DNA of 64,000 bases, from positions 7,921 through 71,920 of the forward strand of contig CAYOAM010000003.1 in NCBI GenBank assembly GCA_964402035.1. Reading direction: 5' to 3'. The position numbers were made by a program, and so were the translations under genes. Shown here piece after piece: positions 1 to 64,000 of the stretch. The stretch is from an uncultured Candidatus Saccharibacteria bacterium (GTDB lineage Bacteria > Patescibacteriota > Minisyncoccia > Phycocordibacterales > UBA918). Position 1 is the stretch's first letter. The number at the start of each line of letters is the position of its first letter. The notes below the pieces were generated by a model. The model was not told the DNA's origin. It ran no database searches and saw only the letters and a list, made by a program, of their open reading frames with translations.

Positions 1-21
1 TCGTGTATCAATAATTTCTCG

Positions 22-1791
22 TTGTGCTATCTACAGCACCGCATCGTCATGCCCTCCATGAAAAGAATAGACCGGCTATTTCATTTTGTTGAAACACGGC
101 CCGCAAGCGATCGAGCAATCTTGAAGTTCTTGCTCCTGTGTTCATTAGGAACATTACTTTTTGCGTTGATCAGTATGAGTACGCGCGCAACAATCGGTGT
201 ACCAGAACGTGGTGGCATATTGTCAGAAGGTATCGTGGGCACGCCACGCTTCATCAATCCACTCTTAGCTGCAACAAGCGCCGACCGTGATCTTAGCGCA
301 CTTATATACGCAGGACTTATGCGCCTCGGGAGCGACGGATCACTCCATCCCGATATGGCCGAGTCACTCACTGTTTCAGATGATGGCCTCACCTACAACA
401 TCGTGTTGCGCAGCAACAATACTTTTCATGATGACATACCAGTGACCGCAGACGATGTGATTTTTACTATATTGCGCGCGCAAGACCCCATGCTTAAAAG
501 TCCGCTGCGTGCCAACTGGGAAGGAGTGACTATAGAACGTATTGGTGAATATGAATTGAACCTCGTACTCAGTGAACCCTATGCACCGTTTATCGAAAAT
601 CTTACGATGGGTATTTTGCCACGTCATATTTGGGAGTTCGCAGAGATTGATCAAATACCATTTAGTCCGCACAATAGCGAACCTATAGGATCCGGTCCCT
701 ACATGATCAAAAACACCAAGAGGAACAGCTCTGGTATACCTGACGCATATATATTGAGTCCGTTTGATGACTATCATGGTGATATTCCCCGTATCGCAAC
801 ACTCAACGTACAGTTTTTCCAAAACGAAGAAGCGCTACTCGACGCGCTCATTGCAAAAAAAATAGATAGCGCCGCTAGTCTCTCACCACAGGCACTCGAC
901 ACCCTACTTGCAAATCCATCGACCAAAGATTCACACACCCTATACCGCACACCGCTTCCTCGCACATTTGCACTCTTCTTTAATCAAAATGAAGAACCGC
1001 TGTTCAGAGAACCTGCAGTACGTAAGGCGCTCAATACAGCCCTCGACCGCGATCGTATTGTGCAGGAAGTATTGGGTGGCTATGGGCAACCAATCGACGG
1101 TCCACTTCCCCCTGGTTTTACTACACTACCAACGTACAGTGCGACATCAACAACCCCTTCACAAAAAATAGATGCCGCTCGTGATATTCTTCGTGAAGGT
1201 GGTTTCAAAATCAACGAAACAACAGGACTGTGGGAGAAAAAAGTTGGTACCGAGGTGAAAGAATTGAAATTTAGTATTGAGACTGCAAATACCGACACAT
1301 TTGTCGCGACCGCAGAGATATTAAAAACAATCTGGGGAGAAGTTGGTATACCAGTTGATATTAAAAAATTTGAACAGTCGGACCTGACGCAGACGATCAT
1401 ACGTCCACGAAAATATAGCGCGCTACTGTTTGGGACTGCCGTTGGACGCGAACTCGATTTTTATTCATTCTGGCACTCATCCCAACGCAATGACCCTGGT
1501 CTCAATATAGCTCTCTACGCAAATATCACAACCGACGCAGTCCTGACCGAAGCACGCACAAAAACAAATAGGGACGACCGCGCGGAGGCGTACAAACGAT
1601 TTGCAGACGAAATGCGCACCGACCTCCCTGCACTGTTCCTCTTTGTTCCCGAATTTACCTACTTACTGCCAGACCGCATTCACGAGGTAACAGTAGCAGG
1701 ATTAGCAGGACCCAGTGAACGTTTCAGTAGTATCGGCGCTTGGTACACGAACACCGAATCGGTATGGCCATTTTTTAACAACACAAAATAA
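22..1791 (+). CDS. ABC transporter substrate-binding protein, family 5 (peptide/nickel, DppA/OppA-like)
   Basis: 589-aa ORF with an N-terminal signal/anchor. SBP_bac_5-like motifs are present (…IYAGLMRLGSDGSLHPDMAESLTVSDDGLTYNIVLR…). The true start may be the internal Met at ~49/58. Confidence 0.8.
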   Translation: MCYLQHRIVMPSMKRIDRLFHFVETRPASDRAILKFLLLCSLGTLLFALISMSTRATIGVPERGGILSEGIVGTPRFINPLLAATSADRDLSALIYAGLMRLGSDGSLHPDMAESLTVSDDGLTYNIVLRSNNTFHDDIPVTADDVIFTILRAQDPMLKSPLRANWEGVTIERIGEYELNLVLSEPYAPFIENLTMGILPRHIWEFAEIDQIPFSPHNSEPIGSGPYMIKNTKRNSSGIPDAYILSPFDDYHGDIPRIATLNVQFFQNEEALLDALIAKKIDSAASLSPQALDTLLANPSTKDSHTLYRTPLPRTFALFFNQNEEPLFREPAVRKALNTALDRDRIVQEVLGGYGQPIDGPLPPGFTTLPTYSATSTTPSQKIDAARDILREGGFKINETTGLWEKKVGTEVKELKFSIETANTDTFVATAEILKTIWGEVGIPVDIKKFEQSDLTQTIIRPRKYSALLFGTAVGRELDFYSFWHSSQRNDPGLNIALYANITTDAVLTEARTKTNRDDRAEAYKRFADEMRTDLPALFLFVPEFTYLLPDRIHEVTVAGLAGPSERFSSIGAWYTNTESVWPFFNNTK

Positions 1792-1814
1792 CACATCAGT
1801 ACTACTACACCATT

Positions 1815-3875
1815 ATGAACACAACAACACCATCGACCGGAGCAACTCCACAACCATACGGCAATCGTCGTCCGTTTTCTCATGCACGACGCCGCCCTAT
1901 GGGTGGAAGTGGTGGCGCCACTACACGTAGCGCCCATCGACCACTAGCACGTACCGGAACACCATCACACACGAGCGCACACGCACACCGACCACCCGCA
2001 ACGCACACGCGAGCTACACCTTCAGCATCGGGAGATCGTGCGCCCGTTCGCAGCGGCAGCGCTCCACGATCTCGCGACGGCGGAGCAAAGCGTCATGCAC
2101 GCTCTGGTCGCGACCGCGGTCCACGCAATACCGTAGGACAAATCAATCAGCGCATCACAATTGCAGATCCTGCGCGTCCTATTGTGCCGCCACTTACCGA
2201 TGAAGATTCAGTACGCATTATTCCTGTCGGTGGCGTTGAAGAAGTAGGAAAAAACATGATGATTGTGGAGACTAAAGATGACATCATCATTTTTGATGCT
2301 GGTTTCCAGTTTGTGTCAGACGAAAACGATGCGCCGGGTATCAACTATATTTTGCCTAACACGCAATACCTAGAGGACAACAAACACAAGATCCGCGCAC
2401 TCGTGATCACACACGGCCACCTCGACCATATTGGCGGTATTCCGTTTCTTATTGATCGTATTGGCAATCCACCAATCTACACGCGCTACCTCACATCCCT
2501 CATGATTTTGAAGCGGCAAGAAGAATTCCCCCATTTGCCAAAAGTGGTGATGCACGTCATCGAACCATGGCAGCGCATAAAACTCGGCAACACCTACATC
2601 AAGACGTTCCCCGTCACCCACTCAATCCCCGACTCAATGGGTATCTCTGTTGAAACCAAACACGGCAATGTCGTGATTTCTGGAGACCTTAAACTAGAAC
2701 ACGAAGACGGGATTGCATCTGATATCGAACAAGATACGTGGGGACGCATTGGAAAAGAAAAAAATATTCTGTTTATCGGCGACTCAACCAATGCTGAGAA
2801 AGACGGATTTTCAATCCCTGAGATTAAGGTGCACAACAATATTGAAGAGATCATTCGCACCGTAACTGGTCGCCTGATCATCGGTACGTTTGCATCACAG
2901 TTTGCTCGCATGACACATATCATCATGGCCTGTGAGCGTCTTGGAAAGAAAGTGGTAACCGAAGGTAGAAGTATCAAAAACAATATTGAGATTGCTCAAA
3001 AAGCAAACCTTCTCACCATTCAAAAAGGTACTATTATTCCCGTACAAGAGATCGATAGCTATCCTTCAGATCGCGTCGTCGTCATCTGCACCGGAGCGCA
3101 AGGTGAAGAATTTGCAGCACTCATGCGTATCGCAACCAAGAAACATAAGTTCGTAACTCTCGGCGAGCGCGATACGGTCATGCTCTCTTCGTCGGTTATT
3201 CCTGGCAATGAACTTTCGGTACAAAAACTGAAGGATAATATTTATCGCCGCGGCGCACACATCATCCACTACCGTGCTTCTGATGTGCACTCAACAGGAC
3301 ACGGAAATTCAGGAGAACTTGTATGGATTCGTGAGCAGGTAAACCCTACGTTCTTTATGCCTGCATATGGCTATCACTCAATGTTACGCTGCCATGCCTA
3401 CGCCAACATCGAAGCTGGTTTTCCAAAAGACAATGTCATCCTACCCGACAACGGCTCGGTCATTAATATTAAAAATGGCTCCGTGCTCACCGTCGACAAA
3501 CTCAAAATACCTTCTGAAAACATGATGGTAGACGGCTTCTCGGTTGGCACACGCCAAGAGGTCGTGATACGTGATAGACAATCACTGGCAAACGACGGAA
3601 TGTTTGTGGTTATTGCAACTATCAATCCAAAGACCGGCACACTAAGAAAGTCCCCCGACATTATTTCGCGTGGTTTTGTGTATCTTCGTGAATCGCAACA
3701 ATTGCTCCAAGAAGCACGCATTCTCATAAAGACGACCGTGGAGAAAGAAACCGAAAACATGAACCCGCTCAACCTTGACTATGTAAAGGAGGCACTTGCA
3801 GAAACACTGAGCGCATTCTTGCTCCAGAAAACGAATAAGACACCAATGGTTATACCTGTCCTTATCGGCTTGTAA
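1815..3875 (+). CDS. rnj: Ribonuclease J (metallo-beta-lactamase/beta-CASP RNase) with a ~120-aa Arg/Ser/Thr/His-rich N-terminal extension
   Basis: The core starts at VRIIPVGGVEEVGKNM and carries the HGHLDHIGG metallo-beta-lactamase motif and a beta-CASP region. A GC-rich basic low-complexity region lies upstream. No internal Met occurs between residue 29 and the core. Confidence 0.85.
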   Translation: MNTTTPSTGATPQPYGNRRPFSHARRRPMGGSGGATTRSAHRPLARTGTPSHTSAHAHRPPATHTRATPSASGDRAPVRSGSAPRSRDGGAKRHARSGRDRGPRNTVGQINQRITIADPARPIVPPLTDEDSVRIIPVGGVEEVGKNMMIVETKDDIIIFDAGFQFVSDENDAPGINYILPNTQYLEDNKHKIRALVITHGHLDHIGGIPFLIDRIGNPPIYTRYLTSLMILKRQEEFPHLPKVVMHVIEPWQRIKLGNTYIKTFPVTHSIPDSMGISVETKHGNVVISGDLKLEHEDGIASDIEQDTWGRIGKEKNILFIGDSTNAEKDGFSIPEIKVHNNIEEIIRTVTGRLIIGTFASQFARMTHIIMACERLGKKVVTEGRSIKNNIEIAQKANLLTIQKGTIIPVQEIDSYPSDRVVVICTGAQGEEFAALMRIATKKHKFVTLGERDTVMLSSSVIPGNELSVQKLKDNIYRRGAHIIHYRASDVHSTGHGNSGELVWIREQVNPTFFMPAYGYHSMLRCHAYANIEAGFPKDNVILPDNGSVINIKNGSVLTVDKLKIPSENMMVDGFSVGTRQEVVIRDRQSLANDGMFVVIATINPKTGTLRKSPDIISRGFVYLRESQQLLQEARILIKTTVEKETENMNPLNLDYVKEALAETLSAFLLQKTNKTPMVIPVLIGL

Positions 3876-3905
3876 AGAGTACGATTAAAAAAGCCAACCA
3901 ACTTT

Positions 3906-5105
3906 GTGATCAAACATCTAGCGGGAGAATCGAAACGACATCTGAAAGCAACGAAGTCGTTTGCGGTCGTATATCTTGCCATGCTGGTCCTTTCGCTCCA
4001 CTGGGCGACAGTGCTCTATGTCAATTCAACATTTCTCGAACAGTTTGTCAGTAGCGAGGCTGTCGGTACACTCTTTATAATTGGATCGGCGCTCACTATT
4101 TTTGCCTTCCTCTTTATATCGAGTGTATTGCGCATACTCGGCAATTACAAACTCACGCTCGTGCTGACGGCGATAGAATTCTGCGTACTTATTGGTCTTG
4201 CATTTGCTGAAAGTATGCGCGTTGCCGTACCACTCTTTATCATCCACCAAGCAGTCGTACCGCTCATCCTTTTTAACCTCGATGTCTTTGTCGAAAGTCT
4301 AACAAAAAACGAATCCGAAACGGGCGGAAAGCGTGGCATCATGCTCACGACCATGAGTTTTGCGAGCGCACTTGCACCATTGGGAACAGGCTTGCTTCTC
4401 GGATCCGATACACCACACTTCAGTATCGCGTATATGGTGAGCGCAGCGCTACTCATACCGTTTGTCTATATCGTATGGAAAAACTTTAAGACATTTTCTG
4501 ATTCTCCCTACCCACACATTGAGGTACTACAAAGCATCCGCTCATTTTGGATAGATCGCAATCTGCGGTATGTCTTTATGGCACACTTTCTCTTGCAGCT
4601 CTTCTTTGCGTGGATGGTGATTTATGTCCCACTCTATCTCGCAACCAAAATTGGTCTCCACTGGGATGCTATTGGCGTTATTTTGTTTGTTGGTCTGTTG
4701 GCCTATGTATTTTTGGAATACCCTATAGGAAGAGTCGCGGATCTCTACATCGGAGAAAAGGAAATGATGGCAACAGGATTTTTTATTCTTGCCATGGCAA
4801 CGTGCTGGATCTCTTTTATCACGACCCCCGTTATTATTCCGTGGATCGTGACAATGTTTCTAACGCGGGTCGGAGCAAGCCTCGTTGAGACCACCACGGA
4901 GACGTACTTTTTTAAACACACCAGCGGCAAAGATGCACATATCATTAGTTTTTTTCGCATCACCCGACCGCTCGGCATTGTTATAGGAGCGCTTTTGGGC
5001 AGTCTTGCGCTGCTCTATATGCCGTTTCAATTTATCTTTGTTGCACTTGGTGGCGTCATGCTCTTGGGTATCATCTGCAGTGTTCTACTGGTCGACACGC
5101 GCTAG
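3906..5105 (+). CDS. Multi-pass membrane transporter (MFS-like)
   Basis: 399 aa with about 10-12 predicted TM helices. No diagnostic motif was recognised with certainty. Confidence 0.5.
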   Translation: MIKHLAGESKRHLKATKSFAVVYLAMLVLSLHWATVLYVNSTFLEQFVSSEAVGTLFIIGSALTIFAFLFISSVLRILGNYKLTLVLTAIEFCVLIGLAFAESMRVAVPLFIIHQAVVPLILFNLDVFVESLTKNESETGGKRGIMLTTMSFASALAPLGTGLLLGSDTPHFSIAYMVSAALLIPFVYIVWKNFKTFSDSPYPHIEVLQSIRSFWIDRNLRYVFMAHFLLQLFFAWMVIYVPLYLATKIGLHWDAIGVILFVGLLAYVFLEYPIGRVADLYIGEKEMMATGFFILAMATCWISFITTPVIIPWIVTMFLTRVGASLVETTTETYFFKHTSGKDAHIISFFRITRPLGIVIGALLGSLALLYMPFQFIFVALGGVMLLGIICSVLLVDTR

Positions 5106-5106
5106 C

Positions 5107-5925
5107 CTACGGCAGTCTCCACTTCCCCACTCGATACACAACCAAGCCTTCTTTTGAGAGTGTGCTCGCGTATCGCACCAAGGACGGCTGTTTAAGACCT
5201 ACCTTCTTTGCAAGTTCAGCAGTCGTGTACGCAGTATCGCGGAGCGCACGCACTATTGACCCGCGTATTTGGCGCGATGATCCCTCAAATGTGCTCTGTC
5301 TCGTATAGCTTTTCGCACGTTTATTTTGATTGCCATGTGTACGTTTTATCCAGGACCCATAATCCATAAGTGCGGCATACCAGAGGCGCGGATTTTTACG
5401 ATCAAGTGTTTCGGTGATACGCGCCACTAGCTCCGTATCAGAAACATCGTTCTTCTTTGGAAAAAAATGGTACAAAAAAACAGTACGAATATTGGTTTCG
5501 ATTATTGGTACTGGCATGTTGTATGCAAAGGCAAGCACTGCTCCTGCAGTATAGGGACCGACACCGGGTAATGCTCGTAGCCCTTCAAAAGAATCTGGGA
5601 ACACGCCACTATGTTTCTTCATGATTTCTTTCGCGGCTTCATGGAGCATGCGAGCACGACGATTGTATCCAAGTCCACTCCACAGACGAAGCACGTCTCC
5701 CAACGTTGCCTGAGCAAGGATGGCACACGTTGGGAACGCAGTCATGAAGACTTGATACTTTGGCACCACACGATCTACTTGTGTCTGCTGCAGCATTATT
5801 TCAGACACAAGAATACTGTAAGGATCAGTGGTCTGCCGCCATGGAAATGATCGTCCGTCCTCTTTGTAATGTGTCCTGACGATTTTCTGAAATACGCGTA
5901 TGTCTTGTGCCGTGAGTCCGCGCAT
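5107..5925 (-). CDS. HhH-GPD superfamily DNA glycosylase (MutY/Nth-like) with a C-terminal winged-helix-like tail, lacking the 4Fe-4S Cys motif
   Basis: The HhH-GPD core is present (…LPGVGPYTAGAVLAFAYN…, ILVSEIMLQQTQV). No C-x6-C-x2-C-x5-C motif is present. The C-terminus resembles an HTH (…ELAKKVGLKQPSLVRYASTLSKEGLV). Confidence 0.7.
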   Translation of the reverse strand: MRGLTAQDIRVFQKIVRTHYKEDGRSFPWRQTTDPYSILVSEIMLQQTQVDRVVPKYQVFMTAFPTCAILAQATLGDVLRLWSGLGYNRRARMLHEAAKEIMKKHSGVFPDSFEGLRALPGVGPYTAGAVLAFAYNMPVPIIETNIRTVFLYHFFPKKNDVSDTELVARITETLDRKNPRLWYAALMDYGSWIKRTHGNQNKRAKSYTRQSTFEGSSRQIRGSIVRALRDTAYTTAELAKKVGLKQPSLVRYASTLSKEGLVVYRVGKWRLP

Positions 5926-5928
5926 AGT

Positions 5929-6795
5929 CTACGAAGTGAACTGAAGGAAGATAACGTGCTCGAGATCCCATTCTGCCTTGGTGAGAATACGTTCGTTATA
6001 CATACCTGCTTCTGGCCAGTTTGCTTCTGAGATGGATAGCGTGCCATCGGGAAATACCGCTTCAACATAGCCAAGATGCCCCATCTCTTCTGGCACATCA
6101 ACACGATCGGTAAACTCAATGACTGTTCCAACGGCAGGCGTCGCTATTTTTCGAACTGTTGGAACGGTAGCCAGAATGTCACTCCACATACCTGGTTTAC
6201 GCGGTCGTACCGGTGGCCACTTCACCGTTACACCACGACGGATTAAACGATAGAGCACGTATTCTTCGGACTGGAGCGGCATACCTGCTTCGCCTGCCCC
6301 AAATTCATCATTGATAATAGCGCGTACGCGTATCGTGGTCGGATCATCAGCATCATTTGGCGCTCCAATCACAAACGATGGATACACATGCGCTGCCCGG
6401 TCTTCCAAATCATCAACGTACACCCATCCACGATACGATCCACTCGCAACTTCTGCCCACAAATCTTGATCCTGCAGTACCATCACCATGGATCCATACG
6501 GCAGCACGGTGTACACAGTATCTCCATACGCACCGGCAGCACTACGCAACGGCGTTGCGATCGAAGATGTGTACATCACCGTATTTTTCTGTATCTTTTT
6601 TCGCTCTGACACCTCTTTATGTGTACGCAAGTCATCGTCATTGGTCGTCGAAAGCCCTGCAGTTATCTGTGTATATGTTTTTGGGGGCGGTAATGCAGAT
6701 ACGGTGGTGATTTTATTGGCAGGATGAAAAAAATGCTCGGTGAAATCAACAACGAAATCTACGAGGTCTTTGGCTACCGCAAAGATAAGCTGCAT
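5929..6795 (-). CDS. Hypothetical protein with a bacterial SH3-like domain
   Basis: SH3b-like segment (GSMVMVLQDQDLWAEVASGSYRGWVYVDDLE). The C-terminal domain is of unknown function, and the real start is possibly an internal Met. Confidence 0.45.
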   Translation of the reverse strand: MQLIFAVAKDLVDFVVDFTEHFFHPANKITTVSALPPPKTYTQITAGLSTTNDDDLRTHKEVSERKKIQKNTVMYTSSIATPLRSAAGAYGDTVYTVLPYGSMVMVLQDQDLWAEVASGSYRGWVYVDDLEDRAAHVYPSFVIGAPNDADDPTTIRVRAIINDEFGAGEAGMPLQSEEYVLYRLIRRGVTVKWPPVRPRKPGMWSDILATVPTVRKIATPAVGTVIEFTDRVDVPEEMGHLGYVEAVFPDGTLSISEANWPEAGMYNERILTKAEWDLEHVIFLQFTS

Positions 6796-6863
6796 ATCGA
6801 CGGCACTATAGCACTGTGGGGTTTTCTTGGAAAGCGGACATTTTTAAGCCTTTGGTAGAGCCG

Positions 6864-7532
6864 CTAGTGGGCCCGCGGCCAGCACTGATTGGAAGCAGGA
6901 TAGATCTTGGTAAGTGGATGCCCGACACAGTCATGCTTCCGCGCAGGGCATATATCACGTCCATAGTGCACCAGCCGATGGTTAAACTGCCACCAGTCCT
7001 TTTGTGGCATGATGCTCATAAGGTCTTTTTCTATGCGCACAGGATCCTTAAAATCTGACAGATCAAAACGAATAGCAAAACGGCGGACATGCGTATCAAC
7101 AGCAATACCCGCAGACGTTTGATAGAGATTAGAGAGCACCACATTTGCTGTCTTTCGTGCAACCCCCGGCAACTGCAACAAGTCCTCCATCGTGTGCGGT
7201 ATCACTCCACCAAATCGCTCCTGCAGCATGCGAGCCGCGCCAATAATATTCCGCGCTTTATTTCGGTAAAATCCGCATGAAAAAATGTCACGCTCAAAAA
7301 CGCTTTGCTGCGCATGCACATAATCTTCCAAGCGAGGATACTTTTTAAAGAGTGTTGCCGTGACTTTGTTGACCCGCTCGTCGGTACATTGTGCTGAAAG
7401 CTGTACCGCGACCAAAAGCTCCCATGGCGTTGTATAGTGAAGTGCTATGTGCGCCTTAGGATAAAGGCGCCTCAGCGTGCGATTCATGCGCATGACGCGT
7501 GCCGTCCGTTCATTTTTTTGCGTCACGTTCAT
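6864..7532 (-). CDS. nth: Endonuclease III (Nth) family DNA glycosylase/AP lyase
   Basis: Typical Nth sequence (ELLVAVQLSAQCTDERVNKVT…LPGVARKTANVVL…). The C-terminal cluster motif is degenerate (C-x6-C-x2-H, no 4th Cys). Confidence 0.85.
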   Translation of the reverse strand: MNVTQKNERTARVMRMNRTLRRLYPKAHIALHYTTPWELLVAVQLSAQCTDERVNKVTATLFKKYPRLEDYVHAQQSVFERDIFSCGFYRNKARNIIGAARMLQERFGGVIPHTMEDLLQLPGVARKTANVVLSNLYQTSAGIAVDTHVRRFAIRFDLSDFKDPVRIEKDLMSIMPQKDWWQFNHRLVHYGRDICPARKHDCVGHPLTKIYPASNQCWPRAH

Positions 7533-7543
7533 GCGGCTTGATG

Positions 7544-7936
7544 CTACCCGATACTCTTCAGTCGCTCAGCGATTACCAAAACTCGCTCAACAAATGACTC
7601 AATAGTCTGCTGATCTTCTTTCGTTGTACACGTCTTACAAAATGAGAGATACTCTGCTACTTTTTTCTCTTTTCTCTTTAGTATGTACTGTGCAAGATAC
7701 CGAGTCCCAAAAAGCAACCGCCTCATGCGCATAGTGTACCGCTCAAAATGAGAAACTCGTCCCATGTCCCCACGCACACCTGACTTGCGCGCCCAGAAAT
7801 CAAATTGCGCACGCAATGTTTCTGCAAGATCACTCAAGATAGACTTGAGTATGGGATCCGTCTCGCGATCAGCAAGATCCGCGTACAGTGTATAGGCTTC
7901 AAGGGTTGTGCGTGCAAAAAAAGACTCGTCTTTCAT
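7544..7936 (-). CDS. Hypothetical helical protein
   Basis: The ORF is trimmed to the internal Met (MKDESFF…), 5 nt after the upstream stop. No recognisable domain was found. Confidence 0.4.
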   Translation of the reverse strand: MKDESFFARTTLEAYTLYADLADRETDPILKSILSDLAETLRAQFDFWARKSGVRGDMGRVSHFERYTMRMRRLLFGTRYLAQYILKRKEKKVAEYLSFCKTCTTKEDQQTIESFVERVLVIAERLKSIG

Positions 7937-7940
7937 GAAG

Positions 7941-9068
7941 TTACGCACGCATTCGCGTATACCCATAATGCAATAGCATACCAAGCACCACAAAAAATAC
8001 TGCAGCACATATCAATACTCCGACATATGGCACTTGCAGCACCGCTTGGGTTAGGGCAACACCAGCAACCGTCCACATCCAATTTATGCGATATTCATGC
8101 ACAATGATTTTTGCCAATGCAGCACCGACAAATACTTGTGACAAAATAAGTGCCGCAAGGACAAGCGCGAGATACACGATCCATAAAAATATACCTACCG
8201 GTACCCCAATGACACTGATGAGCAATACGCTTGCTGCAATAGGCATCATAAGAAATGCCGCAAACCCTATAAAACCTGATAGTCCCAGCGCTGAAGATGA
8301 TGTGCGCACCACACCATAGACATAATCACGAAAGAGTAACACCGCAACGAGTGCTGAAAAGAGCGCCATAAATGCGACGTACAAGAACGCCCCCATGTCG
8401 CGCTGTGGATCCGCAGCAGCTTCACGCTGTGTGATTTTTCCTTCTACTACAGCATTTGGCGACCGAGAAATCTCGCGTGAACTTTCGTACAGAATGTCTT
8501 TGCCAATGTGCGCACTTTCGCCAAGCTGTATCGCCCCCGAAAGCGTTGCATCAACTGACCCAACACTACTGTTGATGACCAGCGATTCGGCCTGTACATG
8601 CAGCATGCCCACGACTTCCCCATCGACGTCCAATTGCCCGCCATAAAAATATAGATCTTCATCGATCGTCGCAGTCGACAACACCGTAGCAAAACCACCA
8701 ATGACAATCACATCACCTTTCACTGCTTCTGCGAGCTCAACACTTCCGCTCACGACTCGGACATCATCCTCCACATTGCCGTGAATCTGCACCGACCCAC
8801 CTATAGCAACCACGTCACCCATCACGGTCCCATTTATGGTAATGCTCTGCCCCACTGCGTAGAGATCTCCTTCAATCACCCCTGAAATATTGACGCTCTT
8901 CCCACCCAATGCATAAAAATCACCCGGCACAACCGCATCTTTTGGTACCGAGACGATATCTCCTGTTCGCATGACAGCAGCCTCTACTCTGACCGGGAAG
9001 ACCACGGTGATCAAAAAGAGACTAGTGAAAAATGTGGCTAGAAATAGGGACGAAATGACTTTCTTCAT
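7941..9068 (-). CDS. Bactofilin-like (polymer-forming beta-helix repeat) protein with a C-terminal 4-TM anchor
   Basis: A signal peptide is followed by repeated GDV/GNV beta-helix turns (…ISGVIEGDLYAVGQSITINGTVMGDVVAIGGSVQIHGNVEDDVRV…). Four hydrophobic helices lie at the C-terminus. Confidence 0.6.
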   Translation of the reverse strand: MKKVISSLFLATFFTSLFLITVVFPVRVEAAVMRTGDIVSVPKDAVVPGDFYALGGKSVNISGVIEGDLYAVGQSITINGTVMGDVVAIGGSVQIHGNVEDDVRVVSGSVELAEAVKGDVIVIGGFATVLSTATIDEDLYFYGGQLDVDGEVVGMLHVQAESLVINSSVGSVDATLSGAIQLGESAHIGKDILYESSREISRSPNAVVEGKITQREAAADPQRDMGAFLYVAFMALFSALVAVLLFRDYVYGVVRTSSSALGLSGFIGFAAFLMMPIAASVLLISVIGVPVGIFLWIVYLALVLAALILSQVFVGAALAKIIVHEYRINWMWTVAGVALTQAVLQVPYVGVLICAAVFFVVLGMLLHYGYTRMRA

Positions 9069-9157
9069 ATCAATATAGATTATCTAGACCCTTACTATAC
9101 TACAGAGACCACTCTCGAAGCTAGCGACCAAAACATGGTGGAGCGCGGTGTGCAAAC

Positions 9158-9565
9158 CTACTGCTGCATGCACGGCAAAACACGAACAACTTCCACGGGT
9201 CCTGGTTTACTGCCTGCAATGATCTCTTCCACCCTACCCTCACCGAGAGTTTTATAAGCGCATGCGATCATTGCGGGCGTCACCGTTACTTTCTCTGCAT
9301 CAATACCTAATGTAGACAACAGTGCCTTTTGCGAATCAGACAGTGACGCAGTATCAATCACAACTGGTGCAGTAATATTTTTTTCACCTGACGTTGTTGC
9401 GGTTTGAGGAACCCCGTCGAGAGCTGCGGTTGAAGTCGCTAGGTGGGGCACTGTCGTATCAGTAGTTTGTGGCGCTCCCGATTGCAGACTAGTAAACGAG
9501 TGCACATAATAGCCAACATAAAACCCGCATCCAAAAATGACCATCCAGATTATTATTTTCATCAT
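9158..9565 (-). CDS. Small secreted/anchored protein, family with a conserved C-terminal Cys pair (paralog of 44459-44839)
   Basis: N-terminal TM/signal and a Thr-rich linker. The conserved C-terminal block is QKALLSTLGID..KVTVTPAMIACA..LG.GRVEE…C. Confidence 0.6.
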   Translation of the reverse strand: MMKIIIWMVIFGCGFYVGYYVHSFTSLQSGAPQTTDTTVPHLATSTAALDGVPQTATTSGEKNITAPVVIDTASLSDSQKALLSTLGIDAEKVTVTPAMIACAYKTLGEGRVEEIIAGSKPGPVEVVRVLPCMQQ

Positions 9566-9738
9566 GCTGGTGCAGCATACTCCACCGGTGCATTAAGCAC
9601 AATGATGATCACTGTCCCAATACCAAACAACACAAGAAATCCGACAAATAACCAGATGCGTGTGCGCGATAGTTCACGCTCGCCGGTATACCAGTTGCGC
9701 GCAAAGAGAAATGGTGCAATAAATTTTAGGATTCGCAT
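9562..9738 (-). CDS. Small membrane protein (58 aa), possibly translationally coupled to the downstream gene
   Basis: ATG..TGA ORF below the 60-aa track threshold. It has one strongly hydrophobic helix, and its stop overlaps the start of 9158-9565 as ATGA. Confidence 0.35.
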   Translation of the reverse strand: MRILKFIAPFLFARNWYTGERELSRTRIWLFVGFLVLFGIGTVIIIVLNAPVEYAAPA

Positions 9739-9783
9739 AGTGGACTGTAATCTAGTATATCGTGAGATTGCGTCATGCGTTAT

Positions 9784-10791
9784 TTATTTTCCGGTTTCAT
9801 ACAATGTCTTTGCTCTATCCCACATATGCGCCTCTCCCTTAAGTTTGAGCCAGTACCACCACTCGGCTCCCCACAAAAACTGTGTGTCATAGCGCGTCTT
9901 CTCTGCATACATTAGTATTTCCTCAAATTTTTCTACATCCATGCGTTCATATTGAATATCGAGCGGTACATCAGTGATTGGTTCGAGTAACCACGGCTCA
10001 GCAGAAAGTTCTATGAGAAATGTTTTCTTGTCGCCATAGAAAAGTTTGAGCACGTTTTCTTTGATTCGATAAAATGCCGGCGGTAGTACTGTTTTAAACT
10101 GTCCAAGATCTGGATTCCAAAAATACACATACACACTAGTACCAAACGCATCCCCGGCAGTATACGCTCCCTTCCATGTACCAAGATTTCCACTATCGGT
10201 GACCAGGATAGGTCGTGTGCCATCGAGCGATCGCACGATCGCAATCTCTTCTTTGAGAAACTCTTCATCCAAATCACCACAGTGCTCTTTGGCGAACACA
10301 CCCAAAAATGGTTCATTTTCTACCTGCCAATAGGTAATATTTGGGGAATCTTTATAACGCTCAACAACCGCTTTAATGTACGCACGTAACTCATCTTTTT
10401 GCTCATCCCAGGAGAGATCTTTCGCCCACGATGGCACATGGCATTCAGGCCAGCGTGGCAGACGTCTTCCAACAGCAAACACCACATCAGCGCCGCGCTT
10501 CCCGGCCTCACTCACTTGATAGTCAAGCGCCGTAAAGTCATATCGATCTCGCTCAGGCTCCACCATCGTCCAATGTGCCGCGAGTCGCAAATGGCGCACC
10601 TTGAGCTCGTCCAATATTGCAATATAAGTTTCTTTCCAAGGTAATCCCAACTCCTGTGCGTACATCGTGTTGAAAGAAACGCCATACGTAATACGTTCTG
10701 GTACCGCTTTGCGAGACAAGAAAAAAATCACGGTCTCTAGAATGAGACACAGAATCAAAATCCAAAAAAGTATTTTTTTAAACATGCTCAC
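9784..10791 (-). CDS. Glycoside hydrolase, clan GH-A (GH5/GH42-like), N-terminally anchored
   Basis: N-terminal TM. The WQVENEP catalytic acid/base motif is characteristic of clan GH-A. Confidence 0.6.
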   Translation of the reverse strand: MSMFKKILFWILILCLILETVIFFLSRKAVPERITYGVSFNTMYAQELGLPWKETYIAILDELKVRHLRLAAHWTMVEPERDRYDFTALDYQVSEAGKRGADVVFAVGRRLPRWPECHVPSWAKDLSWDEQKDELRAYIKAVVERYKDSPNITYWQVENEPFLGVFAKEHCGDLDEEFLKEEIAIVRSLDGTRPILVTDSGNLGTWKGAYTAGDAFGTSVYVYFWNPDLGQFKTVLPPAFYRIKENVLKLFYGDKKTFLIELSAEPWLLEPITDVPLDIQYERMDVEKFEEILMYAEKTRYDTQFLWGAEWWYWLKLKGEAHMWDRAKTLYETGK

Positions 10792-11732
10792 ACAAAGAGA
10801 ACAAAAAATCCAATAGTAATGATTGCAGTCGAAATCGCTTTGTGATAGATATCTTCATTGCAGGTATGATTTTCTCCGCATTCAGGCGATGTAATGCGTC
10901 CCGTAAGCATTATGCTAAAGATCAAGATAAACACAAACTGCAAGCCAGCAAGCGCTTGCACAATAGCGACATTCCCAAGCGACGTTGCTTTGAGTATCAA
11001 TATGGACCCAATACCTGCAAGTAGTTTATTGCCGATCACCAACAGTCCTCCTCGAGCACTCGTTGCCTTTGTCTGTCCGCGTATTTTTTCAAAGTAACCG
11101 GGTATGAGTAGCATGGAGAGCGCTACGACAAAAAAAGCAGCTCGTGACCAAAAGAAACCGTTATCAAATGATGACGCATTAAAGAGCCCTTTGATAGCAA
11201 TATAGTGAATCGCAAAAAATATGCCCGCATGAACAGAGGAGAGGGCAATCGCAAGACGAAATCGTAGATGCGACACTACAAATGTACCCACCGATAAGAG
11301 CAATAAGCCCCACACAAAATTTGGTGTCAGCCGTGTACCAAGGAAAAGATAACTCAGTATAAACGAGACGATGGCGGAAATTGCACCGACAACCGGTATC
11401 ACGTCCGATGCATCTGCTTCGCGGAGTGCGGTATAGAGCGAGACGAGTGCCACAAAAAAAGTGTACCCGGAGAGCAGTGCGAGCGCTGCCATATTGAGCG
11501 AGGGCATTTCAACCTTCGCAAACGTTGGTGCACCCAGTGCTTGTAAAAAAGGGATTGGTAACAGTCCCACAAGAAAAACCAAGACCCACATGCCAGCGAG
11601 AATGCAGGTATAAAATGCATACACCAAGGGCCGCGGCATAGCCTTGGAGCTCGTCACAATATATTTATCTCCCATGGCGACCAACGCCAAAAAAAATTCA
11701 GCAATTGCCGCGAGTACTATCCACGAAAACAT
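10788..11732 (-). CDS. Polytopic membrane protein (DMT/EamA-like)
   Basis: About 10 TM helices. Its stop overlaps the downstream gene, suggesting an operon with the glycosidases. Confidence 0.45.
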   Translation of the reverse strand: MFSWIVLAAIAEFFLALVAMGDKYIVTSSKAMPRPLVYAFYTCILAGMWVLVFLVGLLPIPFLQALGAPTFAKVEMPSLNMAALALLSGYTFFVALVSLYTALREADASDVIPVVGAISAIVSFILSYLFLGTRLTPNFVWGLLLLSVGTFVVSHLRFRLAIALSSVHAGIFFAIHYIAIKGLFNASSFDNGFFWSRAAFFVVALSMLLIPGYFEKIRGQTKATSARGGLLVIGNKLLAGIGSILILKATSLGNVAIVQALAGLQFVFILIFSIMLTGRITSPECGENHTCNEDIYHKAISTAIITIGFFVLFV

Positions 11733-11739
11733 AACGACC

Positions 11740-12969
11740 TTATTCTATCGTGATTGCGTTTGCTTCGATGATTTCTTTATACACATAGGCTGAGGGCCGT
11801 ACGGTGCGTTCGAGTGTTTCGTAGTTGATGCCTATGAGCCCAAACCGCTTTTCAAAACCCAGTGCCCATTCGTAGTTATCAAGCAATGACCAGTAGAAAT
11901 GTCCACGCACATCGGCCCCACCGTCCATAGCACACGCGATCGCTACAACTTGTTTTTTGATGTAGTCCGCACGTCGCGTATCTTGAGCATCCGCAATTCC
12001 AGCTTCAGAAACAAAGAGTGGCTTTTTGTACCGCGCGAGCATCAGGAGCGCATCACACACACCTTCCGGATAGATGTTCCAATCCATATCCGATTTTACA
12101 TACGTTGCGGTATCACCAAATTTCTTATGGATGTAGTAGTTGAGTCCAATTGAGTCACATTTTTGGTGTACTCGCTTCATAAAACGATGTGTCCACCACC
12201 AATTCATGAATCGTGCTTTTAGTCGATTAAGCGGATTCTTGTTCGCTTGGAAAAGCACAATATGCTTTACGATACTCACCTCAGCCTGTGGCGCAATACG
12301 TTTTATGGCATCGTATGCAGCATTGTGTGATCGCCAGAGATTTTTAACAACACGAAAGTACAAAAAGAGCGGACTGATGCCTTTTTGATAGTGCGCTTCG
12401 TGTTGACGACCTGAATTGGTGATCTGTAGCATGTCGGTCAATGCAAAACGTTTAAACGGAGGCCAGCTTCCACGGAGCCAACCATCGGTTGCAAAAACTA
12501 TCGGCTCATTGATTGTCGAAAAATCGTTGCAGAGATCCTTGAGTCTTAAGACGACAAACTCACAATATCGTGCAAAAATTTCAGGTGCATCTTTTCGTTC
12601 AAAGCCCCCTTTCTCTGAAAACCACAAAGGCAATGTAAAGTGCCAGAGGGTTATAAACGGCGTCATGCCCCGTGCATGGAGCGTACGCAATACTGCTCGA
12701 TAGTGCTCTATAGCCACCTCGTCAAATTTCCCTTCTACAGGTTCTATACGCGCCCACTCAACAGAAAACCGATGCGCGTTGTGCCCTAACGATTTTGCAA
12801 TATCAAAATCTGCGGCGTAGCGCTCATAGTGTCCACACGCGCGACCGCACACTGGCACGCGTCCTTCGCGTGCAGCTTTCGCCCAATCGGTATTTTCAAT
12901 ACCTCCCTCGACTTGGTAGGAAGCGGATGCTGCACCCCAGTAAAACCCATCAGGAAATTTCTTTTGCAT
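11740..12969 (-). CDS. GH1 beta-glucosidase/beta-galactosidase
   Basis: The N-terminus FPDGFYWGAASASYQVEGG and the motif TLWHFTLPLW are characteristic of GH1. The C-terminus is YWSLLDNYEW…GLIGINYE. Confidence 0.85.
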   Translation of the reverse strand: MQKKFPDGFYWGAASASYQVEGGIENTDWAKAAREGRVPVCGRACGHYERYAADFDIAKSLGHNAHRFSVEWARIEPVEGKFDEVAIEHYRAVLRTLHARGMTPFITLWHFTLPLWFSEKGGFERKDAPEIFARYCEFVVLRLKDLCNDFSTINEPIVFATDGWLRGSWPPFKRFALTDMLQITNSGRQHEAHYQKGISPLFLYFRVVKNLWRSHNAAYDAIKRIAPQAEVSIVKHIVLFQANKNPLNRLKARFMNWWWTHRFMKRVHQKCDSIGLNYYIHKKFGDTATYVKSDMDWNIYPEGVCDALLMLARYKKPLFVSEAGIADAQDTRRADYIKKQVVAIACAMDGGADVRGHFYWSLLDNYEWALGFEKRFGLIGINYETLERTVRPSAYVYKEIIEANAITIE

Positions 12970-13028
12970 GTGTAGAGTATACCGTGATCGCAGACTACGT
13001 ACAGATCTTCAAAGGGACAAAAATCCGT

Positions 13029-13045
13029 CCAAGGCCGGACCTTGG
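13029..13045. repeat. 17-bp palindromic repeat copy A (CCAAGGCCGGACCTTGG), inverted relative to copies B and C
   Basis: Read directly from the sequence. It is the reverse complement of the copies at 13093 and 13787. Confidence 0.9.
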
Positions 13046-13092
13046 TATGGATATTAAGAGATATCGTCATGTATATAAAATAGAGTGAACAT

Positions 13093-13109
13093 CCAAGGTC
13101 CGGCCTTGG
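13093..13109. repeat. 17-bp palindromic repeat copy B (CCAAGGTCCGGCCTTGG)
   Basis: Read directly from the sequence. Confidence 0.9.
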
Positions 13110-13189
13110 ACAAGATTGTTATATTTTTACTACCAAGGGCAGCCCTTAGTAGAAGAGGCCTGTATAAAAACAACAAATGCCCCAGTATC

Positions 13190-13660
13190 AAATGATAGCG
13201 GGGACAGGCTCCGAAAAAATTAATTCAAATAAAGAACTAGGTGAAGTGGGTCTGCAGTGTCCCGGGGGACACTGCAGACCTCACCCATTCTCCGCGAGTC
13301 AACATCTGACTAGACTCGTCGCGGAGTACTCATCCGGGCAGGTTGGGTTGAGATACCCGGATGTCTTCTCTGACCACGGCGAGATATGCTATCCCGCCAC
13401 TAGGTCAGCGATCGCCGCGCCCGTTGTTCAGGCCGCGGTCGAGGTCGAGCCGCCAGAGTTGGCGCCGCCACCGAGGTTGAGGTTGCCGATCAAAAACAAA
13501 AGCTCCATTTCACGGCCGGTGGTACTTCGAAACACTTTCGCCATGGAATTCCCCATGAGTTTGGAATGCTGTGCGTGCAGCTATTCCACCGAAAAGACCC
13601 CGTCAGTCACCGTCGCTTCTGCGGCGGTAACCCTGGATCTGTGAAGTATCATAGCACACT
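13190..13660. ncRNA. Candidate structured non-coding RNA or structured element (GC-rich, multiple stable hairpins), identity unknown
   Basis: The only ORF here (13177-13644) is low-complexity and non-protein-like. Consecutive perfect or near-perfect hairpins are present. These include ggtctgcagtgtccc/gggacactgcagacc at 13249-13280 and ctccgcga…tcgcggag and catccggg…cccggatg at ~13288-13362. GC content is far above the flanking DNA. Confidence 0.3.
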
Positions 13661-13786
13661 CCATTTTTTTGTCAAGTATTTTGCAAGAACTTTTAGTAGT
13701 TGCAACATAAAACCTATATTTTGAGCCATATTATATAAAAACCTAAGAGGCTTACTATGCTATGACCATGGCTGCCCTATAGTAAT

Positions 13787-13803
13787 CCAAGGTCCGGCCT
13801 TGG
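13787..13803. repeat. 17-bp palindromic repeat copy C (CCAAGGTCCGGCCTTGG, extended palindrome aatCCAAGG…CCTTGGatt)
   Basis: Read directly from the sequence. It is a direct repeat of copy B, and B and C bracket about 690 bp of GC-rich non-coding DNA. Confidence 0.9.
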
Positions 13804-13837
13804 ATTAGATGTCTACATAAAAATTATTTTCTTCTTC

Positions 13838-14566
13838 TTAATATTCTCTGCGTACAGATCGTGGAGCAAGGTGCTTTACCCACTTTTCATAAAGTTCGGT
13901 CGTTGCGACCACATCGCGAACATTGTAGCGCGCGATATCAAGATACTTTTTTTCTGCAAACAGTTGCGCAACATCATCCCCTGTCACACCTTCCGCCTTG
14001 GGACTCTCTATACCAAACGCTCGGCAATACATGTGCAGTGATGATTTTCGAAACATGGCACCATAGAACGAAAGTTGATCTTGGAGATCTACATGCTTCG
14101 CATTCTTTTGCTGATAGAGATACCGCCCTTCCATCAAATCGCGCGATGGAGTGATGTCATGCGCAACCGACCGATGAACCAAAAACGGCACATCAAACCC
14201 ACGACCATTAAACGTCACGAACGTATCAAATTTCTTGGCTATGTCCCAGAATTCCTGCAGCATTTCTTTTTCACCACGAGGTTTCAGTATGTATCCATGC
14301 TCTTCACCCTCTTCTTTGGTCTCACCCTTATTGTCATAGAGAACCGCACCGCGCTTGCGCTCAAGGTCATAGATGCCGATGGCTACCACGTAACCCGTGA
14401 GTGGCGAAAATCCAAGTCCGTTTTTCAGATCATCAATCTCTGCCTCACGTTCCTCTTCTGTCTTTGAAGTTTTATCTATCCACCGCGTAAGTACTTCACG
14501 CGAAGTTTCATCGATATCTTCCCATTTCTCCCCCACGGTTTCTATATCAAAAATAAGTGTGGACAT
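13838..14566 (-). CDS. 3'-5' exonuclease, RNase H-like fold (PolB-exonuclease-like, DEDD)
   Basis: The N-terminus IFDIETVG (Exo I motif) is followed by motifs with conserved acidic residues (FNGRGFDVPFL, YNVRDVVAT). Confidence 0.65.
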   Translation of the reverse strand: MSTLIFDIETVGEKWEDIDETSREVLTRWIDKTSKTEEEREAEIDDLKNGLGFSPLTGYVVAIGIYDLERKRGAVLYDNKGETKEEGEEHGYILKPRGEKEMLQEFWDIAKKFDTFVTFNGRGFDVPFLVHRSVAHDITPSRDLMEGRYLYQQKNAKHVDLQDQLSFYGAMFRKSSLHMYCRAFGIESPKAEGVTGDDVAQLFAEKKYLDIARYNVRDVVATTELYEKWVKHLAPRSVRREY

Positions 14567-14614
14567 GTGTCTATTCTATCATCTCGAAAAGATCATCATA
14601 ATACAGCGCGGTAA

Positions 14615-14778
14615 GGTGACCTTGGTATGGCAAAATGCCCTCGCACAGGAAAACGATTTGTTTTGTATAATGCTTTTCACAAAACAAATCGTTTTTCGAG
14701 CGGAGTGGCCAAGCACTTCCTTTTCTCATAGAAAAGGAAGTGCTTGGAACACGTGGCTTTTGCCATACCAAGATCACC
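14615..14778. repeat. Nested palindromic element (about 165 bp): an outer 21-bp inverted repeat encloses two perfect internal hairpins
   Basis: The outer arms are ggtgaccttggtatggcaaaa and ttttgccataccaagatcacc. The inner palindromes are ggaaaacgatttgttttg…caaaacaaatcgtttttc (14648-14697) and ccaagcacttccttttctc…gaaaaggaagtgcttgg (14709-14747). Confidence 0.85.
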
Positions 14779-14800
14779 GAAACTTCATAGGCAGTTCTTT

Positions 14801-15970
14801 TTATAGGGAACCGCCCCGGATATCGACTAGGGTTTGCGAATAGGCGGACAAGCAGTGCTGGGTAAAATCAATACGCTGTGTGAGATCTGCTATATCTGAT
14901 CCCGTAAGAAAACCACCGATCGCCTTTTTTGGTTCAGCGAGCTTTAAGAATCGCCCACCTTTTGTATCAATCACGTATCGATAGAGGTTATTGCTCCCAA
15001 TCTGGAGCCACGACACTTGGGCGATCATGCTATCAATCGTCCCAAGCACAAGTGGTTTTAAAACTTGAGTTTCGTGATTTTCCAAAACACTATACGCACT
15101 TGCGAGTCCCTCTATATAGGGGCAGCGATTGCGCGTCGAGGCTGCATACCGCTTGTTATCAAGGAGTCGCCATGCTGTGTAACGGTCAACATACGAAACG
15201 TAGGCTGGCTGCGGTCGTGTCCTTTCCAAATCTTTGATCGCAGCCATGACCCAAAGATACAGTGGTGCATCAAAAAGCGTGTCGTTATTTAAATACGAGA
15301 ATGTTGTATCAACCATAGTTTTCACTTCAGTGCTCGGTGCATATTGGTCATACCGCACCAATGCTAAAAATGCTTCACCATTTGAAAACGAAGACTCGTC
15401 ATCCTTTTGTTTTTTGCGAGAAGGATAATAGTAGTACCTAAAACCGACATCATCCTTTTTCATTGTCATAATGTACGCCATATAGTCTAAGAGAAGTGGC
15501 TCGTACTTTTTTTTGAGATCGGGATATTCGGTCAAGGTGTTTATGACGCCAATAGCAGCAAGCGCCGTCGCACCTAACTTGCACGAAAAATCCTTCCCCT
15601 CTTTGATACAGCGAAACTCTTGACCAGCATACGAACCTGGGGCAGAAAGTGTTTCGAAGTATCCGATAGACCGCACCAGTTCTTTTTTAAAGTTATACGT
15701 ATTTCCACGATCAAGACGTTCAATTTCTGAAAGTTCAAACAGTGCTCCTGTCTGACGTACGATATTGTCATCATCGCGGTACACGCCTTCGTACGGCAGA
15801 TATTCATAGCGAAAATGCCCATTTTTCTCTTGTGAAGCGGCAAGCCAGAGTGCGCCACCTTTAACACTCTCTCTAAGTGCAGTATCAGAAAGCTTGGCCT
15901 CTGCATGCACCCCAAGCGGTGAAAAAATAAATATTGCTACCAGCAATAATGTGAGGGATTTGTACATCAA
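14801..15970 (-). CDS. Secreted hypothetical protein (possible alpha/alpha-toroid fold)
   Basis: Signal peptide present. One QxxNGxF-type motif reminiscent of prenyltransferase/cyclase repeats was seen. The fold assignment is not secure. Confidence 0.45.
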   Translation of the reverse strand: MMYKSLTLLLVAIFIFSPLGVHAEAKLSDTALRESVKGGALWLAASQEKNGHFRYEYLPYEGVYRDDDNIVRQTGALFELSEIERLDRGNTYNFKKELVRSIGYFETLSAPGSYAGQEFRCIKEGKDFSCKLGATALAAIGVINTLTEYPDLKKKYEPLLLDYMAYIMTMKKDDVGFRYYYYPSRKKQKDDESSFSNGEAFLALVRYDQYAPSTEVKTMVDTTFSYLNNDTLFDAPLYLWVMAAIKDLERTRPQPAYVSYVDRYTAWRLLDNKRYAASTRNRCPYIEGLASAYSVLENHETQVLKPLVLGTIDSMIAQVSWLQIGSNNLYRYVIDTKGGRFLKLAEPKKAIGGFLTGSDIADLTQRIDFTQHCLSAYSQTLVDIRGGSL

Positions 15971-15984
15971 GAGAGTATAGCAAA

Positions 15985-16749
15985 CTATACCTTGAGCGCA
16001 TCACCATGCCCCCTACTCCACGCATGAAAAGCTACTGCCGCCGATACCGATACGTTGAGTGATTCACAGCGTGGATGCATCGGAATAGAGAGAAGCACAT
16101 CGCACACCTCACGAGTTTTTTCTCGAAGTCCATCGCCTTCATTGCCCACGATAAATACCGTAGGGCGATCAAATACCTCGGTATCAATCGAACCCGTGGC
16201 TTCTCCCGCAAGACCATATATCCAAAAATCTTTTTCCTTGAGCTTGCGTGCAGTCGTGTTCACATTGCCCACCGACACCAATGGTATCTTGAATGCCATA
16301 CCTGCAGATACTTTGATCACCGCAGCAGTTACCTGTGCTTGATTGTGTTCAGGAATAAGTACTCCTGCGAGACCAAATCCGGCTGCCGACCGAATAATTG
16401 CACCCACATTGTGCGGATCTTGAATCTCACCAAGTAGGACGAGGCACGTATTTTCATTCACTTCGAGAGTCGATATAAATTGGTCATACGAAAGCACCAG
16501 TTTTGAGATGTCGAGCACACCAACCACACCCTGATGTACATTGTCTTCATCTATTTCGCCACGCAACTTTGAGGGCACGAGTTCTGAAACACGTATCTTT
16601 GCACCACTTAAAATATCGCGAAGTTCTGTGTCCTTTCTTGAAGATGCTAGAAAAACCTCTTTGAGCATCTTTTGTGGTGCAGCAAGTGCCTCGAGGACTG
16701 CATGCTTTCCATATATATAAATAAATGGGTTATCCATAGTTGCGAGCAT
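15985..16749 (-). CDS. rlmB: 23S rRNA (Gm2251) 2'-O-methyltransferase, SpoU/TrmH family (RlmB-like)
   Basis: N-terminal KH/L30e-like region (IYGKHAVLEAL) and SpoU motifs (GEIQDPHNVGAIIRSAAGFG…IVGNEGDGL…IPMHPRCESLNVSVS). The start was taken at the internal Met to avoid an overlap with the divergent gene. Confidence 0.8.
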   Translation of the reverse strand: MLATMDNPFIYIYGKHAVLEALAAPQKMLKEVFLASSRKDTELRDILSGAKIRVSELVPSKLRGEIDEDNVHQGVVGVLDISKLVLSYDQFISTLEVNENTCLVLLGEIQDPHNVGAIIRSAAGFGLAGVLIPEHNQAQVTAAVIKVSAGMAFKIPLVSVGNVNTTARKLKEKDFWIYGLAGEATGSIDTEVFDRPTVFIVGNEGDGLREKTREVCDVLLSIPMHPRCESLNVSVSAAVAFHAWSRGHGDALKV

Positions 16750-16792
16750 ACCACGATCACGATATTTGTCACATATCAAAGCGTGTGCTCTA

Positions 16793-17509
16793 ATGAGCAA
16801 TCACATGAAGCAGAAGCGCAACAAATCAGGTGTCCTCTTCTGGGAGACAGAATATAAAACAGGTAACCACCTAGCACTTTCGACGAACCCGAGCGAAGAT
16901 TTTCTCAAGTTTTTGCGATGGCTCGAGCGCGAGAGCGGACGCAAGGACCTCAACCCCACAATGTCTGCAATTGACCTCGGGTGTGGAAATGGCCGCAACC
17001 TTATGTACCTTGGTCAAACCTACAGCATGCGCGGTATTGGTATCGATATTTCAACCCAAGCGATAGCACAAGCAACAAAAGCAAGCTCTGGTATGCAACT
17101 TAAGTTCCAAGTGGGATCAATCGCTGACGCACTCCCCGTAGCAGATGAATCGCAGATACTTGCTATCGATGCAATGTCGTCACACGTCCTATCTCACGCC
17201 GAGCGCAAGCATCTCTTTGGCGAAGTAGCGCGCGTACTGCGCCCAGGCGGATGGTACTTTTTTAAAACTTTCCTCCTTGACGAAGACACCCATGCCAAGC
17301 GACTATTACGAGACAATCCTGGCTCTGAGGAAGGATCATACATTCACCCGGTTATTGGTGTTGCCGAATACGTATTTGGTGAAGATGAAATTATTTCACT
17401 TGTTGAAGAGTATTTCAGTGTCCACAAAACGCTAAAGTCCCACGGCCACCTCCGCAAAGGTACTGCAGCCAAACGCCGTAGCATCTCGATCTACGCTCAG
17501 AAGCACTGA
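16793..17509 (+). CDS. Class I SAM-dependent methyltransferase
   Basis: Motif I IDLGCGNGRNL and post-I acidic residue. The start was taken at the ATG at 16793. Confidence 0.7.
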   Translation: MSNHMKQKRNKSGVLFWETEYKTGNHLALSTNPSEDFLKFLRWLERESGRKDLNPTMSAIDLGCGNGRNLMYLGQTYSMRGIGIDISTQAIAQATKASSGMQLKFQVGSIADALPVADESQILAIDAMSSHVLSHAERKHLFGEVARVLRPGGWYFFKTFLLDEDTHAKRLLRDNPGSEEGSYIHPVIGVAEYVFGEDEIISLVEEYFSVHKTLKSHGHLRKGTAAKRRSISIYAQKH

Positions 17510-17519
17510 AGGCAAAAAT

Positions 17520-17548
17520 TTGACAAACTGTAAATAATATGCTTAATT
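17520..17548 (+). promoter_or_regulatory. Candidate sigma70-type promoter upstream of the RND efflux operon (TTGACA-17-TTAATT)
   Basis: TTGACA at 17520-17525, a 17-nt spacer and TTAATT at 17543-17548, about 40 nt upstream of the MFP start. Confidence 0.3.
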
Positions 17549-17589
17549 TAAGCACACATTTTTAGTGCGTTATATTACTTAAAGCCTCT

Positions 17590-19125
17590 ATGGAAACACT
17601 TATGACCTGGTATCGCCGCTTGGAATCGTGGTACGGACGACGCGTCATCATAGGCGTTGTCTTGGCTACCCTACTGCTCGTAACTCTCGGCTTCTATCTT
17701 GGAACACGTGCAAGTGTCGCTGTAGATACACCGGAAACAAAAGCAAAGGAAGTTCGCGTTGCTAGGGCAGGATCGCTACTTAATAATGCGGCAGTCCTTC
17801 GTACTGTGGGAACCGTGCGCGCTGTTTCTGAAGCACGACTCGAAACTGAAAGTGCGGGTCGAGTGACTGCCGTAAACGTTAAAATTAACGATTTTGTACA
17901 GGCAGGTACTATCCTGGCGTCCATCGAAAACGCGAGCGAACGCGCCTCCCTGCTCCAAGCGCAAGGTGCCTATGAATCAATGCTTGCATCAAATGCGCAA
18001 TCAACAATCGGCCTTACTGAAGCAACGGCTGGAGCAGAGAACACTTACCGCACCGCATTTACGACCGCCGATGATGTCGTTCGCAATCTTACCGACGAAC
18101 TTTTTTCAAATGCAAACGAAAGTAATACTGGTCTTAAGATTGATGGCAACGGAGCCGCCCCCCGCCTCAATGCTGAGCGGGCTCTGATCGGGTCCATCCT
18201 ATCTGCGTGGAATACAAAGGTGCAAGACATCCATGCAAATGATCGCGCGGATCTCCTTTCAGAAGCAGGGCGTGATCTCACTCGCATCAGTACATTTGTC
18301 TCTGATCTTGCGTTCTTGGTCGCAGACGAAAAACCAAATGCCGCCTTTTCTGAAGACACACTCGCAAGCTACAAGGCACGACTGGGTGCCGCACGAACAC
18401 GACTCGACGGAACGCTTCAATCAATCACCAGCGCGCAGAACGCACTCAAGAGTGCTCGTCAGTCAGTTGAAGGAGGTGCTGTCGGTTCAGAATCAGAAGC
18501 CCGATTAAAGCAATCACTTGGTGCTCTTCGTGCCGCACAAGCATCATATGAAAAAACAATAGTACGTTCTCCTATCAGCGGAACCGTTAACGCGATCTAT
18601 CTCACTGCAAATACATTTGTGGGAAATGGTGCACCTGCCGCAGTTGTTGCGAACAATAATGCACTTGAAATCACCACCTCAGTTGGTGAAAATGAGCGAG
18701 CGTTTGTTGCTATCGGAAGTACGGTCCGTATCAACGACACATGGGATGGTACGATCACCCGGATTGCACCCGCTATCGATCCACAAACTGGCAAAATTGA
18801 AATAAAGGTTAGTGTAAACGCAAAAAGTGACGAGGCAAAACTTGCAAATGGCACCACGGTATCACTTGCCCTTGCAGCCGAGAGCAGTGCAGACACTGCA
18901 AACGACCTTCGTATTCCGATCAAAGCTTTGAAAATAACACCGCAAGGCACGGTGGTGTTTAGCGTGTCCGACACACAAACACTTATAGCAATACCCATAC
19001 TCATCGACACCATCATTGGCGACAGTGTGCGTATCAAAAGTGGTATCACGAGCGAATCAGTTATCGTCGATGATGCCCGTGGACTCAAAGAGAACGACAC
19101 GGTTACGATCGTTACTGGATCATAA
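17590..19125 (+). CDS. Efflux RND transporter periplasmic adaptor (membrane fusion protein, HlyD family)
   Basis: N-terminal TM. Biotin-lipoyl-like region (VKINDFVQAGTILASIEN), a long coiled coil and C-terminal beta-barrel domains. Confidence 0.8.
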   Translation: METLMTWYRRLESWYGRRVIIGVVLATLLLVTLGFYLGTRASVAVDTPETKAKEVRVARAGSLLNNAAVLRTVGTVRAVSEARLETESAGRVTAVNVKINDFVQAGTILASIENASERASLLQAQGAYESMLASNAQSTIGLTEATAGAENTYRTAFTTADDVVRNLTDELFSNANESNTGLKIDGNGAAPRLNAERALIGSILSAWNTKVQDIHANDRADLLSEAGRDLTRISTFVSDLAFLVADEKPNAAFSEDTLASYKARLGAARTRLDGTLQSITSAQNALKSARQSVEGGAVGSESEARLKQSLGALRAAQASYEKTIVRSPISGTVNAIYLTANTFVGNGAPAAVVANNNALEITTSVGENERAFVAIGSTVRINDTWDGTITRIAPAIDPQTGKIEIKVSVNAKSDEAKLANGTTVSLALAAESSADTANDLRIPIKALKITPQGTVVFSVSDTQTLIAIPILIDTIIGDSVRIKSGITSESVIVDDARGLKENDTVTIVTGS

Positions 19126-19131
19126 ATATCT

Positions 19132-22100
19132 ATGCACTGGCTCTGGAATTTCTTTCTTGATAAGCGTCAATTTAGTGTGCTCTTTATCGTAGCGCTTATT
19201 GCTATCGGTACCTACGCTGCATTTGTGATTCCAAAAGAATCTGCACCAGAAGTCATTGTACCAATCGGCATTGTTGCAACGGTATTTCCCGGTACGTCTG
19301 CATCTGATATTGAGCAACTGATCACCAATAAACTGGAAAAAAAGATTGGCGACGTTGATAACATCGACACGCTTACGTCAGTATCGCGTGATGGTGTTTC
19401 TATTATAACCGCTGAGTTCGATGCTTCTGCAGATATTAATATTTCAATTCAGGAACTCAAAGACGCCGTTGACGCAGGAAAAGGCGAGCTACCACAAGAT
19501 GCGCAAGATCCTGTCGTCACAAAAGTAAATTTTTCAAATGACCCTATTTTAATCGTCGCCGTGTCTGCTGATCTTGCTCCAACTGAATTTACGCGTCTTG
19601 GTGAACAAGTTGCGACCGAACTTGAAGCTGTTGCCGGTGTCTCCCAAGTAACAATCTCGGGTACACAAAAAAGAGAAGTACAGATCGTGGTACGTCCCGA
19701 TGCACTTCGTGCATACAACCTCACCCTGGGTGATATTTCACAAGCCTTGCGCGGAGCGAACATTGAAGTTCCGGTCGGTATAGTAAAGAACGACGGTATT
19801 GAATATGCCATCCGTTTTGAAGGTAGTATTGAAAACCCAACAGCGATTGGTGATATTCCACTTGCAAGTAAGGGAGGTCAATCTATATTCATGCGCGATG
19901 TGGCCCTCGTCATAAATGGTGTCGAGCAAGCAACGACTCTTTCACGCGTTTCAGTAGACGGAGCACCTGCAGAAAATGCGATGACGCTTTCAATATTCAA
20001 AAGTGCCGGCAGTGACGTCACCGCCATGGCACCGGCTGTACGAGCCAAGATTGATGCACTGACGCAGCCCGATGCACTACTTGCAGATTCACAAGTACTT
20101 ATCGTCTTCGATCAGGGGGCAAACGTAAAGAAAGATCTTACGGACCTCACTACTACCGGTTTTGAAACGGTACTTCTGGTTGTTGCTTGCCTCCTACTCA
20201 CGATTGGCTGGCGTGAATCTTTGGTTGCAGCACTTTCAATCCCCCTTTCTTTTGTGATCGCATTCATTGGTCTCTACGCATCAGGGAACACGATCAATTT
20301 CGTCTCGCTTTTTGCGCTCATCCTTGCGATTGGAATTCTCGTTGACTCCGGTATTGTGGTCACCGAAGCGATTCATACACGCATGCGGACGTTGGGAGAT
20401 GCCGACAAAGCAGCACGTGAAGCAATCCGCGAATACGCATGGCCACTTATTGGCGGCACCATGACGACCGTTGCAGTATTTGCACCACTCTTTTTCTTGT
20501 CAGGTATTACGGGAGAATTTATCGCATCTATACCCTACACGATTATTTTTGTTCTCGTTGCATCCATTCTGGTTGCGCTCGGTATGGTGCCATTGATCGC
20601 GATTTACCTCACGAAGCACGGGCAATCAAATCGCTTGGAGGAGATGCAGGAAGTCTATACGCACAAAGCACAAGCGTGGTACCGAGAAAAGCTCATTGCA
20701 TTCCTACAGAATATTCGTGCGCAGCGCATCTTCTTATGGACACTTGCTCTTGCATTTTTTATGACGCTTACACTTCCGGTGCTTGGACTTGTTAATGTTG
20801 TTTTCTTCCCACCTGAAAACGTCGACAATGTGTATATCGAGGTAGAAACAAAACAAGGAACAACACTTGCTGAGACGGATCTATCGCTCCGTGCCGCAGA
20901 AGAAATCCTCTATGAGCTGCCATATGTTGAATCGTTTACATCGACAGCGGGTGCAGGTTCAGTCTTTACCCAGAGCGGAAATGCTGGCGGCAAGTTTGGA
21001 AACATCAGCGTCACACTCTCAGAGACGAGAGAACTTCGAAGTCAAGAAGTAGCAATACTACTTCGTGAAGAGCTGCGCAAGATAACGACCGCTGACTTTA
21101 AAATAACCGAGCAGTCCAATGGTCCTCCGAGTGGAGCGCCGATTGTACTCAAGTTTATTGGTGGCAATCTTGAAGACCTTGCACTCGCGGCAGACAATGC
21201 CGAGAGACTACTCGCTTCGATTCCTGGTACGCGCGATATTGAGGCAAGCACCAAAAATAGCGCAACCGAAATTGTGCTCTCGATCGATCATGCAAAAGCA
21301 AATGCGGCTGGTGTCTCACCCTTTGCTGTTGGCGAAACATTGCGTTCAGCGGTATTTGGTATCACCGCAACCACAATCACTGAGAATGGTGACGATGTTG
21401 ATATTGTCGTAAAGCTCGATGTTGGGCCAAAAACGGTGGATGCGGGAGCAAATCCTGAAATCACCCTTACGGATCTCAAAAATGTTTCTATAAACACAGG
21501 AAATGGCTCTGTTCTTGTTGGCTCAATCATCAATGAAGATCTAGCTTCAGCACGAGCAGCCATTGTTCACGAAGACGAAGAACGGCTGGAAACTGTGTCC
21601 GCGTTTACCACACCAGAGGTTACCACGCTTGAAGTAACGAATGCCTTTAAGGCACGCGAATCGGAACTTAAACTTCCCGCAAACGTGCGTATTTCATATG
21701 GCGGAGAAACTGAGGACATAAACCGATCGTTTACAGAAATGTTCGTCGCTTTGATTGCAGGACTCGTGCTCATGTTGACCATCCTCGTGCTCTCATTCAA
21801 CTCAATCCGTTATTCCTTGTACTTACTCTTGGCCGTACCCTACTCACTCATTGGCGTCTTTATTGGACTTGCGATTACGCGCCAACCACTTTCGTTTACT
21901 TCGCTTCTTGGTGTTATTGCACTTGCCGGCGTCATTATCAACCACGCCATCATTCTGATGGATTCGCTCATTGTGCGTCGCGACATGCGTGCGGATGACG
22001 ACCTTATGCTAATAGTAGCGGATGGTTCCGTCTCTCGTCTGCGACCAATCTTCCTTACGACCATCACCACAATCGTTGGTATGGTACCACTCTCTACCAT

Positions 22101-22257
22101 TTCAGATTTCTGGAGCCCGCTTGCCTACACCATCATGTTCGGACTGGCCTTTGCGATGATTCTCACCTTGCTCCTTGTACCTACACTCTTCTATAGACAT
22201 GAGAAAAAAGTTCGCCAGAAAGCAACAAAAGCGATAACAGCATCGGGCAAGGCTTAA
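19132..22257 (+). CDS. RND efflux pump permease (AcrB/AcrD/AcrF family)
   Basis: 1041 aa with 12-TM topology and two large periplasmic loops. It lies 6 nt after the MFP gene. Confidence 0.9.
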   Translation: MHWLWNFFLDKRQFSVLFIVALIAIGTYAAFVIPKESAPEVIVPIGIVATVFPGTSASDIEQLITNKLEKKIGDVDNIDTLTSVSRDGVSIITAEFDASADINISIQELKDAVDAGKGELPQDAQDPVVTKVNFSNDPILIVAVSADLAPTEFTRLGEQVATELEAVAGVSQVTISGTQKREVQIVVRPDALRAYNLTLGDISQALRGANIEVPVGIVKNDGIEYAIRFEGSIENPTAIGDIPLASKGGQSIFMRDVALVINGVEQATTLSRVSVDGAPAENAMTLSIFKSAGSDVTAMAPAVRAKIDALTQPDALLADSQVLIVFDQGANVKKDLTDLTTTGFETVLLVVACLLLTIGWRESLVAALSIPLSFVIAFIGLYASGNTINFVSLFALILAIGILVDSGIVVTEAIHTRMRTLGDADKAAREAIREYAWPLIGGTMTTVAVFAPLFFLSGITGEFIASIPYTIIFVLVASILVALGMVPLIAIYLTKHGQSNRLEEMQEVYTHKAQAWYREKLIAFLQNIRAQRIFLWTLALAFFMTLTLPVLGLVNVVFFPPENVDNVYIEVETKQGTTLAETDLSLRAAEEILYELPYVESFTSTAGAGSVFTQSGNAGGKFGNISVTLSETRELRSQEVAILLREELRKITTADFKITEQSNGPPSGAPIVLKFIGGNLEDLALAADNAERLLASIPGTRDIEASTKNSATEIVLSIDHAKANAAGVSPFAVGETLRSAVFGITATTITENGDDVDIVVKLDVGPKTVDAGANPEITLTDLKNVSINTGNGSVLVGSIINEDLASARAAIVHEDEERLETVSAFTTPEVTTLEVTNAFKARESELKLPANVRISYGGETEDINRSFTEMFVALIAGLVLMLTILVLSFNSIRYSLYLLLAVPYSLIGVFIGLAITRQPLSFTSLLGVIALAGVIINHAIILMDSLIVRRDMRADDDLMLIVADGSVSRLRPIFLTTITTIVGMVPLSTISDFWSPLAYTIMFGLAFAMILTLLLVPTLFYRHEKKVRQKATKAITASGKA

Positions 22258-22457
22258 ATCAATCCCTCAAGACCTACACTATATGAACTCAGGAACGCAG
22301 GGATTGCAAACACTAATCCAATGAGTGGCAACACAACCACAATGACCGTGATCCAAAGCACTGCGAGAAAATATTTCCGACTCTTCTCTACTGATTGCCA
22401 AATAGCATCCAACTTTTGATCCTGCTCCTTTAAACGTTGATCTAATTCAGTATCCAT
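22254..22457 (-). CDS. Small membrane protein
   Basis: Trimmed to the internal Met (MDTELDQRLKEQ…). It has a single TM. Confidence 0.35.
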   Translation of the reverse strand: MDTELDQRLKEQDQKLDAIWQSVEKSRKYFLAVLWITVIVVVLPLIGLVFAIPAFLSSYSVGLEGLI

Positions 22458-22614
22458 ATACCAAAGTATAGCAACTTTGTGCCTATGGAACTCAGTACGC
22501 TGTCCACCCACCACGCTGATGATTTCACCAGCCGCTACTTGACAAAATACGGTACCTATGTATAATGCGGCATCAGCATTTTTTGGACAAAGCGCTATTT
22601 TCGGAGATATATCT

Positions 22615-23025
22615 ATGACACCCATACACTACATTTGTTCGCTTGTACTCCTAAGCATGCTCTATACAATGCCTGCCTTTGCAATATCGACACCCGAGAC
22701 ATTTTTTCTTGAAACAACAACTGCCCCGTCTGCAGTTTCAACACGCTTTGATAACACAAACTGGTTCACCTCTCTGCATCCAAAAGTAGCCACTTTTACC
22801 ATCTTCCCTGATGGTAGCGCAGAAGGTATGACGGTTAATGGCATCATATTCACGCAATACAACGTACCCAATAGTGCAGGGATTCGAGTGCAACGTTTTG
22901 AAATACAAGATCACTATCACTATATTGTTGAAGGAGATATCGTCGATAGTTTCGAAGAGTTCTCTGCAAGACTCGCTCTTGCATACCACGCACAAAAAGA
23001 AATGTCCGCAAAAACCAATACGTAG
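22615..23025 (+). CDS. Secreted hypothetical protein
   Basis: Internal Met start that gives a clear signal peptide (MTPIHYICSLVLLSMLYTMPAFA). Confidence 0.45.
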   Translation: MTPIHYICSLVLLSMLYTMPAFAISTPETFFLETTTAPSAVSTRFDNTNWFTSLHPKVATFTIFPDGSAEGMTVNGIIFTQYNVPNSAGIRVQRFEIQDHYHYIVEGDIVDSFEEFSARLALAYHAQKEMSAKTNT

Positions 23026-23038
23026 TATACTCAGATAT

Positions 23039-23461
23039 ATGGAACAGTACGAAGAAAAGACCCCCTATATCCCCCACTATTACGGAAACACCATCCGGCT
23101 ATTATTTTTAGGGTCGGCGTTGATATTACTGTTATCGGCGATGGTTGATAAAGAGCTTTTTGCTTTTTACCTTTTTATTGGGATATTTGTGGTCTTGGGT
23201 ATTGTTATATTGGCTGGCCTCACCAGTCCCAATACACGATTTTCAATAATTTCTGATACCGGTATTTCCGCAGTCTTATTTATATTTTTTGAATATTCAG
23301 CACTTATGACGAGCCCTGCAGTTAACGGTGGCGCATTTGATGCCGTGTTCCTGCTCCGCCAATTACTCGCTCTCATTTTTCTGCTTGCTCTCTATTTTAG
23401 TGTCAAAACCTGGCGCGGCATGAGCATAGAGAAACCCAAGGACGACACGCGACAGCTATAA
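23039..23461 (+). CDS. Hypothetical 4-TM membrane protein
   Basis: Trimmed to MEQYEEK to remove the overlap with the upstream ORF. Four hydrophobic helices. Confidence 0.45.
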   Translation: MEQYEEKTPYIPHYYGNTIRLLFLGSALILLLSAMVDKELFAFYLFIGIFVVLGIVILAGLTSPNTRFSIISDTGISAVLFIFFEYSALMTSPAVNGGAFDAVFLLRQLLALIFLLALYFSVKTWRGMSIEKPKDDTRQL

Positions 23462-23492
23462 GAAAACCGCATCCCTCGATGCGGTTTTCTTA
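23462..23492. terminator. Bidirectional Rho-independent terminator
   Basis: aaaaccgcatc-cctcg-gatgcggtttt, flanked by A-runs and T-runs between convergent genes. Confidence 0.7.
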
Positions 23493-23501
23493 TTACTATC
23501 A

Positions 23502-25244
23502 TTATTTGTTTACGACATCTGAAATATCAGCAATCTCTTTCATGAGACCTGTCTCAATCTGTGCAACACTTTCTTTAAGTCTTTTCAACAATTTGACTTC
23601 TTCGCGGGTTAACTTTCTTTTGGCGCTCGTCTTTTCTAGCATCTTGATATCGTCTTCAATATCAGATTGCATAAAGGCAAACGATTTTCGTACCAACGCT
23701 TGTGCCTCTGACACTTCTCCACGAATACGTTTTTTAAGATGCACACTACTTCTCCATCCATATACAAGTAGTAGCACAAGCATAAGAAGGAGTGCAAGGA
23801 GTGGTATCACAATCGAGAGTATGGTGATCATCATTGAATCGGTTCGCATGAGTACAGGCGCTACGACCGTAACATGTTTTGTTGCGCTCGGTAGACTCAT
23901 CGCACCACGAGCATCCTGTACGAAGACTGTGTATGAAAAGACACCAACATCGAGCTTTTGTTCAAGAGTAAAATATCCATCAACACCACTTTGACCTGAA
24001 AGGGGAATTGTGTCTCCTTTCTCCGACACCATATTCATCGTAACGGTACTATTTGGATATGTGGTACCTGAAACACGAAAGCGTTCACCTGCAACAATGG
24101 TTTCCGGAACGTCCGTTAGTACCGGTGTATCAATCGGATCAACAGTAAATTCAGCAGCAGCGGTACGATAGTTTCCTGTACGGTCGTACACTTTTGCAAT
24201 CACAATATGCTTCCCAAGAGGGACTACCGGTGTTCGATACTGCGTTTCGTCAGCACCATCAATCGTAACAACGTCTCCGGTATCAATTTGAAGTTCATAT
24301 GATGCAATACCTGAACCACCATCTGTGGCACTCAGTATAAAACCAGCCGTAGGATCAGTATGATCCTCTCGCGTAATAGGACTCAAATCAAAGCTCTCTG
24401 GCTTTCTCGTATCGATATGGAGTGGAAAATGGCTGACTGCACCCCACCCTTCACTGTTTCGCGCTTGCACATGAAAATATGAAATGCCGTCAGTAAGGTC
24501 AGTAATCTCTCGCTCCACAATGGGATTCTGGTAGACCACCGTTGGTATGCTTTCCGCTTTTGCATCAACGAGCGTACGAACACTGGTAACATCATTTTCT
24601 AGAGTCCACGCTAAGCGTGCGGTCGTATCTCGATACCAGGCTTTTGTATCTCCATGCGTTGTCGAGGTCACTTTTGGAGCAGCGGGAGTACCTGCATTAC
24701 TCGGTTCATTGGGAGCAATCTCCTCCTCTACCGCTTTCTCAATAAGCACAAACTGTGCCGTGCCTTTTTTTGAAAGTATGTCGGTACCCTCTCCGTCATT
24801 TGCAAGAGCAGCGGCATCTACAAAACTGAGTGAAGCGCTCCCTGCTTTTTTTACACGAAAATTAATCGTTACAATTTTCCCACTAGCACCGGTAAAACCG
24901 GGATTCAGTACTACTCCTTCAAACGACACCGTACCTGCAGTATTTACAAATACCGGCTCTTCTACCCACAATGAAATAATAGATTGGTTTTTTGAAATCG
25001 AGGTAACTTCCAATGTATCGGGTGGAAACGATACGACTCCTGAAAGCGCATTCACGGCACGATCGCTACTTGCTACATATACTGACACTGCAATGGGATC
25101 TCCAACAGTATACGTACCAGACGCTGGGACAAGTGAAAGATTCGCCGCTGATACAGATAGAGGCGCACAAAAGCAGAGAGCTACGATAATCAGACGGCTG
25201 ATCGACGTCGCCTTCGCAACATAAAAAGACAAAAGATCGCGCAC
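23502..25244 (-). CDS. Cell-surface protein with an N-terminal cohesin-like domain, Ig-like domains, and a C-terminal TM plus coiled-coil tail
   Basis: Signal peptide. Cohesin-like block (ANLSLVPASGTYTVGDPIAVSVYVASSDRAVNALSGVVSFPPDTLEV…SFEGVVLNPGF). The C-terminus has a TM (ITILSIVIPLLALLLMLVLLLVY) and a charged helical segment. Confidence 0.5.
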   Translation of the reverse strand: MRDLLSFYVAKATSISRLIIVALCFCAPLSVSAANLSLVPASGTYTVGDPIAVSVYVASSDRAVNALSGVVSFPPDTLEVTSISKNQSIISLWVEEPVFVNTAGTVSFEGVVLNPGFTGASGKIVTINFRVKKAGSASLSFVDAAALANDGEGTDILSKKGTAQFVLIEKAVEEEIAPNEPSNAGTPAAPKVTSTTHGDTKAWYRDTTARLAWTLENDVTSVRTLVDAKAESIPTVVYQNPIVEREITDLTDGISYFHVQARNSEGWGAVSHFPLHIDTRKPESFDLSPITREDHTDPTAGFILSATDGGSGIASYELQIDTGDVVTIDGADETQYRTPVVPLGKHIVIAKVYDRTGNYRTAAAEFTVDPIDTPVLTDVPETIVAGERFRVSGTTYPNSTVTMNMVSEKGDTIPLSGQSGVDGYFTLEQKLDVGVFSYTVFVQDARGAMSLPSATKHVTVVAPVLMRTDSMMITILSIVIPLLALLLMLVLLLVYGWRSSVHLKKRIRGEVSEAQALVRKSFAFMQSDIEDDIKMLEKTSAKRKLTREEVKLLKRLKESVAQIETGLMKEIADISDVVNK

Positions 25245-26056
25245 ACTATTAGTATACCGACAATTGTGTATTTCGTGATCTCAAATGTCTGTGGATGCAG
25301 TGGATAGACAATAGCGTTTCGCGTGTTACCCACTCGATCAATAGCACGCACATAAATCGTAGAACTAAGTTTTTGATTCTTCAATACATAAGGGCTTTCT
25401 GCCTCTCGCCACCAGCCAAAAACACCCTCCTTTACTTCGTAGTGATCAATACCTGAGCTTTTATCCTCTGTTGAAAAGACGAGAAAGTATGCCCCGTCAA
25501 ATACATCAGCGTCGCGCACTACTTCAGGTCGAAATGCTTCCGGGTCTTCATCGTCCATGACGACACCAGCTGCTGTGTGTGATGGTATACCTGCTCCAAT
25601 TACAATCGGACTTATCACCGGTGAAAAAGGAATCAGGGTTCCTAGACCATCGTTCTTGAGCAATTGCACCGCATCGAGTGTCACTGCTCCTTTACCCAAC
25701 GACTGCGCCTTAAAATAGAGTGTGACGACATCAACCTTCCCCATGAAACCACCGGGCGTAATACCAGAAAAATGTATACCTGCGGCGGTTGCTTCAGGTT
25801 TTGATACCCAAAAATTTAGTACGGACGCACTATCATCAAACCCTTCATACTGCAGCAAGGTTGCTGGATAGGTCATCACAGCCTCAAAAGCGTTTGCAGA
25901 AACATCCGTATCTATACTCAGCGTAACGGCAATGGTTTCTCCTACTGCCCCCTCCATAGGCAGAACAGTTATTTCGCTCGTTGCCGCAAACGATGGCTCA
26001 TATACAGCAAACCCGCCAATCACCAACATCGCAACATATGTGTAAAGTAAATACAT
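25190..26056 (-). CDS. Cohesin-like domain protein, C-terminally TM-anchored
   Basis: SEITVLPMEGAVGETIAVTLSIDTDVSANAFEAVMTYPATLLQYEGF…GIHFSGITPGGF, with a C-terminal TM plus RRRRR stop-transfer sequence. Confidence 0.5.
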   Translation of the reverse strand: MYLLYTYVAMLVIGGFAVYEPSFAATSEITVLPMEGAVGETIAVTLSIDTDVSANAFEAVMTYPATLLQYEGFDDSASVLNFWVSKPEATAAGIHFSGITPGGFMGKVDVVTLYFKAQSLGKGAVTLDAVQLLKNDGLGTLIPFSPVISPIVIGAGIPSHTAAGVVMDDEDPEAFRPEVVRDADVFDGAYFLVFSTEDKSSGIDHYEVKEGVFGWWREAESPYVLKNQKLSSTIYVRAIDRVGNTRNAIVYPLHPQTFEITKYTIVGILIVCAIFCLFMLRRRRRSAV

Positions 26057-26060
26057 ACAG

Positions 26061-27092
26061 CTATCCAGTCCAATAAAAGGCCATGATACTAAAGTCGATA
26101 ATATTTATGACACCATCACCATTGAGTTGTGCAGCCTCTCGAACGGAAAACGACTCACTAAGAGTACGCCGATACCAAAATGCAGCAATTGAAAAGTCGA
26201 TCAAGTTTACCGTGCAATCACCGTTTAGGTCTGCTTTCTTGACGCAGGCATTTGTGCCCACAGTCGCAACATTTTTAGACCCAACCTTAAAGGGTACCTC
26301 AATACTAAACGGGCTTATCTCACTACTGGTCGCCGAACGTGATTTTGTATGGTGATCCCCGAGCACCAACACTGCAGTATCAAAATTGTGCAGATAGGTA
26401 CCACGTACATCTGCAGGAGTCTGCACAAAAAACTGTTGCGGAGATTGTACTTCGAGTGTCACGGTCGAAGCTGGTACACTTTGTCCAAAAAAAGTGATGG
26501 GGTCACCACGACGCACTTCGCTTTTATCAGCGGAAAGTGTCGGCGCTATAAAAACTCCATCGATTTTTGTGAGTACATTGCGCGTGAGTGTAACATCATA
26601 CGGTAACGTTGCCGATCGTTGGTGATGTATGTCTTCGCTAAATAGTACAAAATGGTAACTACCTGACGAAAGTCCACTGATGGTTACCTGAAAATTTGCG
26701 AGTGAACTCGCCACGGTTTTTGCTACCCGTTGTCCATCTTTGAGGATCGTAATCGTGCTACCGGGGTAGGCTCTTCCTTCAAACACTATCGTGGCATTTC
26801 CATTTCCCCCGCTCGACCCGCCGCCACCTCCTCCACCGCCACCTCCTCCTGCTACGCAACTACTGGTATCAAGTTCGCACGCAGCTGTACAAGATAGCGA
26901 CCCCGAAGAAAATCCTTGAGATACACACGTCTTGCCGTCAAAATCCGAACCATCGCATGCTTCACCGACCTCAGCTATTCCATCACCACATCCTGGAACA
27001 ATAGCGACTATATCTACATCTTCCCCGTGGAGGGATATGGGTGCAATTAAGAAACATACTACAGAGAAACTGAGTAGAAAAAGATGACGCAT
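26061..27092 (-). CDS. Secreted dockerin-containing protein with a Myxococcus-type Cys-rich repeat and a poly-Gly linker
   Basis: Cys-rich repeat CGDGIAEVGEACDGSDFDGKTCVSQ…C. Linker of G11-SSGGNG. Two dockerin Ca-binding repeats at the C-terminus (DLNGDCTVNLIDFSIAAF… and LNGDGVINIIDFSIMAF). The start was taken at the internal Met that gives a signal peptide. Confidence 0.6.
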   Translation of the reverse strand: MRHLFLLSFSVVCFLIAPISLHGEDVDIVAIVPGCGDGIAEVGEACDGSDFDGKTCVSQGFSSGSLSCTAACELDTSSCVAGGGGGGGGGGGSSGGNGNATIVFEGRAYPGSTITILKDGQRVAKTVASSLANFQVTISGLSSGSYHFVLFSEDIHHQRSATLPYDVTLTRNVLTKIDGVFIAPTLSADKSEVRRGDPITFFGQSVPASTVTLEVQSPQQFFVQTPADVRGTYLHNFDTAVLVLGDHHTKSRSATSSEISPFSIEVPFKVGSKNVATVGTNACVKKADLNGDCTVNLIDFSIAAFWYRRTLSESFSVREAAQLNGDGVINIIDFSIMAFYWTG

Positions 27093-27102
27093 GAATACAA
27101 CG

Positions 27103-28053
27103 CTAGCGCGAAGCAACACTTCGCGCAATAATCCATTGATTATACTTACGAAGACTGAACCGACCTGCACCCAGCAACAAGATCACAATACTGAGTAATT
27201 GCCAAGGAATGATAAAGAAATGATAGCTATTTTGATTTTTGGTATCAGTAGTCCCCCACGACAAATCAAGCACGGCCGTGTACCAACCAAAATGAAAATC
27301 ACTCAATTGTCGCTTGGCTATAGCAAAAAAACCTTCAGCTTTTGGTTCCAATATTTTCCACGTTGATTCAAAGCGTCGAGCACTATTGGGCAAAACACTC
27401 CCTTCGCTCTCATTTGCTGAAAATGTAGTAACGGTACTTCTAAAACTATTTTTTACACCCACTGTTCCTCGCGGCACAATACGATCACCACCGGTGTTGT
27501 TTATGCGATACGAAAATGCAATAGGTAGCTGAGAAAAAAACCTGCCTCCCGGAGCATTAAACTCAAGAACACCACCCCCTTCTTCGATGTCTCCCGCAAC
27601 GCGCAAAAAGACCAAGACGCCAAGCCTTCCACCAATAGAAACTTCACCACCCTCTTGCGTTTTTGGATCTTGTCCACCAAAAAATACAGCAGCAAAATAA
27701 CCGCCCGGTTCAGTTTCTTTTGGTATCGTTATCGAAAGAGGAATCTTAATGCGCTCAAGTGGAGCAAGCGAGACACGACCTCCTGCTTGCATCCAGGTTG
27801 CGAGGCCGTCCTTCGCTCCGACAAAATACGGAGATCCAGTATCGCCGCTCGGTTCAAAATTTTCGTACGAGGGGTAAAATTCTTTTGGCTCGTTTTGTTC
27901 ATTGAGGAGTTCAATGTCAGTGTAGAGTGTCTGTCCTGGGTTCCCAGTTATTTCGATCTTTACGGGAGACAGTGTAAGCGCCTCGACGTGTGGCGCGTGT
28001 AAAATCACCGCACACACCACAAGACCAAAAAATATTCTAAAATTGTATTTCAT
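27103..28053 (-). CDS. Secreted beta-rich protein with a C-terminal TM anchor (accessory protein of the surface locus)
   Basis: Signal peptide, Gly-rich beta-strand pattern, C-terminal TM (HFFIIPWQLLSIVILLLGAG) and a basic tail. Confidence 0.45.
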   Translation of the reverse strand: MKYNFRIFFGLVVCAVILHAPHVEALTLSPVKIEITGNPGQTLYTDIELLNEQNEPKEFYPSYENFEPSGDTGSPYFVGAKDGLATWMQAGGRVSLAPLERIKIPLSITIPKETEPGGYFAAVFFGGQDPKTQEGGEVSIGGRLGVLVFLRVAGDIEEGGGVLEFNAPGGRFFSQLPIAFSYRINNTGGDRIVPRGTVGVKNSFRSTVTTFSANESEGSVLPNSARRFESTWKILEPKAEGFFAIAKRQLSDFHFGWYTAVLDLSWGTTDTKNQNSYHFFIIPWQLLSIVILLLGAGRFSLRKYNQWIIARSVASR

Positions 28054-28098
28054 GGAGTTTTCTCCATACTATAAGTATCGAGCAGAGAATGCAACCGA

Positions 28099-29172
28099 CT
28101 AATAATTGGCCGTTGCCGTGTATGTGAGGGTCGCGCTATAACTTCCTGCCTCTGTGTTTGAGCCAATGTTCGCAAGGTAGCGAGCTGAATAGGTAGTATT
28201 TGCGGTCGCTACCGTTGATGTAGCTACCGTATCAGGAAAAGCGCCAGAATCAAATGCAAAGCCCGAGGCCGCATACGGCGCATTGACCGCACCATTACCA
28301 CCTGCCGCTGTCAAACGCAGTCCGAACTGCTCAGTACCAACAGATGAGGCTGAGTTTGAGGCGCCAATTGCAGTAATCGTGTTCCCACCAGAGGTTAGGG
28401 TATTTCCGTTCAACGTGAGCGAATATCCATTACTTGCATTTGTGCCAACAATCAAATTGTGTGCCTCGACTTCTGATGTGTCACCCGACGCCGTACCCGA
28501 TGCGTATCGTGCAGCGCCAGAGGTCAATGTACCAAAACTGATGCTATTGTCTGAAATACTGAAGGTAATGGACTGAGCGACGGTAGCCGAAATAGCCACC
28601 TGGTCATCGTTCACAATACTGACGGTGATATCTCCAGAGTCAAAACCGTTACCACTTATGGCGATTCCGTATGACGTTGCCACGCTTGGATTGGTCGAAC
28701 TGGCGGCAGTAAAAGAGAAGATCAGTACATCATTGGGGTCGACAGCAGCTGCACCAATTCCATCGGTAGGTGCTGTGAAAGTCCACACACGGCCCTGTGT
28801 TCCTGTTGTAGCTACAGCCCAGCGTGATCCATCAGCAACACCATGCAACGTTTCTGTCGTCTCAAGACCAGTGGAAGGGCCATGGGTAAATGTCACCGAT
28901 GTAGTCGCCTTTCCCGTAAAGTTAAAATCCGATGGGAACGTAATAACAATGGTGTCGGTATTGTCGCTCGCACCTGTTGGGCTCGTGAATTTGATCGAGT
29001 GAGTCGATGTTGCAGGGCTAATCTTGGACGAGGACATTGTATCCGATGCGCTCGTTATTGATGCGGCATGAACGGTGACTCGTGGAAATACCCACGCTAC
29101 GAGCATAGCAATCACCAAGAGAGCACTCAAAGCAGCCCGACGAGAAAAAATATGGGTTACATTCATATGCAT
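28099..29172 (-). CDS. Secreted two-domain protein with a C-terminal TasA/camelysin-like domain (putative fibre/pilin-like subunit)
   Basis: The C-terminal 170 aa are homologous to the C-terminus of the giant protein. The motif ITFSISDNSISFGTL resembles the FFSDKEVSNNTFAAGTLDL motif of TasA/CalY. Confidence 0.5.
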   Translation of the reverse strand: MHMNVTHIFSRRAALSALLVIAMLVAWVFPRVTVHAASITSASDTMSSSKISPATSTHSIKFTSPTGASDNTDTIVITFPSDFNFTGKATTSVTFTHGPSTGLETTETLHGVADGSRWAVATTGTQGRVWTFTAPTDGIGAAAVDPNDVLIFSFTAASSTNPSVATSYGIAISGNGFDSGDITVSIVNDDQVAISATVAQSITFSISDNSISFGTLTSGAARYASGTASGDTSEVEAHNLIVGTNASNGYSLTLNGNTLTSGGNTITAIGASNSASSVGTEQFGLRLTAAGGNGAVNAPYAASGFAFDSGAFPDTVATSTVATANTTYSARYLANIGSNTEAGSYSATLTYTATANY

Positions 29173-29242
29173 AATATTATACGTATGATTATATGCTACT
29201 TACGCGATAAATTATGACAGCACGTTGGGATAACTGTTAATA

Positions 29243-32200
29243 CTAAAAAGTGGCAGTGACTGTGTAGGTAATCACCGAAGTATAATTCCCCGCCTCCGTC
29301 ATACTCTCTATATTCCCAAGATAATATGCATCATAGATCGTGGCTGTTCCATCACCATCACCGGTCCCAATCTCATCGGGGAACGAAGACGTCGCAAAAG
29401 CAAAGGTAGCTGCACTGTATGGTGGTGTCGAGAGCCCTGTCCCAGAAATGACATTGAGCCGCACGCCAAATTGCTCCGTCCCAGGGCTTGATATGGTGGC
29501 TGTTTCGCCAATAGGATTTATGGTAGCTATATCGTAGGTCAAGGTACTGCCATTTATTGACATGCGGTACCCACCCAGTGCATTGGTGACCACAGAAATG
29601 CTATGCGCTGGCTCACTCGGAGACGTTGTGCCAAGGATATCCCCCGTTGCGTAGCGTGCTTCGAGCGCTGAAAGAGTGCCAAAACCGACGGTATTATCGG
29701 ATATGCTCATAGTTATGTAGTTTTCAGGTTCTTTCTCAATCCACCGCACACTAACCATCGCAAAATCCCAGTCACGTCCCACTCCCCCAACCACGTTCGT
29801 TGAGACTGAGGTACGCAAACGCAAGTTCATCAAGTTGTTTTGGGTATCCACAAAGTCGTCTGCTGATTCTTGCTGCTCTGCGACACGCCACGTATCAAAC
29901 CAGCTGTACGATGTTGCGGCATTGGTATCGGTGCCCGGTGTGTTGATCCAGCCTGAACCAACCTCTTCACCTCCAAGACCTGAGTTGCCGGCATAGTCTT
30001 TCATCTGTACGTCATTGGTGAGTGACGCAATATTGGATCGATGCTTCACCGCATAGTGAATACCGGTAATAGAAGTCGAGGACGCCACCGTCATGGGAAA
30101 AGAGAGATTTTGCGAGAACGCATACTCGGCATTCACCGTATCGTCGTCATTGTCTTGTGGGTAGTGGTCGACGGGATATTCGATCGCTGTCGTTGCATTC
30201 CACGTTGAGGTCAACGTGGTGCCCGTGATCGCTTCAGCGGTACTGCGAGTTCTTGTACACTCAGATGCAGTACCACTTCCCCATGATATTTCGCAGAGTG
30301 CTGAATCAGTATTGACGGAACCCACCATCATATAGATGCGATCAAACTGAAGGTTCGCGAGTGCCGCAGGACCGTTGGTGGTAAAGCCCACGCGGACTTC
30401 ACCGGTTGGTGAGATGTAGTCATCAAAGACAAAGCCGGGTATCAAGGTGTCGTTGAAACTGAACGCAAGTTCGATATCAGTGGTACACGCTGAGGCGAAG
30501 ACCGTCGATGACGCTGCTGTCCACACACTGTTTTGAAAATCCCAAAGCGAAATGGAGAAACTTAATCCCGTATTGTTTTTGCACACCTCGGGCTGCACCA
30601 AAAAGGTGTTCATACCCGCAAGCGTCTTCACGTTGGTGAATGAGAAGTAGAAACTGATGGGGGTTGAGGTCGCAGCCATATACACAGTGAATTTGTTGCC
30701 ATCAGATCCAGTGAGTGTCGTACCGATAGCGCCCACGAGGTCTGAGATGAAGTTTGAACTTGTTGCGGCGGTCGTCGTCGCGAAGCCTGATGGTTCATAT
30801 ATGGGATCAATGGCAACTTCGAGCTGCGCAAAATCGGTTTGATGTGCAGTGACCGAATTCACGGTTGAGTAGGTGCGCACAATGACGCGCTTGCTTGATG
30901 TGGTTGAAGCGAAGTTTGAGAGTGGTGTACTAATGACCGTACCGGGAGTCACGGTGCGGGTGGAAAAATAGCCATTGTATATTTCATACGTGCGCTGGGT
31001 ATCGGAGGTGTTGGTGTGATTCGTGCGTCGTGGTTGGAGTGTGCGCCACCCACCACCGGTACATTCACTATCAGCAGCATTATCAACGCCGGTGCTTGAG
31101 ACCCAATCACAGATCTGATGGGTGTATGCATCACCGGTCGTAATGTTGGTGTCTTCAAGTGTGATGAGCATTTTGTTTGCGCCATAGAGGTTGACGCTAT
31201 CAAAATAGATTTGCTTGTCCAAGCCTGAGGTGGTGCGAGTTGCCGTCCAATAGTTGCCGTCGTTCCCCAAGGTCGCTCGCCACGAGTCGAGGTGGTTTAA
31301 GTTGGTCGAGGTCGCAACACCGACGATGAGGGCGCCACCGGTGGGGGCGTATTGGGAAGTCTCGGTTACACGGCGTGGTTCATCAATCCACCGCACACTA
31401 ACCATCGCAAAATCCCAGTCACGTCCCACTCCCCCAACCACGTTCGTTGAGACTGAGGTACGCAAACGCAAGTTCATCAAGTTGTTTTGGGTATCCACAA
31501 AGTCGTCTGCTGATTCTTGCTGCTCTGCGACACGCCACGTATCAAACCAGCTGTACGATGTTGCGGCATTGGTATCGGTGCCCGGTGTGTTGATCCAGCC
31601 TGAACCAACCTCTTCACCTCCAAGACCTGAGTTGCCGGCATAGTCTTTCATCTGTACGTCATTGGTGAGTGACGCAATATTGGATCGATGCTTCACCGCA
31701 TAGTGAATACCGGTAATAGAAGTCGAGGACGCCACCGTCATGGGAAAAGAGAGATTTTGCGAGAACGCATACTCGGCATTCACCGTATCGTCGTCATTGT
31801 CTTGTGGGTAGTGGTCGACGGGATATTCGATCGCTGTCGTTGCATTCCACGTTGAGGTCAACGTGGTGCCCGTGATCGCTTCAGCGGTACTGCGAGTTCT
31901 TGTACACTCAGATGCAGTACCACTTCCCCATGATATTTCGCAGAGTGCTGAATCAGTATTGACGGAACCCACCATCATATAGATGCGATCAAACTGAAGG
32001 TTCGCGAGTGCCGCAGGACCGTTGGTGGTAAAGCCCACGCGGACTTCACCGGTTGGTGAGATGTAGTCATCAAAGACAAAGCCGGGTATCAAGGTGTCGT
32101 TGAAACTGAACGCAAGTTCGATATCAGTGGTACACGCTGAGGCGAAGACCGTCGATGACGCTGCTGTCCACACACTGTTTTGAAAATCCCAAAGCGAAAT

Positions 32201-33178
32201 GGAGAAACTTAATCCCGTATTGTTTTTGCACACCTCGGGCTGCACCAAAAAGGTGTTCATACCCGCAAGCGTCTTCACGTTGGTGAATGAGAAGTAGAAA
32301 CTGATGGGGGTTGAGGTCGCAGCCATATACACAGTGAATTTGTTGCCATCAGATCCAGTGAGTGTCGTACCGATAGCGCCCACGAGGTCTGAGATGAAGT
32401 TTGAACTTGTTGCGGCGGTCGTCGTCGCGAAGCCTGATGGTTCATATATGGGATCAATGGCAACTTCGAGCTGCGCAAAATCGGTTTGATGTGCAGTGAC
32501 CGAATTCACGGTTGAGTAGGTGCGCACAATGACGCGCTTGCTTGATGTGGTTGAAGCGAAGTTTGAGAGTGGTGTACTAATGACCGTACCGGGAGTCACG
32601 GTGCGGGTGGAAAAATAGCCATTGTATATTTCATACGTGCGCTGGGTATCGGAGGTGTTGGTGTGATTCGTGCGTCGTGGTTGGAGTGTGCGCCACCCAC
32701 CACCGGTACATTCACTATCAGCAGCATTATCAACGCCGGTGCTTGAGACCCAATCACAGATCTGATGGGTGTATGCATCACCGGTCGTAATGTTGGTGTC
32801 TTCAAGTGTGATGAGCATTTTGTTTGCGCCATAGAGGTTGACGCTATCAAAATAGATTTGCTTGTCCAAGCCTGAGGTGGTGCGAGTTGCCGTCCAATAG
32901 TTGCCGTCGTTCCCCAAGGTCGCTCGCCACGAGTCGAGGTGGTTTAAGTTGGTCGAGGTCGCAACACCGACGATGAGGGCGCCACCGGTGGGGGCGTATT
33001 GGGATACCGCAAGCGCTTTCTTGCCCACCGTCTCCTCAAGCAGAACATGTTGTACTTCCTTCCCATTCATAATCCAACGATGGAGATACCCAGTCTCAGA
33101 GAGTGACGAAAACAAAGCAAGTATGGCTACCATACCCACCACCATGCCCACTTTTTTGATACACAGATGCGCTACCAT
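29243..33178 (-). CDS. Giant secreted repeat protein (1311 aa): 2 x 549-aa identical repeats plus a C-terminal TasA/camelysin-like domain
   Basis: N-terminal signal-anchor. Two identical 549-aa repeats (SQYAPTGGALIVG…DWDFAMVSVRWI). The C-terminus (ITMSISDNTVGFGTL…EAGNYTSVITYTVTATF) is homologous to 28099-29172. Confidence 0.7.
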   Translation of the reverse strand: MVAHLCIKKVGMVVGMVAILALFSSLSETGYLHRWIMNGKEVQHVLLEETVGKKALAVSQYAPTGGALIVGVATSTNLNHLDSWRATLGNDGNYWTATRTTSGLDKQIYFDSVNLYGANKMLITLEDTNITTGDAYTHQICDWVSSTGVDNAADSECTGGGWRTLQPRRTNHTNTSDTQRTYEIYNGYFSTRTVTPGTVISTPLSNFASTTSSKRVIVRTYSTVNSVTAHQTDFAQLEVAIDPIYEPSGFATTTAATSSNFISDLVGAIGTTLTGSDGNKFTVYMAATSTPISFYFSFTNVKTLAGMNTFLVQPEVCKNNTGLSFSISLWDFQNSVWTAASSTVFASACTTDIELAFSFNDTLIPGFVFDDYISPTGEVRVGFTTNGPAALANLQFDRIYMMVGSVNTDSALCEISWGSGTASECTRTRSTAEAITGTTLTSTWNATTAIEYPVDHYPQDNDDDTVNAEYAFSQNLSFPMTVASSTSITGIHYAVKHRSNIASLTNDVQMKDYAGNSGLGGEEVGSGWINTPGTDTNAATSYSWFDTWRVAEQQESADDFVDTQNNLMNLRLRTSVSTNVVGGVGRDWDFAMVSVRWIDEPRRVTETSQYAPTGGALIVGVATSTNLNHLDSWRATLGNDGNYWTATRTTSGLDKQIYFDSVNLYGANKMLITLEDTNITTGDAYTHQICDWVSSTGVDNAADSECTGGGWRTLQPRRTNHTNTSDTQRTYEIYNGYFSTRTVTPGTVISTPLSNFASTTSSKRVIVRTYSTVNSVTAHQTDFAQLEVAIDPIYEPSGFATTTAATSSNFISDLVGAIGTTLTGSDGNKFTVYMAATSTPISFYFSFTNVKTLAGMNTFLVQPEVCKNNTGLSFSISLWDFQNSVWTAASSTVFASACTTDIELAFSFNDTLIPGFVFDDYISPTGEVRVGFTTNGPAALANLQFDRIYMMVGSVNTDSALCEISWGSGTASECTRTRSTAEAITGTTLTSTWNATTAIEYPVDHYPQDNDDDTVNAEYAFSQNLSFPMTVASSTSITGIHYAVKHRSNIASLTNDVQMKDYAGNSGLGGEEVGSGWINTPGTDTNAATSYSWFDTWRVAEQQESADDFVDTQNNLMNLRLRTSVSTNVVGGVGRDWDFAMVSVRWIEKEPENYITMSISDNTVGFGTLSALEARYATGDILGTTSPSEPAHSISVVTNALGGYRMSINGSTLTYDIATINPIGETATISSPGTEQFGVRLNVISGTGLSTPPYSAATFAFATSSFPDEIGTGDGDGTATIYDAYYLGNIESMTEAGNYTSVITYTVTATF
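29746..33003. repeat. Perfect tandem direct repeat, unit 1647 bp, about 2 copies, in-frame within the giant gene
   Basis: Identical embedded ORFs lie exactly 1647 bp apart (30628-30831 = 32275-32478; 30949-31203 = 32596-32850). The sequence blocks are identical by eye (e.g. 29746… = 31393…). Confidence 0.9.
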
Positions 33179-33179
33179 A

Positions 33180-34748
33180 TTATTTCTCTACAATCGGATC
33201 AGACTCAATAACAAATGAAATGTCGTCAGGTTCTAGCGATACGTCATATGTTTCTTGCTCAAGTTGCAACTGTGTATCCCCACGAATTTCACGGGTCTGA
33301 GAAAACATTGTCCGCGCATTAGTATCAAAACCGACAAATGCACCCCCTTCTGCGGATGCCCAGATCACTTTCCCTTCTACATACTCAAACGGTGAATCAA
33401 GCAACATGGTTGTGTTGTCGGCGAGTTTTAAGAAACCAATCGCACTTCCGAGCGCATGCTCCTTGAGCCACGCTTCGGTACCACCTTCTCTTGTACGTAT
33501 AAAATAGAGCGTTTTCCCTTGATCTAATGGCTGTATTTGCGTTACAAATCCTCCCACGAAAAATAATCTTTCATGTACCACCATACGTTCTGCAGTATCA
33601 GTTTGAAAACGAAGCATGTGGGGACCTGGATCTACTAATGCTTGCAGCGTCACCGCATACGTATCTTCATCAATGCCGACCACGGTATGAGGGACAAGCA
33701 CTCCATCCACATACACCGTTGTTGATGCTTGTGGAGCAGGCGGAGTCGAAGCACTGGTGGTTGCGTTTGAAGAACTTGTAGCAGTTGTCTCAACGGTGTC
33801 AGGCTCATCATGAAGCACCTCTATATCTACTACCTCGTCACTGTTGGTCTGCACTGTTGTCTGATCGACCTCCTCGTGCTCAGTTTCAATCTGATCCACA
33901 GCATGCTCGACGTCACTATCACTTAGGTTCTGAATCGCAGGATCAGCTTCACTTTGTTCTATAGTCGAGACGGATTCCAGTGTGCCTACATCTACTGAAA
34001 CCTCGGCAGGCAACTCTTGAGGAATCTCCGCTAAAGCCGGCGAAGAATCTTCAGTGACTTCTTCTGGCGCTATATCTATGATCAAACTAAACAACGTCTC
34101 AACCGTTGGTTGCATAAACTCAATGACGGTCTGCGCAGCGTCAGAGACCATGTCTACTATGGTCTCTGCAGCGTCAGCAACCTGCGTAACAGTGTCTGAA
34201 ATGGTGCCTTGTATGGCAGCAAAGAATCCTTCTTTTGTGGTACTTCCTTGGTTAAAAATAAAAGTAGGCAGTGTACTCATCTCAAAAAACGCCGCATTCG
34301 CAATCTCGGCCTCAGAGTATAGTGTTGTGGTCGCAGATGTCGTTGCAATAGGCTGGGGTAACACCGCAATATCTTGTACGACGTCAGGCACTACCGGCAA
34401 CACCGGTTCCGATAGCACCGGCACAAGTTCCGCATCTTCAAAACCAACCTCCACATCACTATTGATTGGCAGATCAACATCATCTGGCGCGGAAGAGACT
34501 ATAAATTCACTCGGTTGCGATGGAGGATCAGCTATCGTTTCGGTGCCTTGTCCAATATCTTCCGCAACTGGAGGTATTTCATTCTCGGGTGCAATATCGA
34601 TGGGTGTCGTCTCTAGAGCAGGCGATGTCGCACCAACCTCTTCTATCTCTTCTGCATAAGTAAAAGAAACATAAAAAAAGTTGTACGCGAGTACCAGTAT
34701 CACGCATAACCACAGAAAAAAATTCTCCTTTCCTCGAAAGAAATTCAC
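33180..34748 (-). CDS. Extremely acidic secreted protein (Asp/Glu/Pro/Val-rich) with a folded C-terminal domain
   Basis: N-terminal TM/signal and about 350 aa of acidic low-complexity sequence. The C-terminal 170 aa form a non-repetitive domain. Its stop abuts the giant gene's start, suggesting an operon. Confidence 0.55.
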   Translation of the reverse strand: MNFFRGKENFFLWLCVILVLAYNFFYVSFTYAEEIEEVGATSPALETTPIDIAPENEIPPVAEDIGQGTETIADPPSQPSEFIVSSAPDDVDLPINSDVEVGFEDAELVPVLSEPVLPVVPDVVQDIAVLPQPIATTSATTTLYSEAEIANAAFFEMSTLPTFIFNQGSTTKEGFFAAIQGTISDTVTQVADAAETIVDMVSDAAQTVIEFMQPTVETLFSLIIDIAPEEVTEDSSPALAEIPQELPAEVSVDVGTLESVSTIEQSEADPAIQNLSDSDVEHAVDQIETEHEEVDQTTVQTNSDEVVDIEVLHDEPDTVETTATSSSNATTSASTPPAPQASTTVYVDGVLVPHTVVGIDEDTYAVTLQALVDPGPHMLRFQTDTAERMVVHERLFFVGGFVTQIQPLDQGKTLYFIRTREGGTEAWLKEHALGSAIGFLKLADNTTMLLDSPFEYVEGKVIWASAEGGAFVGFDTNARTMFSQTREIRGDTQLQLEQETYDVSLEPDDISFVIESDPIVEK

Positions 34749-34803
34749 CCACTAATCATAACAGCTGATGGTGGGTGGACGCTGTGTTATCAACGCACAA
34801 TAG

Positions 34804-35340
34804 CTAGTGTTCCTGCTGTCTACGAATAAATAACATTAAAACCGCAATCATCGCAAAGAGCGATACGGCCATCAAGGGAAATGTGATGTACCCAAACTCA
34901 AACACAATGCGTTCTGCACACTCGACCCCAGGAGCTGCGGTAGGACACACAATAAACGGCGAGCCGCCCATCTGCAAATAATGGTGATAGAGAGCGATCA
35001 CGCCTCCCACAAAAGACAGACCGAGAATATAATCTGCAATATTTTTATCATGCTTCCATAGTGCCATGCCTGAGAGGAGTGCTATGGGATAGAGTGCGAT
35101 ACGCTCAAACCAACACAAGCCACAGGGTGTAAAACCAAATACTTCTGAATACACCAAAGTCAGTATAATACCCGCGATCGATAGCAAAAATACTTTAAGA
35201 AGCGCAAATCTCCCCACAAAATTGCGAAGCTCGGTAAAATCAGCTTTTTTAAGTACGATAAAAAGCGCTACTGCACCGACCTGGAGACCAATGGTACCGA
35301 CCGCCAGTAGATAATTTATATCCGCTATGTAGTCAAGCAT
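34804..35340 (-). CDS. dsbB: Disulfide bond formation protein B (DsbB/BdbC family)
   Basis: 4 TM. First loop Cys pair CGLCWFERIALYP (compare E. coli DsbB C-x-x-C…YER). Second Cys pair CPTAAPGVEC. Confidence 0.7.
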   Translation of the reverse strand: MLDYIADINYLLAVGTIGLQVGAVALFIVLKKADFTELRNFVGRFALLKVFLLSIAGIILTLVYSEVFGFTPCGLCWFERIALYPIALLSGMALWKHDKNIADYILGLSFVGGVIALYHHYLQMGGSPFIVCPTAAPGVECAERIVFEFGYITFPLMAVSLFAMIAVLMLFIRRQQEH

Positions 35341-35345
35341 AGATA

Positions 35346-35720
35346 TTATTTCGGAAGCTCACAGCTTGTCGTTTCTGCAAGCTCTTTGAGTGTCAGCTCG
35401 CCACTCTTCCTCGTGCCATCCTTAAATATCCAGAGCGGATACCCTTCTACCTTTGCATCAATACACACTTGTGTCTGGTTCTTACGATCCGGGGTTGAAC
35501 ACTCAATATAGGGAAGTTTTTTTTGTGAGTTACCAAAGATTGCCTTTTGTGATTGGCAATGTGGACACCAAAATGCGCCATAGAACTTTGCTCCAGCATC
35601 AGTGAGACACTGCGCAAACCCATCAAGTTTTCCCGGCAATGTCTTCGTCCAAACGATGGTGCCAATAAAAAGGACAACCAATAGTATAAGCCCCACAAAC
35701 CATCCATATTTTTTGACCAT
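35346..35720 (-). CDS. Membrane-anchored thioredoxin-fold thiol-disulfide oxidoreductase (DsbA/BdbD-like)
   Basis: N-terminal TM. CxxC active site FWCPHCQSQ in a thioredoxin-fold context. Lies 6 nt upstream of the DsbB gene. Confidence 0.75.
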   Translation of the reverse strand: MVKKYGWFVGLILLVVLFIGTIVWTKTLPGKLDGFAQCLTDAGAKFYGAFWCPHCQSQKAIFGNSQKKLPYIECSTPDRKNQTQVCIDAKVEGYPLWIFKDGTRKSGELTLKELAETTSCELPK

Positions 35721-35763
35721 ATAGGAACTATACTACCCTAATAAACCCTCCCTTGTCCAAAAA

Positions 35764-36198
35764 CTACAAAAAGTAAAAGCCTATTACTGCGGCACCAATC
35801 CACCCCATCGTTGAAAGCGATCCGCTTAACAACAATGACAGACGTTCACGCGGCGCAAGGTCTGAAAACGGACGCTCGGTGGCTATAGGGGTCAAGCGAC
35901 CAATAAAAACACCATTCACGATAAGTACGAGCACAAAGCCCATTTTGATCAGAAAGGAAGGTTCGCTAATATAATATTCCCACGCAGGGAGTGCAAGTTT
36001 TAAGCCCGACGCAATCATAATGAGAAGTCCCGCCCACACCACGTAGTGCAGCAGCTCCATTTTTCTCTTATCGAGTAGCTGTTTTTTGCCTCGAAAATAC
36101 GAAAATGCCTCATGATCCGAGTAGAGTATGACGAGTGCCGTTATACCCAAAGTCCACAGATGTATAGTGACGGGATTCATAAATGCAGATACTACCAT
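35764..36198 (-). CDS. 4-TM membrane protein, first gene of the DsbB/Trx operon
   Basis: Hydrophobic profile only. Confidence 0.4.
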   Translation of the reverse strand: MVVSAFMNPVTIHLWTLGITALVILYSDHEAFSYFRGKKQLLDKRKMELLHYVVWAGLLIMIASGLKLALPAWEYYISEPSFLIKMGFVLVLIVNGVFIGRLTPIATERPFSDLAPRERLSLLLSGSLSTMGWIGAAVIGFYFL

Positions 36199-36301
36199 AT
36201 TAAAACGTTCACTTCATATTTTCACATATGAAGCTTTTCCTCCCCTTACAGCGTTTATACAATAATGAAATAAAGAATATATTGTATACGTATTAGAACA
36301 T

Positions 36302-37525
36302 ATGCAAAACGATAAACTATCCGTGCGGTATATCATCGTGAGTAGCGCACTTTCAGTGGTCATAACGTTATATATCCTTTGGCTGCTCACCATATATGTA
36401 CCGGAGAAGATCGCGAACATTCTTCACATTCCCACCACAACAGAGACACTTTCTGCTACCGAGTCTCATACGCAAGCAGCGATACCTGATATCGTTGAGC
36501 GCGCAGCACCAGCAGTCGTATCAGTGGTCATCTCTGCAAACGTCCCAGTCGTAGAACGCTACTTTGAAAACTATGATCCATTTAAGGATTTCTTCGGTGG
36601 AGGTTTTGGATTCCAAATCCCACAGCAGCGACAGATCGGGACAGAGAAACGAGAAATTGGCGGGGGGACCGGATTCTTTGTATCAAAAGATGGATACATA
36701 ATCACCAATCGTCACGTCGTCGATACAGAGAAAGCGGACTATTCAGTTGTCACCAACGAAGGGAAAACATACGATGTCGAGGTTATAGCAAAAGATCCAT
36801 CGCTCGATATTGCCGTACTCAAAGTAAAAAAGGCAGATCAAGAATTTCCCTTCCTCAGTTTTGGTGATAGTAGCGCATTGCGTCTTGGTTCGTCCGTCAT
36901 TGCTATCGGTAATGCGCTTGCAGAATTCCCGAATACGATATCCGTTGGCGTGATCTCTGGGCTCTCGCGACACATCACCGCAGGCGACCGTGGGGGAAAA
37001 ACTGAAAACCTTGACGGACTTATCCAGACTGATGCCGCAATAAACCAAGGGAACTCCGGTGGACCACTCCTTGATATGCAGGGTACGGTCATCGGTGTCA
37101 ATGTCGCCGTTGCTGGAAATTCAGAAAATATAGGATTCGCACTTCCCGTAGACATGGTCAAAAATGTGTACGCAAGTGTTGAGCAATTTGGCGAGATCAT
37201 CCGACCGTACATCGGCGTACGGTATGTAGACATAAACGAGGCTCTCAAAAAAGCAAACAATTTGTCAGTTGATTATGGAATACTCGTTATCCGTGGAGAA
37301 AACCGTACCGACCTTGCCGTCATACCCGGCTCCCCCGCTGACAAAGCAGGTATCGAAGAAAATGACATAATTCTTGAGATGGATGGAAAAAAACTTAACG
37401 GAAAGGAAAATTTTGCACAAATCATCCGCGATCATAACGTAGGTGATACCGTAACGCTCAAACTCCTCCATGATGGAAAGGAACGTGAGATCGAAGTGAC
37501 GCTCGAAAAAATGCCGAATGGGTAG
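36302..37525 (+). CDS. htrA: Serine protease HtrA/DegP family (trypsin-like + PDZ)
   Basis: N-terminal TM. Catalytic triad context (…TNRHVV…D…GNSGGPLLD) and a C-terminal PDZ. Confidence 0.9.
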   Translation: MQNDKLSVRYIIVSSALSVVITLYILWLLTIYVPEKIANILHIPTTTETLSATESHTQAAIPDIVERAAPAVVSVVISANVPVVERYFENYDPFKDFFGGGFGFQIPQQRQIGTEKREIGGGTGFFVSKDGYIITNRHVVDTEKADYSVVTNEGKTYDVEVIAKDPSLDIAVLKVKKADQEFPFLSFGDSSALRLGSSVIAIGNALAEFPNTISVGVISGLSRHITAGDRGGKTENLDGLIQTDAAINQGNSGGPLLDMQGTVIGVNVAVAGNSENIGFALPVDMVKNVYASVEQFGEIIRPYIGVRYVDINEALKKANNLSVDYGILVIRGENRTDLAVIPGSPADKAGIEENDIILEMDGKKLNGKENFAQIIRDHNVGDTVTLKLLHDGKEREIEVTLEKMPNG

Positions 37526-37553
37526 CATACAGCCTGTTGGTCTCGCTCGACGT

Positions 37554-37597
37554 AACAAGCACAAAAAAATCGCCTCTGGGCGATTTTTTTGTGCTTG
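37554..37597. terminator. Bidirectional Rho-independent terminator between htrA and hsp20
   Basis: Extended palindrome caagcacaaaaaaatcgcc-tctg-ggcgatttttttgtgcttg. Confidence 0.75.
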
Positions 37598-38020
37598 TTA
37601 CTTTTTAACAGTTATCTTTATTCGTTTCTCTTCCTTCTCTGCCTGCTTTGGCATCGTAACCTTTAGTACACCACCTTCATAGACCGCTTGCACCCCATCT
37701 TGATTGACCGTACTAGGTAACGATATGACGCGCTCAAAAGTGCCACGTCTAATCTCCTTGGCATAATGATTTTTTTCTTTTTTCTCCTGCACCTCTTCCC
37801 GCTTTCCAGATACACGCAGATGCGTCTCCTCGACTTCGATATCAATGTCATCAGGAGACATACCTGGAATATTCATCTCTGCAACAATGTTATTTCCATC
37901 TTCGTAGACATCTGCCGCAAGATCAAAACTCATGTTTTGCATCCGCAACGTTGGCAACCCAGACACATCTCTAAAAATGCGATCAAATTCCTCGAACGGT
38001 TCCCATTTAATAAGTGACAT
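37598..38020 (-). CDS. Small heat-shock protein, Hsp20/alpha-crystallin family
   Basis: Alpha-crystallin domain (…DIDIEVEETHLRVSGKREEV…YAKEIRRGTFERVISLP…AVYEGGVLKVTMPK). Confidence 0.9.
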   Translation of the reverse strand: MSLIKWEPFEEFDRIFRDVSGLPTLRMQNMSFDLAADVYEDGNNIVAEMNIPGMSPDDIDIEVEETHLRVSGKREEVQEKKEKNHYAKEIRRGTFERVISLPSTVNQDGVQAVYEGGVLKVTMPKQAEKEEKRIKITVKK

Positions 38021-38065
38021 ATGTAATTGTATTATGATTACACCTTATAAAATTGACCTTTTACA

Positions 38066-38098
38066 TAGACAATTATACCACGATTATATTTTTGTCAA
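38066..38098 (-). promoter_or_regulatory. Candidate sigma70-type promoter for hsp20 (minus strand TTGACA-15-TATAAT)
   Basis: Reverse complement of 38093-38098 = TTGACA. Reverse complement of 38072-38077 = TATAAT. The 15-nt spacer is shorter than the ideal. Confidence 0.3.
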
Positions 38099-38119
38099 GT
38101 ACACCAAGATGCATGGGCT

Positions 38120-38545
38120 TTACTTTGCAAGATCGCCCATCTTATATTTTTCCAAAATCCGCGCAGGTTTATTTGCGTCACCGTGAGCATTTTGAAATGC
38201 AGAAGATCCGTCAGTACCACACAATGAGAGAATTGCACGTTCCCCACCAGGATGTTTTGGAATATAGAGCGTCAAATCATATACGGACCCATCAATAAGA
38301 CTCCAGCATGATTGAGCCGTATGGTGCTTAGCAACTTCGCTTTTGGTAATTCCTGTTGCCACAACTTCCGTTGGTGTTGGTGTAGGAGCAGGAGTGGGAA
38401 TCACAACTGCCGGCATCGTGGCAGGAACGTCTACCGTTTTTTTAGAAACAGTCGCATCTGGAACAATATGCGGTGACGCCAAGGACTCAACAAGATTTGG
38501 CATTGTTTGCGATGTAGTAGCAATACTTTTGTCCGTTTCTTGCAA
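38120..38545 (-). CDS. Cytochrome b5-like heme-binding domain protein with a Pro/Thr-rich linker
   Basis: …SCWSLIDGSVYDLTLYIPKHPGGERAILSLCGTDGSSAFQNAHGD matches cyt-b5 HPGG and the second His. The upstream linker is PTPAPTPTPT. Confidence 0.7.
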   Translation of the reverse strand: MQETDKSIATTSQTMPNLVESLASPHIVPDATVSKKTVDVPATMPAVVIPTPAPTPTPTEVVATGITKSEVAKHHTAQSCWSLIDGSVYDLTLYIPKHPGGERAILSLCGTDGSSAFQNAHGDANKPARILEKYKMGDLAK

Positions 38546-38684
38546 CCGGCGGTATTGCGGGTGGCGTCTCTACACGGTGCACTTCATAGACGATATGCGA
38601 ACTAACCAGACGCGCATACGCATAATAGCCACCTACGAGTATAACGACGAGTACAAGAACTACAAAAAGAAATTTTCTTACCAT
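38487..38684 (-). CDS. Small TM protein (possibly the N-terminal anchor of the cyt-b5 protein separated by a frameshift)
   Basis: The TM helix MVRKFLFVVLVLVVILVGG is followed by a Pro-rich tail. It overlaps the cyt-b5 ORF by 58 nt in another frame. Confidence 0.3.
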   Translation of the reverse strand: MVRKFLFVVLVLVVILVGGYYAYARLVSSHIVYEVHRVETPPAIPPVARNGQKYCYYIANNAKSC

Positions 38685-38747
38685 AGATACACGATTGTTA
38701 CGTGTGTACAAATACGTTACCACTCGCATATACTTCGAACAACATCA

Positions 38748-39188
38748 CTAATCCAACATGAGCGGTTTTACTGGTGTCAGTATCGCTTCGGGATCAATGT
38801 TCCATCGGTCGGATACATCGGCATAGAGTTCGAGCTCATTACCATCAGGATCAAGTACATATATGGAGTGCGTTATAGTGTGATCCGCTGTACCCACAAT
38901 CGTCACTCCTTTTGCTATCAATTCCTTATAGGTGCGCACAATATCTTCATGCGTATTCCCAACCTTAAGTCCAATATGATAGAGTCCCGGTGTAGGATAC
39001 GGGCGCTCTGGCACGACGCCATCAATCTCAATAAGCAGCAATTCATGATGCGTACGTCCCGATGAGAAAAGAGCCATACCGGACCTTCGTGCAATTTCCC
39101 TGAATCCAAGTGTGTCACGATAAAAATCTGCAGCACGTACAAGATTGGTAACATATAGGACCACGTGACCCAACTCTTTTATTTCCAT
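38748..39188 (-). CDS. VOC family protein (glyoxalase/bleomycin-resistance/extradiol dioxygenase fold)
   Basis: MEIKELGHVVLYVTNLVRAADFYRDTLGF…HHELLLIE…LYHIGLKV. Two beta-alpha-beta-beta-beta modules are present. Confidence 0.8.
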   Translation of the reverse strand: MEIKELGHVVLYVTNLVRAADFYRDTLGFREIARRSGMALFSSGRTHHELLLIEIDGVVPERPYPTPGLYHIGLKVGNTHEDIVRTYKELIAKGVTIVGTADHTITHSIYVLDPDGNELELYADVSDRWNIDPEAILTPVKPLMLD

Positions 39189-39248
39189 TCACTGATCGTA
39201 TCAGATAATCAGTAGCGGCACGACTTGTTTTGCGCTACAGTACGATAT

Positions 39249-39836
39249 ATGAAGAAAGACACGCAGAAAGCTCCTGCTCTCTACACCATCCACGTACGGT
39301 CAGGTGTTGTGATCTTAGCACCCTCTGTGAATCGAATAGATACCATCACGTACGGCTTCTACGTATCACCGTTTGGCAGATGTGCTATAGGTGTAACAAA
39401 ATTCGGCATATGCATGCTCACGTTTTCAAAGTCACTTTCTGGTTCAAAAATCAAACAGCAGCTTCGTGCAACTTGGGGGGACGTAACAATGACTCACGAT
39501 GACAAAAGGATTATGCATATCGGACGATCCATATTCAACTCTCATCCACCTCAAAAACCGGTAGCGCTCCTTGTACACGGCACACCATTTCAAGTACAAG
39601 TATGGAGCGCACTATGTGGTGTACTTCTAGGATCAACAACAAGCTACATTGCTATCGCAAAAGCGATAAGGAACGGACGTGCATACCGCGCAGTCGGCAG
39701 TGCGTGTGGAAAAAATCGTATCGGCTTTCTCATTCCCTGCCACCGTGTACTCGCTTCCGACGGATCATTGGGAGGATTTGGTTGGGGACTCCCGCTTAAG
39801 AAAAAGATGCTCAATTGGGAGCAAGCGAACACCTAA
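39249..39836 (+). CDS. ogt: Methylated-DNA--protein-cysteine methyltransferase (Ogt/MGMT)
   Basis: PCHRV active-site motif (…IPCHRVLASDGSLGGFGWGL…). N-terminal Ada-like domain. Confidence 0.85.
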   Translation: MKKDTQKAPALYTIHVRSGVVILAPSVNRIDTITYGFYVSPFGRCAIGVTKFGICMLTFSKSLSGSKIKQQLRATWGDVTMTHDDKRIMHIGRSIFNSHPPQKPVALLVHGTPFQVQVWSALCGVLLGSTTSYIAIAKAIRNGRAYRAVGSACGKNRIGFLIPCHRVLASDGSLGGFGWGLPLKKKMLNWEQANT

Positions 39837-39845
39837 ACAGGAACG

Positions 39846-39887
39846 AAAAAGCCGAGCACCTCTTTTTGAGGTGCTCGGCTTTTTTTT
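39846..39887. terminator. Bidirectional Rho-independent terminator
   Basis: aaaaagccgagcacctc-tttttg-aggtgctcggcttttttt. Confidence 0.8.
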
Positions 39888-39893
39888 GCGCCA

Positions 39894-40427
39894 CTAGATT
39901 GCCATTGATCCGGCTTCATCACCACCAAGTTTTTCATCAGCTGGAAGCGACTCTTTGCAACTCGTCTTTACGGTATTCTTGAATGTATCCCATGCAGACT
40001 TTCGAGCGTCCTTGAAGACTTTAAAACCGTCACGATGGGTCTTCTTCCATGTTTCCCATGCACTTCGTATTGCCTTCCCCCGATCAGTACTGGAGCTCAT
40101 ACCCCATGCGGTATTGAGCGCTGTCTTTCGTGCAGCAAGCCCAGCGTCGATGTCATCATGAAAATCGCCGAATGCTGTACCGAGTGCGGTCTCTCGAACC
40201 TCAACAGCAGCCTGCATACATGAAGCATTAACATTTTTTGCACCCTTCCGTTTATTAAACTTACGTATTTCTGCAGTAGTACTGCTGTGTCCTCTACGAA
40301 TCTCTGATGTACTACTTGCAGTAGAACCGCGCGATTCACTGCGCGCAAACGCTGGCAACGCAACAGCAAAAACAAAACACAACACTGCAAACACCACTAA
40401 ACCTTGGACATGTATTCTCTGTACCAT
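39894..40427 (-). CDS. Secreted helical hypothetical protein
   Basis: Signal peptide. Repeated W…K helical segments (AWETWKKTHRDGFKVFKDARKSAWDTFKNT). Confidence 0.5.
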   Translation of the reverse strand: MVQRIHVQGLVVFAVLCFVFAVALPAFARSESRGSTASSTSEIRRGHSSTTAEIRKFNKRKGAKNVNASCMQAAVEVRETALGTAFGDFHDDIDAGLAARKTALNTAWGMSSSTDRGKAIRSAWETWKKTHRDGFKVFKDARKSAWDTFKNTVKTSCKESLPADEKLGGDEAGSMAI

Positions 40428-40536
40428 ACTCGTATAAATGTTAACCTAATCTACTACTATAGGATAACTGTATCACAGCAAGGGCTTTGTTCCAGAACTA
40501 ACTAACACCAATTGCGATCATCAGCACATCATTTGT

Positions 40537-41433
40537 TTATGGTGCTGCAAAATAGTTGAACAACGCCGTAACGCCCGCAAGATTCTTTTCCCATTCGATG
40601 GTTTCATGGGTCTTGAGTTCAACGGTGATCGCGGGGATACCGATCGACGCAAGCCATCCTTCTGCGTCCCCGGTGATTGGATAGGCATCAAAGGTATCTA
40701 CAGACGGATACCCAGCAGCATCCGCATATGCGTTCATGATATCGAGCGTTTGTGGCAAGATACCGTTTTCACACTCCGATGCATATACGGCATTTGCTTG
40801 GCTATGCCAAAAGACCACTGCGACCGCGTTCTGTTTGAGCACAACATCACGCAAAGCCGCAGACTCGGGCTCTGAAAATGCAGCCGTACCCGCACTAACT
40901 TCGGTACCACGCCACATACTTTTTGGCTGCCACTTACAATCAAAATTCCGATTGAGATCTACCCCGTGTGCATTAAATCGACCAGGTGCCGCAGTAGCGC
41001 CTTTGGGTACATCAACAAGTGCAAATCGCCCCTCTTTCCCAACCACTTTAAATACACCATCAGGATTTATCGAGGGAATCACAGTAACACTGAGCGTACT
41101 CTGTATAACGTCAGGATTTTCAGTCAGATAATCCATAAACTGATACGCGAGGAGGACACTATTCCATTCGTACCCCCCGTGCATACCACCAACAAAGAGC
41201 AGGCGCTTTTCTCCCGTGCCATAGGTATAGGATTCGATCGATCGACCTTCAACCGAAGTACCAATCACTGTTCGTTCTGGAACATCGACCACAGGTGGTG
41301 CTTGTATCACTACCTCATCTGAAACAGGGTTAGGGACGCGTTCGGTTTGTGAACGATAGATGAAGACGCCAACAGCCGCCAATAGTACAAAGAGTACTGT
41401 CCCAACAATAATCTGCTTTTTGTAGAAACTCAT
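40537..41433 (-). CDS. M14-family zinc carboxypeptidase (gamma-D-Glu-Dap / succinylglutamate-desuccinylase-like), membrane-anchored
   Basis: Motifs LLFVGGMHGGYEWNS (HxxE zinc ligands), …INPDG…, …DLNRNF…. N-terminal TM. Confidence 0.75.
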   Translation of the reverse strand: MSFYKKQIIVGTVLFVLLAAVGVFIYRSQTERVPNPVSDEVVIQAPPVVDVPERTVIGTSVEGRSIESYTYGTGEKRLLFVGGMHGGYEWNSVLLAYQFMDYLTENPDVIQSTLSVTVIPSINPDGVFKVVGKEGRFALVDVPKGATAAPGRFNAHGVDLNRNFDCKWQPKSMWRGTEVSAGTAAFSEPESAALRDVVLKQNAVAVVFWHSQANAVYASECENGILPQTLDIMNAYADAAGYPSVDTFDAYPITGDAEGWLASIGIPAITVELKTHETIEWEKNLAGVTALFNYFAAP

Positions 41434-42350
41434 TAGTTTGCGTAGTGCGCAAGTAGTGCATCAATACCCGCCTTGTTCTTTTCCCATTCAGTATCAGTAT
41501 GATTGGTTAGCAACACGCTTATAGCAGGAATCTTTTTCTTTGCGAGCCAATTGACCATATCTCCGGTAATCTCGTATGCATCAAACTCTCTATGCGCTGA
41601 ATATTTGGACGCACTCGCAAATGTATTCATGATCGTCGTCGTTTCGGCCAAGATTCCATCCGTGCACTTTGATGCATACACACCACCTGCGGCACTAAAC
41701 CATACGACAGCAGCAGCGGGCGTATGTGCTTCAACATAACCCTTCAATGCCTGACTTTCTGGCTCAGAAAATACTGCACTTCCTCCACTCACCGTCTTAT
41801 TTTGCCACGTACCCGTTGACTTCCAATCACAATCGAAGTTGCGGTTGATATCAACCATGTGCGCGTTGAAGCGACCAGCTGTTGCCTTTTCTGCAGACGT
41901 TGAAACATCCGCTTTTGTAAACCGATCCGATGCATCGACTACCTTATTGAGACCGTCAGGATTTAATACCGGAATAACGGTTACACGCACATCCTTTGGT
42001 ACGGCATCAGGTTTTCCCTTAAGATAATCCATTAGTTCGTACGCAACCAATGTCGTGTTCCAGCTGTAGCCTCCATGCACACCACCGATGAACAACACTT
42101 CAGTATCGCCCGCTCCGTAGTGATATGCTGTAATATCCTTTCCTTCCACTGACTTTCCTATAACCGTTTTTGTTTTATCAGTAACAGGCGTTACTAGTGG
42201 TGGATTTTTTGTCGTCGTTGCGACCGGAGTCGCTGGCACTACCGGCGTCGGACTTGGCGTATCAACAGTTGTTGATGAACCCTGCATCAAGAAATACGCA
42301 CCGGCACCGACAATAATAAGGGCGACGAGTACAATGATTGATGTTTTCAT
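41433..42350 (-). CDS. M14-family zinc carboxypeptidase, tandem paralog
   Basis: VLFIGGVHGGYSWNT, LNPDG, DINRNF. N-terminal TM plus a Thr/Pro linker. Its stop overlaps the start of the downstream paralog. Confidence 0.75.
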   Translation of the reverse strand: MKTSIIVLVALIIVGAGAYFLMQGSSTTVDTPSPTPVVPATPVATTTKNPPLVTPVTDKTKTVIGKSVEGKDITAYHYGAGDTEVLFIGGVHGGYSWNTTLVAYELMDYLKGKPDAVPKDVRVTVIPVLNPDGLNKVVDASDRFTKADVSTSAEKATAGRFNAHMVDINRNFDCDWKSTGTWQNKTVSGGSAVFSEPESQALKGYVEAHTPAAAVVWFSAAGGVYASKCTDGILAETTTIMNTFASASKYSAHREFDAYEITGDMVNWLAKKKIPAISVLLTNHTDTEWEKNKAGIDALLAHYAN

Positions 42351-42417
42351 ATAGTGTATTTTACCACAAAAAATAATATCCGATATCTATGCTCTATAAC
42401 GGTACATGCTGACAAGT

Positions 42418-42963
42418 CTACAGGCCATTGAGCCCCTTTGGATAATGGCGTTGCATGTACAACACCCGCAACTTTTCGAGGCCCCGATGCGCTTGAACGG
42501 TAACTGCATTTTTTGTCTGCCCAGTGAGTTGTGAAATCTCCTTGAGCGACAATCCCTGCACATACCGCATCCGTAGCACCTTTTGATATAACACCGGGAG
42601 TTCCAATATCAACGCCATAACCTGTTCTCCATCTATTATGTTTATCTGACGATCTCCGTCTTCGTTACTTTTCACTTCAAAACCTTTTTCAAAAAGTGTA
42701 TCGAGCGATACAATCTTTGGCTTTCGGTACCCATCAACGATGAGTGCCTTGAGGATATGAAAGAGAAATGCCTTCATAAGATGAACCTTTCCCCCCTTCA
42801 GCATGTATGTCCATGTCTTGAGAAAAGTATTCTGCATTAAATCATTTGCAACCTCACTATCATGAGTTTTCCGTGTTGCGTAGCTCTTCAAGCTCTCACT
42901 AAACTCCTCATATCCTGTAGAGAGGATGACGCGTTGCCGATTCTGCTGTTTGAGGTTGATCAT
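42418..42963 (-). CDS. RNA polymerase sigma-70 factor, ECF subfamily
   Basis: Region 2 (…VANDLMQNTFLKTWTYM…) and region 4 HTH (…LSLKEISQLTGQTKNAVTVQAHRGLEKLR). The start was taken at the internal Met MINLKQQ. Confidence 0.75.
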   Translation of the reverse strand: MINLKQQNRQRVILSTGYEEFSESLKSYATRKTHDSEVANDLMQNTFLKTWTYMLKGGKVHLMKAFLFHILKALIVDGYRKPKIVSLDTLFEKGFEVKSNEDGDRQINIIDGEQVMALILELPVLYQKVLRMRYVQGLSLKEISQLTGQTKNAVTVQAHRGLEKLRVLYMQRHYPKGLNGL

Positions 42964-43242
42964 ACAATGATGTCGTTTGCCCTGCAGTATTATTACAGGC
43001 ACATTACCCAACCTTTGCTAGTGCTATAGTTTAAGCCAAAAAATGTATGGTGGGGTCCACCATAATCTTACGCTCATATTACAATCCACAAGCTATTTCT
43101 GATTAGTATTATATCACAATTTGAACATTTTTTGAAGATATCACGCCAAAAACAAAGGCAGGAAAACAACGGACTTGTGTAATCGTTGACGACCCTGTAC
43201 GGCTTATAGAGGACACACAACTTTGTCAGTAACTAATACTAT

Positions 43243-43494
43243 ATGGGAATCATACTGTGGATCGTTTTTGGAGCAATTGTTGGTTGGATAGCGTCGATCA
43301 TCATGAAGACAGACTCCCAACAGGGCGCGGTACTTAATATAGCCGTTGGTATCGTTGGCGCTATGCTCGGAGGATGGCTCATGAGCTTCTTTGGGCAAAA
43401 TGGTGTCACTGGTTTCAACGTGTATAGTTTCATCGTTGCGCTCGTTGGAGCAGTCGTACTGATCTCACTACTCAAATTTGTCCGAAGAGCGTAG
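43243..43494 (+). CDS. GlsB/YeaQ/YmgE family stress-response membrane protein (transglycosylase-associated protein family)
   Basis: MGIILWIVFGAIVGWIASIIMK…NIAVGIVGAMLGGWLMSFFG. Confidence 0.8.
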   Translation: MGIILWIVFGAIVGWIASIIMKTDSQQGAVLNIAVGIVGAMLGGWLMSFFGQNGVTGFNVYSFIVALVGAVVLISLLKFVRRA

Positions 43495-43535
43495 GACCAC
43501 CGAAAATCTTTTTTTGATTACCAATTGATAACGTA

Positions 43536-43751
43536 TTGATTATGACCACTATCATCAACGGACCGGGAGAGCGATCGAGTGACGAAGGTATGGGAATTGG
43601 ACTTATCCTGGGCATTCTTATGACAGCTCTCTTTGCGACCTTATTCTTTTTCTATGGCTTACCGATGCTTCGGAACACAAACGCGACACCACAGTCACCA
43701 CAAACCATCGAAATCAAGATTCCAACACCTACCCCTTCGCCACAAAACTAG
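43536..43751 (+). CDS. Small membrane protein
   Basis: One TM (GIGLILGILMTALFATLFFFYGL) and a Pro/Thr tail. Confidence 0.4.
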   Translation: MIMTTIINGPGERSSDEGMGIGLILGILMTALFATLFFFYGLPMLRNTNATPQSPQTIEIKIPTPTPSPQN

Positions 43752-43884
43752 CACATACAACAAAGACCTATCTTGACCGTGTTGTGAAGTCTCCTTTGGC
43801 CGTTCGAAATGCATACGATAGCGTTCAGACGACACAAGCTTCGATGTATAGACGTATGCACAGGATCAATCGCAATCACCATCT

Positions 43885-44448
43885 GTGAAAAAAAATCAAA
43901 AACAAAAAACAGAAAAAGCACCGATTGATGCGGATTTTTTTGGAAAATTGTGGGATCAGAGCTGGATATATATTAGAACCGTGGTAGATGTGGTGCGTGA
44001 ACCGGTACTCATACTCGACAAGAATTTCTGTGTACTTGCAGCCAACGATCCGTTCTACCGAACATTTCAAGTAGACAAAAAGGATACCGAGGGGACCATG
44101 GTTTACAAACTTGGAAACGGGCAGTGGGACATCCCCGCCTTACGAGAACTGCTCGAAGAAATACTACCCCATAATACATTTTTCAACGGATTTGAAGTCA
44201 CGCACGTATTTCCTTCGATTGGAAGAAAAGTGATGATGCTCAATGCTCGTCAGATACACTATGACAAAGACCAAAAAGCTCAACATCTCCCTCCCATCAT
44301 CCTCCTTGCGATAGAAGATGTGACCGAAATGGTGAGCGTGGCTACTTCACTAGCGCACCAAGTCAACCAATTTGAAAAAATGTTTGACGAGCGAACTCAA
44401 AAATTGGAAGTGCAGGTCGCGATGCTTCAAAAGCAACTAAAAAAATAA
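43885..44448 (+). CDS. PAS-like sensor domain protein with a C-terminal coiled coil
   Basis: PAS-like core (…REPVLILDKNFCVLAANDPFYRTFQV…) and a coiled-coil tail. No output domain. Confidence 0.5.
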   Translation: MKKNQKQKTEKAPIDADFFGKLWDQSWIYIRTVVDVVREPVLILDKNFCVLAANDPFYRTFQVDKKDTEGTMVYKLGNGQWDIPALRELLEEILPHNTFFNGFEVTHVFPSIGRKVMMLNARQIHYDKDQKAQHLPPIILLAIEDVTEMVSVATSLAHQVNQFEKMFDERTQKLEVQVAMLQKQLKK

Positions 44449-44458
44449 AACAGCTTTC

Positions 44459-44839
44459 ATGAAAACACATCATGTACTTCTCGGCTTACTTATTGTCGCT
44501 GTGTTCGCTGTCGGTCTGGCAGTCGGGCAATCACGAATAGTCCGCACCACTATCGTTGAGACTGCCAAACCTGCAGCATCAAGCGAAACGACTTCCGTGG
44601 TTTCAAACGAAACCTCCACCACTTCAAAATCGGAAGACAAAGCAGCAGAGGTCACCGCAGGTATGACTCCCGAACAAAAGAGCATGTTACAAGGGTTAGG
44701 TATTGATATCAGTAAGATCACTCCCACGATGATTGCCTGCGCTGAAACTAGTCTTGGGGCCGCTCGTGTCGCAGAAGTAAAAAACGGCGCTTCTCTGTCT
44801 CTCACTGAAAAAGTGAAGCTTGTCGCCTGCTACAAGTAG
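44459..44839 (+). CDS. Small secreted/anchored protein, paralog of 9158-9565
   Basis: N-terminal TM and a Ser/Thr-rich linker. Conserved C-terminal block QKSMLQGLGIDISKITPTMIACAETSLGAARVAEV…C. Confidence 0.6.
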   Translation: MKTHHVLLGLLIVAVFAVGLAVGQSRIVRTTIVETAKPAASSETTSVVSNETSTTSKSEDKAAEVTAGMTPEQKSMLQGLGIDISKITPTMIACAETSLGAARVAEVKNGASLSLTEKVKLVACYK

Positions 44840-44863
44840 TACAGCTCGTACCGCAAGGTACTG

Positions 44864-45304
44864 TTATGTTTTTCTAAAAATGGGATGTGACGGTATATAT
44901 TTTTTTGGTTTCTTGAGATAGCGCATATAGTTTTCAGGAATTTTATTGATTGATTGCCCGGCAACACTGATAAAATCCACTGCACCCATTAGTTTTGCTC
45001 GACGCACTTTATTTTCTTCAAAAAAGTTCGTGAGCACGATGATCGGAATATCGCGCGTGCGTGGATCCAACTTGAGCGCATCGATGGCATCAAAACCATC
45101 ACGCTCGGTCGCCGAGCTATTGATCCCCATCATCAGATCCATCGAAATGATCTGAGGCTTTAGATCGCATACTTCTTCTACAAAAAAACCGTCAGCGTTG
45201 TTAAGCAACGCAACGTCAAAACCTGCCTGCTCAAAAGCAGTGCGGTACAGCACATGATTTTGCATATCGTCTTCGACAATCAGTATTTTTGGTTTCCGCT
45301 TCAT
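44864..45304 (-). CDS. Stand-alone response-regulator receiver (CheY-like)
   Basis: KILIVEDD…ISMDLMM (phospho-acceptor Asp)…IIVLTN…K. No output domain. Confidence 0.8.
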   Translation of the reverse strand: MKRKPKILIVEDDMQNHVLYRTAFEQAGFDVALLNNADGFFVEEVCDLKPQIISMDLMMGINSSATERDGFDAIDALKLDPRTRDIPIIVLTNFFEENKVRRAKLMGAVDFISVAGQSINKIPENYMRYLKKPKKYIPSHPIFRKT

Positions 45305-45393
45305 AGATACATGGTACTCTTACCACCAAGAACCGCAACCGATCCTACCTTTGACCATACATCGGAAATGATGAAGCGACATAACCGTGCTTC

Positions 45394-46299
45394 TTACCCT
45401 GCCTCGTACGCAGCTTTAAGTGTAGCCATATCAAACTTCTTCATCTTAAGAAATGCTTGTGTGACCCGCGCGATCTTTGCTGTATCGCCACTTGTCATCA
45501 TGTCGGTCATAATACTGGGAACAATCTGCCATGATACTCCGTACTGATCTTTGAGCCAGCCACACTGCTCTGCTTCTGGTACCGCAGACAATTTCTCCCA
45601 GTAGTAGTCGATCTCTTCTTGGGTGTCACAGTTGACAACAAATGACACCGCCTCATTGAAGTCAAAATCATGCTTCCCTCCGCCATCCATCGCGGCAAAC
45701 CACCTATCGTACAATCTAAAATCGGTGAACATGACGTCGCCTTCCTTATTTGGTTCCATGCCTGCGGGATATTTGGCAATCAGACCACGCTTTGAATCTT
45801 TGAATACGGAGAGATAAAAGTCAGATGCTGCTTCCGCCTTGCCGCACTTGTCGCCCACAAAAAGTAACGCTGGGATGATCGGGGGGCGTTCTTCACCCTC
45901 GGGTTTCGTGTATATAAGTTGCCATGAAAGTCCGTACTTGTCTTCTATCCATCCATAGCGCTCACTAAAAGGATAGGAGTCGAGAGGCATCAAAACCTTG
46001 CCTCCATCTAGAAGTTTCTCCCACACCTCATCAATCCTTTTCCGCGCATCGCTATCATGTGACGGGTCAAAATTGACCATAAACGAGGCCGACGGATTGA
46101 ATCTAAAATATGGTCCGGCACTGATCGCCATAAACGACACACCCATGAGCTCAAACGAAACCAGGTCGCAGTCACCAGATGGCGTATCAGTAATAGTGGT
46201 GCTATGAGTCACTTTCGAATTTGGAAAGAGGGATGTGTAAAAAGCGGTGGCTTCTTTTGCTTCCATATCGAACCAAAGATGTGGAATTATTTTTTGCAT
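45394..46299 (-). CDS. Tandem VOC / PhnB-like (3-demethylubiquinone-9 3-methyltransferase-like) domain protein
   Basis: Two copies of the PhnB-like module (MQKIIPHLWFDMEAKEATAFYTSLFPNS… and …EDKYGLSWQL… / …KDQYGVSWQI…). Confidence 0.7.
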   Translation of the reverse strand: MQKIIPHLWFDMEAKEATAFYTSLFPNSKVTHSTTITDTPSGDCDLVSFELMGVSFMAISAGPYFRFNPSASFMVNFDPSHDSDARKRIDEVWEKLLDGGKVLMPLDSYPFSERYGWIEDKYGLSWQLIYTKPEGEERPPIIPALLFVGDKCGKAEAASDFYLSVFKDSKRGLIAKYPAGMEPNKEGDVMFTDFRLYDRWFAAMDGGGKHDFDFNEAVSFVVNCDTQEEIDYYWEKLSAVPEAEQCGWLKDQYGVSWQIVPSIMTDMMTSGDTAKIARVTQAFLKMKKFDMATLKAAYEAG

Positions 46300-46313
46300 A
46301 TACCAAAGATTGA

Positions 46314-46682
46314 TTACTTTCCGTCGACTTCAGTCACAAACCCACCGTACGCAAATCGCTTCATATCAAATGGCATCGGCATATCTACCTTCCCATACTT
46401 TTCGCTAAAGAATTTCATCACGTTTTTATTGACTTTGTTACGATCGGCCTTTGATTTATACACAATAAAAGAAAACCATGTCTCCTCCCCTTCTTTTGTC
46501 TTTGCCATTTTAGGAAATATGAACGAGACTTTATCTGGGGATACGTCATCAATGCGGCACTCTTTGTAGTCAAGCGCGCCATGTGACATCCAGACCTTTG
46601 ATGCTTCACGTGCAAGTTTTTTATATTCACCTCGTTTCTCTTTTGGTACTGACAGTACAAAACCGTCTACGTATGTCGCCAT
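46314..46682 (-). CDS. DUF1428-like small protein
   Basis: The N-terminus MATYVDGFVLSVPKEKRGEYKKLAREASKVW is typical of this family. Recognised from memory. Confidence 0.55.
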   Translation of the reverse strand: MATYVDGFVLSVPKEKRGEYKKLAREASKVWMSHGALDYKECRIDDVSPDKVSFIFPKMAKTKEGEETWFSFIVYKSKADRNKVNKNVMKFFSEKYGKVDMPMPFDMKRFAYGGFVTEVDGK

Positions 46683-46785
46683 AATGTTTATATTATTTTT
46701 TTATAGGGATAAGTATATCAAAAAAGTTCGGAGGCACGTCGGTATTAGATTCCTGCCTGAAGTATCGATCGTCCCTCATCATTCA

Positions 46786-47184
46786 TTACTTTAATCTTTT
46801 CAGCACTCCTTTTCTTTTGACAATATTTTTGTAGTCCCACTGCACATATACAGACTCCTTGAGCCAACGTCGAACTTTCACTGCATTTACTTTCTTGACG
46901 TTAGTGTACGTCACCGATGCGTCCTTAAACTTGCCCGAACCAGGCACGAGGCCAGCACTCGAGAAACTAGCACCACTCCAAAACATAAGGCGGACGCCGG
47001 CCTTGAGTTTGCTGTAACCAACGATAGGGTTCCCATCGATGAACCACACGGGATGCCTATGCCAGACCTTGCTCTCAGCCTCCGGTAGTTGACGAGAAAT
47101 TACTTGTGCAAGCATGTTGCATATGTCCCCGTCGTCTTTTGAAAGTGCCGCGTGATACGACTGAATATCTTTATGCATATCCAA
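46786..47184 (-). CDS. DUF1801 (YdhG-like) domain protein
   Basis: Family-level resemblance only. Confidence 0.5.
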   Translation of the reverse strand: MDMHKDIQSYHAALSKDDGDICNMLAQVISRQLPEAESKVWHRHPVWFIDGNPIVGYSKLKAGVRLMFWSGASFSSAGLVPGSGKFKDASVTYTNVKKVNAVKVRRWLKESVYVQWDYKNIVKRKGVLKRLK

Positions 47185-47314
47185 AGTATATCAAGTAGCA
47201 CGACGGGGGGTCACAACACACTGGCACATCACCACCGGGATTTTCCACGCCATATCCCACAGTCGGCTCACAAGCTCCCTACATGTACGAGCCGGGATAG
47301 ACAGAAAATCTGTT

Positions 47315-48085
47315 TTAATCAACAAATGCAAGTTGTTTGACTTCAACACCACGCTCCGTCATCTGACCGTACACATGAACTTTTGTTGCCTCTATAAATT
47401 GGTCTGGATTACATACTGCTTTTACATTACCTGCGGACTCACACATACTTTCTGCATCAAAAAAAAGTGGCGCGGAATGCCCAGCTTCGTTATTCTCCGA
47501 AAAAACGATATGCCAATACTGTGGATCAAGTGGTGGAGGGACATTGTTCTTGAGCAAATACCCCTCCATGTCAAAACTAAACTCTCGTGGCGGCGTGGAC
47601 TCGCCCAGAGAACATGCTATGTCATCAATATACCAGCCATCATTGTGTCGCAAGAGCATAATGATAGCCTGCTCCGTTACTCTCGTATCTTTCGCAGTAA
47701 CAAGTACTTGTGTTTTATCAGCAGCTTTAAATACTATCCTGCCCACAATATGCTCGGGCGCCGTCATTTGACACAATACCGGATCAAGACCTCCTACCCC
47801 ATGCCCCGCTGTCTCCGTGAGACGCACGCGGAGTGCCTCACTGAGTATTGGTTGTGCCGTCAATCCTGACTGATATGGATCAGTGCTCGTAGACTTAGCC
47901 ACATCTAGCCATTTTTCATAGAAGTCCAAGACTATGTCCATGGGATCATCGGTTGATACTTCTTGATTGATAGTCACTTGCTCTACGTTTGGTGCTCGGT
48001 AAAATTTCTGAAAAATGAATCCTGCAATAGCAACAAGCACAATGAGTCCTAATATCCCCGCGATGATATATCTTTTATTTTCCAT
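47315..48085 (-). CDS. Membrane-anchored hypothetical protein
   Basis: N-terminal TM. No recognisable domain. Confidence 0.5.
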   Translation of the reverse strand: MENKRYIIAGILGLIVLVAIAGFIFQKFYRAPNVEQVTINQEVSTDDPMDIVLDFYEKWLDVAKSTSTDPYQSGLTAQPILSEALRVRLTETAGHGVGGLDPVLCQMTAPEHIVGRIVFKAADKTQVLVTAKDTRVTEQAIIMLLRHNDGWYIDDIACSLGESTPPREFSFDMEGYLLKNNVPPPLDPQYWHIVFSENNEAGHSAPLFFDAESMCESAGNVKAVCNPDQFIEATKVHVYGQMTERGVEVKQLAFVD

Positions 48086-48411
48086 GTGTATGTGACGGTT
48101 ACATCGTGCTCAGTTGGAGACCACTCATCTACATGAGATCACTTAACAACACAATGCGAAGCGCTACTATAGCCGTGTAGTATAGCACTTTTGTTACAAG
48201 GGGTCCTGGGACACGTCCTGAGTATATGTGTTACTAGAGGTCTGGCGTTATGTCCGACCGCTACGGTTCATCTTTCTGCCTTATGTCTTATGTAGTGGTT
48301 TGTGAGATTGAGGAAATTGAGGAAACTCTCTTTTCCCTGTAATTTCTTTGAGACTACAACGGCTTTGAGATACAGGTCGGTGTGTGTATTCATCTGTAAA
48401 CCCCAAACAAT

Positions 48412-48582
48412 ATGACCGATATAAAATCAAAGGACCTAGAAGCTGAAAAAGCCGACACCGTTGCAGAAAGTACTGAAGATGCCGCCGCAGATGTTCATCA
48501 AAAAGCAGCTGAGGCGCATGTTTCCGCTGCAGAAGAGCATGTCGAGATTGCAAAAGAGCATCATGAAAACAAGGTCGCGTAA
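48412..48582 (+). CDS. Small acidic His/Glu-rich protein (56 aa)
   Basis: ATG..TAA ORF below the track threshold. Sequence MTDIKSKDLEAEKADTVAESTEDAAADVHQKAAEAHVSAAEEHVEIAKEHHENKVA. A weak hairpin follows. The antisense 90-aa ORF is implausible. Confidence 0.4.
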   Translation: MTDIKSKDLEAEKADTVAESTEDAAADVHQKAAEAHVSAAEEHVEIAKEHHENKVA

Positions 48583-48772
48583 TCTACTCTGCGTCTAGAG
48601 CGCAGGGCGTTTTGCGCACACAGCAGAAAAAACGAGTGCCATATCTAGCGCATGAAGTGAAAACAAAAAGAAGCAATGCATTGCTTCTTTTTGTGTATGT
48701 TCGTGACTTCAATACAATCTTGCGTCTTTTATAAAAAAAGTGTGATTTGTCGCATCTACGTTCCGTGCCCCA

Positions 48773-49513
48773 TCATTCGAGACTCAATAGCGCCACCATT
48801 GATGCAACACCCACAACGATTGCAAGCACCTGGACAATACCCCGATCCGTACGATCCTTATGAAGCTCAGGTATTAAATCCGATAGTGCAATATAGATGA
48901 ACCCTCCTGCAGTAAGTGGTAGCAGCCACAGTGCAAACGTTTCTGTAATACCCCCGAATACGAGCGCCACGACAGCGCCGACTACGGCCGTGAGTGCAGA
49001 AAGAAAATTATACCAGAGCGCTTTTCCAGTCGTATATCCTGCATGGATGAGTACGCCAAAATTTCCAATCTCTTGCGGAATCTCATGGAGAATGACGGCA
49101 ATCGTGGTCGCAACGCCGACTTCAATTGATACCATATAACTTGCAGCTACCAACAGTCCATCGATAAAATTGTGGACGCCATCGCCAAACAGCACCATTT
49201 TTCCAACCGGGTGAGCATGTTCTTCTGCATGTTCCAGTGTGTGATGGTGCCAATGGAGGATTTTCTCAAGTATAAAAAAAATGAGTATACCCCCAATAAT
49301 GAGAAAAGAAATACTCGTCGGATTGCTTATGTTCTCATATGTTTCGGGAATGATGTGGATGAACACATCACCCAAGAGTGCTCCCACCGCGAGACTCACC
49401 AGAATAAAAATACTCTTATTGAGTAAATCTCTTTTGAGCACCAGCGCTAAGACACCAACAAACGATATGAGGCTAATTAATGCGACGCTTACGAGTGCAT
49501 ATGCGGTAATCAT
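48773..49513 (-). CDS. zupT: ZIP-family zinc transporter (ZupT-like)
   Basis: HEIPQEIGNFGVL motif and a His-rich loop (HWHHHTLEHAEEHAHP). Confidence 0.85.
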   Translation of the reverse strand: MITAYALVSVALISLISFVGVLALVLKRDLLNKSIFILVSLAVGALLGDVFIHIIPETYENISNPTSISFLIIGGILIFFILEKILHWHHHTLEHAEEHAHPVGKMVLFGDGVHNFIDGLLVAASYMVSIEVGVATTIAVILHEIPQEIGNFGVLIHAGYTTGKALWYNFLSALTAVVGAVVALVFGGITETFALWLLPLTAGGFIYIALSDLIPELHKDRTDRGIVQVLAIVVGVASMVALLSLE

Positions 49514-49526
49514 AAAATGTTGTTAC

Positions 49527-49964
49527 TTACTTTGTGCACGCAGAACAGTGTCCAAAAAATTCAAGATTATGTGAGTAAATACTTTTAAAGTGTTTTGACT
49601 CAAGCGCCAATTTATTTTCCAAGCCACCGAGCGCACAATATGCGAGCTCCTCTACTTTCCCACAATCACTGCAAACTATATGGTGGTGATGCGGTCGGCT
49701 GGGTGTGTATTCAAAATGTGCGATGCCAGTATTTAGGTCCATGCGACGTACAATACCTGCCGCACTAAGATCGGTGAGCGATCGGTACAAGGTGGTGATA
49801 TCAGGCGCATCGCCGTTCCACAACTCTTCTATCTTTTGTATCGACAATGGTGTCCCAGCCTTCTCGAGCAGCAGCAAGAGCTGTATACGAGTCGTTGTAG
49901 CGCGAAAACCCGCATCACGTAACACGTGCGCCGCCTCTTCCATAATCTCCGTCTGTTTCTTCAT
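49527..49964 (-). CDS. zur: Fur-family metalloregulator (Zur-like by context)
   Basis: Winged-helix N-terminus, HHHHIVCSDCGKVEE…C metal sites. Adjacent to and upstream of zupT. Confidence 0.8.
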   Translation of the reverse strand: MKKQTEIMEEAAHVLRDAGFRATTTRIQLLLLLEKAGTPLSIQKIEELWNGDAPDITTLYRSLTDLSAAGIVRRMDLNTGIAHFEYTPSRPHHHHIVCSDCGKVEELAYCALGGLENKLALESKHFKSIYSHNLEFFGHCSACTK

Positions 49965-50037
49965 ACGGTGAGTATATATTAATGCAAATTATTTGCAATA
50001 GCAGCGAATGCCCTAACAAGGTATACTGTACCGACTT

Positions 50038-51210
50038 ATGTTGCTTAAACAAACACTCCTTGCCTTTGTATGCCTTACGGTATTCGCTAGTGCTGGCTTT
50101 GCCTCTGCTCAAGCTCAAATAGTTCCCGACCAGGTTACCTTGATGAAGGGTCGAGTACTTTCTATCGAAAAAGAGGAGGTTCGAGAAATACCCGAAACGG
50201 ACACCAAAACCTCATACCAAACCATCACCGTCGAAATACTGGACGGTGTTGAGAAAGGCAAACGCGTCACGATTGAAAACGACTACCTAAACCTCAAAAA
50301 AGGTGAAGTATTTTATCTCATGCACACGATTGGTGCGTTTGACGGTATGGACTACTACAGTGTCAATGATCCGTATCGACTCCCCCACGTACTGGTCCTC
50401 GTTGGTCTGTTTGTAGTTGCCGTATTTATTTTTGGAGGAAAACAGGGTGTCCGAGGGCTCGCAAGTCTCATCGGGAGCTTTGTACTTATTTTCTTTTTGC
50501 TCTTGCCGGGTATTTTGCAGGGATACTCACCACTGCTCGTCACCATCGGCGTTGCCTCACTTATCATTGTCCTTGGTTCATATATCACGCACGGCTTCAA
50601 TCGGACTACGTCTGCTGCAGTACTCGGCATGATACTCACCGTCGGGATCACTGGTCTCCTCGCATACTGGTCGGTACACTTCACACGTCTCAGTGGCTTT
50701 GGCTCAGAAGAAGCGGTCTATCTCAACTTCAACACCCGTGGCTCTATCGATATCGTAGGTCTGCTTTTAGGCGGCATTATCATCGGACTCCTGGGGGTAC
50801 TGTATGATGCAGCCATCGGACAAGCGGTCTCCGTCGAAGAACTTACTCGTATTGCCCCGCACGTACCAAAAAAGACTATCTACCAGCGAGCGCTCCGTAT
50901 TGGACGTGAACATATTGGCGCACTCGTAAATACATTGGCGATAGCGTACGTCGGTGCGTCTCTACCGCTTCTCCTTCTCTTCTACCAAACATCACAGACG
51001 AGCATCGCGCACATAGCTAACACTGAAATTTTTTCGACCGAGATCGTACGCATTATGATCGGTAGTATTGGCCTCGTGCTTGCTGTCCCAATCACAACAC
51101 TCGTATCGGTACTTATGCTTGTAAAAAAGCCAACGCCTGGTGTAGACGACCAAACGCTTAGAAAAGAGAGCACGGCGCTCGAGTACGCAACACACTCACA
51201 CAAACACTGA
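50038..51210 (+). CDS. YibE/F family membrane protein
   Basis: Signal peptide plus extracytoplasmic domain, then about 7 TM with YibE/F-like glycine-rich helices. Confidence 0.7.
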   Translation: MLLKQTLLAFVCLTVFASAGFASAQAQIVPDQVTLMKGRVLSIEKEEVREIPETDTKTSYQTITVEILDGVEKGKRVTIENDYLNLKKGEVFYLMHTIGAFDGMDYYSVNDPYRLPHVLVLVGLFVVAVFIFGGKQGVRGLASLIGSFVLIFFLLLPGILQGYSPLLVTIGVASLIIVLGSYITHGFNRTTSAAVLGMILTVGITGLLAYWSVHFTRLSGFGSEEAVYLNFNTRGSIDIVGLLLGGIIIGLLGVLYDAAIGQAVSVEELTRIAPHVPKKTIYQRALRIGREHIGALVNTLAIAYVGASLPLLLLFYQTSQTSIAHIANTEIFSTEIVRIMIGSIGLVLAVPITTLVSVLMLVKKPTPGVDDQTLRKESTALEYATHSHKH

Positions 51211-51457
51211 AGATAGTTACCGTATGCACCAGATACACACCGTCTCGATTGCACTGATCCCTTCACAACGTATGGTGGCCATACCCACAGTTTTCCGTCT
51301 TTAACCCTGACCGCTGACGCGGAGAGCGTACATATCAAACCCTACGAACAAATGACGGTGGCACGGCAGCATAACGGTTTATTCATACACAGAGATCCGT
51401 CGAGAAGTCTCTTTCATTACAGGAGCAGTATTGACCCTTTTTTGTCACATGCTTTGC

Positions 51458-52102
51458 TTATGGATAATTTCTTCCATCACCGGTGATCGGTATCGCATCA
51501 CCTAAAAATTTCGGAGTCCTCTGCAATAGTAGATCGAGCACTGCTTTTACATTGGCTAAAAGTTCGCGGAAATAATTTCTTAACCGTAAATTCGGTATAT
51601 CAGCCCGAACCCCGTATGCCTCGATACCAAGTTGTCGCGCAATAAAAACAGCGCGCGGCAAATGAAACGACTGCGTGGAAACAATGATCGATGTGACTCC
51701 AAAGATGTCACGGGCTCGATACATAGAACTGTACGTATCAAAACCTGCGTGGTCGAGGAAAATATCCTGATCCAAAATTCCTTGGTTTATAAGATATACG
51801 CGTGCAGGATTAACTTCATCGTGGCTCAAAGTACTGTTGTCACCCGAAACAAGAATTTTTGATATTTTCTTTGCCTTATATAATTCGATCGCAACCTGTA
51901 CTCGTGCGGTGAATACTGAAGAGAGCCCGCCATCGTCCGTGAGAGCCGCCCCCGGTACGAGTCCCACCTCGACGATTGGTACATCATCAACGGTATCGTA
52001 TAGGTACATCCTTGAGGCAAAAAATATAGTGGCATACACCGAAAAAATAAGAACCAGCACCGATACTATCCCACAGAGCATCAAACGAAACAGTCGCCGC
52101 AT
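51458..52102 (-). CDS. ElyC/SanA/YdcF (DUF218) family protein
   Basis: …ILVSGDNSTLSHDEVNPARVYLINQGI…SSMYRARDIFGVTSIIVSTQSFHLPRAVFIARQLGIEAYG…. The start was taken at the internal Met before the TM. Confidence 0.75.
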   Translation of the reverse strand: MRRLFRLMLCGIVSVLVLIFSVYATIFFASRMYLYDTVDDVPIVEVGLVPGAALTDDGGLSSVFTARVQVAIELYKAKKISKILVSGDNSTLSHDEVNPARVYLINQGILDQDIFLDHAGFDTYSSMYRARDIFGVTSIIVSTQSFHLPRAVFIARQLGIEAYGVRADIPNLRLRNYFRELLANVKAVLDLLLQRTPKFLGDAIPITGDGRNYP

Positions 52103-52259
52103 ATGCTGAGTATACACGTAGATACGAGACCACAACGGGCATACACTCGGGAAGACAGTTCCCCAACTCCGAACGCGGCGGATCACACTAATACTGGCTG
52201 TGAAACAGCAAGTTGGTGACCTACGTATACACTCATACTGCATGGTAAAATCAAACGTA

Positions 52260-52610
52260 ATGGAAAAGCATCGTATCTATACCATGAGCGTCGCACGTGT
52301 GTACCCTTTATATATAGCAAAAGCGGAGAAAAAAGGGCGCACAAAAAAAGAAGTTGACGAAATAATACATTGGCTCACGGGCTACAGCCAGAAAGCTTTG
52401 GAGACGCGACTCAAAAAGAACACAGACTTTGAGACATTCTTTGCAAAAGCTCCGAAACCTAACCCTAAACGCACGCTGATCACAGGAGTAATCTGCGGAG
52501 TCAGAATCGAAGAGATCAAAGAGCCAACCATGCGGGAGATTCGCTATTTAGATAAGTTGATCGACGAGCTTGCAAAAGGAAAAGTGATGGAGAAAATCTT
52601 GCGGAAATAA
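52260..52610 (+). CDS. DUF2200-like small protein
   Basis: Trimmed to MEKHRIY. Family resemblance recalled from memory. Confidence 0.45.
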
Positions 52611-52642
52611 CAAATACACTGTCTCGGACAGGATCTAAAGCG

Positions 52643-52825
52643 CTAACCGGCAAACGAACTGAGAACAAGACCAATATCGTATGGCCACAAAACAAGGGCA
52701 AGTGCACCCTGCCAAAATGGCAGATGCAAAAAACCAATGGTGAAGAGCCAGCCAATAATCCAGATGCCTCCGGTAACACTATGCTGTTCGATGCGAATTT
52801 TCTCACTCATATTTTTTTGTTTCAC
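52643..52825 (-). CDS. Small 2-TM membrane protein
   Basis: Hydrophobic profile. Its stop overlaps the start of the downstream PspC gene. Confidence 0.35.
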   Translation of the reverse strand: MKQKNMSEKIRIEQHSVTGGIWIIGWLFTIGFLHLPFWQGALALVLWPYDIGLVLSSFAG

Positions 52826-53039
52826 TCGTACTTAATGGCATCGTCGTCGTCTTGGGAATAATATAGATGGCAATGATGTAGGTCAGTAGTCCCGGCACAA
52901 TGCCGGTAAACACTACAACAAGTAGCCATACCAAACGTATAAGTACAGGATCAATTTCAAAGTATTCTCCCAAGCCACCACAAATACCGGCAAACACCTT
53001 ATTTGTCTCACTTCGGTACAATCGCTTATTTCTTTCCAT
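52803..53039 (-). CDS. PspC-domain protein
   Basis: LYRSETNKVFAGICGGLGEYFEIDPVLIRLVWLLV is the PspC motif. Confidence 0.7.
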   Translation of the reverse strand: MERNKRLYRSETNKVFAGICGGLGEYFEIDPVLIRLVWLLVVVFTGIVPGLLTYIIAIYIIPKTTTMPLSTSETKKYE

Positions 53040-53106
53040 AGTATGGAGCCGTGCATAACACACATGCGTTACCATGCGCATTTTGACTGTCTACTGTGAC
53101 TCAGAA

Positions 53107-53295
53107 TTATGTGGCGCGCAACCAGATCACGCCAAGATATACGCTCATGAGCAACCCAACCACGAGCAAGATAGTTGCGTAGCGAGCAAATACTTCTGGC
53201 CATGTAGCGCCGATTGCAATACCAATAAACAGGACTGCCCACTTGAGCAAACCGAGTTGCCACCAGGTAAACTGCGTTGATTTAAAAATATTCAT
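53107..53295 (-). CDS. Small 2-TM membrane protein
   Basis: Hydrophobic profile only. Confidence 0.35.
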   Translation of the reverse strand: MNIFKSTQFTWWQLGLLKWAVLFIGIAIGATWPEVFARYATILLVVGLLMSVYLGVIWLRAT

Positions 53296-53382
53296 ACTGT
53301 AAGGATACCATTAGCCAGCCTTACTGAATGAGCACGTTTTAGGGTTTAGATATACAGTCTCTGCTTCTCTTTTGAAGACTCC

Positions 53383-53721
53383 TTAATCGATATTTTTATT
53401 CACTGACATGACTTCGATCGAGCCGCCGGGGATTCCAAAATGTGGATGATTTTCAAACATCGCTGCTGCTGCTTCAAGCGACTCTGCTTCTACAAACGAG
53501 TACATCATGAGATCATTGCGCGCATCCTCTACCCCACCAGCAGTAACACGTTTAGGTTTTCCAACTCCGGCTGTTTCGAGCATGGCTGACTTGTGACTTT
53601 GAAGCCAGGCATTCCACTCTGACTGCATTTGTGTTTCTTGCGCCTTTCGTTCCGCTTCGGGCAATTGCATCCACGCGTCGAGGCCTGTGTGAGGCATTTG
53701 ATATGTGACAAGATATTTCAT
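53383..53721 (-). CDS. Hypothetical small protein (YciI/Dabb-like alpha+beta?)
   Basis: No secure motif. Confidence 0.4.
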   Translation of the reverse strand: MKYLVTYQMPHTGLDAWMQLPEAERKAQETQMQSEWNAWLQSHKSAMLETAGVGKPKRVTAGGVEDARNDLMMYSFVEAESLEAAAAMFENHPHFGIPGGSIEVMSVNKNID

Positions 53722-53891
53722 AGCTTTTTAGTATACTCCAAATGTACTTACTCGACCATGTGCCGCGCGCAACGACGACGATTGCGCTAGGGGACCTCCA
53801 TCTCATGGTGAAATGATGCTTCGCTCCGTAGACGATAGAACTTTTTTTGGTCCACAGTATACTAGAATATGTCTATTCGATAAATAATATT

Positions 53892-54260
53892 ATGGCTATA
53901 TTTACGACCATCCTTCAGGTCCTTTTGTCTCTTTGGCTCATCATAGGCGGAGCGTACATGATGAGCAACTATGCTGGACTCGCAAGCACGTGGGCTCTTA
54001 CCACTCTTCCAAGCATATTTTGGATTATGCTTGCGCTACTACAGATACTGGCGGCTCTTGTATCACTTGCGGCAACAAAAATCGATTCAGTACGCAAATA
54101 CGCACCCCTCTCCGCCACTATCCTTGCGATCATTTCTCTTGCAGGAGTAGTCCTATACAGCGCTTACGCTGGTTTCCCCGGCATGCTCTGGGCACTCATC
54201 CCAGCAGGACTCCTAGCTTTTGTAGCCTATAGGAAGAAAATGGAAACTACTCACATATGA
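53892..54260 (+). CDS. 4-TM membrane protein
   Basis: Trimmed to MAIFTTILQ. Hydrophobic profile. Confidence 0.45.
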   Translation: MAIFTTILQVLLSLWLIIGGAYMMSNYAGLASTWALTTLPSIFWIMLALLQILAALVSLAATKIDSVRKYAPLSATILAIISLAGVVLYSAYAGFPGMLWALIPAGLLAFVAYRKKMETTHI

Positions 54261-54320
54261 GGGAAATGGTGACCGCCACCATTTCCCTCAAATCCACAGC
54301 ACACCAATCGTGATCAATAC

Positions 54321-54986
54321 TTACTTTAATGTTATTGAATACCAAATTTTTACCTGCCCAAGAGATCCGCGATACACATCCACAAACAAATGCTCATCTT
54401 CTGTGCGGGTTTTCCAGCCAACCCAATGTTCCCCTGCGCCTCTACCGTCTGTGTCAGTCCACACTATCGAGCTCTCATTGGTATCTTTTTTTACTACAAA
54501 AATATCACCAAACGATCTCCACGACCGCAATGGATTATTCAACAAACCAGGATCATATCGAGTAGACAGTCTACCAAAAAGATACAATGTCTCGGTGGGC
54601 GAAATTTCAATAGTATCTATAAGGCCTCCTTCCATTTGATACCCCCCGCCGGTGCGAATGCCAAATGACGTAACCGATAAATCAGAAGTAACAATATCAT
54701 TAGATCCAGTTATGAGCACTACTTCCGGAGTATCAGGGTTATCTTCATGAATGCTGTTATTGCCAACCCACTCTAACATTTGTCTTTCCCACTGCTTATC
54801 AAGTCTCAAAAAAATAACATGGGATCTATATTCGACACATGCTAAATTTACAAAATATACTAAGATTACAAGGACTAACACCTCCAACAAAGGGCGAGGT
54901 ACTCGCAAACGATTGGACCTTGTACGATTTGTTTCAACCCGGGTGGGATCATTATCTTTCACACATCTTAGTGTAACATCTCCCAT
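54321..54986 (-). CDS. Hypothetical membrane-anchored or secreted protein
   Basis: The start is uncertain. No recognisable domain. Confidence 0.4.
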   Translation of the reverse strand: MGDVTLRCVKDNDPTRVETNRTRSNRLRVPRPLLEVLVLVILVYFVNLACVEYRSHVIFLRLDKQWERQMLEWVGNNSIHEDNPDTPEVVLITGSNDIVTSDLSVTSFGIRTGGGYQMEGGLIDTIEISPTETLYLFGRLSTRYDPGLLNNPLRSWRSFGDIFVVKKDTNESSIVWTDTDGRGAGEHWVGWKTRTEDEHLFVDVYRGSLGQVKIWYSITLK

Positions 54987-55037
54987 AAAAAGTATGCCGT
55001 GACCGTCTGGTAGGAGGAGGGACCTATTCTCAAGAAG

Positions 55038-55409
55038 CTATTGAGGGAAATGCTGGTAGTCATGATTTTTCCATTTTAATCTACCCAGGAGATAATGAAT
55101 ACTTACCGCAAGAATAGTCCAGTAGAAAATGAGGTAAATGCCAATAAATGGAGGCGGTGGATCTTCTTTCAAAAAATTGATCTGAGGTAGAGCCAAAGGT
55201 CCTATCAAAAAAATTTTGATAGGCAATATAATTGTGGATACGGTACGCTTCCAGGCGATTGGCGAGTCGCTACCGGTCCAAAGGACAAAGTCGGGAGGCT
55301 TCGGAAAGCCTCGAGGACCTGTTGATCCCAAAAATGAGGTAGTGCTAAAAAGAAAAGCAAACCCAAAAATAATAAAGAGAATGACGAATTTTTTTCTTGA
55401 AACAACCAT
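55038..55409 (-). CDS. Membrane protein, hypothetical
   Basis: Hydrophobic helices only. Confidence 0.4.
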   Translation of the reverse strand: MVVSRKKFVILFIIFGFAFLFSTTSFLGSTGPRGFPKPPDFVLWTGSDSPIAWKRTVSTIILPIKIFLIGPLALPQINFLKEDPPPPFIGIYLIFYWTILAVSIHYLLGRLKWKNHDYQHFPQ

Positions 55410-55474
55410 ATAAAGGTATAACGAGGGTACCTAAAGAGAGGATGCGGGCAAAATTGTGGATTTGGCGTCGAACG

Positions 55475-56032
55475 CTAACTCACCACTGCGTACCGAAGCA
55501 CGACCCCGCCATTTTGAAGTGGTCTCGCCTCAAGCAATTTCAGATTTCGCAACCTGGTTGTATCGGTAAACAAATGTCGTCCATACCCTAGGATGGTTGG
55601 TGCAACACATACACGAATTTCATCAAATAACCCTGCATTCATCAGTGACTCCGAAAGTATGGCACTACCAAACACAAACATGGGTCCACCCTCCCCCTCT
55701 TTCAAACGCTTAATTTCACCGACTGCATCACGGACAATAGTCGTATTATTCCATTCCGCTTTATCTAGTGTTTCTGAACAAACAACTTTCGCAATGCTGT
55801 TCATATAGGGCGCCACTGTTGGATCGGTCGCATCCGCTTTTGACCAATACTCCGCCATGCCTTTGTATGTATTCTCGCCAAAGACAAGCATGCTCGCCTC
55901 ACCCAACTGCTCAAGACTCAGCGCTTCAAGTTCCGACCCCCATACGAGTTCATGAAAAGATAGATCCCACGGCTTTTCTCCCTCAAAACGGCCGTCGAGT
56001 GTCACCACATTCCACATGATAAGTTTCCTCAT
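55475..56032 (-). CDS. Dihydrofolate-reductase-like (RibD C-terminal domain) family protein
   Basis: MRKLIMWNVVTLDGRFEG…MFVFGSAILSESLMNAGLFDEIRVCVAPTILG. Confidence 0.75.
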   Translation of the reverse strand: MRKLIMWNVVTLDGRFEGEKPWDLSFHELVWGSELEALSLEQLGEASMLVFGENTYKGMAEYWSKADATDPTVAPYMNSIAKVVCSETLDKAEWNNTTIVRDAVGEIKRLKEGEGGPMFVFGSAILSESLMNAGLFDEIRVCVAPTILGYGRHLFTDTTRLRNLKLLEARPLQNGGVVLRYAVVS

Positions 56033-56075
56033 GTTGTCTATGTTAATTCTATTCTCGAGATTCTAGCGCACATGA

Positions 56076-56930
56076 TCAATGCGATCTCCTCAAATCGACG
56101 CTGTAGGTAGGATCGTATCGGTTGACAGTATCATTATCGATAAAATGCCTTTTCTTGACCTCATCAAACGAAAGATCAGATTGAATTAACTGCATCGTAT
56201 AGAGCACCTCGTCAAAGTATCCGGGGAGGACCGTCTTCCACGTGAGTGGAAAATCTACATCTGATATATCTTCGACACGTCGGGTGATTTCGTTCGTACA
56301 GTTGTGGAGCAGTGTGTTGTACATACGCGGCGTGTTGTAGAGATTGTTGACGTCATCAGCAACCGCCAAAAAAAGCTTCTGTGCTTTTTCGGGAGTTGCC
56401 TTGGTCGGGTAGAGGTAGACACGCTCACCTTCACGGACGTCGGTACGCACCCCGATAATATCCTGCTCAGAACCGACTACATACACAATCTCAAATTGTC
56501 GCAACATACCCAGGAATGGTGAGAATTTTTCGCCAATTTCGCGACGTGTTTCGACGGATACGATGACATGCTCACCATCCCGAAAGCCAAAGCTTAAAAA
56601 GATATGGGCTAGTCCTTCGAAATCAGCAAAGTGCGAGATAAGCACATCAACAGTTTCGAGCGTGTCGAGTGCATATGTGCGGGTTTCATATCGCGATGTT
56701 GTAGTACCTTCTTTCTGCCAATCAAAATTTCTAAAGTTTGTAATGGTGATGTGCCCATTCTGTTCAATGGCAATCTGTGGCAGTGCTTCTTGCCCCTGCT
56801 CCCAGGTACGTTCGTGTGAGGGACGAAACACTATCCATAGAATGAGATACAGTACGCAACATAAGAGAATGACATACAGCAGTCGCCGTTGCACCGTGGG
56901 AAATTGGGACAGGGACAATATTTTTGACAT
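56076..56930 (-). CDS. DUF4105-like membrane-anchored protein
   Basis: N-terminal TM. Family resemblance recalled from memory. Confidence 0.5.
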   Translation of the reverse strand: MSKILSLSQFPTVQRRLLYVILLCCVLYLILWIVFRPSHERTWEQGQEALPQIAIEQNGHITITNFRNFDWQKEGTTTSRYETRTYALDTLETVDVLISHFADFEGLAHIFLSFGFRDGEHVIVSVETRREIGEKFSPFLGMLRQFEIVYVVGSEQDIIGVRTDVREGERVYLYPTKATPEKAQKLFLAVADDVNNLYNTPRMYNTLLHNCTNEITRRVEDISDVDFPLTWKTVLPGYFDEVLYTMQLIQSDLSFDEVKKRHFIDNDTVNRYDPTYSVDLRRSH

Positions 56931-57108
56931 TTTTGTAGTCTAGTTTTTTGCTGCCGCTCAGGGACTCGATTCCATACAGAATCGGTACAGGTTGTCGATA
57001 TTTTAATGCACTTTGTTTTTAAAATATCTGGCAACCTTTTCGAGTCCGCACAACGCTCGCCATGGGCGAGCTGCGCCTGATCGGCAGCTTCCTCATTCCA
57101 TTCGTCAG

Positions 57109-57179
57109 CTGCCGATCAGGGACTCGAACCCCAATATTCACCTCCAGAGGGTGACGTCCTACCATTAGACGAATCGGCA
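57109..57179 (-). tRNA. tRNA-Gln (anticodon CUG)
   Basis: Manual fold of the reverse complement. The acceptor pairs UGCCGAU/AUCGGCA, with U1:A72 as in E. coli tRNA-Gln. D-arm GUCU-AAUGGUA-GGAC. Anticodon arm UCACC-CUCUGGA-GGUGA. T-arm GGGG-UUCGAGU-CCCU. Discriminator G. CCA is not encoded. Confidence 0.75.
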
Positions 57180-57250
57180 ATATATTTTTGTATGTAACAA
57201 AAAGGCGCTTTGAAGCGCATTTCCACTGTATCAAAATTTTTGCATCTTGA

Positions 57251-58906
57251 CTATGCGGTACCCTTTGATTTCGCTGCTTTGATAAATGCGGTAAAGAGTG
57301 GGTGCGGTGACAGTGGCCGCGCGAGGAACTCTGGGTGAAACTGGGTACCGAGGAAAAATGGATGCACCTTGTATGGAAGTTCAGCTATCTCCATGAGTGT
57401 ACCGTCTGGCGAGGTGCCTGAGAACACCATGCCGGCATTTTGTATTGCCTCGATGTATGCAGGATTTACCTCATAGCGATGACGGTGGCGCTCTATGATC
57501 TGCTTTGTGCCGTATGCTTTTTGCGCAATCGTGCCCGCACGCAAATCGCATGCGTAGCTGCCGAGACGCATCGTGCCGCCATAGTCCCCTTTCGCCATCT
57601 TCTCTTTTTGGTCAGGCATGATATCGATCAAAGGATCTTTCGCTTTTGGATTTATTTCTACTGTATTTGCATCTTTGAGTTTTAATACATTGCGTGCATA
57701 TTCGACAACGGCAAGCTGCATACCGTAGCAGAGACCGAAATACGGAATCTTGTGCATACGCGCATATTCAATCACTCGTATTTTTCCTTCGATACCAGTC
57801 TCACCAAAACCTCCAGGTATCAAGATACCGCCATACTTTTTGAGTGTTGCTAGCTTTTTGCGATCTTTCTCAAAGTGCTTTGCGTTCAAAAATTCAATCA
57901 CCGGACGCACTCCCGCAGCGTACGCAGAAAACTTCAAAGCTTCAATAACCGAAATGTATGAATCAGAGAGGACAAAATCCCCTGAATCGAAATATTTTCC
58001 TACAATCGCTATCTTCACTTCTTTTTTTGTATTCTTTGACTTTCGTACAAATGCTTCCCACGGACCAAAGTCAGACTTTTTGCAGTTGAGGCGTAGGGTC
58101 GAGCAGAGTTTTTGACCGAGTTTATCTTTTTCAAAATTGAGCGGTACATCATAGATACTTTTCACATCAGGCGCAGAAATAACATGTTCTGCAGGCACAT
58201 TACAAAAACGGGATATCTTTTCCTTGCGCTTTTCGTCGACCCCTACCGGGCTGCGTGCAATGATAAAATCTGCAAAGACACCCACGGCATTCAGTGAGCG
58301 AACCGCTGTCTGGGTTGGCTTTGTCTTCATCTCACCTATTGAGCCAGGCACCGGCAAATAGCTCACGAGGACGACCGCCACATCCTGTGGGTGCTTGGTC
58401 TTCATCATGCGCGCTGCTTCGAGAAACAGTACGTTTTGGTACTCACCTACCGTCCCACCGATCTCAATAATCGTCACATCCGCATGCGCTTCTTCTGCCG
58501 CGGTTTCAATGCGACGGATGACCTCAAGTGGAATATCAGGCACTACTTCCACATTTTTGCCTTTGTATTCAAGGTTGCGCTCTTTTCGGATCACATCAAG
58601 ATACACACTGCCGGTCGTCATGTAGTTGACCGCTGGCAAGGTGACATCCAAAAAACGTTCATAGTTCCCCATGTCCTGGTCGGTCTCGAGTCCACTTTCA
58701 AGCACAAACACTTCCCCATGCTCCGTTGGATTCATCGTGCCCGCATCGACATTGATATAGGGATCGATTTTGAGCGCGGTCACCATGAGTCCATAGGATC
58801 GTAAAATGCGCCCTATTGACGAGGACGCAATTCCTTTTCCCACCCCTGACATAACTCCGCCGGCCACGAAAATGAATTTTCGTGTTTTTTGTTTTTGTGT
58901 TGCCAT
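57251..58906 (-). CDS. pyrG: CTP synthase
   Basis: The N-terminus KFIFVAGGVMSGVGKGIASSSIG is typical. C-terminal glutamine amidotransferase domain (…GLCYGMQLAVVEYARN…). Confidence 0.95.
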   Translation of the reverse strand: MATQKQKTRKFIFVAGGVMSGVGKGIASSSIGRILRSYGLMVTALKIDPYINVDAGTMNPTEHGEVFVLESGLETDQDMGNYERFLDVTLPAVNYMTTGSVYLDVIRKERNLEYKGKNVEVVPDIPLEVIRRIETAAEEAHADVTIIEIGGTVGEYQNVLFLEAARMMKTKHPQDVAVVLVSYLPVPGSIGEMKTKPTQTAVRSLNAVGVFADFIIARSPVGVDEKRKEKISRFCNVPAEHVISAPDVKSIYDVPLNFEKDKLGQKLCSTLRLNCKKSDFGPWEAFVRKSKNTKKEVKIAIVGKYFDSGDFVLSDSYISVIEALKFSAYAAGVRPVIEFLNAKHFEKDRKKLATLKKYGGILIPGGFGETGIEGKIRVIEYARMHKIPYFGLCYGMQLAVVEYARNVLKLKDANTVEINPKAKDPLIDIMPDQKEKMAKGDYGGTMRLGSYACDLRAGTIAQKAYGTKQIIERHRHRYEVNPAYIEAIQNAGMVFSGTSPDGTLMEIAELPYKVHPFFLGTQFHPEFLARPLSPHPLFTAFIKAAKSKGTA

Positions 58907-58911
58907 AAAAA

Positions 58912-59832
58912 TTATGAGCGCAGATAGCGTGCGATCGCAAGACCGCTTGAGATCATACCCAACAGTATACCGGCACCGATGATGACCAAAAAGATGTGAC
59001 CAAAATTGTTGACGTAGTACTGGAAAATATTGAGTTCAAAGAAGATCTGAGTACCTTTGGCGAGCCATAGTGTGAGTGGGTAGAAGATGAGCAAGGTCAC
59101 AATACCTGCGACAACGCCATACATCATGCCCTGCAAAATAAATGGCCCACGGATAAACATGTTGCCCGCACCGACGAGTCGCATGATGTTGACCTCTTCG
59201 CGTGCTGTATAGATCGCAAGACGTATGGTGTTGAAAGTGATGAGGATCGAAGCCGCAATGAGGATGATGGTTGTGATAAAACTTGCGCGCTGTATAGCAT
59301 CGATGATGGCGGTCAAGCGGTCAATCGCATCTTTGTTTTGGTTGTAGTTTACGCGGTCAATAAACCCACGTTCGGTCGGTGCCAGTTTTTGCTGTTCATC
59401 AAGAAATGCGGCAATACTTTCATACTGCGTGGTCTCCTCGGTGCGGACACGCAGTGCCGCACCGAGAGGATTCTCCCCAAGTTCTTCTAGCGCTTGAATG
59501 ATCTTTTGATCATCATCGTGCTTCTCCTGAAATGCTGCAAGCGCTTCTTCGCGAGATATGTACACCACTTCCTCTACTTCCTTGAGTGCCTCAAGCGAGG
59601 TCTTGAGCGCAAGAACATCGTTTGGCTCCGCGTCCGTTGCAAAATATACATTAATATCTACCTTGTCCTTGATCTGTGCGAGTGATGCATCGAGCAGTTG
59701 TCCGAGGAAAATCACTGAGCCAATCACAAAGAGCGTCACCATCATCACAAAAATGGCCGCAAGCGATACAAAAGCGTTGCGCCAAAAACCCACAAATCCT
59801 GATCGTACTGTTCGTTTAAATGCAATCCACAT
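58912..59832 (-). CDS. ftsX: Cell-division ABC transporter permease FtsX
   Basis: 4-TM topology with a large first periplasmic loop. Immediately downstream of ftsE. Confidence 0.85.
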   Translation of the reverse strand: MWIAFKRTVRSGFVGFWRNAFVSLAAIFVMMVTLFVIGSVIFLGQLLDASLAQIKDKVDINVYFATDAEPNDVLALKTSLEALKEVEEVVYISREEALAAFQEKHDDDQKIIQALEELGENPLGAALRVRTEETTQYESIAAFLDEQQKLAPTERGFIDRVNYNQNKDAIDRLTAIIDAIQRASFITTIILIAASILITFNTIRLAIYTAREEVNIMRLVGAGNMFIRGPFILQGMMYGVVAGIVTLLIFYPLTLWLAKGTQIFFELNIFQYYVNNFGHIFLVIIGAGILLGMISSGLAIARYLRS

Positions 59833-59837
59833 AAATA

Positions 59838-60521
59838 TTATAGGACGTACTTCCCATCTACATCATCGCGCACAAGGCGCCCGCCGTCCATGGTGATAAC
59901 CCTGCGACCCAAGGCATCGATCACCCCCTTGTTGTGCGTGGTCATGATGACCGTCGTCCCCAGATCGTTGATCTTCTTTAAGATCTGTACGACTTCGTAG
60001 GTAGCGATAGGATCAAGGTTGCCTGTTGGTTCATCAGCAATGATGAGATCAGGCTGATTCACAATCGCACGCGCAATGGCAACACGCTGCTTTTCACCGC
60101 CCGAAAGTTCATGCGGGAAATTCCACATTTTGTCACCAAGATCCACAAGCTCAAGTGCCTGCGGTACATTTTCTGCAATCTCGGCATCTGTGCGCCCATT
60201 TGCCTCCATGGCAAAGGCGATGTTTTCATACGCGGTCTTATTCAACAGAAGTTTAAAATCCTGAAATACTGTACCGATCTTCCTGCGGTAGTGCGGCAAT
60301 CGTCCCTTGGGGATCGTATGGACATTCAATGACTCAAAAAAAACCGCTCCGTCGGTCGGTCGGTCTTCAACAATCAGCATTTTAATGAGTGTGGTCTTTC
60401 CTGCTCCTGAATGACCTACGATCGAAAGAAATTCACCCGGCGCTACCTTAAAGGTGACGTCACGAAGAGCAGCAGAGTTGTTGTATATTTTGGAAACTTT
60501 TTCAAAGTAAATCATATACAA
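59838..60521 (-). CDS. ftsE: Cell-division ABC transporter ATP-binding protein FtsE
   Basis: Walker A GHSGAGKTT, signature LSGGEKQRVAIARA and Walker B IIADEPTGNLD. Confidence 0.9.
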   Translation of the reverse strand: MYMIYFEKVSKIYNNSAALRDVTFKVAPGEFLSIVGHSGAGKTTLIKMLIVEDRPTDGAVFFESLNVHTIPKGRLPHYRRKIGTVFQDFKLLLNKTAYENIAFAMEANGRTDAEIAENVPQALELVDLGDKMWNFPHELSGGEKQRVAIARAIVNQPDLIIADEPTGNLDPIATYEVVQILKKINDLGTTVIMTTHNKGVIDALGRRVITMDGGRLVRDDVDGKYVL

Positions 60522-60549
60522 AACGCGCAGAGCGCGTAACCTGTCTATT

Positions 60550-61428
60550 CTACTCCATGTATTTGGAAGCGTCTAGAAATTCTGTTAGATCACCGTCGAG
60601 TACCCGTGAAATATCGCGCACTTCAACGTTTGTTCGGTGATCTTTCACTAGTTGATACGGATGCAACACATAGGAACGGATCTGACTACCCCACTCGATC
60701 TTCATGGTCTTTTCGGTTGAGAGTCCTTTGAGTTCTCGCTTGCGCTGTTCTTCGCGAAACGCGTACAATTTTCCGCTAAGCAATGCGAGTGCACGTTCGC
60801 GATTTTGTTGCTGACTTCGCTCGGTCGACGCAACAACAGAAATATGCGTCGGTACATGAGTAATACGCACCGCAGTCTCGCGCTTATTCACATTTTGTCC
60901 GCCGGCACCACCCGAGCGCGCAAAGGAAACCTCGAGTTCTTCTTCGGGAATTTCCAACTCTTTTGGTGAATCAAATTTTGGTACAACCTCCACAAGCACA
61001 AATGATGTCTGACGCTTGCCCGAAGCATTGAACGGCGACATGCGTACGAGACGGTGAACACCCGATTCATTTTTCAACGTACCATAGGCGCCCTTTCCAC
61101 GGACCTCAAAGGTTATATTGCGGTACCCTCCATGATCATTTCTGTTTTCATCAACAATAGCGGTCTCCCATCCGTGCCGTACCGCACACTGCTGATACAT
61201 CTCAAGCAGCATACGTCCAAAATCCTCGGCGTCATCGCCTCCGGCGCCGGATACGACCGAAATCACTGCGTGATTTCGATCGTACTTTTCTTTCCCTTCC
61301 GCCTCCTCTTTTAGGTCCTGCAGCTCCTTGATCATCGCCTGAGCTTTTTTTGGATCATTCCAAAAATCCGCCTGCTGCATAGCGGCTTCGATTTCTGCGA
61401 TACGTTCTGTCTTCTGACCATCGTGCAT
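60550..61428 (-). CDS. prfB: Peptide chain release factor 2 (SPF motif), apparently without the programmed +1 frameshift
   Basis: SPF tripeptide (…LVRMSPFNASGKRQTSF…) and GGQ (…RSGGAGGQNVNKRETAVRITH…). There is an in-frame TGA 15 nt upstream of the ATG, and no CUU-UGA-C-like site. Confidence 0.85.
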   Translation of the reverse strand: MHDGQKTERIAEIEAAMQQADFWNDPKKAQAMIKELQDLKEEAEGKEKYDRNHAVISVVSGAGGDDAEDFGRMLLEMYQQCAVRHGWETAIVDENRNDHGGYRNITFEVRGKGAYGTLKNESGVHRLVRMSPFNASGKRQTSFVLVEVVPKFDSPKELEIPEEELEVSFARSGGAGGQNVNKRETAVRITHVPTHISVVASTERSQQQNRERALALLSGKLYAFREEQRKRELKGLSTEKTMKIEWGSQIRSYVLHPYQLVKDHRTNVEVRDISRVLDGDLTEFLDASKYME

Positions 61429-61457
61429 AGGCGCAGTATATCAAAAACTGCCCGTAG

Positions 61458-61724
61458 TTACTCGGGCAGTGTCTCCATCTTCAGACGCACCTCGCGCATG
61501 TATGCCTTATGCCTAACAATGTCAGCCATCAGAGCACTGATTAAGTTTTCCCAATCTCTCTTGGGCAATTCCCTCGAAGGAGTGGTGATACTCTCAAAGG
61601 TATCAAGTAAAAATGCATGCAACTTATCGAGTTCTTGCTCCAAGGCAAACAGTAGTCGCAAACCCTCCCCCTTCGTCTCAATATTTTCAAGCGAAAGAGG
61701 GGTGGATTCAAAATCATTTTCCAT
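61458..61724 (-). CDS. Small helical hypothetical protein (88 aa) with a strong Shine-Dalgarno
   Basis: GAGGAAGGAGGAGGT precedes the ATG (MENDFEST…). The ORF track's longer version starts upstream. Confidence 0.5.
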   Translation of the reverse strand: MENDFESTPLSLENIETKGEGLRLLFALEQELDKLHAFLLDTFESITTPSRELPKRDWENLISALMADIVRHKAYMREVRLKMETLPE

Positions 61725-61793
61725 ACCTCCTCCTTCCTCAATTTGAGACACATCTATCTATTTCATATCATGAAGTAACACGAAAAATACTAT

Positions 61794-61821
61794 TGAAAAA
61801 TAGCCGCATGTATGGTATAAT
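61794..61821 (+). promoter_or_regulatory. Near-consensus sigma70 promoter with an extended -10 (TTGAAA-16-TGgTATAAT)
   Basis: TTGAAA at 61794-61799. TGGTATAAT at 61813-61821. About 26 nt upstream of the ATG at 61848. Confidence 0.55.
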
Positions 61822-61847
61822 GACAGTGTTGCCTGAAGGAGGTGACC

Positions 61848-62069
61848 ATGACGCTGTACCGGTTGGACCTTAGGATTTTCGCAAAGAAATTTGTCGGCCC
61901 GCGTCCGTCCCCCGAGAGATTGCTCGGCATGATCGAGATGCTTCGATACATAACAGGGCTCATCGTATCGGCAGGACCGAATGGCGAGGCATTGCACAGA
62001 TTTCTTCTTGAATTAACGACTGAACTTGTGGCTCTGCACGCAGAGTCACTCGACACAAAGGAGGAATAA
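61848..62069 (+). CDS. Small hypothetical protein (74 aa) with consensus promoter, SD and terminator
   Basis: AAGGAGGTGA lies 3-12 nt upstream of the ATG. Sequence MTLYRLDLRIFAKKFVGPRPSPERLLGMIEMLRY…. It is followed by a perfect terminator. Confidence 0.55.
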   Translation: MTLYRLDLRIFAKKFVGPRPSPERLLGMIEMLRYITGLIVSAGPNGEALHRFLLELTTELVALHAESLDTKEE

Positions 62070-62077
62070 GACAGGTG

Positions 62078-62110
62078 AAGCCGGTTGCACAACGTGCAAC
62101 CGGCTTTTTC
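62078..62110. terminator. Bidirectional Rho-independent terminator
   Basis: aagccggttgcac-aac-gtgcaaccggcttttt. Confidence 0.85.
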
Positions 62111-62129
62111 CTTTACCAAAGCTTACCCG

Positions 62130-63734
62130 CTAGCGAGTCTTGAGCGCATCAAGCACCGCTTGAAGACCAATCAAAATATTTGCCAATTGAGAAAGTCGAT
62201 CACTGTGTGTGTCTGCGGCCACTGCGGTTCCTGTATAAATAGCATCCACAAATGCGTACGCTTCTGGATCACCATTTTGCATTTCAGTCTTGCCACCTAT
62301 TTCATTGTTGACCCCAAAGTAAGACTGAGAAAATTCTGCGAAATATTCATCTTGCGTGGTCATGGCATATGTCCCGGGAAATGTATTCCTTGCTTTTGCT
62401 TTTGTAAAGAGAGCGCTCCATTTTGACTTTTCTTGAGGACTAAACCCAAGGTTCATGATCGCATGCCCAAATTCATGATACGTAATGTCTTCATTCCAAA
62501 AGCCGTCGCCGGGCAACTTGAGAAGATTCTCCTCTGATGTAGCGGTGATCGGTTGACCGATCACTCCTCCCCCGCCACGTGTCGAAAATGGAATATACCC
62601 GAGTGTCCTGTCAGCGTATCGTGTGTACTCAGGCAGCACAGATACATAGTCGGTACGAGGAACAATAGCAAGCGCTGCTCCATACCCAACCATGCGGGCG
62701 ACGAGTGCAGGCTGCACGGTTGCCAACATCCTTTCGACTATTGTTTTTGCTACGACGAGAGCCTGCGGATCAACTTTTGCTGCTGCTTTGATCACTATGC
62801 CTTTCGCGAGAACGGTCTGTGTATAATATGCACCAACCGGCACAACAACAGGTGGAGTCGGGGGCGTAGGGGTCACTGGAGGCACGACCACAACAGGTGG
62901 AGTTGCCGGCACTACTGGAGCAGCTACAGGGGTGTTTTGGACAGGGGCTTGCGCTGGAGTTTGTACAACCACAGGCACAACCGGCGACACGACGGGGTTT
63001 GTTGCCACAATCACCCGCGCAGTCTCATCCTGAGACTCTAGTGTATATTTCTTTTTTGTGAGACGGGTATTTTCACCAAAAAGCTCAATCGAGTATACGC
63101 CCGGTGCAAATGGAGTACCAATCTGATGCAACCACTCGCCGTCGACGACCGCAATATTACCGCTCCCATAAACCTTTCCTGCTGCAGTACTAATAGAAAG
63201 TGTGACCACACTCACATTTTTTGCTGTCCCTTCGATACGGGGCTGCGTCAGGAGTGTTTCGAGCGAATTACGATCGATCGAACCCGAGATCTTTTGAGTC
63301 GTGTCTTTCTTGAGACGTGGCGCTACCTGTGTTGTATTTTTTGAGCATGCCTTTGTGATGGCTACACGAGTAAGTGGCCCCACGATCCCCTCGGCGGGTA
63401 TGCCCTGTTCTCGCTGAAACTGCATGACGTACTTTTTAGTCGTATCACCAAAAAAGCCCGTCACGATGTCTGACTGCTTGACTGAGTAACGAGACGCTAG
63501 AAAACGCTGTAGGGTCTCTACAGACACATCCTTCGCCCCCTTCTCTAAAGATTGCGTGAGCGTGGGACACGAAGCACCCGCATTTGCTGTGCCCTGCGTC
63601 TTTTTTTGCAATTCTTTGATTCGCTTTTCTAAAGCTTTAATCTCACGCTCCTGGACTTTTTTGCTCACCGCCAATACTGGAGTACTGTGCAGAAAAAGGA
63701 GCAGAAAGACAACTAACACAATCGAGAATCGCAT
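62130..63734 (-). CDS. Secreted protein with a peptidoglycan-binding (PG_binding_1-like) domain, a Pro/Thr/Val linker and a C-terminal HExxH metallopeptidase-like domain
   Basis: Signal peptide. PGBD-like block (LQRFLASRYSVKQSDIVTGFFGDTTKKYVMQFQREQGIPAEGIVGPLT). The linker includes PVVPVVVQTPAQAPV and VPATPPVVVVPPVTPTPPTPPVVVP. The C-terminus carries ITYHEFGHAIMN…EYFAEF. Confidence 0.6.
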   Translation of the reverse strand: MRFSIVLVVFLLLFLHSTPVLAVSKKVQEREIKALEKRIKELQKKTQGTANAGASCPTLTQSLEKGAKDVSVETLQRFLASRYSVKQSDIVTGFFGDTTKKYVMQFQREQGIPAEGIVGPLTRVAITKACSKNTTQVAPRLKKDTTQKISGSIDRNSLETLLTQPRIEGTAKNVSVVTLSISTAAGKVYGSGNIAVVDGEWLHQIGTPFAPGVYSIELFGENTRLTKKKYTLESQDETARVIVATNPVVSPVVPVVVQTPAQAPVQNTPVAAPVVPATPPVVVVPPVTPTPPTPPVVVPVGAYYTQTVLAKGIVIKAAAKVDPQALVVAKTIVERMLATVQPALVARMVGYGAALAIVPRTDYVSVLPEYTRYADRTLGYIPFSTRGGGGVIGQPITATSEENLLKLPGDGFWNEDITYHEFGHAIMNLGFSPQEKSKWSALFTKAKARNTFPGTYAMTTQDEYFAEFSQSYFGVNNEIGGKTEMQNGDPEAYAFVDAIYTGTAVAADTHSDRLSQLANILIGLQAVLDALKTR

Positions 63735-64000
63735 GCCTAAAAATTAACTAATATAAGGAGAAACTTCCTATAACAGGATAGCATGTCCCACTAACGAAAA
63801 ATGCCCCGATGTGGGCATTTTTCCTTGATGATTTTTTGAGCCATCTTCTTACAGAAGCAGTACACCATTAGGATATATTATTTCATTCCACCTCAGTGCG
63901 AATTCATAATCTATCTCAATAGGTCCACTATGTTCTCCCAGCACATAGTGCCCAGGATTGAACATTGCCTGCTTTTTAGCAGCCTCACAGATTCAGTACA

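Follow-up and report, generated by a model that had tools for sequence, protein, structure and literature searches.

The presence, side by side, of a gene for a secreted protein ending in a dockerin and of two genes for membrane proteins with cohesin-like domains raises the question of what such a set holds together on the cell surface. We analyzed this locus within the window, i.e. the whole 64,000-nt stretch of DNA, with the gene dock343 at its centre. From the N- to the C-terminus, the dock343 protein is composed of a signal peptide, a donor-like strand, a six-Cys module, a poly-Gly tract, two Ig domains and a dockerin. The features of this gene are as follows.

26061..27092, minus strand: dock343, the gene under study (343 aa)
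26994..27023, minus strand: mature N-terminal strand EDVDIVAIVP (aa 24-33), with inward-facing V-I-A-V, as in the pilin linker strand
26856..26990, minus strand: six-Cys module (aa 35-79), distantly related to the DUF4215 / myxo_disulf_rpt repeats
26817..26849, minus strand: poly-Gly tract of exactly 11 G (aa 82-92), a putative hinge
26268..26795, minus strand: two tandem Ig-like domains, the "stalk" (aa 100-275; AlphaFold2 pLDDT 86-96)
26064..26246, minus strand: dockerin module (aa 283-343); its Ca loops occupy aa 288-299 and 322-333, and Cys283 covaries with Cys293

The ATG of dock343 is located 10 nt past the stop codon of the preceding gene, and the same start Met is found in homologues. 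Residues 1-23 constitute a hydrophobic signal sequence. A lipoprotein signal was also considered and rejected, since Cys13 is not preceded by a lipobox and is not conserved. No transmembrane (TM) helix was found in dock343; the dockerin stands in its place. The AlphaFold2 monomer model (mean pLDDT 79) contains two confident seven-stranded Ig domains, and a Foldseek search with this model matched tandem Ig/FnIII adhesins as well as RbmA (4be5, E=3e-5). The Big_6 domain was found in 24 of 25 family members.

The initial annotation had predicted a C-terminal dockerin with two canonical Ca-binding repeats. The dockerin itself was borne out: Pfam PF00404 (Dockerin_1) matches aa 287-337 with 25.0 bits (E=2e-5; gathering score 22.9 bits), and the same model is matched by 23/25 dock343 orthologues. 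The solved dockerins 2y3n_B (E=4e-4) and 5nrm_B (E=1.7e-3) were retrieved with the family profile, and the C-terminus of the AlphaFold2 model is arranged as loop-helix, helix, loop-helix (pLDDT 84-92). The first Ca loop, DLNGDCTVNLID (aa 288-299), is canonical, and its D-N-D-D pattern is shared by 180/186 family sequences. The second loop, QLNGDGVINIID (aa 322-333), keeps N3, D5 and D12, but its first position is Q, not D. Across the family this position is mostly H, R or K; only 38 members have D there, and about 80% do not, so the claim of two canonical repeats was slightly overstated. The Cys preceding loop 1 and a Cys at position 6 of that loop covary, which indicates a disulfide clamp: both occur in 117 sequences, neither in 60 and just one of them in nine.

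Two genes adjoin dock343 on the same strand.

25190..26056, minus strand: coh288 (288 aa), with a signal peptide, a cohesin domain (aa ~24-155), an FnIII-like domain and a C-terminal TM helix (aa 257-283)
23502..25244, minus strand: coh580 (580 aa), with a signal peptide, a cohesin domain (aa ~32-170), Big_13-type Ig domains and a TM helix (aa ~468-503)

These genes overlap by 55 nt. They had been described as lying upstream of dock343; with respect to transcription they are downstream of it. Beyond its TM helix, coh580 continues as a conserved, charged helical tail of ~80 residues, predicted to be cytoplasmic. The cohesin-like domains and C-terminal membrane anchors attributed to both proteins were corroborated: each has a C-terminal hydrophobic helix, and the coh288 model matches cohesins. 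Of the two Pfam models that had been suggested as a check on the pair, Dockerin_1 passed for dock343, while PF00963 (Cohesin; gathering score 24.1 bits) stayed under its threshold for coh288 (17.8 bits) and coh580 (22.8 bits), though it is matched by 12/31 coh288 orthologues (best E 7.7e-7) and 20/37 coh580 orthologues (best E 2.1e-7). Some of these orthologues are named "cohesin domain-containing protein" by NCBI.

The AlphaFold2 model of coh288 (pLDDT 88.7) gave 42 top Foldseek matches in the PDB that are all cohesins, the best being the cohesin+FnIII construct 2w1n (E=5e-9). Single cohesins superpose on it with a TM score of 0.7-0.8 and an rmsd of 2.2-3.3 Å over ~140 residues (2vo8: TM 0.81, rmsd 2.2 Å). 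Coh288 is thus predicted to adopt the nine-stranded β-sandwich (jelly-roll) fold of cohesins. The cohesin domains of coh288 and coh580 are paralogous, with HMM cross-matches of 1e-29 and 3e-16, and coh580 is linked to the same fold in this way.

Since a secreted dockerin protein adjoins two membrane-anchored cohesin-fold proteins and no cellulosomal enzymes are present, a non-cellulosomal tether is the natural reading of this set. From the sequences and models we consider it probable that the dock343 dockerin is tethered to the membrane cohesins coh288 and coh580. Among 70 loci of different species that extend far enough downstream, 66 keep the order dock, coh288, coh580; coh580 is missing from two loci, and in two species both cohesin genes are fused into one in-frame ORF, whose topology leaves both cohesins outside. 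A single dockerin gene and cohesin genes adjoin each other in a nearly invariant manner (70/70 loci). This argues against a reading in which the two modules do not bind each other, the EF-hand-like one having Ca2+ or some other component of the envelope as its ligand and the cohesin-fold proteins, for instance, the host surface or pilins. This reading, which would accommodate the non-canonical second Ca loop and the Cohesin HMM scores under threshold, appears improbable: the window contains exactly one dockerin and two cohesins, one cohesin per protein, and no others, and the fold of coh288 matches cohesins crystallised with dockerins.

The dock343 family is large. Its close homologues, about 345-350 aa long, number more than 1161, and the family forms 1948 clusters of 50% identity at E<1e-30. 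It is encoded in at least 522 species genomes, and all the named ones belong to Patescibacteria (the ultra-small CPR bacteria), among them Kaiser-, Wolfe-, Zambryski-, Nomura-, Komeili-, Falkow-, Magasanik- and Campbellbacteria and Ca. Microsyncoccus archaeolyticus.

What the dockerin protein would hold is suggested by the genes that precede it. Between 34748 and 23502 every gene lies on the minus strand, with tight spacing, in the order: large tip protein, pilin, DUF916-like chaperone, dockerin, cohesin, cohesin (the tip and chaperone roles are putative). The features upstream of dock343 are the following.

27103..28053, minus strand: chap316, with a signal peptide, a β-rich ectodomain and a C-terminal TM helix; a putative PamC/D-like (DUF916/WxLIP-like) chaperone
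28099..29172, minus strand: pilin357, a Pam-type pilin, with the CPR_Pam_pilin_C domain at aa 224-357
28576-28605, minus strand: linker (donor) strand of pilin357, DQVAISATVA (aa 190-199)
29243..33178, minus strand: big1311, a large protein that ends in a Pam pilin domain and has no donor strand; a putative tip adhesin
34804..35340, minus strand: disulfide oxidoreductase of the DsbB family; a thioredoxin-like gene lies beside it, at about 35346-35720

The NCBIfam model NF058581 (CPR_Pam_pilin_C; cutoff 55 bits) is matched by pilin357 with 80.4 bits and by big1311 with 56.1 bits. The chaperone assignment is based on Pfam PF06030 (DUF916/WxLIP_PGBD), which is matched by 16/40 chap316 orthologues; NCBIfam searches of these 40 proteins yielded nothing useful, nor did a search of PDB sequences with a profile built from them. 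The DsbB-family gene may possibly act, in this genome, as a helper for Cys-rich secreted proteins. An exact direct duplication of 1622 bp was observed within big1311, at 29736-33004. A promoter/terminator scan gave results equal to the shuffle expectation, and Rfam identified one tRNA and no rRNA in the window.

The Pam pilus of Ca. Mycosynbacter amalyticus, described in June 2026, is a donor-strand-exchange fibre (Troman et al., bioRxiv 10.64898/2026.03.03.709456). Its system includes membrane-anchored PapD-like chaperones (PamC/PamD) and a transmembrane RbmA-like terminator, PamR, composed of an N-terminal strand, two FnIII domains and a C-terminal transmembrane helix; cohesins and dockerins are not mentioned in that paper (bioRxiv 10.64898/2026.03.03.709456). 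The locus analyzed here resembles it in several respects. Both are specific to CPR bacteria, and the pilins of both begin with a sandwich domain, donate a linker strand and leave their C-terminal Ig-like domain open. The membrane-anchored two-domain chaperone of the Pam system has a putative counterpart here in chap316. The lineages differ: the Pam system occurs in Saccharimonadia/Microgenomatia, while dockerin-cohesin loci are those of Paceibacteria/ABY1-type bacteria.

A chaperone-like gene is found directly upstream of the dockerin gene in 55/61 loci, and Pam-type pilins were found there in 39/61 at the sensitivity of profile searches; the iterative profile survey behind these locus counts left out the 1311-aa family. 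Judging from the sequences, the dockerin-cohesin trio makes up the conserved 3′ half of an operon that encodes, in Patescibacteria, a donor-strand-exchange pilus of the Pam type. The proposal of a minimal cohesin-dockerin set outside a cellulosomal context is therefore upheld as to its non-cellulosomal nature, since Pfam and NCBIfam revealed no glycoside hydrolase or CBM families among the operon proteins, but the set is not free-standing.

The closest counterpart of dock343 in the Pam system is PamR: in both, an N-terminal strand is combined with a tandem pair of Ig/FnIII domains. Dock343 does not fall under the definition of PamR because it has no TM helix; instead it ends in a dockerin and is followed by two separate cohesin membrane proteins. 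It also adds the six-Cys module and the poly-Gly hinge.

Donor strands could be recognized in the pilins by position. In the pilin family a strand of the pattern DDQVx[VI]xATV directly precedes the C-terminal acceptor domain, and from its position it would correspond to the linker that is donated in the Pam architecture. At every locus encoding two Pam-domain proteins, the pilin adjacent to the chaperone has this linker strand and the larger upstream protein, big1311 included, does not. The large protein would thus be an acceptor only, as expected for a tip subunit. The roles appear to be divided accordingly within the operon: the pilin contains both donor and acceptor, whereas dock343 has a donor-like strand, complete and confidently modelled Ig domains, and neither a CPR_Pam_pilin_C nor any other acceptor domain.

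The mature N-terminus of the dock343 family is conserved as T-V-x-I-x-A-x-V-P-G. It is a short, V/I/T/A-rich segment, a composition common among β-strands, and an unbiased best-9-mer test of its likeness to the pilins was weakly positive (same-locus 20.4 vs cross-locus 19.2, permutation 20/10000; control 18.5 vs 18.1). For this reason we relied on position-specific strand comparisons. When 2466 ORFs were scanned with a scoring matrix derived from the pilin donor strands, the N-termini of dockerin proteins were the main non-pilin matches (for example, ITVEITATVP of a dockerin protein vs NQVDITATVP of a pilin). Conversely, when a profile of the dockerin-protein strand was slid along the pilin alignment, the linker strand ranked first among 346 positions (z=4.0), and its score exceeds that of any position in three other operon families (the chaperone and the cohesins).

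The two strands also vary together among loci. At loci with long chaperones, the dockerin protein has V-I-A-V in 31/32 cases, resembling V-V/I-A-V of the pilin linker. Loci with short chaperones (~200 aa) encode pilins of 150-180 aa with an N-terminal donor strand xVTATVTV (pattern h-a-h-h), and there the strand of the dockerin protein is I-A-V-I in 13/13 cases. The association of the two strand types, A and B, with their loci is strong when kinship is ignored (Fisher 2e-10), but it may represent as few as three independent events. At a third type of locus the dockerin protein starts with (V/T)QEAST and the small pilin with TQQAST or SQEAST; of the 11 occurrences of this motif in 544,611 residues, 10 belong to such dockerin proteins and pilins. 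The mature N-terminus of the dockerin protein is thus similar to the donor strand of the pilin from the same locus in three locus types, as though copied from it.

The strand is followed by the Cys-rich module, with Cys residues at positions 35, 46, 56, 68, 72 and 79, all six invariant in the dock343 family. It had been described as a Myxococcus-type repeat. As an HMM match this was not sustained: TIGR02232 (myxo_disulf_rpt) reaches 9.2 bits (E=1.1; cutoff 20.8 bits) over the first half of the module only, and neither Pfam nor NCBIfam gave a significant match to the isolated module. A distant kinship nevertheless holds. DUF4215 is reached at E<0.01 by 3/25 dock343 orthologues, and the same 47-aa module, present as a single copy in dock343, occurs in 10-30 tandem copies in giant proteins, one of which (P0246) combines 15 copies (each E about 1e-18) with bona fide DUF4215 repeats. 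By these comparisons the module appears to be a real but distant sister of the TIGR02232 / DUF4215 repeat class.

Between this module and the stalk lies the poly-Gly tract. The predicted homopolymer of 11 Gly residues was found exactly, but the assigned interval (26815-26860) overshoots the true one by ~11 nt; a Gly/Ser/Asn-rich stretch extends further, to aa 99 (26796). Many library proteins match the dock343 profile only from the poly-Gly tract on (profile positions about 88-349) and carry heads other than the six-Cys module on the same stalk and dockerin, such as FnIII, a "SxNF" module or extra domains. Because of this, the tract is interpreted, on comparative evidence, as a variable-length hinge and a shuffling junction between a variable head and the conserved Ig-Ig-dockerin stalk.

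The tract had also been regarded as a potential slipped-strand site. A contingency locus that varies the protein within populations would be in keeping with the perfect 15-bp unit repeated 1.9 times at 26821-26849, and the longest Gly run does vary between species, from 2 to 18 residues (median 8) across 194 family members. The tract is, however, conserved as a linker: it is located at a domain junction conserved throughout the family, is encoded by mixed GGN codons, and could not provide an on/off switch, since slippage by triplets or by 15 bp keeps the reading frame. Moreover, two independent assemblies, made from different samples, agree over the DNA of the dock343 gene with 100% identity. 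We consider a contingency locus highly improbable, and the slipped-strand proposal was not sustained.

The diversity of heads bears on the main rival to a role at the pilus base, namely that the dockerin and cohesins tether a stand-alone Cys-rich, ligand-binding head (an adhesin or receptor) displayed on the Ig stalk, that the pilus genes are mere neighbours as fellow surface structures, and that the N-terminal strand is the first strand of the head. Such a display would be supported by the many family members with other heads on stalk and dockerin, and by the occurrence of the Cys module in long tandem arrays of giant adhesin-like proteins. In addition, 6/61 loci and locus L051 carry the trio with no pilin or chaperone genes nearby, and the stalk-dockerin-cohesin set can therefore function without a pilus; at some of these pilus-free loci the dockerin proteins have FnIII or "SxNF" heads and no donor-like strand. 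Stand-alone display is harder to reconcile with the position of the dockerin gene directly after the chaperone gene in 55 loci, and with a strand that tracks the cognate pilin donor in three locus types. Also against it, the donor-like strand is kept in a variant without the Cys module (P0263), and in the dock343 monomer model it is unstructured (pLDDT <50). We regard this explanation as rather unlikely.

A role at the pilus base is what we tentatively favour: from its sequence and model, dock343 could plausibly be the base adaptor (terminator and anchor) of a Pam-type donor-strand-exchange pilus. In this scheme the protein would be exported by Sec and its disulfides would be formed. Its dockerin would bind the cohesin of one or both bitopic proteins, coh288 and coh580, and so be fixed non-covalently at the cytoplasmic membrane. 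The two Ig domains would serve as a stalk, with flexibility provided by the poly-Gly hinge, and the mature strand (V-x-I-x-A-x-V) would insert into the last pilin, at the C-terminal domain that is left open there, capping polymerisation and tying the fibre to the cell. Assembly would begin with big1311 at the tip and proceed through the pilin357 polymer to dock343, with the membrane-anchored, DUF916-like chap316 acting as the chaperone for the strand-exchange steps. The trio would thereby take the role of PamR, split into a soluble adaptor and cohesin sockets.

Cohesins and dockerins outside cellulose degradation are already known, as are NCBI domain-based names for some of these CPR proteins. 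Examples are the glycosidase/toxin complexes of Clostridium perfringens, including GH84C, whose cohesin+FnIII layout (2w1n) is the best structural match to coh288, and the cohesin 2xdh of Archaeoglobus fulgidus. In contrast to these pairs, the cohesins described here are located on bitopic membrane proteins, and the dockerin is carried by a non-enzymatic Ig stalk encoded in a pilus operon. In the anchoring scaffoldins of cellulosomes (type II, the SLH-anchored SdbA, OlpB and Orf2p), a cell-bound cohesin likewise retains an extracellular assembly by way of one dockerin, but the anchor here is a transmembrane helix rather than SLH repeats. The dock343 system is not a cellulosome, as there is no multi-cohesin scaffoldin, no CBM and no glycoside hydrolase.

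Dedicated last subunits that stop polymerisation and link a fibre to the cell are represented by PapH of chaperone-usher pili and by the basal pilins of sortase pili (SpaB). Unlike in those systems, attachment would be achieved here by a non-covalent cohesin-dockerin joint, not by usher retention or covalent linkage to peptidoglycan. Another likeness is to the WxL/WxLIP clusters of Firmicutes, where the WxLIP proteins (DUF916-DUF3324), which have two Ig domains and a membrane anchor, are predicted to engage a partner by strand insertion (Hassan et al. 2023, PMC10599100). These clusters also combine a small and a large protein sharing a C-terminal domain with a two-Ig membrane-anchored partner, and chap316 orthologues match the DUF916 model; however, WxL domains are absent here, and cohesins and dockerins are absent from WxL clusters. 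Southlakia has an essential protein with a dockerin domain, SEML1_0315 (Cell 2023, PMC10633639), which was considered as an orthologue of dock343 and rejected: it is a stand-alone protein of 927 aa with a different layout.

A full-text literature search for dockerin, donor strand and pilus jointly returned a general review only. What would be new in this locus is a donor-strand-exchange pilus anchored by a cohesin-dockerin joint, a proposal drawn from sequences and models for which we judge the chances to be a little under even. With somewhat greater reserve, we hypothesize that across Paceibacteria/ABY1-type CPR bacteria this joint could be the standard membrane socket for such pili: a soluble adaptor would cap the fibre with a strand that mimics the pilin and plug into two membrane cohesins, and the same stalk-dockerin cassette would accept other heads through the poly-Gly junction.

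Little is understood of how surface fibres are built and held in CPR bacteria, whose life is spent attached to host cells. Anchoring of the Pam pilus has so far rested on one predicted protein, PamR, in one lineage. If our reading is true, the locus would represent the first pilus anchored by cohesin and dockerin, together with a modular surface display, in bacteria without sortase-type or usher-type anchoring. The head-hinge-stalk-plug design is naturally modular and could itself serve surface display. The trio follows pilus genes in hundreds of species, including the lineage of a cultured archaeal parasite (Ca. Microsyncoccus archaeolyticus PMX.50, locus L061). It is thus a concrete candidate for the anchoring mechanism of the largest CPR class, and would extend the biology of cohesins and dockerins from enzyme scaffolding to organelle anchoring.

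The gene of the putative tip protein and the region upstream of it in the window contain the following features:

29736-31357 and 31383-33004, inside ORF 29243-33178 (minus strand): exact direct duplication of 1622 bp
33180-34748: 522-aa secreted or anchored protein with no family match
34804-35340, same strand as the operon and directly upstream of it: DsbB-family gene
~35346-35720, same strand as the operon and directly upstream of it: gene encoding a thioredoxin-like protein
36302-37525, plus strand: HtrA-like protease

With the duplicated copies spaced by 1647 bp, a 549-aa block occurs twice in the putative tip protein. A single copy of the 1622-bp block was found in L005, the second assembly, obtained from another sample (747 aa vs 1296 aa); the discrepancy arises either from variation in copy number or from how the two were assembled.

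In 15 loci, the large tip gene is preceded by a gene for a membrane-anchored protein of approximately 320 aa matching Beta-lactamase2 (PF13354):

L001:3555-4514, L002:4856-5821 and 13 other loci: PF13354-matching protein

No homologue of this protein was identified within the window, where its slot is taken by the 522-aa protein. The first 330 residues of the latter are very acidic and of low complexity, and only a single weak homologue was found among the other loci (L013). The DsbB-family, thioredoxin-like and HtrA-like genes fit a role in oxidation and quality control of Cys-rich secreted proteins; their arrangement is not kept in the other loci.

Variant dockerin proteins carry, N-terminal to the poly-Gly tract and stalk, an 'SxNF...AGFLYFP' module and an FnIII domain in place of the donor strand and Cys module. 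These are the proteins of 437-460 aa encoded by loci L066, L071, L078, L082 and L085, and the library representatives P0261, P0269 and P0283. The same module is also N-terminal in some tip-like Pam-domain proteins, e.g. L021:5845-6849.

The dockerin-cohesin trio is preceded by a second pilus gene set in L015, L018, L020, L027, L033, L048, L054, L059, L061, L065, L068, L073, L074, L076, L083 and L084. This set encodes a large protein, a 150-180-aa protein and a chaperone-like protein of ~200 aa. The first two share a C-terminal motif, (Q/E)QSxxVTVQAxA, and the 150-180-aa protein has an N-terminal xVTATVTV strand. These resemble classical N-terminal-extension pilins, and the Pam models do not recognize them.

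CPR bacteria are generally considered to have no outer membrane. The apparent CPR genome analyzed here encodes an RND transporter:

17590-22257: HlyD-like membrane-fusion protein and full-length AcrB-family RND transporter (E=5e-166)

In two loci, a single ORF spans both the short and the long cohesin gene:

L014:10939-13554 and L016:6871-9471: fused cohesin genes, 866-871 aa (cohesin, FnIII, TM, second signal/TM, cohesin, Ig domains, TM)

That the two genes are naturally fused suggests that the two membrane proteins work side by side. The long (580-aa) protein has a further conserved element:

23502-23770: charged helical tail of ~85 aa at the C-terminal end, downstream of the TM helix

The tail, with the consensus KExxEAE...KRxLTxEE...KEIxDI in 37 orthologues, would be cytoplasmic, and the long cohesin protein may therefore link the complex at the surface to an intracellular component.

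Follow-up and report, generated by a model that had tools for sequence, protein, structure and literature searches.

Two open reading frames on the minus strand of the 64-kb window (the whole stretch of DNA analysed here) encode a 357-aa protein, A, and a 1311-aa protein, B, that end in related domains. What is this domain, and what would a small and a giant protein that share it build together with their neighbours? An earlier note on this DNA had answered with a TasA/camelysin domain moved to the C-terminus, forming donor-strand fibres in a novel arrangement. The features first needed are these, with coordinates of the window:

28099..29172, minus strand: A, a 357-aa two-domain pilin by its ORF and domain plan, probably the major shaft subunit
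A aa 1-36 (about), minus strand: Sec signal peptide, cleavage VHA/A
A aa 37-190 (about), minus strand: Ig-like N-domain
28525..28602, minus strand: inter-domain linker of A, aa 191-216, QVAISATVAQSITFSISDNSISFGTL, putative donor strand by its conservation and position
28102..28524, minus strand: C-domain of A, aa 217-357, Pam pilin acceptor domain, truncated Ig-like (NF058581 match at 224-357)
29243..33178, minus strand: B, 1311-aa large subunit, with a hydrophobic signal or anchor at its N-terminus, two modules of 549 aa, and linker and C-domain as in A
29246..29731, minus strand: linker and Pam C-domain of B (aa 1150-1311; 49% identity with A 202-357)

BLASTP aligns residues 202-357 of A with 1155-1311 of B (157 aa, 49% identity, 64% positives, one gap, E = 6e-37), up to the final residue of each protein. 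The blocks quoted in the earlier note (e.g. ISDNSISFGTL vs ISDNTVGFGTL) all lie inside this alignment, and its observation that some 170 residues at the C-termini of the 357-aa protein and the giant align was correct. Used as a single-sequence phmmer query, the C-domain of B found 373 cluster representatives at E <= 1e-3. Among the 150 relatives listed, with protein lengths of 121-2889 aa, the match reached the C-terminal end (the last residue or at most 2 residues away) in every one, so the placement at the C-terminus rather than after the signal peptide, also pointed out earlier, holds throughout that list. By sequence similarity the shared domain is a real family, far above chance. An HMM of the C-domain made from A homologues gave B 162.5 bits, and a search of the 64-kb window for a third C-domain ORF returned only A and B.

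The family has a name. NCBIfam model NF058581 ("CPR_Pam_pilin_C", 'Pam pilus system pilin subunit') has a curated cut-off of 55 bits, which A passes with 80.4 bits and B with 56.1, B by only 1 bit; two giant homologues pass as well (P0245, 69.9 bits; P0284, 55.5 bits). Pam pili were described in Ca. Mycosynbacter amalyticus, with pilins PamA, PamB, PamE and PamT, chaperones PamC and PamD, and PamR (10.64898/2026.03.03.709456). In the same preprint, cryo-EM of PamA and PamB (PDB 25PZ/25QA) gave a nine-strand Ig-like N-domain sandwich, a truncated-Ig C-domain and, between them, a linker that is donated; conservation was highest in the linker and in the site that binds it; Pam proteins of A's plan were observed as filaments; and the PapD/FimC-like chaperones are anchored in the membrane by a TM helix at the C-terminus. 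The full pilin plan is present in A: signal peptide, N-domain sandwich, linker strand and C-domain. The locus has other features of the Pam system, namely an adjoining protein of two beta-domains with a C-terminal TM helix, the lack of an usher, and a CPR host. We consider it probable that the locus specifies a pilus of Pam type in a CPR/Patescibacteria bacterium. The likeness is to the NF058581 model and the published description; searches of the PDB by sequence and by fold did not return 25PZ or 25QA, which seem to be absent from the copy searched.

The donor-strand fibre of the earlier note thus gains support from homology to Pam pilins; its TasA family does not stand, nor does its novel arrangement, since the Pam plan, and with it a strand-swapping fibre family, is already known. 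A point against the pilus is that filaments have not been seen in this lineage. The locus also differs from the Pam system in several respects. It has no PamT equivalog (A scores 37.8 with the PamT model, cut-off 240, and through its C-domain only), no protein matched to PamR or PamE, and one recognised chaperone-like gene; the Pam models in NCBIfam are NF058581 and NF058579. A is free of cysteines, whereas those of PamA and PamB are paired. One subunit here carries two 549-aa modules, and a dockerin/cohesin-like trio of genes is always linked. The named homologues are mostly of Paceibacteria type (Kaiser-, Taylor-, Nomura-, Wolfe- and Doudnabacteria), whereas the preprint stresses Saccharimonadia and Microgenomatia. 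Named homologues of A's loci, of B and of C, the gene downstream of A, are almost all from CPR bacteria, one C homologue being labelled Syntrophomonadaceae.

TasA polymerises by donor-strand complementation too, and 8AUR is its fibre form. A TasA/camelysin jelly-roll domain relocated to the C-terminus and building TasA-type fibres would share with TasA (5OF1, 8AUR) a secreted subunit, a donor-strand polymer and a conserved strand with 'GTL', the resemblance of motifs being a short one (S-D ... F-G-T-L vs D-A-T-F-A-S-G-T-L in TasA). Even there the spacing from F to GTL is 2 residues in TasA and 0 here. PF12389 matched neither A nor B (E <= 1), nor any of 50 A homologues, nor any of 14 domain copies (E <= 10); hhalign of the domain against verified TasA (8AUR) gave a probability of 0.25% with the motifs not aligned; and TasA was not among the fold-search matches. 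Nor does the arrangement agree: in TasA the domain directly follows the signal peptide and the mature N-terminus is the donor strand, whereas here the domain is C-terminal, the fold expected from its family is a truncated Ig rather than a jelly-roll, and no SipW-type context was noted. The C-domain of our A model (pLDDT about 50) is too poor for a fold comparison with the TasA jelly-roll. With the domain positively assigned to another family, a TasA/Peptidase_M73 identity is highly improbable; we rejected it, and the relocated-TasA claim should be dropped.

If the fibre is of Pam type, the donated segment would be the linker. In A its hydrophobic residues alternate, it contains the 'ISDN-x3-FGTL' block of the earlier note, and it sits just N-terminal of the NF058581 match, which begins at aa 224. 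Among 14 domain copies the most conserved 12-residue window falls in the linker (ITFSISDNSISF, score 0.84), followed by the last strand (0.74; 26 windows). The linker strand is kept in every copy, giants included, which suggests a strand in use, as a donor would be. In the monomer model of A the N-domain has 10 strands (pLDDT about 88) and is followed by a long strand at 202-216; the low pLDDT of the C-domain is what an incomplete fold would be expected to give. We infer from these features that A polymerises, with the linker as its donor strand. A has more than 1000 homologues, with a mean column identity of 65% in 50 aligned and 59-72% identity among the 120 listed, a degree of conservation that fits an abundant structural protein.

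The protein encoded directly after A bears on how such subunits would be assembled:

27103..28053, minus strand: C, 316 aa, membrane-anchored, two Ig-like domains, probable pilin chaperone (PamC/PamD-like, WxLIP-like) by AF2 and Foldseek

C is syntenic in all eight loci compared. Its AF2 model (pLDDT 87.3) consists of two beta-sandwiches and a TM helix (284-315), with a long hairpin at 117-152 whose tip is disordered at 135-141. Foldseek places it in the fold class of the pilus chaperones CfaA, CsuC and DraB (about 1e-8), after RbmA (5e-12, the top match) and the WxLIP structure 9i1y (1.8e-11); the best TM-scores (0.39/0.47) are to 9i25_C, an E. faecium WxLIP in complex with a long WxL protein. 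The model makes a chaperone role probable. The preprint likens to RbmA not the chaperones but the terminator/anchor PamR, so C could instead be the anchor. NCBIfam gave no match for C, hhalign of the C family against FimC was not significant (the alignments are shallow), and PDB sequence searches with A alone, C alone, the C-domain profile and the C-family profile returned nothing meaningful.

The likeness to chaperone-usher pili (Fim/Pap; archaic Csu; CFA/I) extends from the fold class of C to the pilin, where an incomplete Ig domain would be completed by a donated strand and the last C-terminal strand reads G-x-Y-x-A-x-L-x-Y...aromatic. PF00419 (Fimbrial) matches the C-domain over its full length, below threshold (14 bits vs 25.6; E 0.0023-0.06 in a scan of the 14 copies, 0.061 for A); hhalign of the C-domain against E. 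coli FimA/I/F/G, with shallow alignments, was not significant (probability 0.17%). The present system differs in having no outer membrane, no usher (no cluster protein has an usher-like Pfam match), a putative chaperone anchored in the membrane, and a putative donor strand that is internal, between two domains, where theirs is N-terminal.

The WxLIP matches raise another reading, in which C would hold the C-domain as an anchor by strand complementation, on the model put forward for WxL/WxLIP clusters, and A and B would be displayed singly at the surface, with no polymer. WxL clusters (Csc) of Firmicutes encode a small WxL protein, a large WxL protein and a WxLIP (DUF916-DUF3324-TM; PDB 9i1y, 9i25), and their complexes are described as bound to peptidoglycan, not as filaments (PMC9772566, PMC10599100). 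Both kinds of cluster follow one logic, in which a small and a large protein with a common, strictly C-terminal domain lie beside a TM-anchored two-Ig protein predicted to supply a strand. PF06030 (DUF916) touches the N-domain in 9 of 47 C homologues, always weakly (all below the gathering score, best 5.6e-4), and CPR genomes (TM7x, a Kazan bacterium) have DUF916 at E < 1e-10 (Table S5 of PMC10599100). The C-domain of A has aromatic-x-aliphatic motifs, FGL (283) and YTA (351), 68 residues apart, a spacing like that published for large WxL domains. Against this, there are no Trp-x-Leu motifs and no Trp at all in that domain, PF13731 is unmatched at E <= 10, no LPXTG partner was seen, and the C-domain profile matches no PDB chain at E <= 10 though the PDB fold library includes 9i25. 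The domain scores above the cut-off of the Pam pilin model, and Pam proteins of the same plan were seen as filaments by cryo-EM, and the linker is conserved as if used as a donor. We regard display of single subunits as unlikely, and return to the pilus.

In B, the linker and C-domain known from A come after two further modules, and B would accordingly be a large accessory or adhesive subunit; the adhesive role is probable from this architecture.

31358..33004, minus strand: module 1 of B, aa 59-607, including a unique 25-nt in-frame junction (31358-31382)
29736..31357, minus strand: second module of B (aa 608 to about 1148), 100% identical in DNA to 31383-33004

The small and giant versions described earlier both exist as ORFs, and the size of the giant is largely due to duplication of the 549-aa module. 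The two copies are identical in DNA across all 1622 nt. On a contig of the same species from another sample there is a single-module allele of 747 aa (L002), and B homologues are about 750 aa long with one module and about 1300 aa with two. These features could also be read as a misassembly, the true gene having one module (747 aa) and the second arising from a loop mis-resolved with short reads: perfect identity, the single copy in the other sample and the SPAdes-style source contig all agree with that. The copies are, however, joined by the unique in-frame junction, about 21 nt of which has no match in the single-copy contig; that contig has only about 4x coverage and is possibly itself collapsed; and 26 other listed proteins of about 1300 aa have two modules, with module-to-module identities of 39% to 99.8%. 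An artefact is therefore quite unlikely. Taking the duplication as real, the sequences indicate concerted evolution of the 1.6-kb modules and a variable number of copies, neither of which is in the Pam preprint. The module itself and its homologues gave only sub-threshold or inconsistent Pfam/NCBIfam matches (Baseplate_wedge, Kelch, DUF6921), and PHROGs gave the module no match; as it has no recognised fold, we do not equate B with the preprint's 'tail fibre-like protein' (10.64898/2026.03.03.709456).

On either side of A, B and C lie further genes:

26061..27170, minus strand: D, a secreted, Cys-rich protein with a run of Gly, an Ig domain and a dockerin at its C-terminus (Dockerin_1 24.8 bits, cut-off 22.9)
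25190..26056, minus strand: E, cohesin-like N-domain (Cohesin 17.8 bits, below cut-off), second beta domain, C-terminal TM helix
23502..25244, minus strand: F, paralogue of E, with a cohesin-like domain (Cohesin 22.8 bits, cut-off 24.1), Ig-like domains, a TM helix and a charged C-terminal tail
33180..34748, minus strand: G, an acidic protein of 522 aa that abuts B and has a hydrophobic segment at its N-terminus

In eight independent loci the genes follow one order, accessory C-domain protein, A, C, D, E, F: D follows C in all eight, and E is syntenic in seven, the eighth contig stopping before E. E and F are related at 2e-12; E also matches an OmpL47-type barrel below cut-off (27.5 bits), and the F orthologue in another locus (L003) has a precomputed Cohesin match. 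G is confined to the locus of this species and missing from the others compared. The dockerin/cohesin-like trio is an addition to what the Pam preprint describes, and D, E and F are candidates for a role in the pilus by their linkage. E and F, as TM-anchored beta-domain proteins, might fill the role of PamR.

The family of the shared domain, the domain plan of A, the fold class of C and the conserved gene order are what the analysis shows; beyond these, we propose the following mechanism. A would be the major shaft pilin. C, held in the membrane by its C-terminal helix, would cap the open groove in the C-domain of a new subunit with a strand from its long hairpin, until the linker strand of the next subunit displaced it by donor-strand exchange, and the fibre would grow from the membrane with no usher. 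B, in which the two 549-aa modules take the position of the small N-domain of A, would be incorporated into this fibre as a large accessory subunit with a probable role in adhesion or host contact.

Most CPR bacteria are uncultured epibionts, and a standing question is by what means they reach a host and stay attached to it. Among fibres specific to CPR, Pam pili were the first to have a structure, and what appears to be the same polymerisation module now extends to lineages named as Parcubacteria or of Paceibacteria type. The module is found both on a shaft pilin that is very conserved and on large subunits that change fast and are obvious candidates for recognising the host, and concerted evolution of the modules with a copy number differing between samples could vary a host-contact subunit. 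A wider scheme is possible, which we put forward tentatively: Pam pili and the Firmicute WxL/WxLIP clusters may represent two branches of a single system without an usher, in which a DUF916-type two-Ig membrane protein completes, and then passes on, a C-terminal incomplete-Ig module carrying passengers of 0 to about 2,700 aa. Here a dockerin protein and two cohesin-like membrane proteins would be linked to the fibre, possibly as its anchor, and recombination would keep the modules of B identical while changing their number, giving variation in length or antigenicity. If so, WxL complexes might likewise be strand-swapped assemblies. Ideas on how the system is anchored and where it came from could be tested starting from the linked dockerin/cohesin-like genes and from the likeness to WxL clusters.

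Two minor observations concern non-coding sequence. A tRNA-Gln distant from the locus is the one RNA gene that the Rfam and tRNA scans returned. The gap of 70 nt upstream of A holds a promoter-like site by consensus match only, the best of a 13.5-kb scan (10 of 12 consensus positions), in which the count of such sites equals the shuffle expectation:

29211..29240, minus strand: TTAACA-18-CATAAT with TG

A is a 357-aa protein whose residues 202-357 align by BLASTP with residues 1155-1311, the C-terminus, of its giant neighbor B (49% identity, a single gap, E = 6e-37). The shared domain, here the C-domain, runs to the final residue of both, and all four sequence blocks quoted in the earlier note for a common C-terminal domain fall inside the alignment.

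Features of the locus (window positions)
28099-29172, minus strand: A, ORF of 357 aa
29243-33178, minus strand: B, ORF of 1311 aa, adjacent to A
29736-31357 and 31383-33004, minus strand: the two modules of B, 100% identical DNA over 1622 nt
31358-31382, minus strand: junction between the modules, 25 nt, unique and in-frame
27103-28053, minus strand: C, 45 nt downstream of A
23502-27170, minus strand: D, E and F, following the pilin and chaperone-like genes; syntenic in the loci examined (also related loci L003-L010)

A Pfam scan gave no match for either C-terminus, Peptidase_M73/TasA included. In NCBIfam both match NF058581 ("CPR_Pam_pilin_C, Pam pilus system pilin subunit"), at 80.4 bits for A and 56.1 bits for B, above the curated cut-off of 55 bits; A also matches part of the PamT model weakly. 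The domain thus falls in a known family other than TasA/camelysin, where the note had placed it. Compared by hhalign with TasA (a sequence verified identical to PDB 8AUR chain A), the domain profile scored a probability of 0.25%, with unrelated segments aligned. No member of any alignment made here matched PF12389, and the motif likeness is "F..GTL" alone, at a different spacing. By these sequence and profile comparisons the locus is not a TasA relative; what TasA has in common with a Pam-type locus is the general mechanism, donor-strand complementation. The fibre formed by donor-strand exchange that the note proposed was roughly right in mechanism and wrong in family.

The source of the Pam family is a 2026 preprint (10.64898/2026.03.03.709456), where PamA and PamB were identified as pilins by cryo-EM of Ca. 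Mycosynbacter amalyticus filaments. In both, an N-domain built as a nine-strand sandwich is joined by a single linker strand to a C-domain with a truncated Ig-like fold, into which the linker of a neighboring subunit is inserted; conservation is highest in the linker and the site that binds it. Also encoded in the operon are PapD/FimC-like chaperones with a C-terminal TM helix (PamC and PamD), PamE, a tip pilin of one domain (PamT) and an anchor resembling RbmA (PamR) (10.64898/2026.03.03.709456). The arrangement of A and B, which the note called novel, is no longer so.

A follows this plan. Its AF2 model has a signal helix, a confident N-domain of ten strands (pLDDT ~88), a long strand at 202-216 and then the C-domain at pLDDT ~50. 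Scored in 12-residue windows over 14 domain copies from eight loci, conservation peaks at ITFSISDNSISF in the linker (0.84), followed by TEAGSYSATLTY in the last strand (0.74). Since the NF058581 match in A starts at residue 224, just past this conserved linker block, the "ISDN-x3-FGTL" block is probably part of the inter-domain linker, the putative donor strand. A has >1000 homologues of ~355 aa; identity is 59-72% across the 120 listed, one exact copy aside, and an alignment of 50 has a mean column identity of 65%. Immediately upstream of A, the 70-nt gap holds the best sigma-70-like site of a 13.5-kb region (29211-29240, minus strand; 10/12 with TG). It is a consensus match only, and the count of such sites equals the shuffle expectation; it would fit a strong promoter of its own for the gene of the major subunit.

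Relatives of B's C-domain carry it strictly at the C-terminus in all 150 representatives listed, and all 150 have an aromatic residue among the last three. These proteins span 121-2889 aa (some short entries are gene fragments), and among their passengers are beta-helix/NosD, DUF2341 and DUF7483 domains. B is thus most plausibly a large accessory subunit of the predicted fibre; its position and size alone suggest that it may be adhesive. One 191-aa relative (P0414) consists of a signal peptide, linker strand and C-domain and nothing else, resembling a classical chaperone-usher pilin. Against PF00419 (Fimbrial), the C-domain of A alone matches full-length but sub-threshold (E 0.061; best among domain copies, 0.0023); hhalign with FimA/I/F/G was not significant, though C-terminal strands are paired.

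B begins with a hydrophobic segment, continues with two 549-aa modules and ends in an A-like linker and C-domain. Searches with Pfam, NCBIfam and PHROGs gave no reliable family for the module. In a second sample, a contig of this species encodes a single-module protein (747 aa), and ~21 nt of the 25-nt junction have no match in that contig. Homologues fall into one-module (~750 aa) and two-module (~1300 aa) classes. Identity between modules within a protein is at least 99% in B and four homologues, the latter just 57-64% identical to B's module, and 39-84% in 22 other two-module proteins. This pattern, with the size classes and the junction, argues that the duplication is genuine. Module number probably varies, and the sequences indicate that modules were repeatedly homogenised (concerted evolution) or repeatedly duplicated and lost.

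Adjoining the start of B is G (33180-34748, minus strand; 522 aa), very acidic, with an N-terminal hydrophobic segment; it had no family match, and other loci did not show it ahead of their giant gene. B has 13 Cys, D has nine and A none. DsbB and a thioredoxin-like membrane protein lie just upstream of the cluster (34804-35720, minus strand), an adjacency seen in this species' locus only.

C (512 homologues) is modeled at pLDDT 87 as two beta-sandwiches and a TM helix (284-315), with a long hairpin (117-152) whose tip is disordered. Foldseek against PDB matched RbmA (5e-12), E. faecium WxLIP (9i1y, 1.8e-11), WxLIP bound to long WxL (9i25_C, 1.9e-11; best TM, 0.39/0.47) and the chaperone-usher chaperones CfaA, CsuC and DraB (~1e-8). 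PF06030 (DUF916/WxLIP_PGBD) gave sub-threshold matches in the N-domain of 9/47 homologues; DUF916 matches at E < 1e-10 are reported in CPR genomes including TM7x (a 329-aa protein) and Kazan (PMC10599100, Table S5). Given these folds, the helix and the weak DUF916 matches, C is the best candidate for a membrane-anchored pilus chaperone. It may be a PamR-like anchor instead, RbmA, its lowest E-value, being the fold assigned to PamR in the preprint. In structure C is closest to E. faecium WxLIP (9i1y, 9i25). The FGL and YTA motifs of the C-domain are separated by 68 residues, as reported for the motifs of large WxL domains. Firmicute WxL clusters and chaperone-usher pili share the logic of the locus, but by sequence it belongs to neither. 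A literature search found no paper connecting WxL with donor strands.

The domain model, pilin plan, conservation pattern and anchored chaperone-like partner together place the locus, with good confidence, in the Pam pilus kind, and a fibre is predicted; no equivalent of PamT or PamR turned up. The locus extends Pam pili to further CPR lineages and adds a variable giant subunit and, as hypotheses, the trio D, E and F and the connection to WxL.

The gene order shared by eight independent loci is an accessory protein with the C-domain (giant or 300-370 aa), then A, C, D, E and F. D is secreted and Cys-rich, with a Gly run and a C-terminal dockerin that passes the Pfam cut-off; the N-domains of E and F are cohesin-like, scoring at the cut-off or just under it, and both proteins have a TM helix at the C-terminus. 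The trio may be an anchoring module or PamD/PamR equivalents. Neither D/E/F-type genes nor WxL is mentioned in the Pam preprint (10.64898/2026.03.03.709456), and our literature search found no paper connecting CPR pili with cohesin-dockerin.

Homologues of B and C that carry a taxon name belong to Parcubacteria, Kaiser-, Taylor-, Nomura-, Wolfe- and Doudnabacteria and Paceibacterota; one C homologue is labeled Syntrophomonadaceae, and some related loci Saccharibacteria. The window itself derives from a 461.7-kb metagenome contig. Near the pilus cluster (17590-22257, plus strand) is an RND-type efflux pair, a membrane-fusion adaptor and a 1041-aa permease, unexpected in a bacterium presumed to have no outer membrane.

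Follow-up and report, generated by a model that had tools for sequence, protein, structure and literature searches.

CPR/Patescibacteria live attached to the cells of a host, and the machinery of this attachment is only now being described. One such structure, the Pam pilus, was described in 2026; it comprises the pilins PamA, PamB, PamE and PamT, the chaperones PamC and PamD and the anchor PamR, and is found mainly in Saccharimonadia and Microgenomatia (bioRxiv 10.64898/2026.03.03.709456). The pilins reported there present an N-terminal sandwich of nine strands and ordinary size, and are reported to contain disulfides (bioRxiv 10.64898/2026.03.03.709456). The locus considered here, which lies in a window of 64,000 nucleotides analysed as a whole (part of a 461-kb contig), encodes an adhesin-like subunit that resembles this system in its CPR lineage, in the N-terminal hydrophobic leaders present throughout, in a C-terminal domain that matches the model NF058581 (related model NF058579), as a neighbouring pilin does more strongly, and perhaps in a neighbour, the membrane-anchored p316, whose modelled fold resembles chaperones and RbmA. 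It differs in that one or two 540-aa modules resembling carbohydrate-binding modules (CBMs), as well as the homogenisation of a repeat, are not described in the Pam paper, from which the terms "repeat", "duplicat" and "adhesin" are absent (bioRxiv 10.64898/2026.03.03.709456). Moreover, the labels of the relatives identified in this analysis read Parcubacteria/Paceibacterota, Doudna-, Falkow- and Magasanikbacteria and others, unlike the main groups of that paper.

An architectural analogy can also be drawn with the chaperone-usher pili, whose tip adhesins FimH and PapG combine an N-terminal receptor-binding part with a C-terminal incomplete-Ig pilin domain. A presumed head is likewise fused to a pilin domain here, and the operon also encodes a pilin and a possibly PapD-like protein. 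In contrast, there are two heads instead of one, neither their sequence nor their fold matches the lectin domains of FimH or PapG, and there is no outer-membrane usher.

As to the repeat, Periscope and related Gram-positive surface proteins (SasG/Aap, Rib/alpha C, Sgo_0707) contain near-identical tandem domain DNA that has been credited to intragenic recombination, and they occur as length variants between near-identical strains (PMC8201768). The present locus shares with them tandem folded domains of very high DNA identity (100% over 1622 nt in two copies, an upper bound for the interior) and perhaps, as short-read assemblies suggest, length forms that differ among near-identical relatives. 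On the other hand, there are two copies only, each a 540-aa module of several subdomains and not a small single stalk domain; the repeat is itself the presumed binding head, with no separate head before the modules, whereas Periscope is a rod projecting a distinct head; a unique conserved linker is present; the C-terminus is a pilin domain and not an LPXTG wall anchor; and in many species the modules are only 52-81% identical, which is unlike Periscope. Finally, paralogues under gene conversion, such as tuf genes and rRNA operons, share with these modules a similarity that is higher within than between genomes, together with mosaic tracts, and a bimodal identity such as that found here is expected from sequence-dependent conversion or "escape" models if conversion needs high identity. 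The copies considered here are, however, adjacent segments of one ORF and not separate genes, so that the same recombination also yields in-frame length variants.

Organization of the adhesin gene and its neighbours

The features of the locus are collected in Table 1. From the N-terminus, the adhesin consists of a signal or anchor, module 1, a linker, module 2, a second linker and a domain similar to Pam pilins. In public gene calls the start is placed at 33133, for a product of 1296 aa (P0032), which is present in exact form on ERZ3430527 NODE_4 and ERZ3430528 NODE_7189; comparison with homologues, which open with a similar M..FFKK and a hydrophobic N-terminus, favours the longer start at 33178. 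With 1296-1311 aa, the product is of ordinary size in its family, and the "giant" surface protein of the preliminary description does not apply. The N-terminal hydrophobic helix is probably a Sec signal or an anchor, in a region where AF2 confidence is low (residues 1-46 of P0001). A signal-peptidase site directly before module 1, between ALA and V, was considered and dropped, as it would lie about 58 aa from the likely start.

Table 1. Coordinates of the adhesin gene, its parts and its neighbours in the window
Feature	Position	Strand	Description and basis
Adhesin-like pilus subunit gene	29243..33178	-	1311 aa from the ATG at 33178; ORF list, translation
N-terminal region, unrepeated	33005..33178	-	Basic n-region, hydrophobic helix, spacer of ~25 aa ending KKALAV
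Module 1, N-proximal	31383..33004	-	540 aa, SQYAPTGG...SVRWI; 100% to 29736-31357; tblastn 100% match to unit
Inter-module linker	31358..31382	-	25-nt joint plus flanking partial codons, D-EPRRVTET; homologous to relatives' linkers
Module 2, C-proximal	29736..31357	-	540 aa, identical to module 1
Second linker and C-terminal pilin-type domain	29243..29735	-	EKEPENY, then ~157 aa; NF058581, AF2
Downstream pilin gene	28099..29172	-	355-357 aa; small N-terminal beta domain plus Pam-pilin C domain
Membrane-anchored protein p316	27103..28053	-	316 aa; two beta-sandwich domains
Upstream gene of the same operon	33180..34748	-	522 aa, acidic, no family match
DsbB-family disulfide oxidoreductase gene	34804..35340	-	Pfam DsbB 52.9 bits

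The adhesin matches the NCBIfam model NF058581 (CPR_Pam_pilin_C) at 55.5 bits, a marginal hit that exceeds the cut-off of 55 by 0.5 bit; its C-terminal domain, with an AF2 pLDDT of about 90, shares 49% identity with the C-terminal part of the adjacent downstream pilin. Each module is composed of several beta-sandwich subdomains, which appear to be CBM-like jelly rolls, and has two nearly invariant cysteines, Cys126 and Cys142. A Pfam search of the adhesin returned only a sub-threshold Baseplate_wedge match, and a PDB sequence search with the adhesin and the adjacent pilin gave no match. The modules may be glycan-binding heads of an adhesin, which might occupy the tip of the pilus.

The downstream pilin, a paralogue of the C-terminus of the adhesin, matches NF058581 at 80.4 bits (cut-off 55) and, more weakly, the PamT model. 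For p316, AF2 (pLDDT 82) models a signal helix and two beta domains, with a TM helix at the C-terminus. Foldseek retrieves WxLIP (9i1y/9i25) as the best match (E 8e-12); RbmA (4kkp) and two chaperones, CfaA (4ncd/6k73) and CsuC (6fqa), are matched as well. More than 500 homologues at 50-58% identity were found, with no NCBIfam or Pfam match for p316, and Pfam searches of p316 and p357 to E 10 were uninformative. On its modelled fold, p316 is a candidate for either a chaperone (PamC/D-like) or an anchor (PamR-like) of the pilus, between which the fold does not discriminate. On the upstream side, genes of 527, 504 and 504 aa precede the adhesin gene in L071, L072 and L073, respectively, their likeness to the 522-aa protein being one of size and position only. 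A thioredoxin-like gene (weak match) lies farther upstream of the DsbB gene, a setting that would suit a secreted pilus protein with disulfide bonds. An Rfam scan returned tRNA-Gln only.

Identical modules and their joint

Self-comparison at an offset of 1647 nt identifies two identical copies of 1622 nt each; within the window, letters 1647 nt apart are identical only for first positions 29736 to 31357. The period corresponds to 549 codons and is thus in frame with the ORF. The identity is read from a short-read assembly and is, for the interior of the repeat, an upper bound. Between the copies lies a joint of 25 nt, AGTCTCGGTTACACGGCGTGGTTCA, and they are therefore not strictly head-to-tail units of 1647 nt. 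The preliminary description of a perfect 1647-bp tandem duplication at 29746-33003 hence stands as regards identity, while the units are of 1622 nt, extend over 29736-33004 and are separated by a unique joint; the identical embedded ORFs that it placed 1647 nt apart are indeed present, as spurious pairs (30628/32275, 30657/32304 and 30949/32596). TRF missed this period solely because its maximum period is 500.

The joint matches neither flank, with 9/25 matches to the 25 nt preceding copy 1, and no second occurrence was found in the window with up to 3 mismatches allowed (shuffles matching, 0/100). Templated filler was considered as its origin and rejected, since neither strand of the remaining window contains any word of at least 11 nt from it, and the few shared 9-10-mers are at chance level; the question of filler became moot once the homology of the linker was recognised. 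Besides the two in-frame modules, the 64-kb window contains no further module copy.

Two modules are the norm in the family

Both modules are present in one ORF at 30 GTDB loci, spaced by 27-33 nt, and an exhaustive search showed that, among the 63 members of the family that reach 1000 aa or more, 59 contain at least two stretches matching the unit. As judged from these sequences, the two-module design is the family norm. The size of the module reaches about 965 aa in relatives, compared with 540 aa in the window. In particular, the linker encoded at the joint, DEPRRVTET, has counterparts homologous in both sequence and length (27-nt spacing) between the modules of L009-L016: relatives that are about 50-62% identical carry EEPKRVTVT (L010), EEPNRVTIT (L011), EEPARVTLI (L016), EEPNRITIT (P0045) and EEANRVTLS (P0046), and the motif of the clade can be written E-E-P-x-R-V-T (EEPxRVTxT). 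Modules group by position in L025/L030/L038, in L035/L039 and in L040/L041, and by genome elsewhere. Since they cluster by position in some clades, the two-module architecture is older than several species splits.

These observations bear on the proposal of a very recent duplication, in which a one-module gene would have been duplicated de novo, leaving 25 nt of filler at the new joint. The identity of the copies, a one-module version with 99.9% flank identity and the lack of a nearby template for the 25 nt speak in its favour, as did a first protein search that returned only proteins of about 750 aa and suggested that all homologues have one module. The latter suggestion was abandoned, as those proteins are cluster representatives that conceal two-module members (the 747-aa form, for instance, masks the 1296-aa form). 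Moreover, the joint encodes a linker conserved in two-module relatives at 50-62% identity, two modules are the norm, independent events in many species would not all arrive at one and the same 9-aa linker, placed at an identical domain boundary, and the architecture outlasts the 11% DNA divergence between the sister lineages L010 and L071. A recent origin of the duplication is therefore very improbable.

Concerted evolution of the modules

Within genomes, module identity is bimodal, at 96-100% or 52-81%: of 31 pairs, 7 reach 95% or more, none falls between 82% and 95%, and the remaining 24 lie at 52-82%. A near-perfect repeat is also present in nine loci of other species (L010, L011, L016, L034, L037, L042, L059, L066 and L068), always with a period divisible by 3. 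The perfect repeat is 23-29 nt shorter than the period in six of them, and 51-113 nt shorter in L034, L042 and L068, where the edges of the unit have diverged; L034 retains a perfect core of 1400 nt between edges that are 70-80% identical. In addition, mosaics occur, with perfect tracts of 641 nt in L020 and 412 nt in L026 within diverged modules. Mosaic breakpoints within homologous sequence are thus seen in relatives, while the tract in the window spans the whole unit. In the homogenised species, all residual mismatches between copies lie within about 110-195 nt of the edge of the unit, a placement that would be expected from the limit of phasing and also from an edge effect of conversion.

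The nearest neighbour of each module is its own partner in the window and in L009-L013, L016, L020, L022, L024, L026, L028, L029, L034, L037 and L042-L044. Comparison of the modules of L010 with those of L071 gives 185-186 differences over 1635 nt, of which 184 are common to both modules and 137 are synonymous; within each gene the two modules differ at only 0 and 3 positions, and 8 of the 30 nt of the linker have changed between the two lineages. Selection at the protein level does not account for the identity, because 45% of the codons with a conserved amino acid show a synonymous change between the window and L010, compared with 0 between the modules of the window. The duplication is older than the homogenisation, as indicated by the conservation of the linker across species and by the three clades that cluster by position. 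The sequence comparisons identify the pattern as concerted evolution, through gene conversion within the gene or through unequal recombination. The ongoing gene conversion proposed in the preliminary description is supported by the bimodal identity, by the mosaic tracts of relatives and by the differences shared by both modules.

The preferred reading, with a probability of about 0.82, is that the product of the gene is secreted and forms part of a Pam-type (CPR) pilus, as a subunit with two large putative binding modules in an old layout, the DNA of which has been homogenised by inter-module recombination. The modules would be homogenised over their whole homologous length by non-reciprocal gene conversion and/or unequal sister-strand exchange, presumably RecA-dependent, and only the non-homologous linker and flanks would remain different. 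Such homogenisation would be self-reinforcing, in that identical modules would recombine easily and stay identical, while drifting modules would escape conversion; the bimodal identity across species would follow from this. The same recombination may also delete one module with the linker, giving a one-module allele that would not revert.

A pilus protein with conversion tracts in its relatives could also bring to mind a pilE/pilS-style cassette of antigenic variation or a diversity-generating retroelement (DGR), in which one module would donate sequence for the diversification of the other; CPR bacteria commonly have DGRs. Nevertheless, the two modules belong to a single translated ORF and become identical, not diversified; no reverse transcriptase, no template/variable repeat pair and no additional module copy is seen in the 64-kb window, and the tracts of 0.4-2.9 kb far exceed DGR repeats, making this explanation very improbable.

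Assembly evidence and copy number

The joint is present in two SPAdes assemblies, ERZ3430527 (20x) and ERZ3430528 (5x), and the Logan contig SRR7369924_114967 stops exactly 30 nt (k-1) into the repeat. Exact scans for the joint found none in GTDB representative genomes or in JGI metagenomes, and the species is therefore absent from these collections. A literature search for the run and assembly accessions gave no paper. An assembly artefact, as envisaged in the preliminary description, would imply a single module in the genome and either a wrongly expanded graph loop or a joining of overlapping contigs. This would agree with short-read SPAdes data, with a repeat that exceeds any insert, with the single module of a sister sample and with the absence of the joint from the above collections. 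However, a loop requires reads that connect the end of the module to its start through the 25 nt, which are a conserved linker; the joint recurs in the assembly of the second sample, with 1 SNP elsewhere; a different assembler breaks exactly k-1 inside the repeat; and relatives with diverged modules assemble unambiguously with the same architecture. As far as the architecture is concerned, an artefact is thus hardly credible.

All assemblies are from short reads, where an exact 1.6-kb repeat is a graph loop that is traversed the minimum number of times. The true copy number in the genome could hence be above 2, and bubble popping could have erased differences that lie deep in the interior of the repeat. 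A contig of the sister sample, 99.9% identical, holds one module; it has 4.2x coverage and a cluster of 5 SNPs with 2 stop codons, and could represent a collapse instead of an allele. One- and two-module forms share a 90% cluster in 4 of 11 clusters, the one of the window and three of other species, with flanks 99.7-99.9% identical. This co-occurrence suggests contraction, with assembly collapse as the alternative, and the one-module contigs may be true alleles. Copy-number variation, as previously suggested for this unit, is thus found at the level of assemblies.

A longer array, or a population mixing one, two and three or more modules at a variable-length locus of the "Periscope" type, would likewise appear as two modules after minimal traversal of the loop. 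Exact repeats recombine readily, short reads cannot count copies, and both forms occur in four species clusters. In contrast, wherever the modules of a species have diverged enough for unambiguous assembly, they number two, and none of 130 family representatives contains three full modules, a few having 3-5 partial stretches. Such an array is therefore unlikely, and the preferred reading remains that of two homogenised modules.

Implications for attachment in Patescibacteria

The practical consequence is a warning, as short-read MAGs and protein clusters at 90% identity systematically hide or collapse the two-module architecture. As to biology, the locus is a candidate receptor-binding subunit of a pilus of the Pam kind, very large and with two heads. 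In some species these heads evolve in concert, in others each on its own, and strains that are nearly identical include apparent one-headed variants. It provides concrete candidate determinants of host specificity and a clean natural series in which to test models of sequence-dependent gene conversion.

More tentatively, and with considerable doubt, the family may be seen as pilus adhesins with two heads, borne by CPR episymbionts, for which recombination acts as an evolutionary switch. If so, a change of specificity in identical heads would be either erased or copied to both; frequent and irreversible one-headed alleles would amount to a phase or length variation that affects attachment to the host; and heads below roughly 80% identity would escape conversion and specialise separately. 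All in all, the family would then represent a phylum-wide, replicated natural system for the escape from conversion and the evolution of host range in Patescibacteria.

Anatomy of the repeat

When the window is compared with itself at a fixed offset (runs of at least 15 nt), the nucleotide at position i equals that at i+1647 only for i from 29736 to 31357. This recovers the two copies, A and A', that a preliminary description had reported as a perfect 1647-bp tandem duplication, an observation that is essentially right. The same pair was also flagged by a repeat finder (lengths reported to 300 nt); periods above 500 are invisible to TRF, whose sole hit in the window is 1.9 copies of a 15-nt unit in the coding sequence for a poly-Gly run (GGGGGGGGGGG). 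The two copies are separated by a 25-nt joint, j, which matches the 25 nt before A at 9 of 25 positions and shows no match to the 25 nt after A' either; no second j is present in the window, even at 3 mismatches, and no template for it was found among nearby sequence. Since the period of 1647 nt corresponds to 549 codons, the repeat is in frame within a pilus-adhesin-like gene, in which a 540-aa module is present twice. The product, described at first as giant, is just 1311 aa long, or 1296 aa from the start of the public gene calls, and the embedded ORF pairs 1647 nt apart do exist but are spurious frames inside the adhesin gene.

Coordinates and repeat features of the window and of homologous loci in relatives (L, loci; P, family proteins)
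Feature	Position (strand)	Repeat length/period (nt)	Linker	Remark
Window, X	..29735			flank
Window, A	29736-31357			first copy, plus-strand order
Window, j	31358-31382		DEPRRVTET	joint
Window, A'	31383-33004			second copy
Window, Y	33005..			flank
Window, adhesin gene	29243-33178 (-)			
Window, adjoining pilin gene	28099-29172 (-)			
Window, p316 gene	27103-28053 (-)			
Window, dockerin-type gene	26061-27170 (-)			
Window, TRF repeat	26821-26849			in dockerin-type gene
Window, cohesin-like gene	23502-25244 (-)			
Window, five-change cluster	24301-24388			in cohesin-like gene
Window, AcrB-family gene	19132-22257			
Window, HlyD-type gene	17590-19125			
L010		1641/1665	EEPKRVTVT	
L011		1618/1647	EEPNRVTIT	
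L016		1577/1605	EEPARVTLI	
L034		1514/1626		97.9% identical
L037		1564/1587		
L042		1604/1692		
L059	6017-11782	2871/2895		distant subfamily
L066	6019-11785	2872/2895		distant subfamily
L068	2569-8343	2862/2913		distant subfamily
L070				distant subfamily
L009			NEQSRVTLR	
L012			EETNRRTLI	
L013			EEPNKVTVRR	
P0045			EEPNRITIT	
P0046			EEANRVTLS	
L051	11825-12366, 13040-13581			pilin-type genes

An ancient two-module design

The first homology search returned proteins of 733-920 aa only. A lineage-specific duplication, which this list suggested, was rejected, as the list is an effect of cluster representation: P0001, a one-module protein of 747 aa, is the representative of a 90% cluster that also contains the two-module form of 1296 aa. 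In the 90%-identity collection, representatives may be one-module (747, 769, 761, 777 aa) while hiding members of 1296-1335 aa, so that a representative-only listing misleads on domain architecture. A family-alignment scan of GTDB species representatives found 62 loci across Patescibacteria, most of which carry two tandem units (tblastn with the 540-aa unit); under a strict filter both units lie in a single ORF at 30 loci, with a spacing of mostly 27-33 nt (27 nt in the window). Searched exhaustively with phmmer, 1.84 billion representatives yielded 130 family members in all; among the 63 with 1000 aa or more, 59 match the unit in at least two stretches. A distant subfamily has modules of ~2.9 kb with a ~1.3-kb insertion in the unit after residue ~375, again in two copies, 99.97-100% identical, with periods of 2895-2913 nt.

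The linker encoded in the window is plainly homologous to those of its closest relatives, which, together with the two-unit norm, identifies j as an old inter-module linker rather than filler at a new junction. The recent duplication proposed at the outset is therefore not supported. Moreover, modules cluster by position, first with first and second with second, in L025/L030/L038, L035/L039 and L040/L041, and by genome elsewhere; the duplication is thus older than those splits.

Concerted evolution of the modules

The two modules of one gene show a bimodal distribution of nucleotide identity: of 31 pairs, 7 reach at least 95% and 24 fall at 52-81%, leaving the range from 82% to 95% empty. A further nine species representatives have near-perfect intragenic repeats built like that of the window, all with periods divisible by 3. 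The non-repeat stretch between the copies is 23-29 nt long in six of these nine loci; in L034, L042 and L068, where the unit edges have diverged, it measures 51-113 nt. Mosaics are also present, with a perfect 641-nt tract within modules otherwise 50-70% identical in L020, a 412-nt tract in L026, and a perfect 1400-nt core between edges 70-80% identical in L034.

The cleanest test is provided by the sister pair L010 (P0035) and L071 (P0038, GCA_964430715.1). Over 1635 nt of module sequence the two lineages differ at 185-186 sites, with 184 differences common to both modules and 137 synonymous, and the inter-module differences inside each gene number 0 and 3; outside the modules, 8 of 30 linker positions and 117 of the remaining 672 nt of the gene are changed. 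When the window is compared with L010, 45% of the codons for conserved amino acids differ synonymously, as against 0 between the window's own two modules, and the identity thus reflects homogenisation at the DNA level rather than constraint at the protein level. Bimodality, mosaics and the differences shared in the sister pair make gene conversion the sole supported interpretation among the three originally considered. Homogenisation also reaches adjoining pilin paralogues, and is thus not restricted to the adhesin, since L051 holds a perfect 542-nt direct repeat (spacing 1215 nt) spanning the C-terminal domains of two neighbouring pilin-type genes.

Assembly support and length variants

The third interpretation, an assembly artefact, is not supported as regards the architecture, given the presence of j in two assemblies and the way a further contig breaks. 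ERZ3430527 NODE_4 (461.7 kb, 20.5x) is 100% identical to the window, and ERZ3430528 NODE_7189 (6.9 kb, 5x) carries the same two-copy gene, j included, with one SNP, which lies outside the repeat. The Logan contig SRR7369924_114967, built by a k=31 unitig-based assembler, shows 100% identity over 11.7 kb and ends at window position 32975, exactly 30 nt (k-1) inside A', a break characteristic of a branch in the assembly graph at which two sequences, Y and j, enter the repeat. All assemblies concerned are apparently short-read and the repeat is longer than any insert, so that the copy number of two, the interior identity and the one-module alleles rest on assembly. In homogenised species, all leftover mismatches between copies lie within ~110 nt of the unit edge apart from a single one at 194 nt, a distribution that fits a conversion edge effect and, equally, the reach of read phasing. 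Perfect identity is for this reason an upper bound. The copies can safely be called near-identical, since modules that differed by a few percent would have been resolved into distinct assembly paths. In many relatives (L014, L023, L033, L036, L045, L054, L057, L064, L065, L067) the contig stops at or within a module, which is what fragmentation of short-read assemblies by identical modules would produce, and the frequency of homogenised pairs is thus probably underestimated.

One- and two-module members occur together in 4 of 11 near-identical (90%) protein clusters (P0001/P0032; P0007 and P0036 with P0035 and P0038; P0009/P0045; P0010/P0046). In particular, ERZ3430525 NODE_2614 (16.4 kb, 4.2x), which codes for P0001, is 99.93-99.98% identical to window 19243-37093 but has the order X-A-Y. 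One-module P0010 lies on a 10-kb Logan contig that is unbroken at the module, and two-module P0046 has a 1648-nt perfect repeat with a period of 1674 nt; their flanks are 99.7-99.8% identical. Exchange between identical 1.6-kb direct repeats would remove one module plus linker in frame, yielding just such one-module products, which would be unable to revert; for some one-module cases, collapse in low-coverage assemblies is possible.

NODE_2614 differs from the window at 8 positions, namely 3 synonymous SNPs and a tight cluster of five changes within 88 nt of the cohesin-like gene (L001/L008, 12 kb compared). Two of the five are stop codons (S315*, E293*), which divide a 580-aa cohesin-like TM-anchored protein into ORFs of 292 and 229 aa; the cluster may be a real pseudogenised allele or a low-coverage (4x) error.

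Protein identity and pilus neighbourhood

The last ~130 aa of the adhesin match the C domain of NCBIfam NF058581 (Pam pilus system pilin subunit) at 55.5 bits (cut-off 55); the adjoining pilin reaches 80.4 bits and shares 49% identity with the C-terminal 157 aa of the adhesin. Pam filaments are CPR-specific and are built by donor-strand exchange, with PapD-like chaperones anchored in the membrane and an anchor protein resembling RbmA (bioRxiv 10.64898/2026.03.03.709456). Upstream of the adhesin are DsbB and a thioredoxin-like gene, and the module cysteines are near-invariant. The adhesin is thus a putative glycan-binding, adhesin-like pilus subunit with two heads and, by analogy with FimH and PapG, might be guessed to sit at the pilus tip.

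The predicted model of p316, a 316-aa membrane-anchored protein encoded next to the pilin, has a pLDDT of 82 and combines two beta-sandwich domains with a signal helix and, at the C-terminus, a TM helix. Its best structural match is WxLIP, the WxL-interacting protein of Enterococcus faecium surface loci (PDB 9i1y/9i25), above RbmA and the fimbrial chaperones CfaA and CsuC, which hints that CPR Pam operons may be related to Firmicutes WxL loci. Conservation in the p316 family is very high, with over 500 homologues at 50-58% identity. Together with weak cohesin-like matches in the two genes that follow, a dockerin-type domain at the C-terminus of the neighbouring gene product (24.8 bits against a cut-off of 22.9) suggests a cohesin-dockerin style surface assembly adjoining the pilus genes. 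The surface-protein operon is also adjoined by an HlyD-type membrane-fusion protein and a 1041-aa AcrB-family RND transporter, a notable pair in a presumably monoderm Patescibacteria genome.

Relation to known systems

The finding is solid but does not represent a new kind of system. It belongs alongside classical concerted evolution and the tandem repeats that recombination homogenises in bacterial surface proteins, among them Periscope proteins, Rib and SasG (PMC8201768). Unlike those stalk-domain arrays, however, the adhesin carries a very large multi-domain head module twice, with a conserved unique linker between the copies, ends in a pilin domain and sits in a CPR pilus operon, and across the phylum its module pairs fall into those that are converting and those that have escaped.
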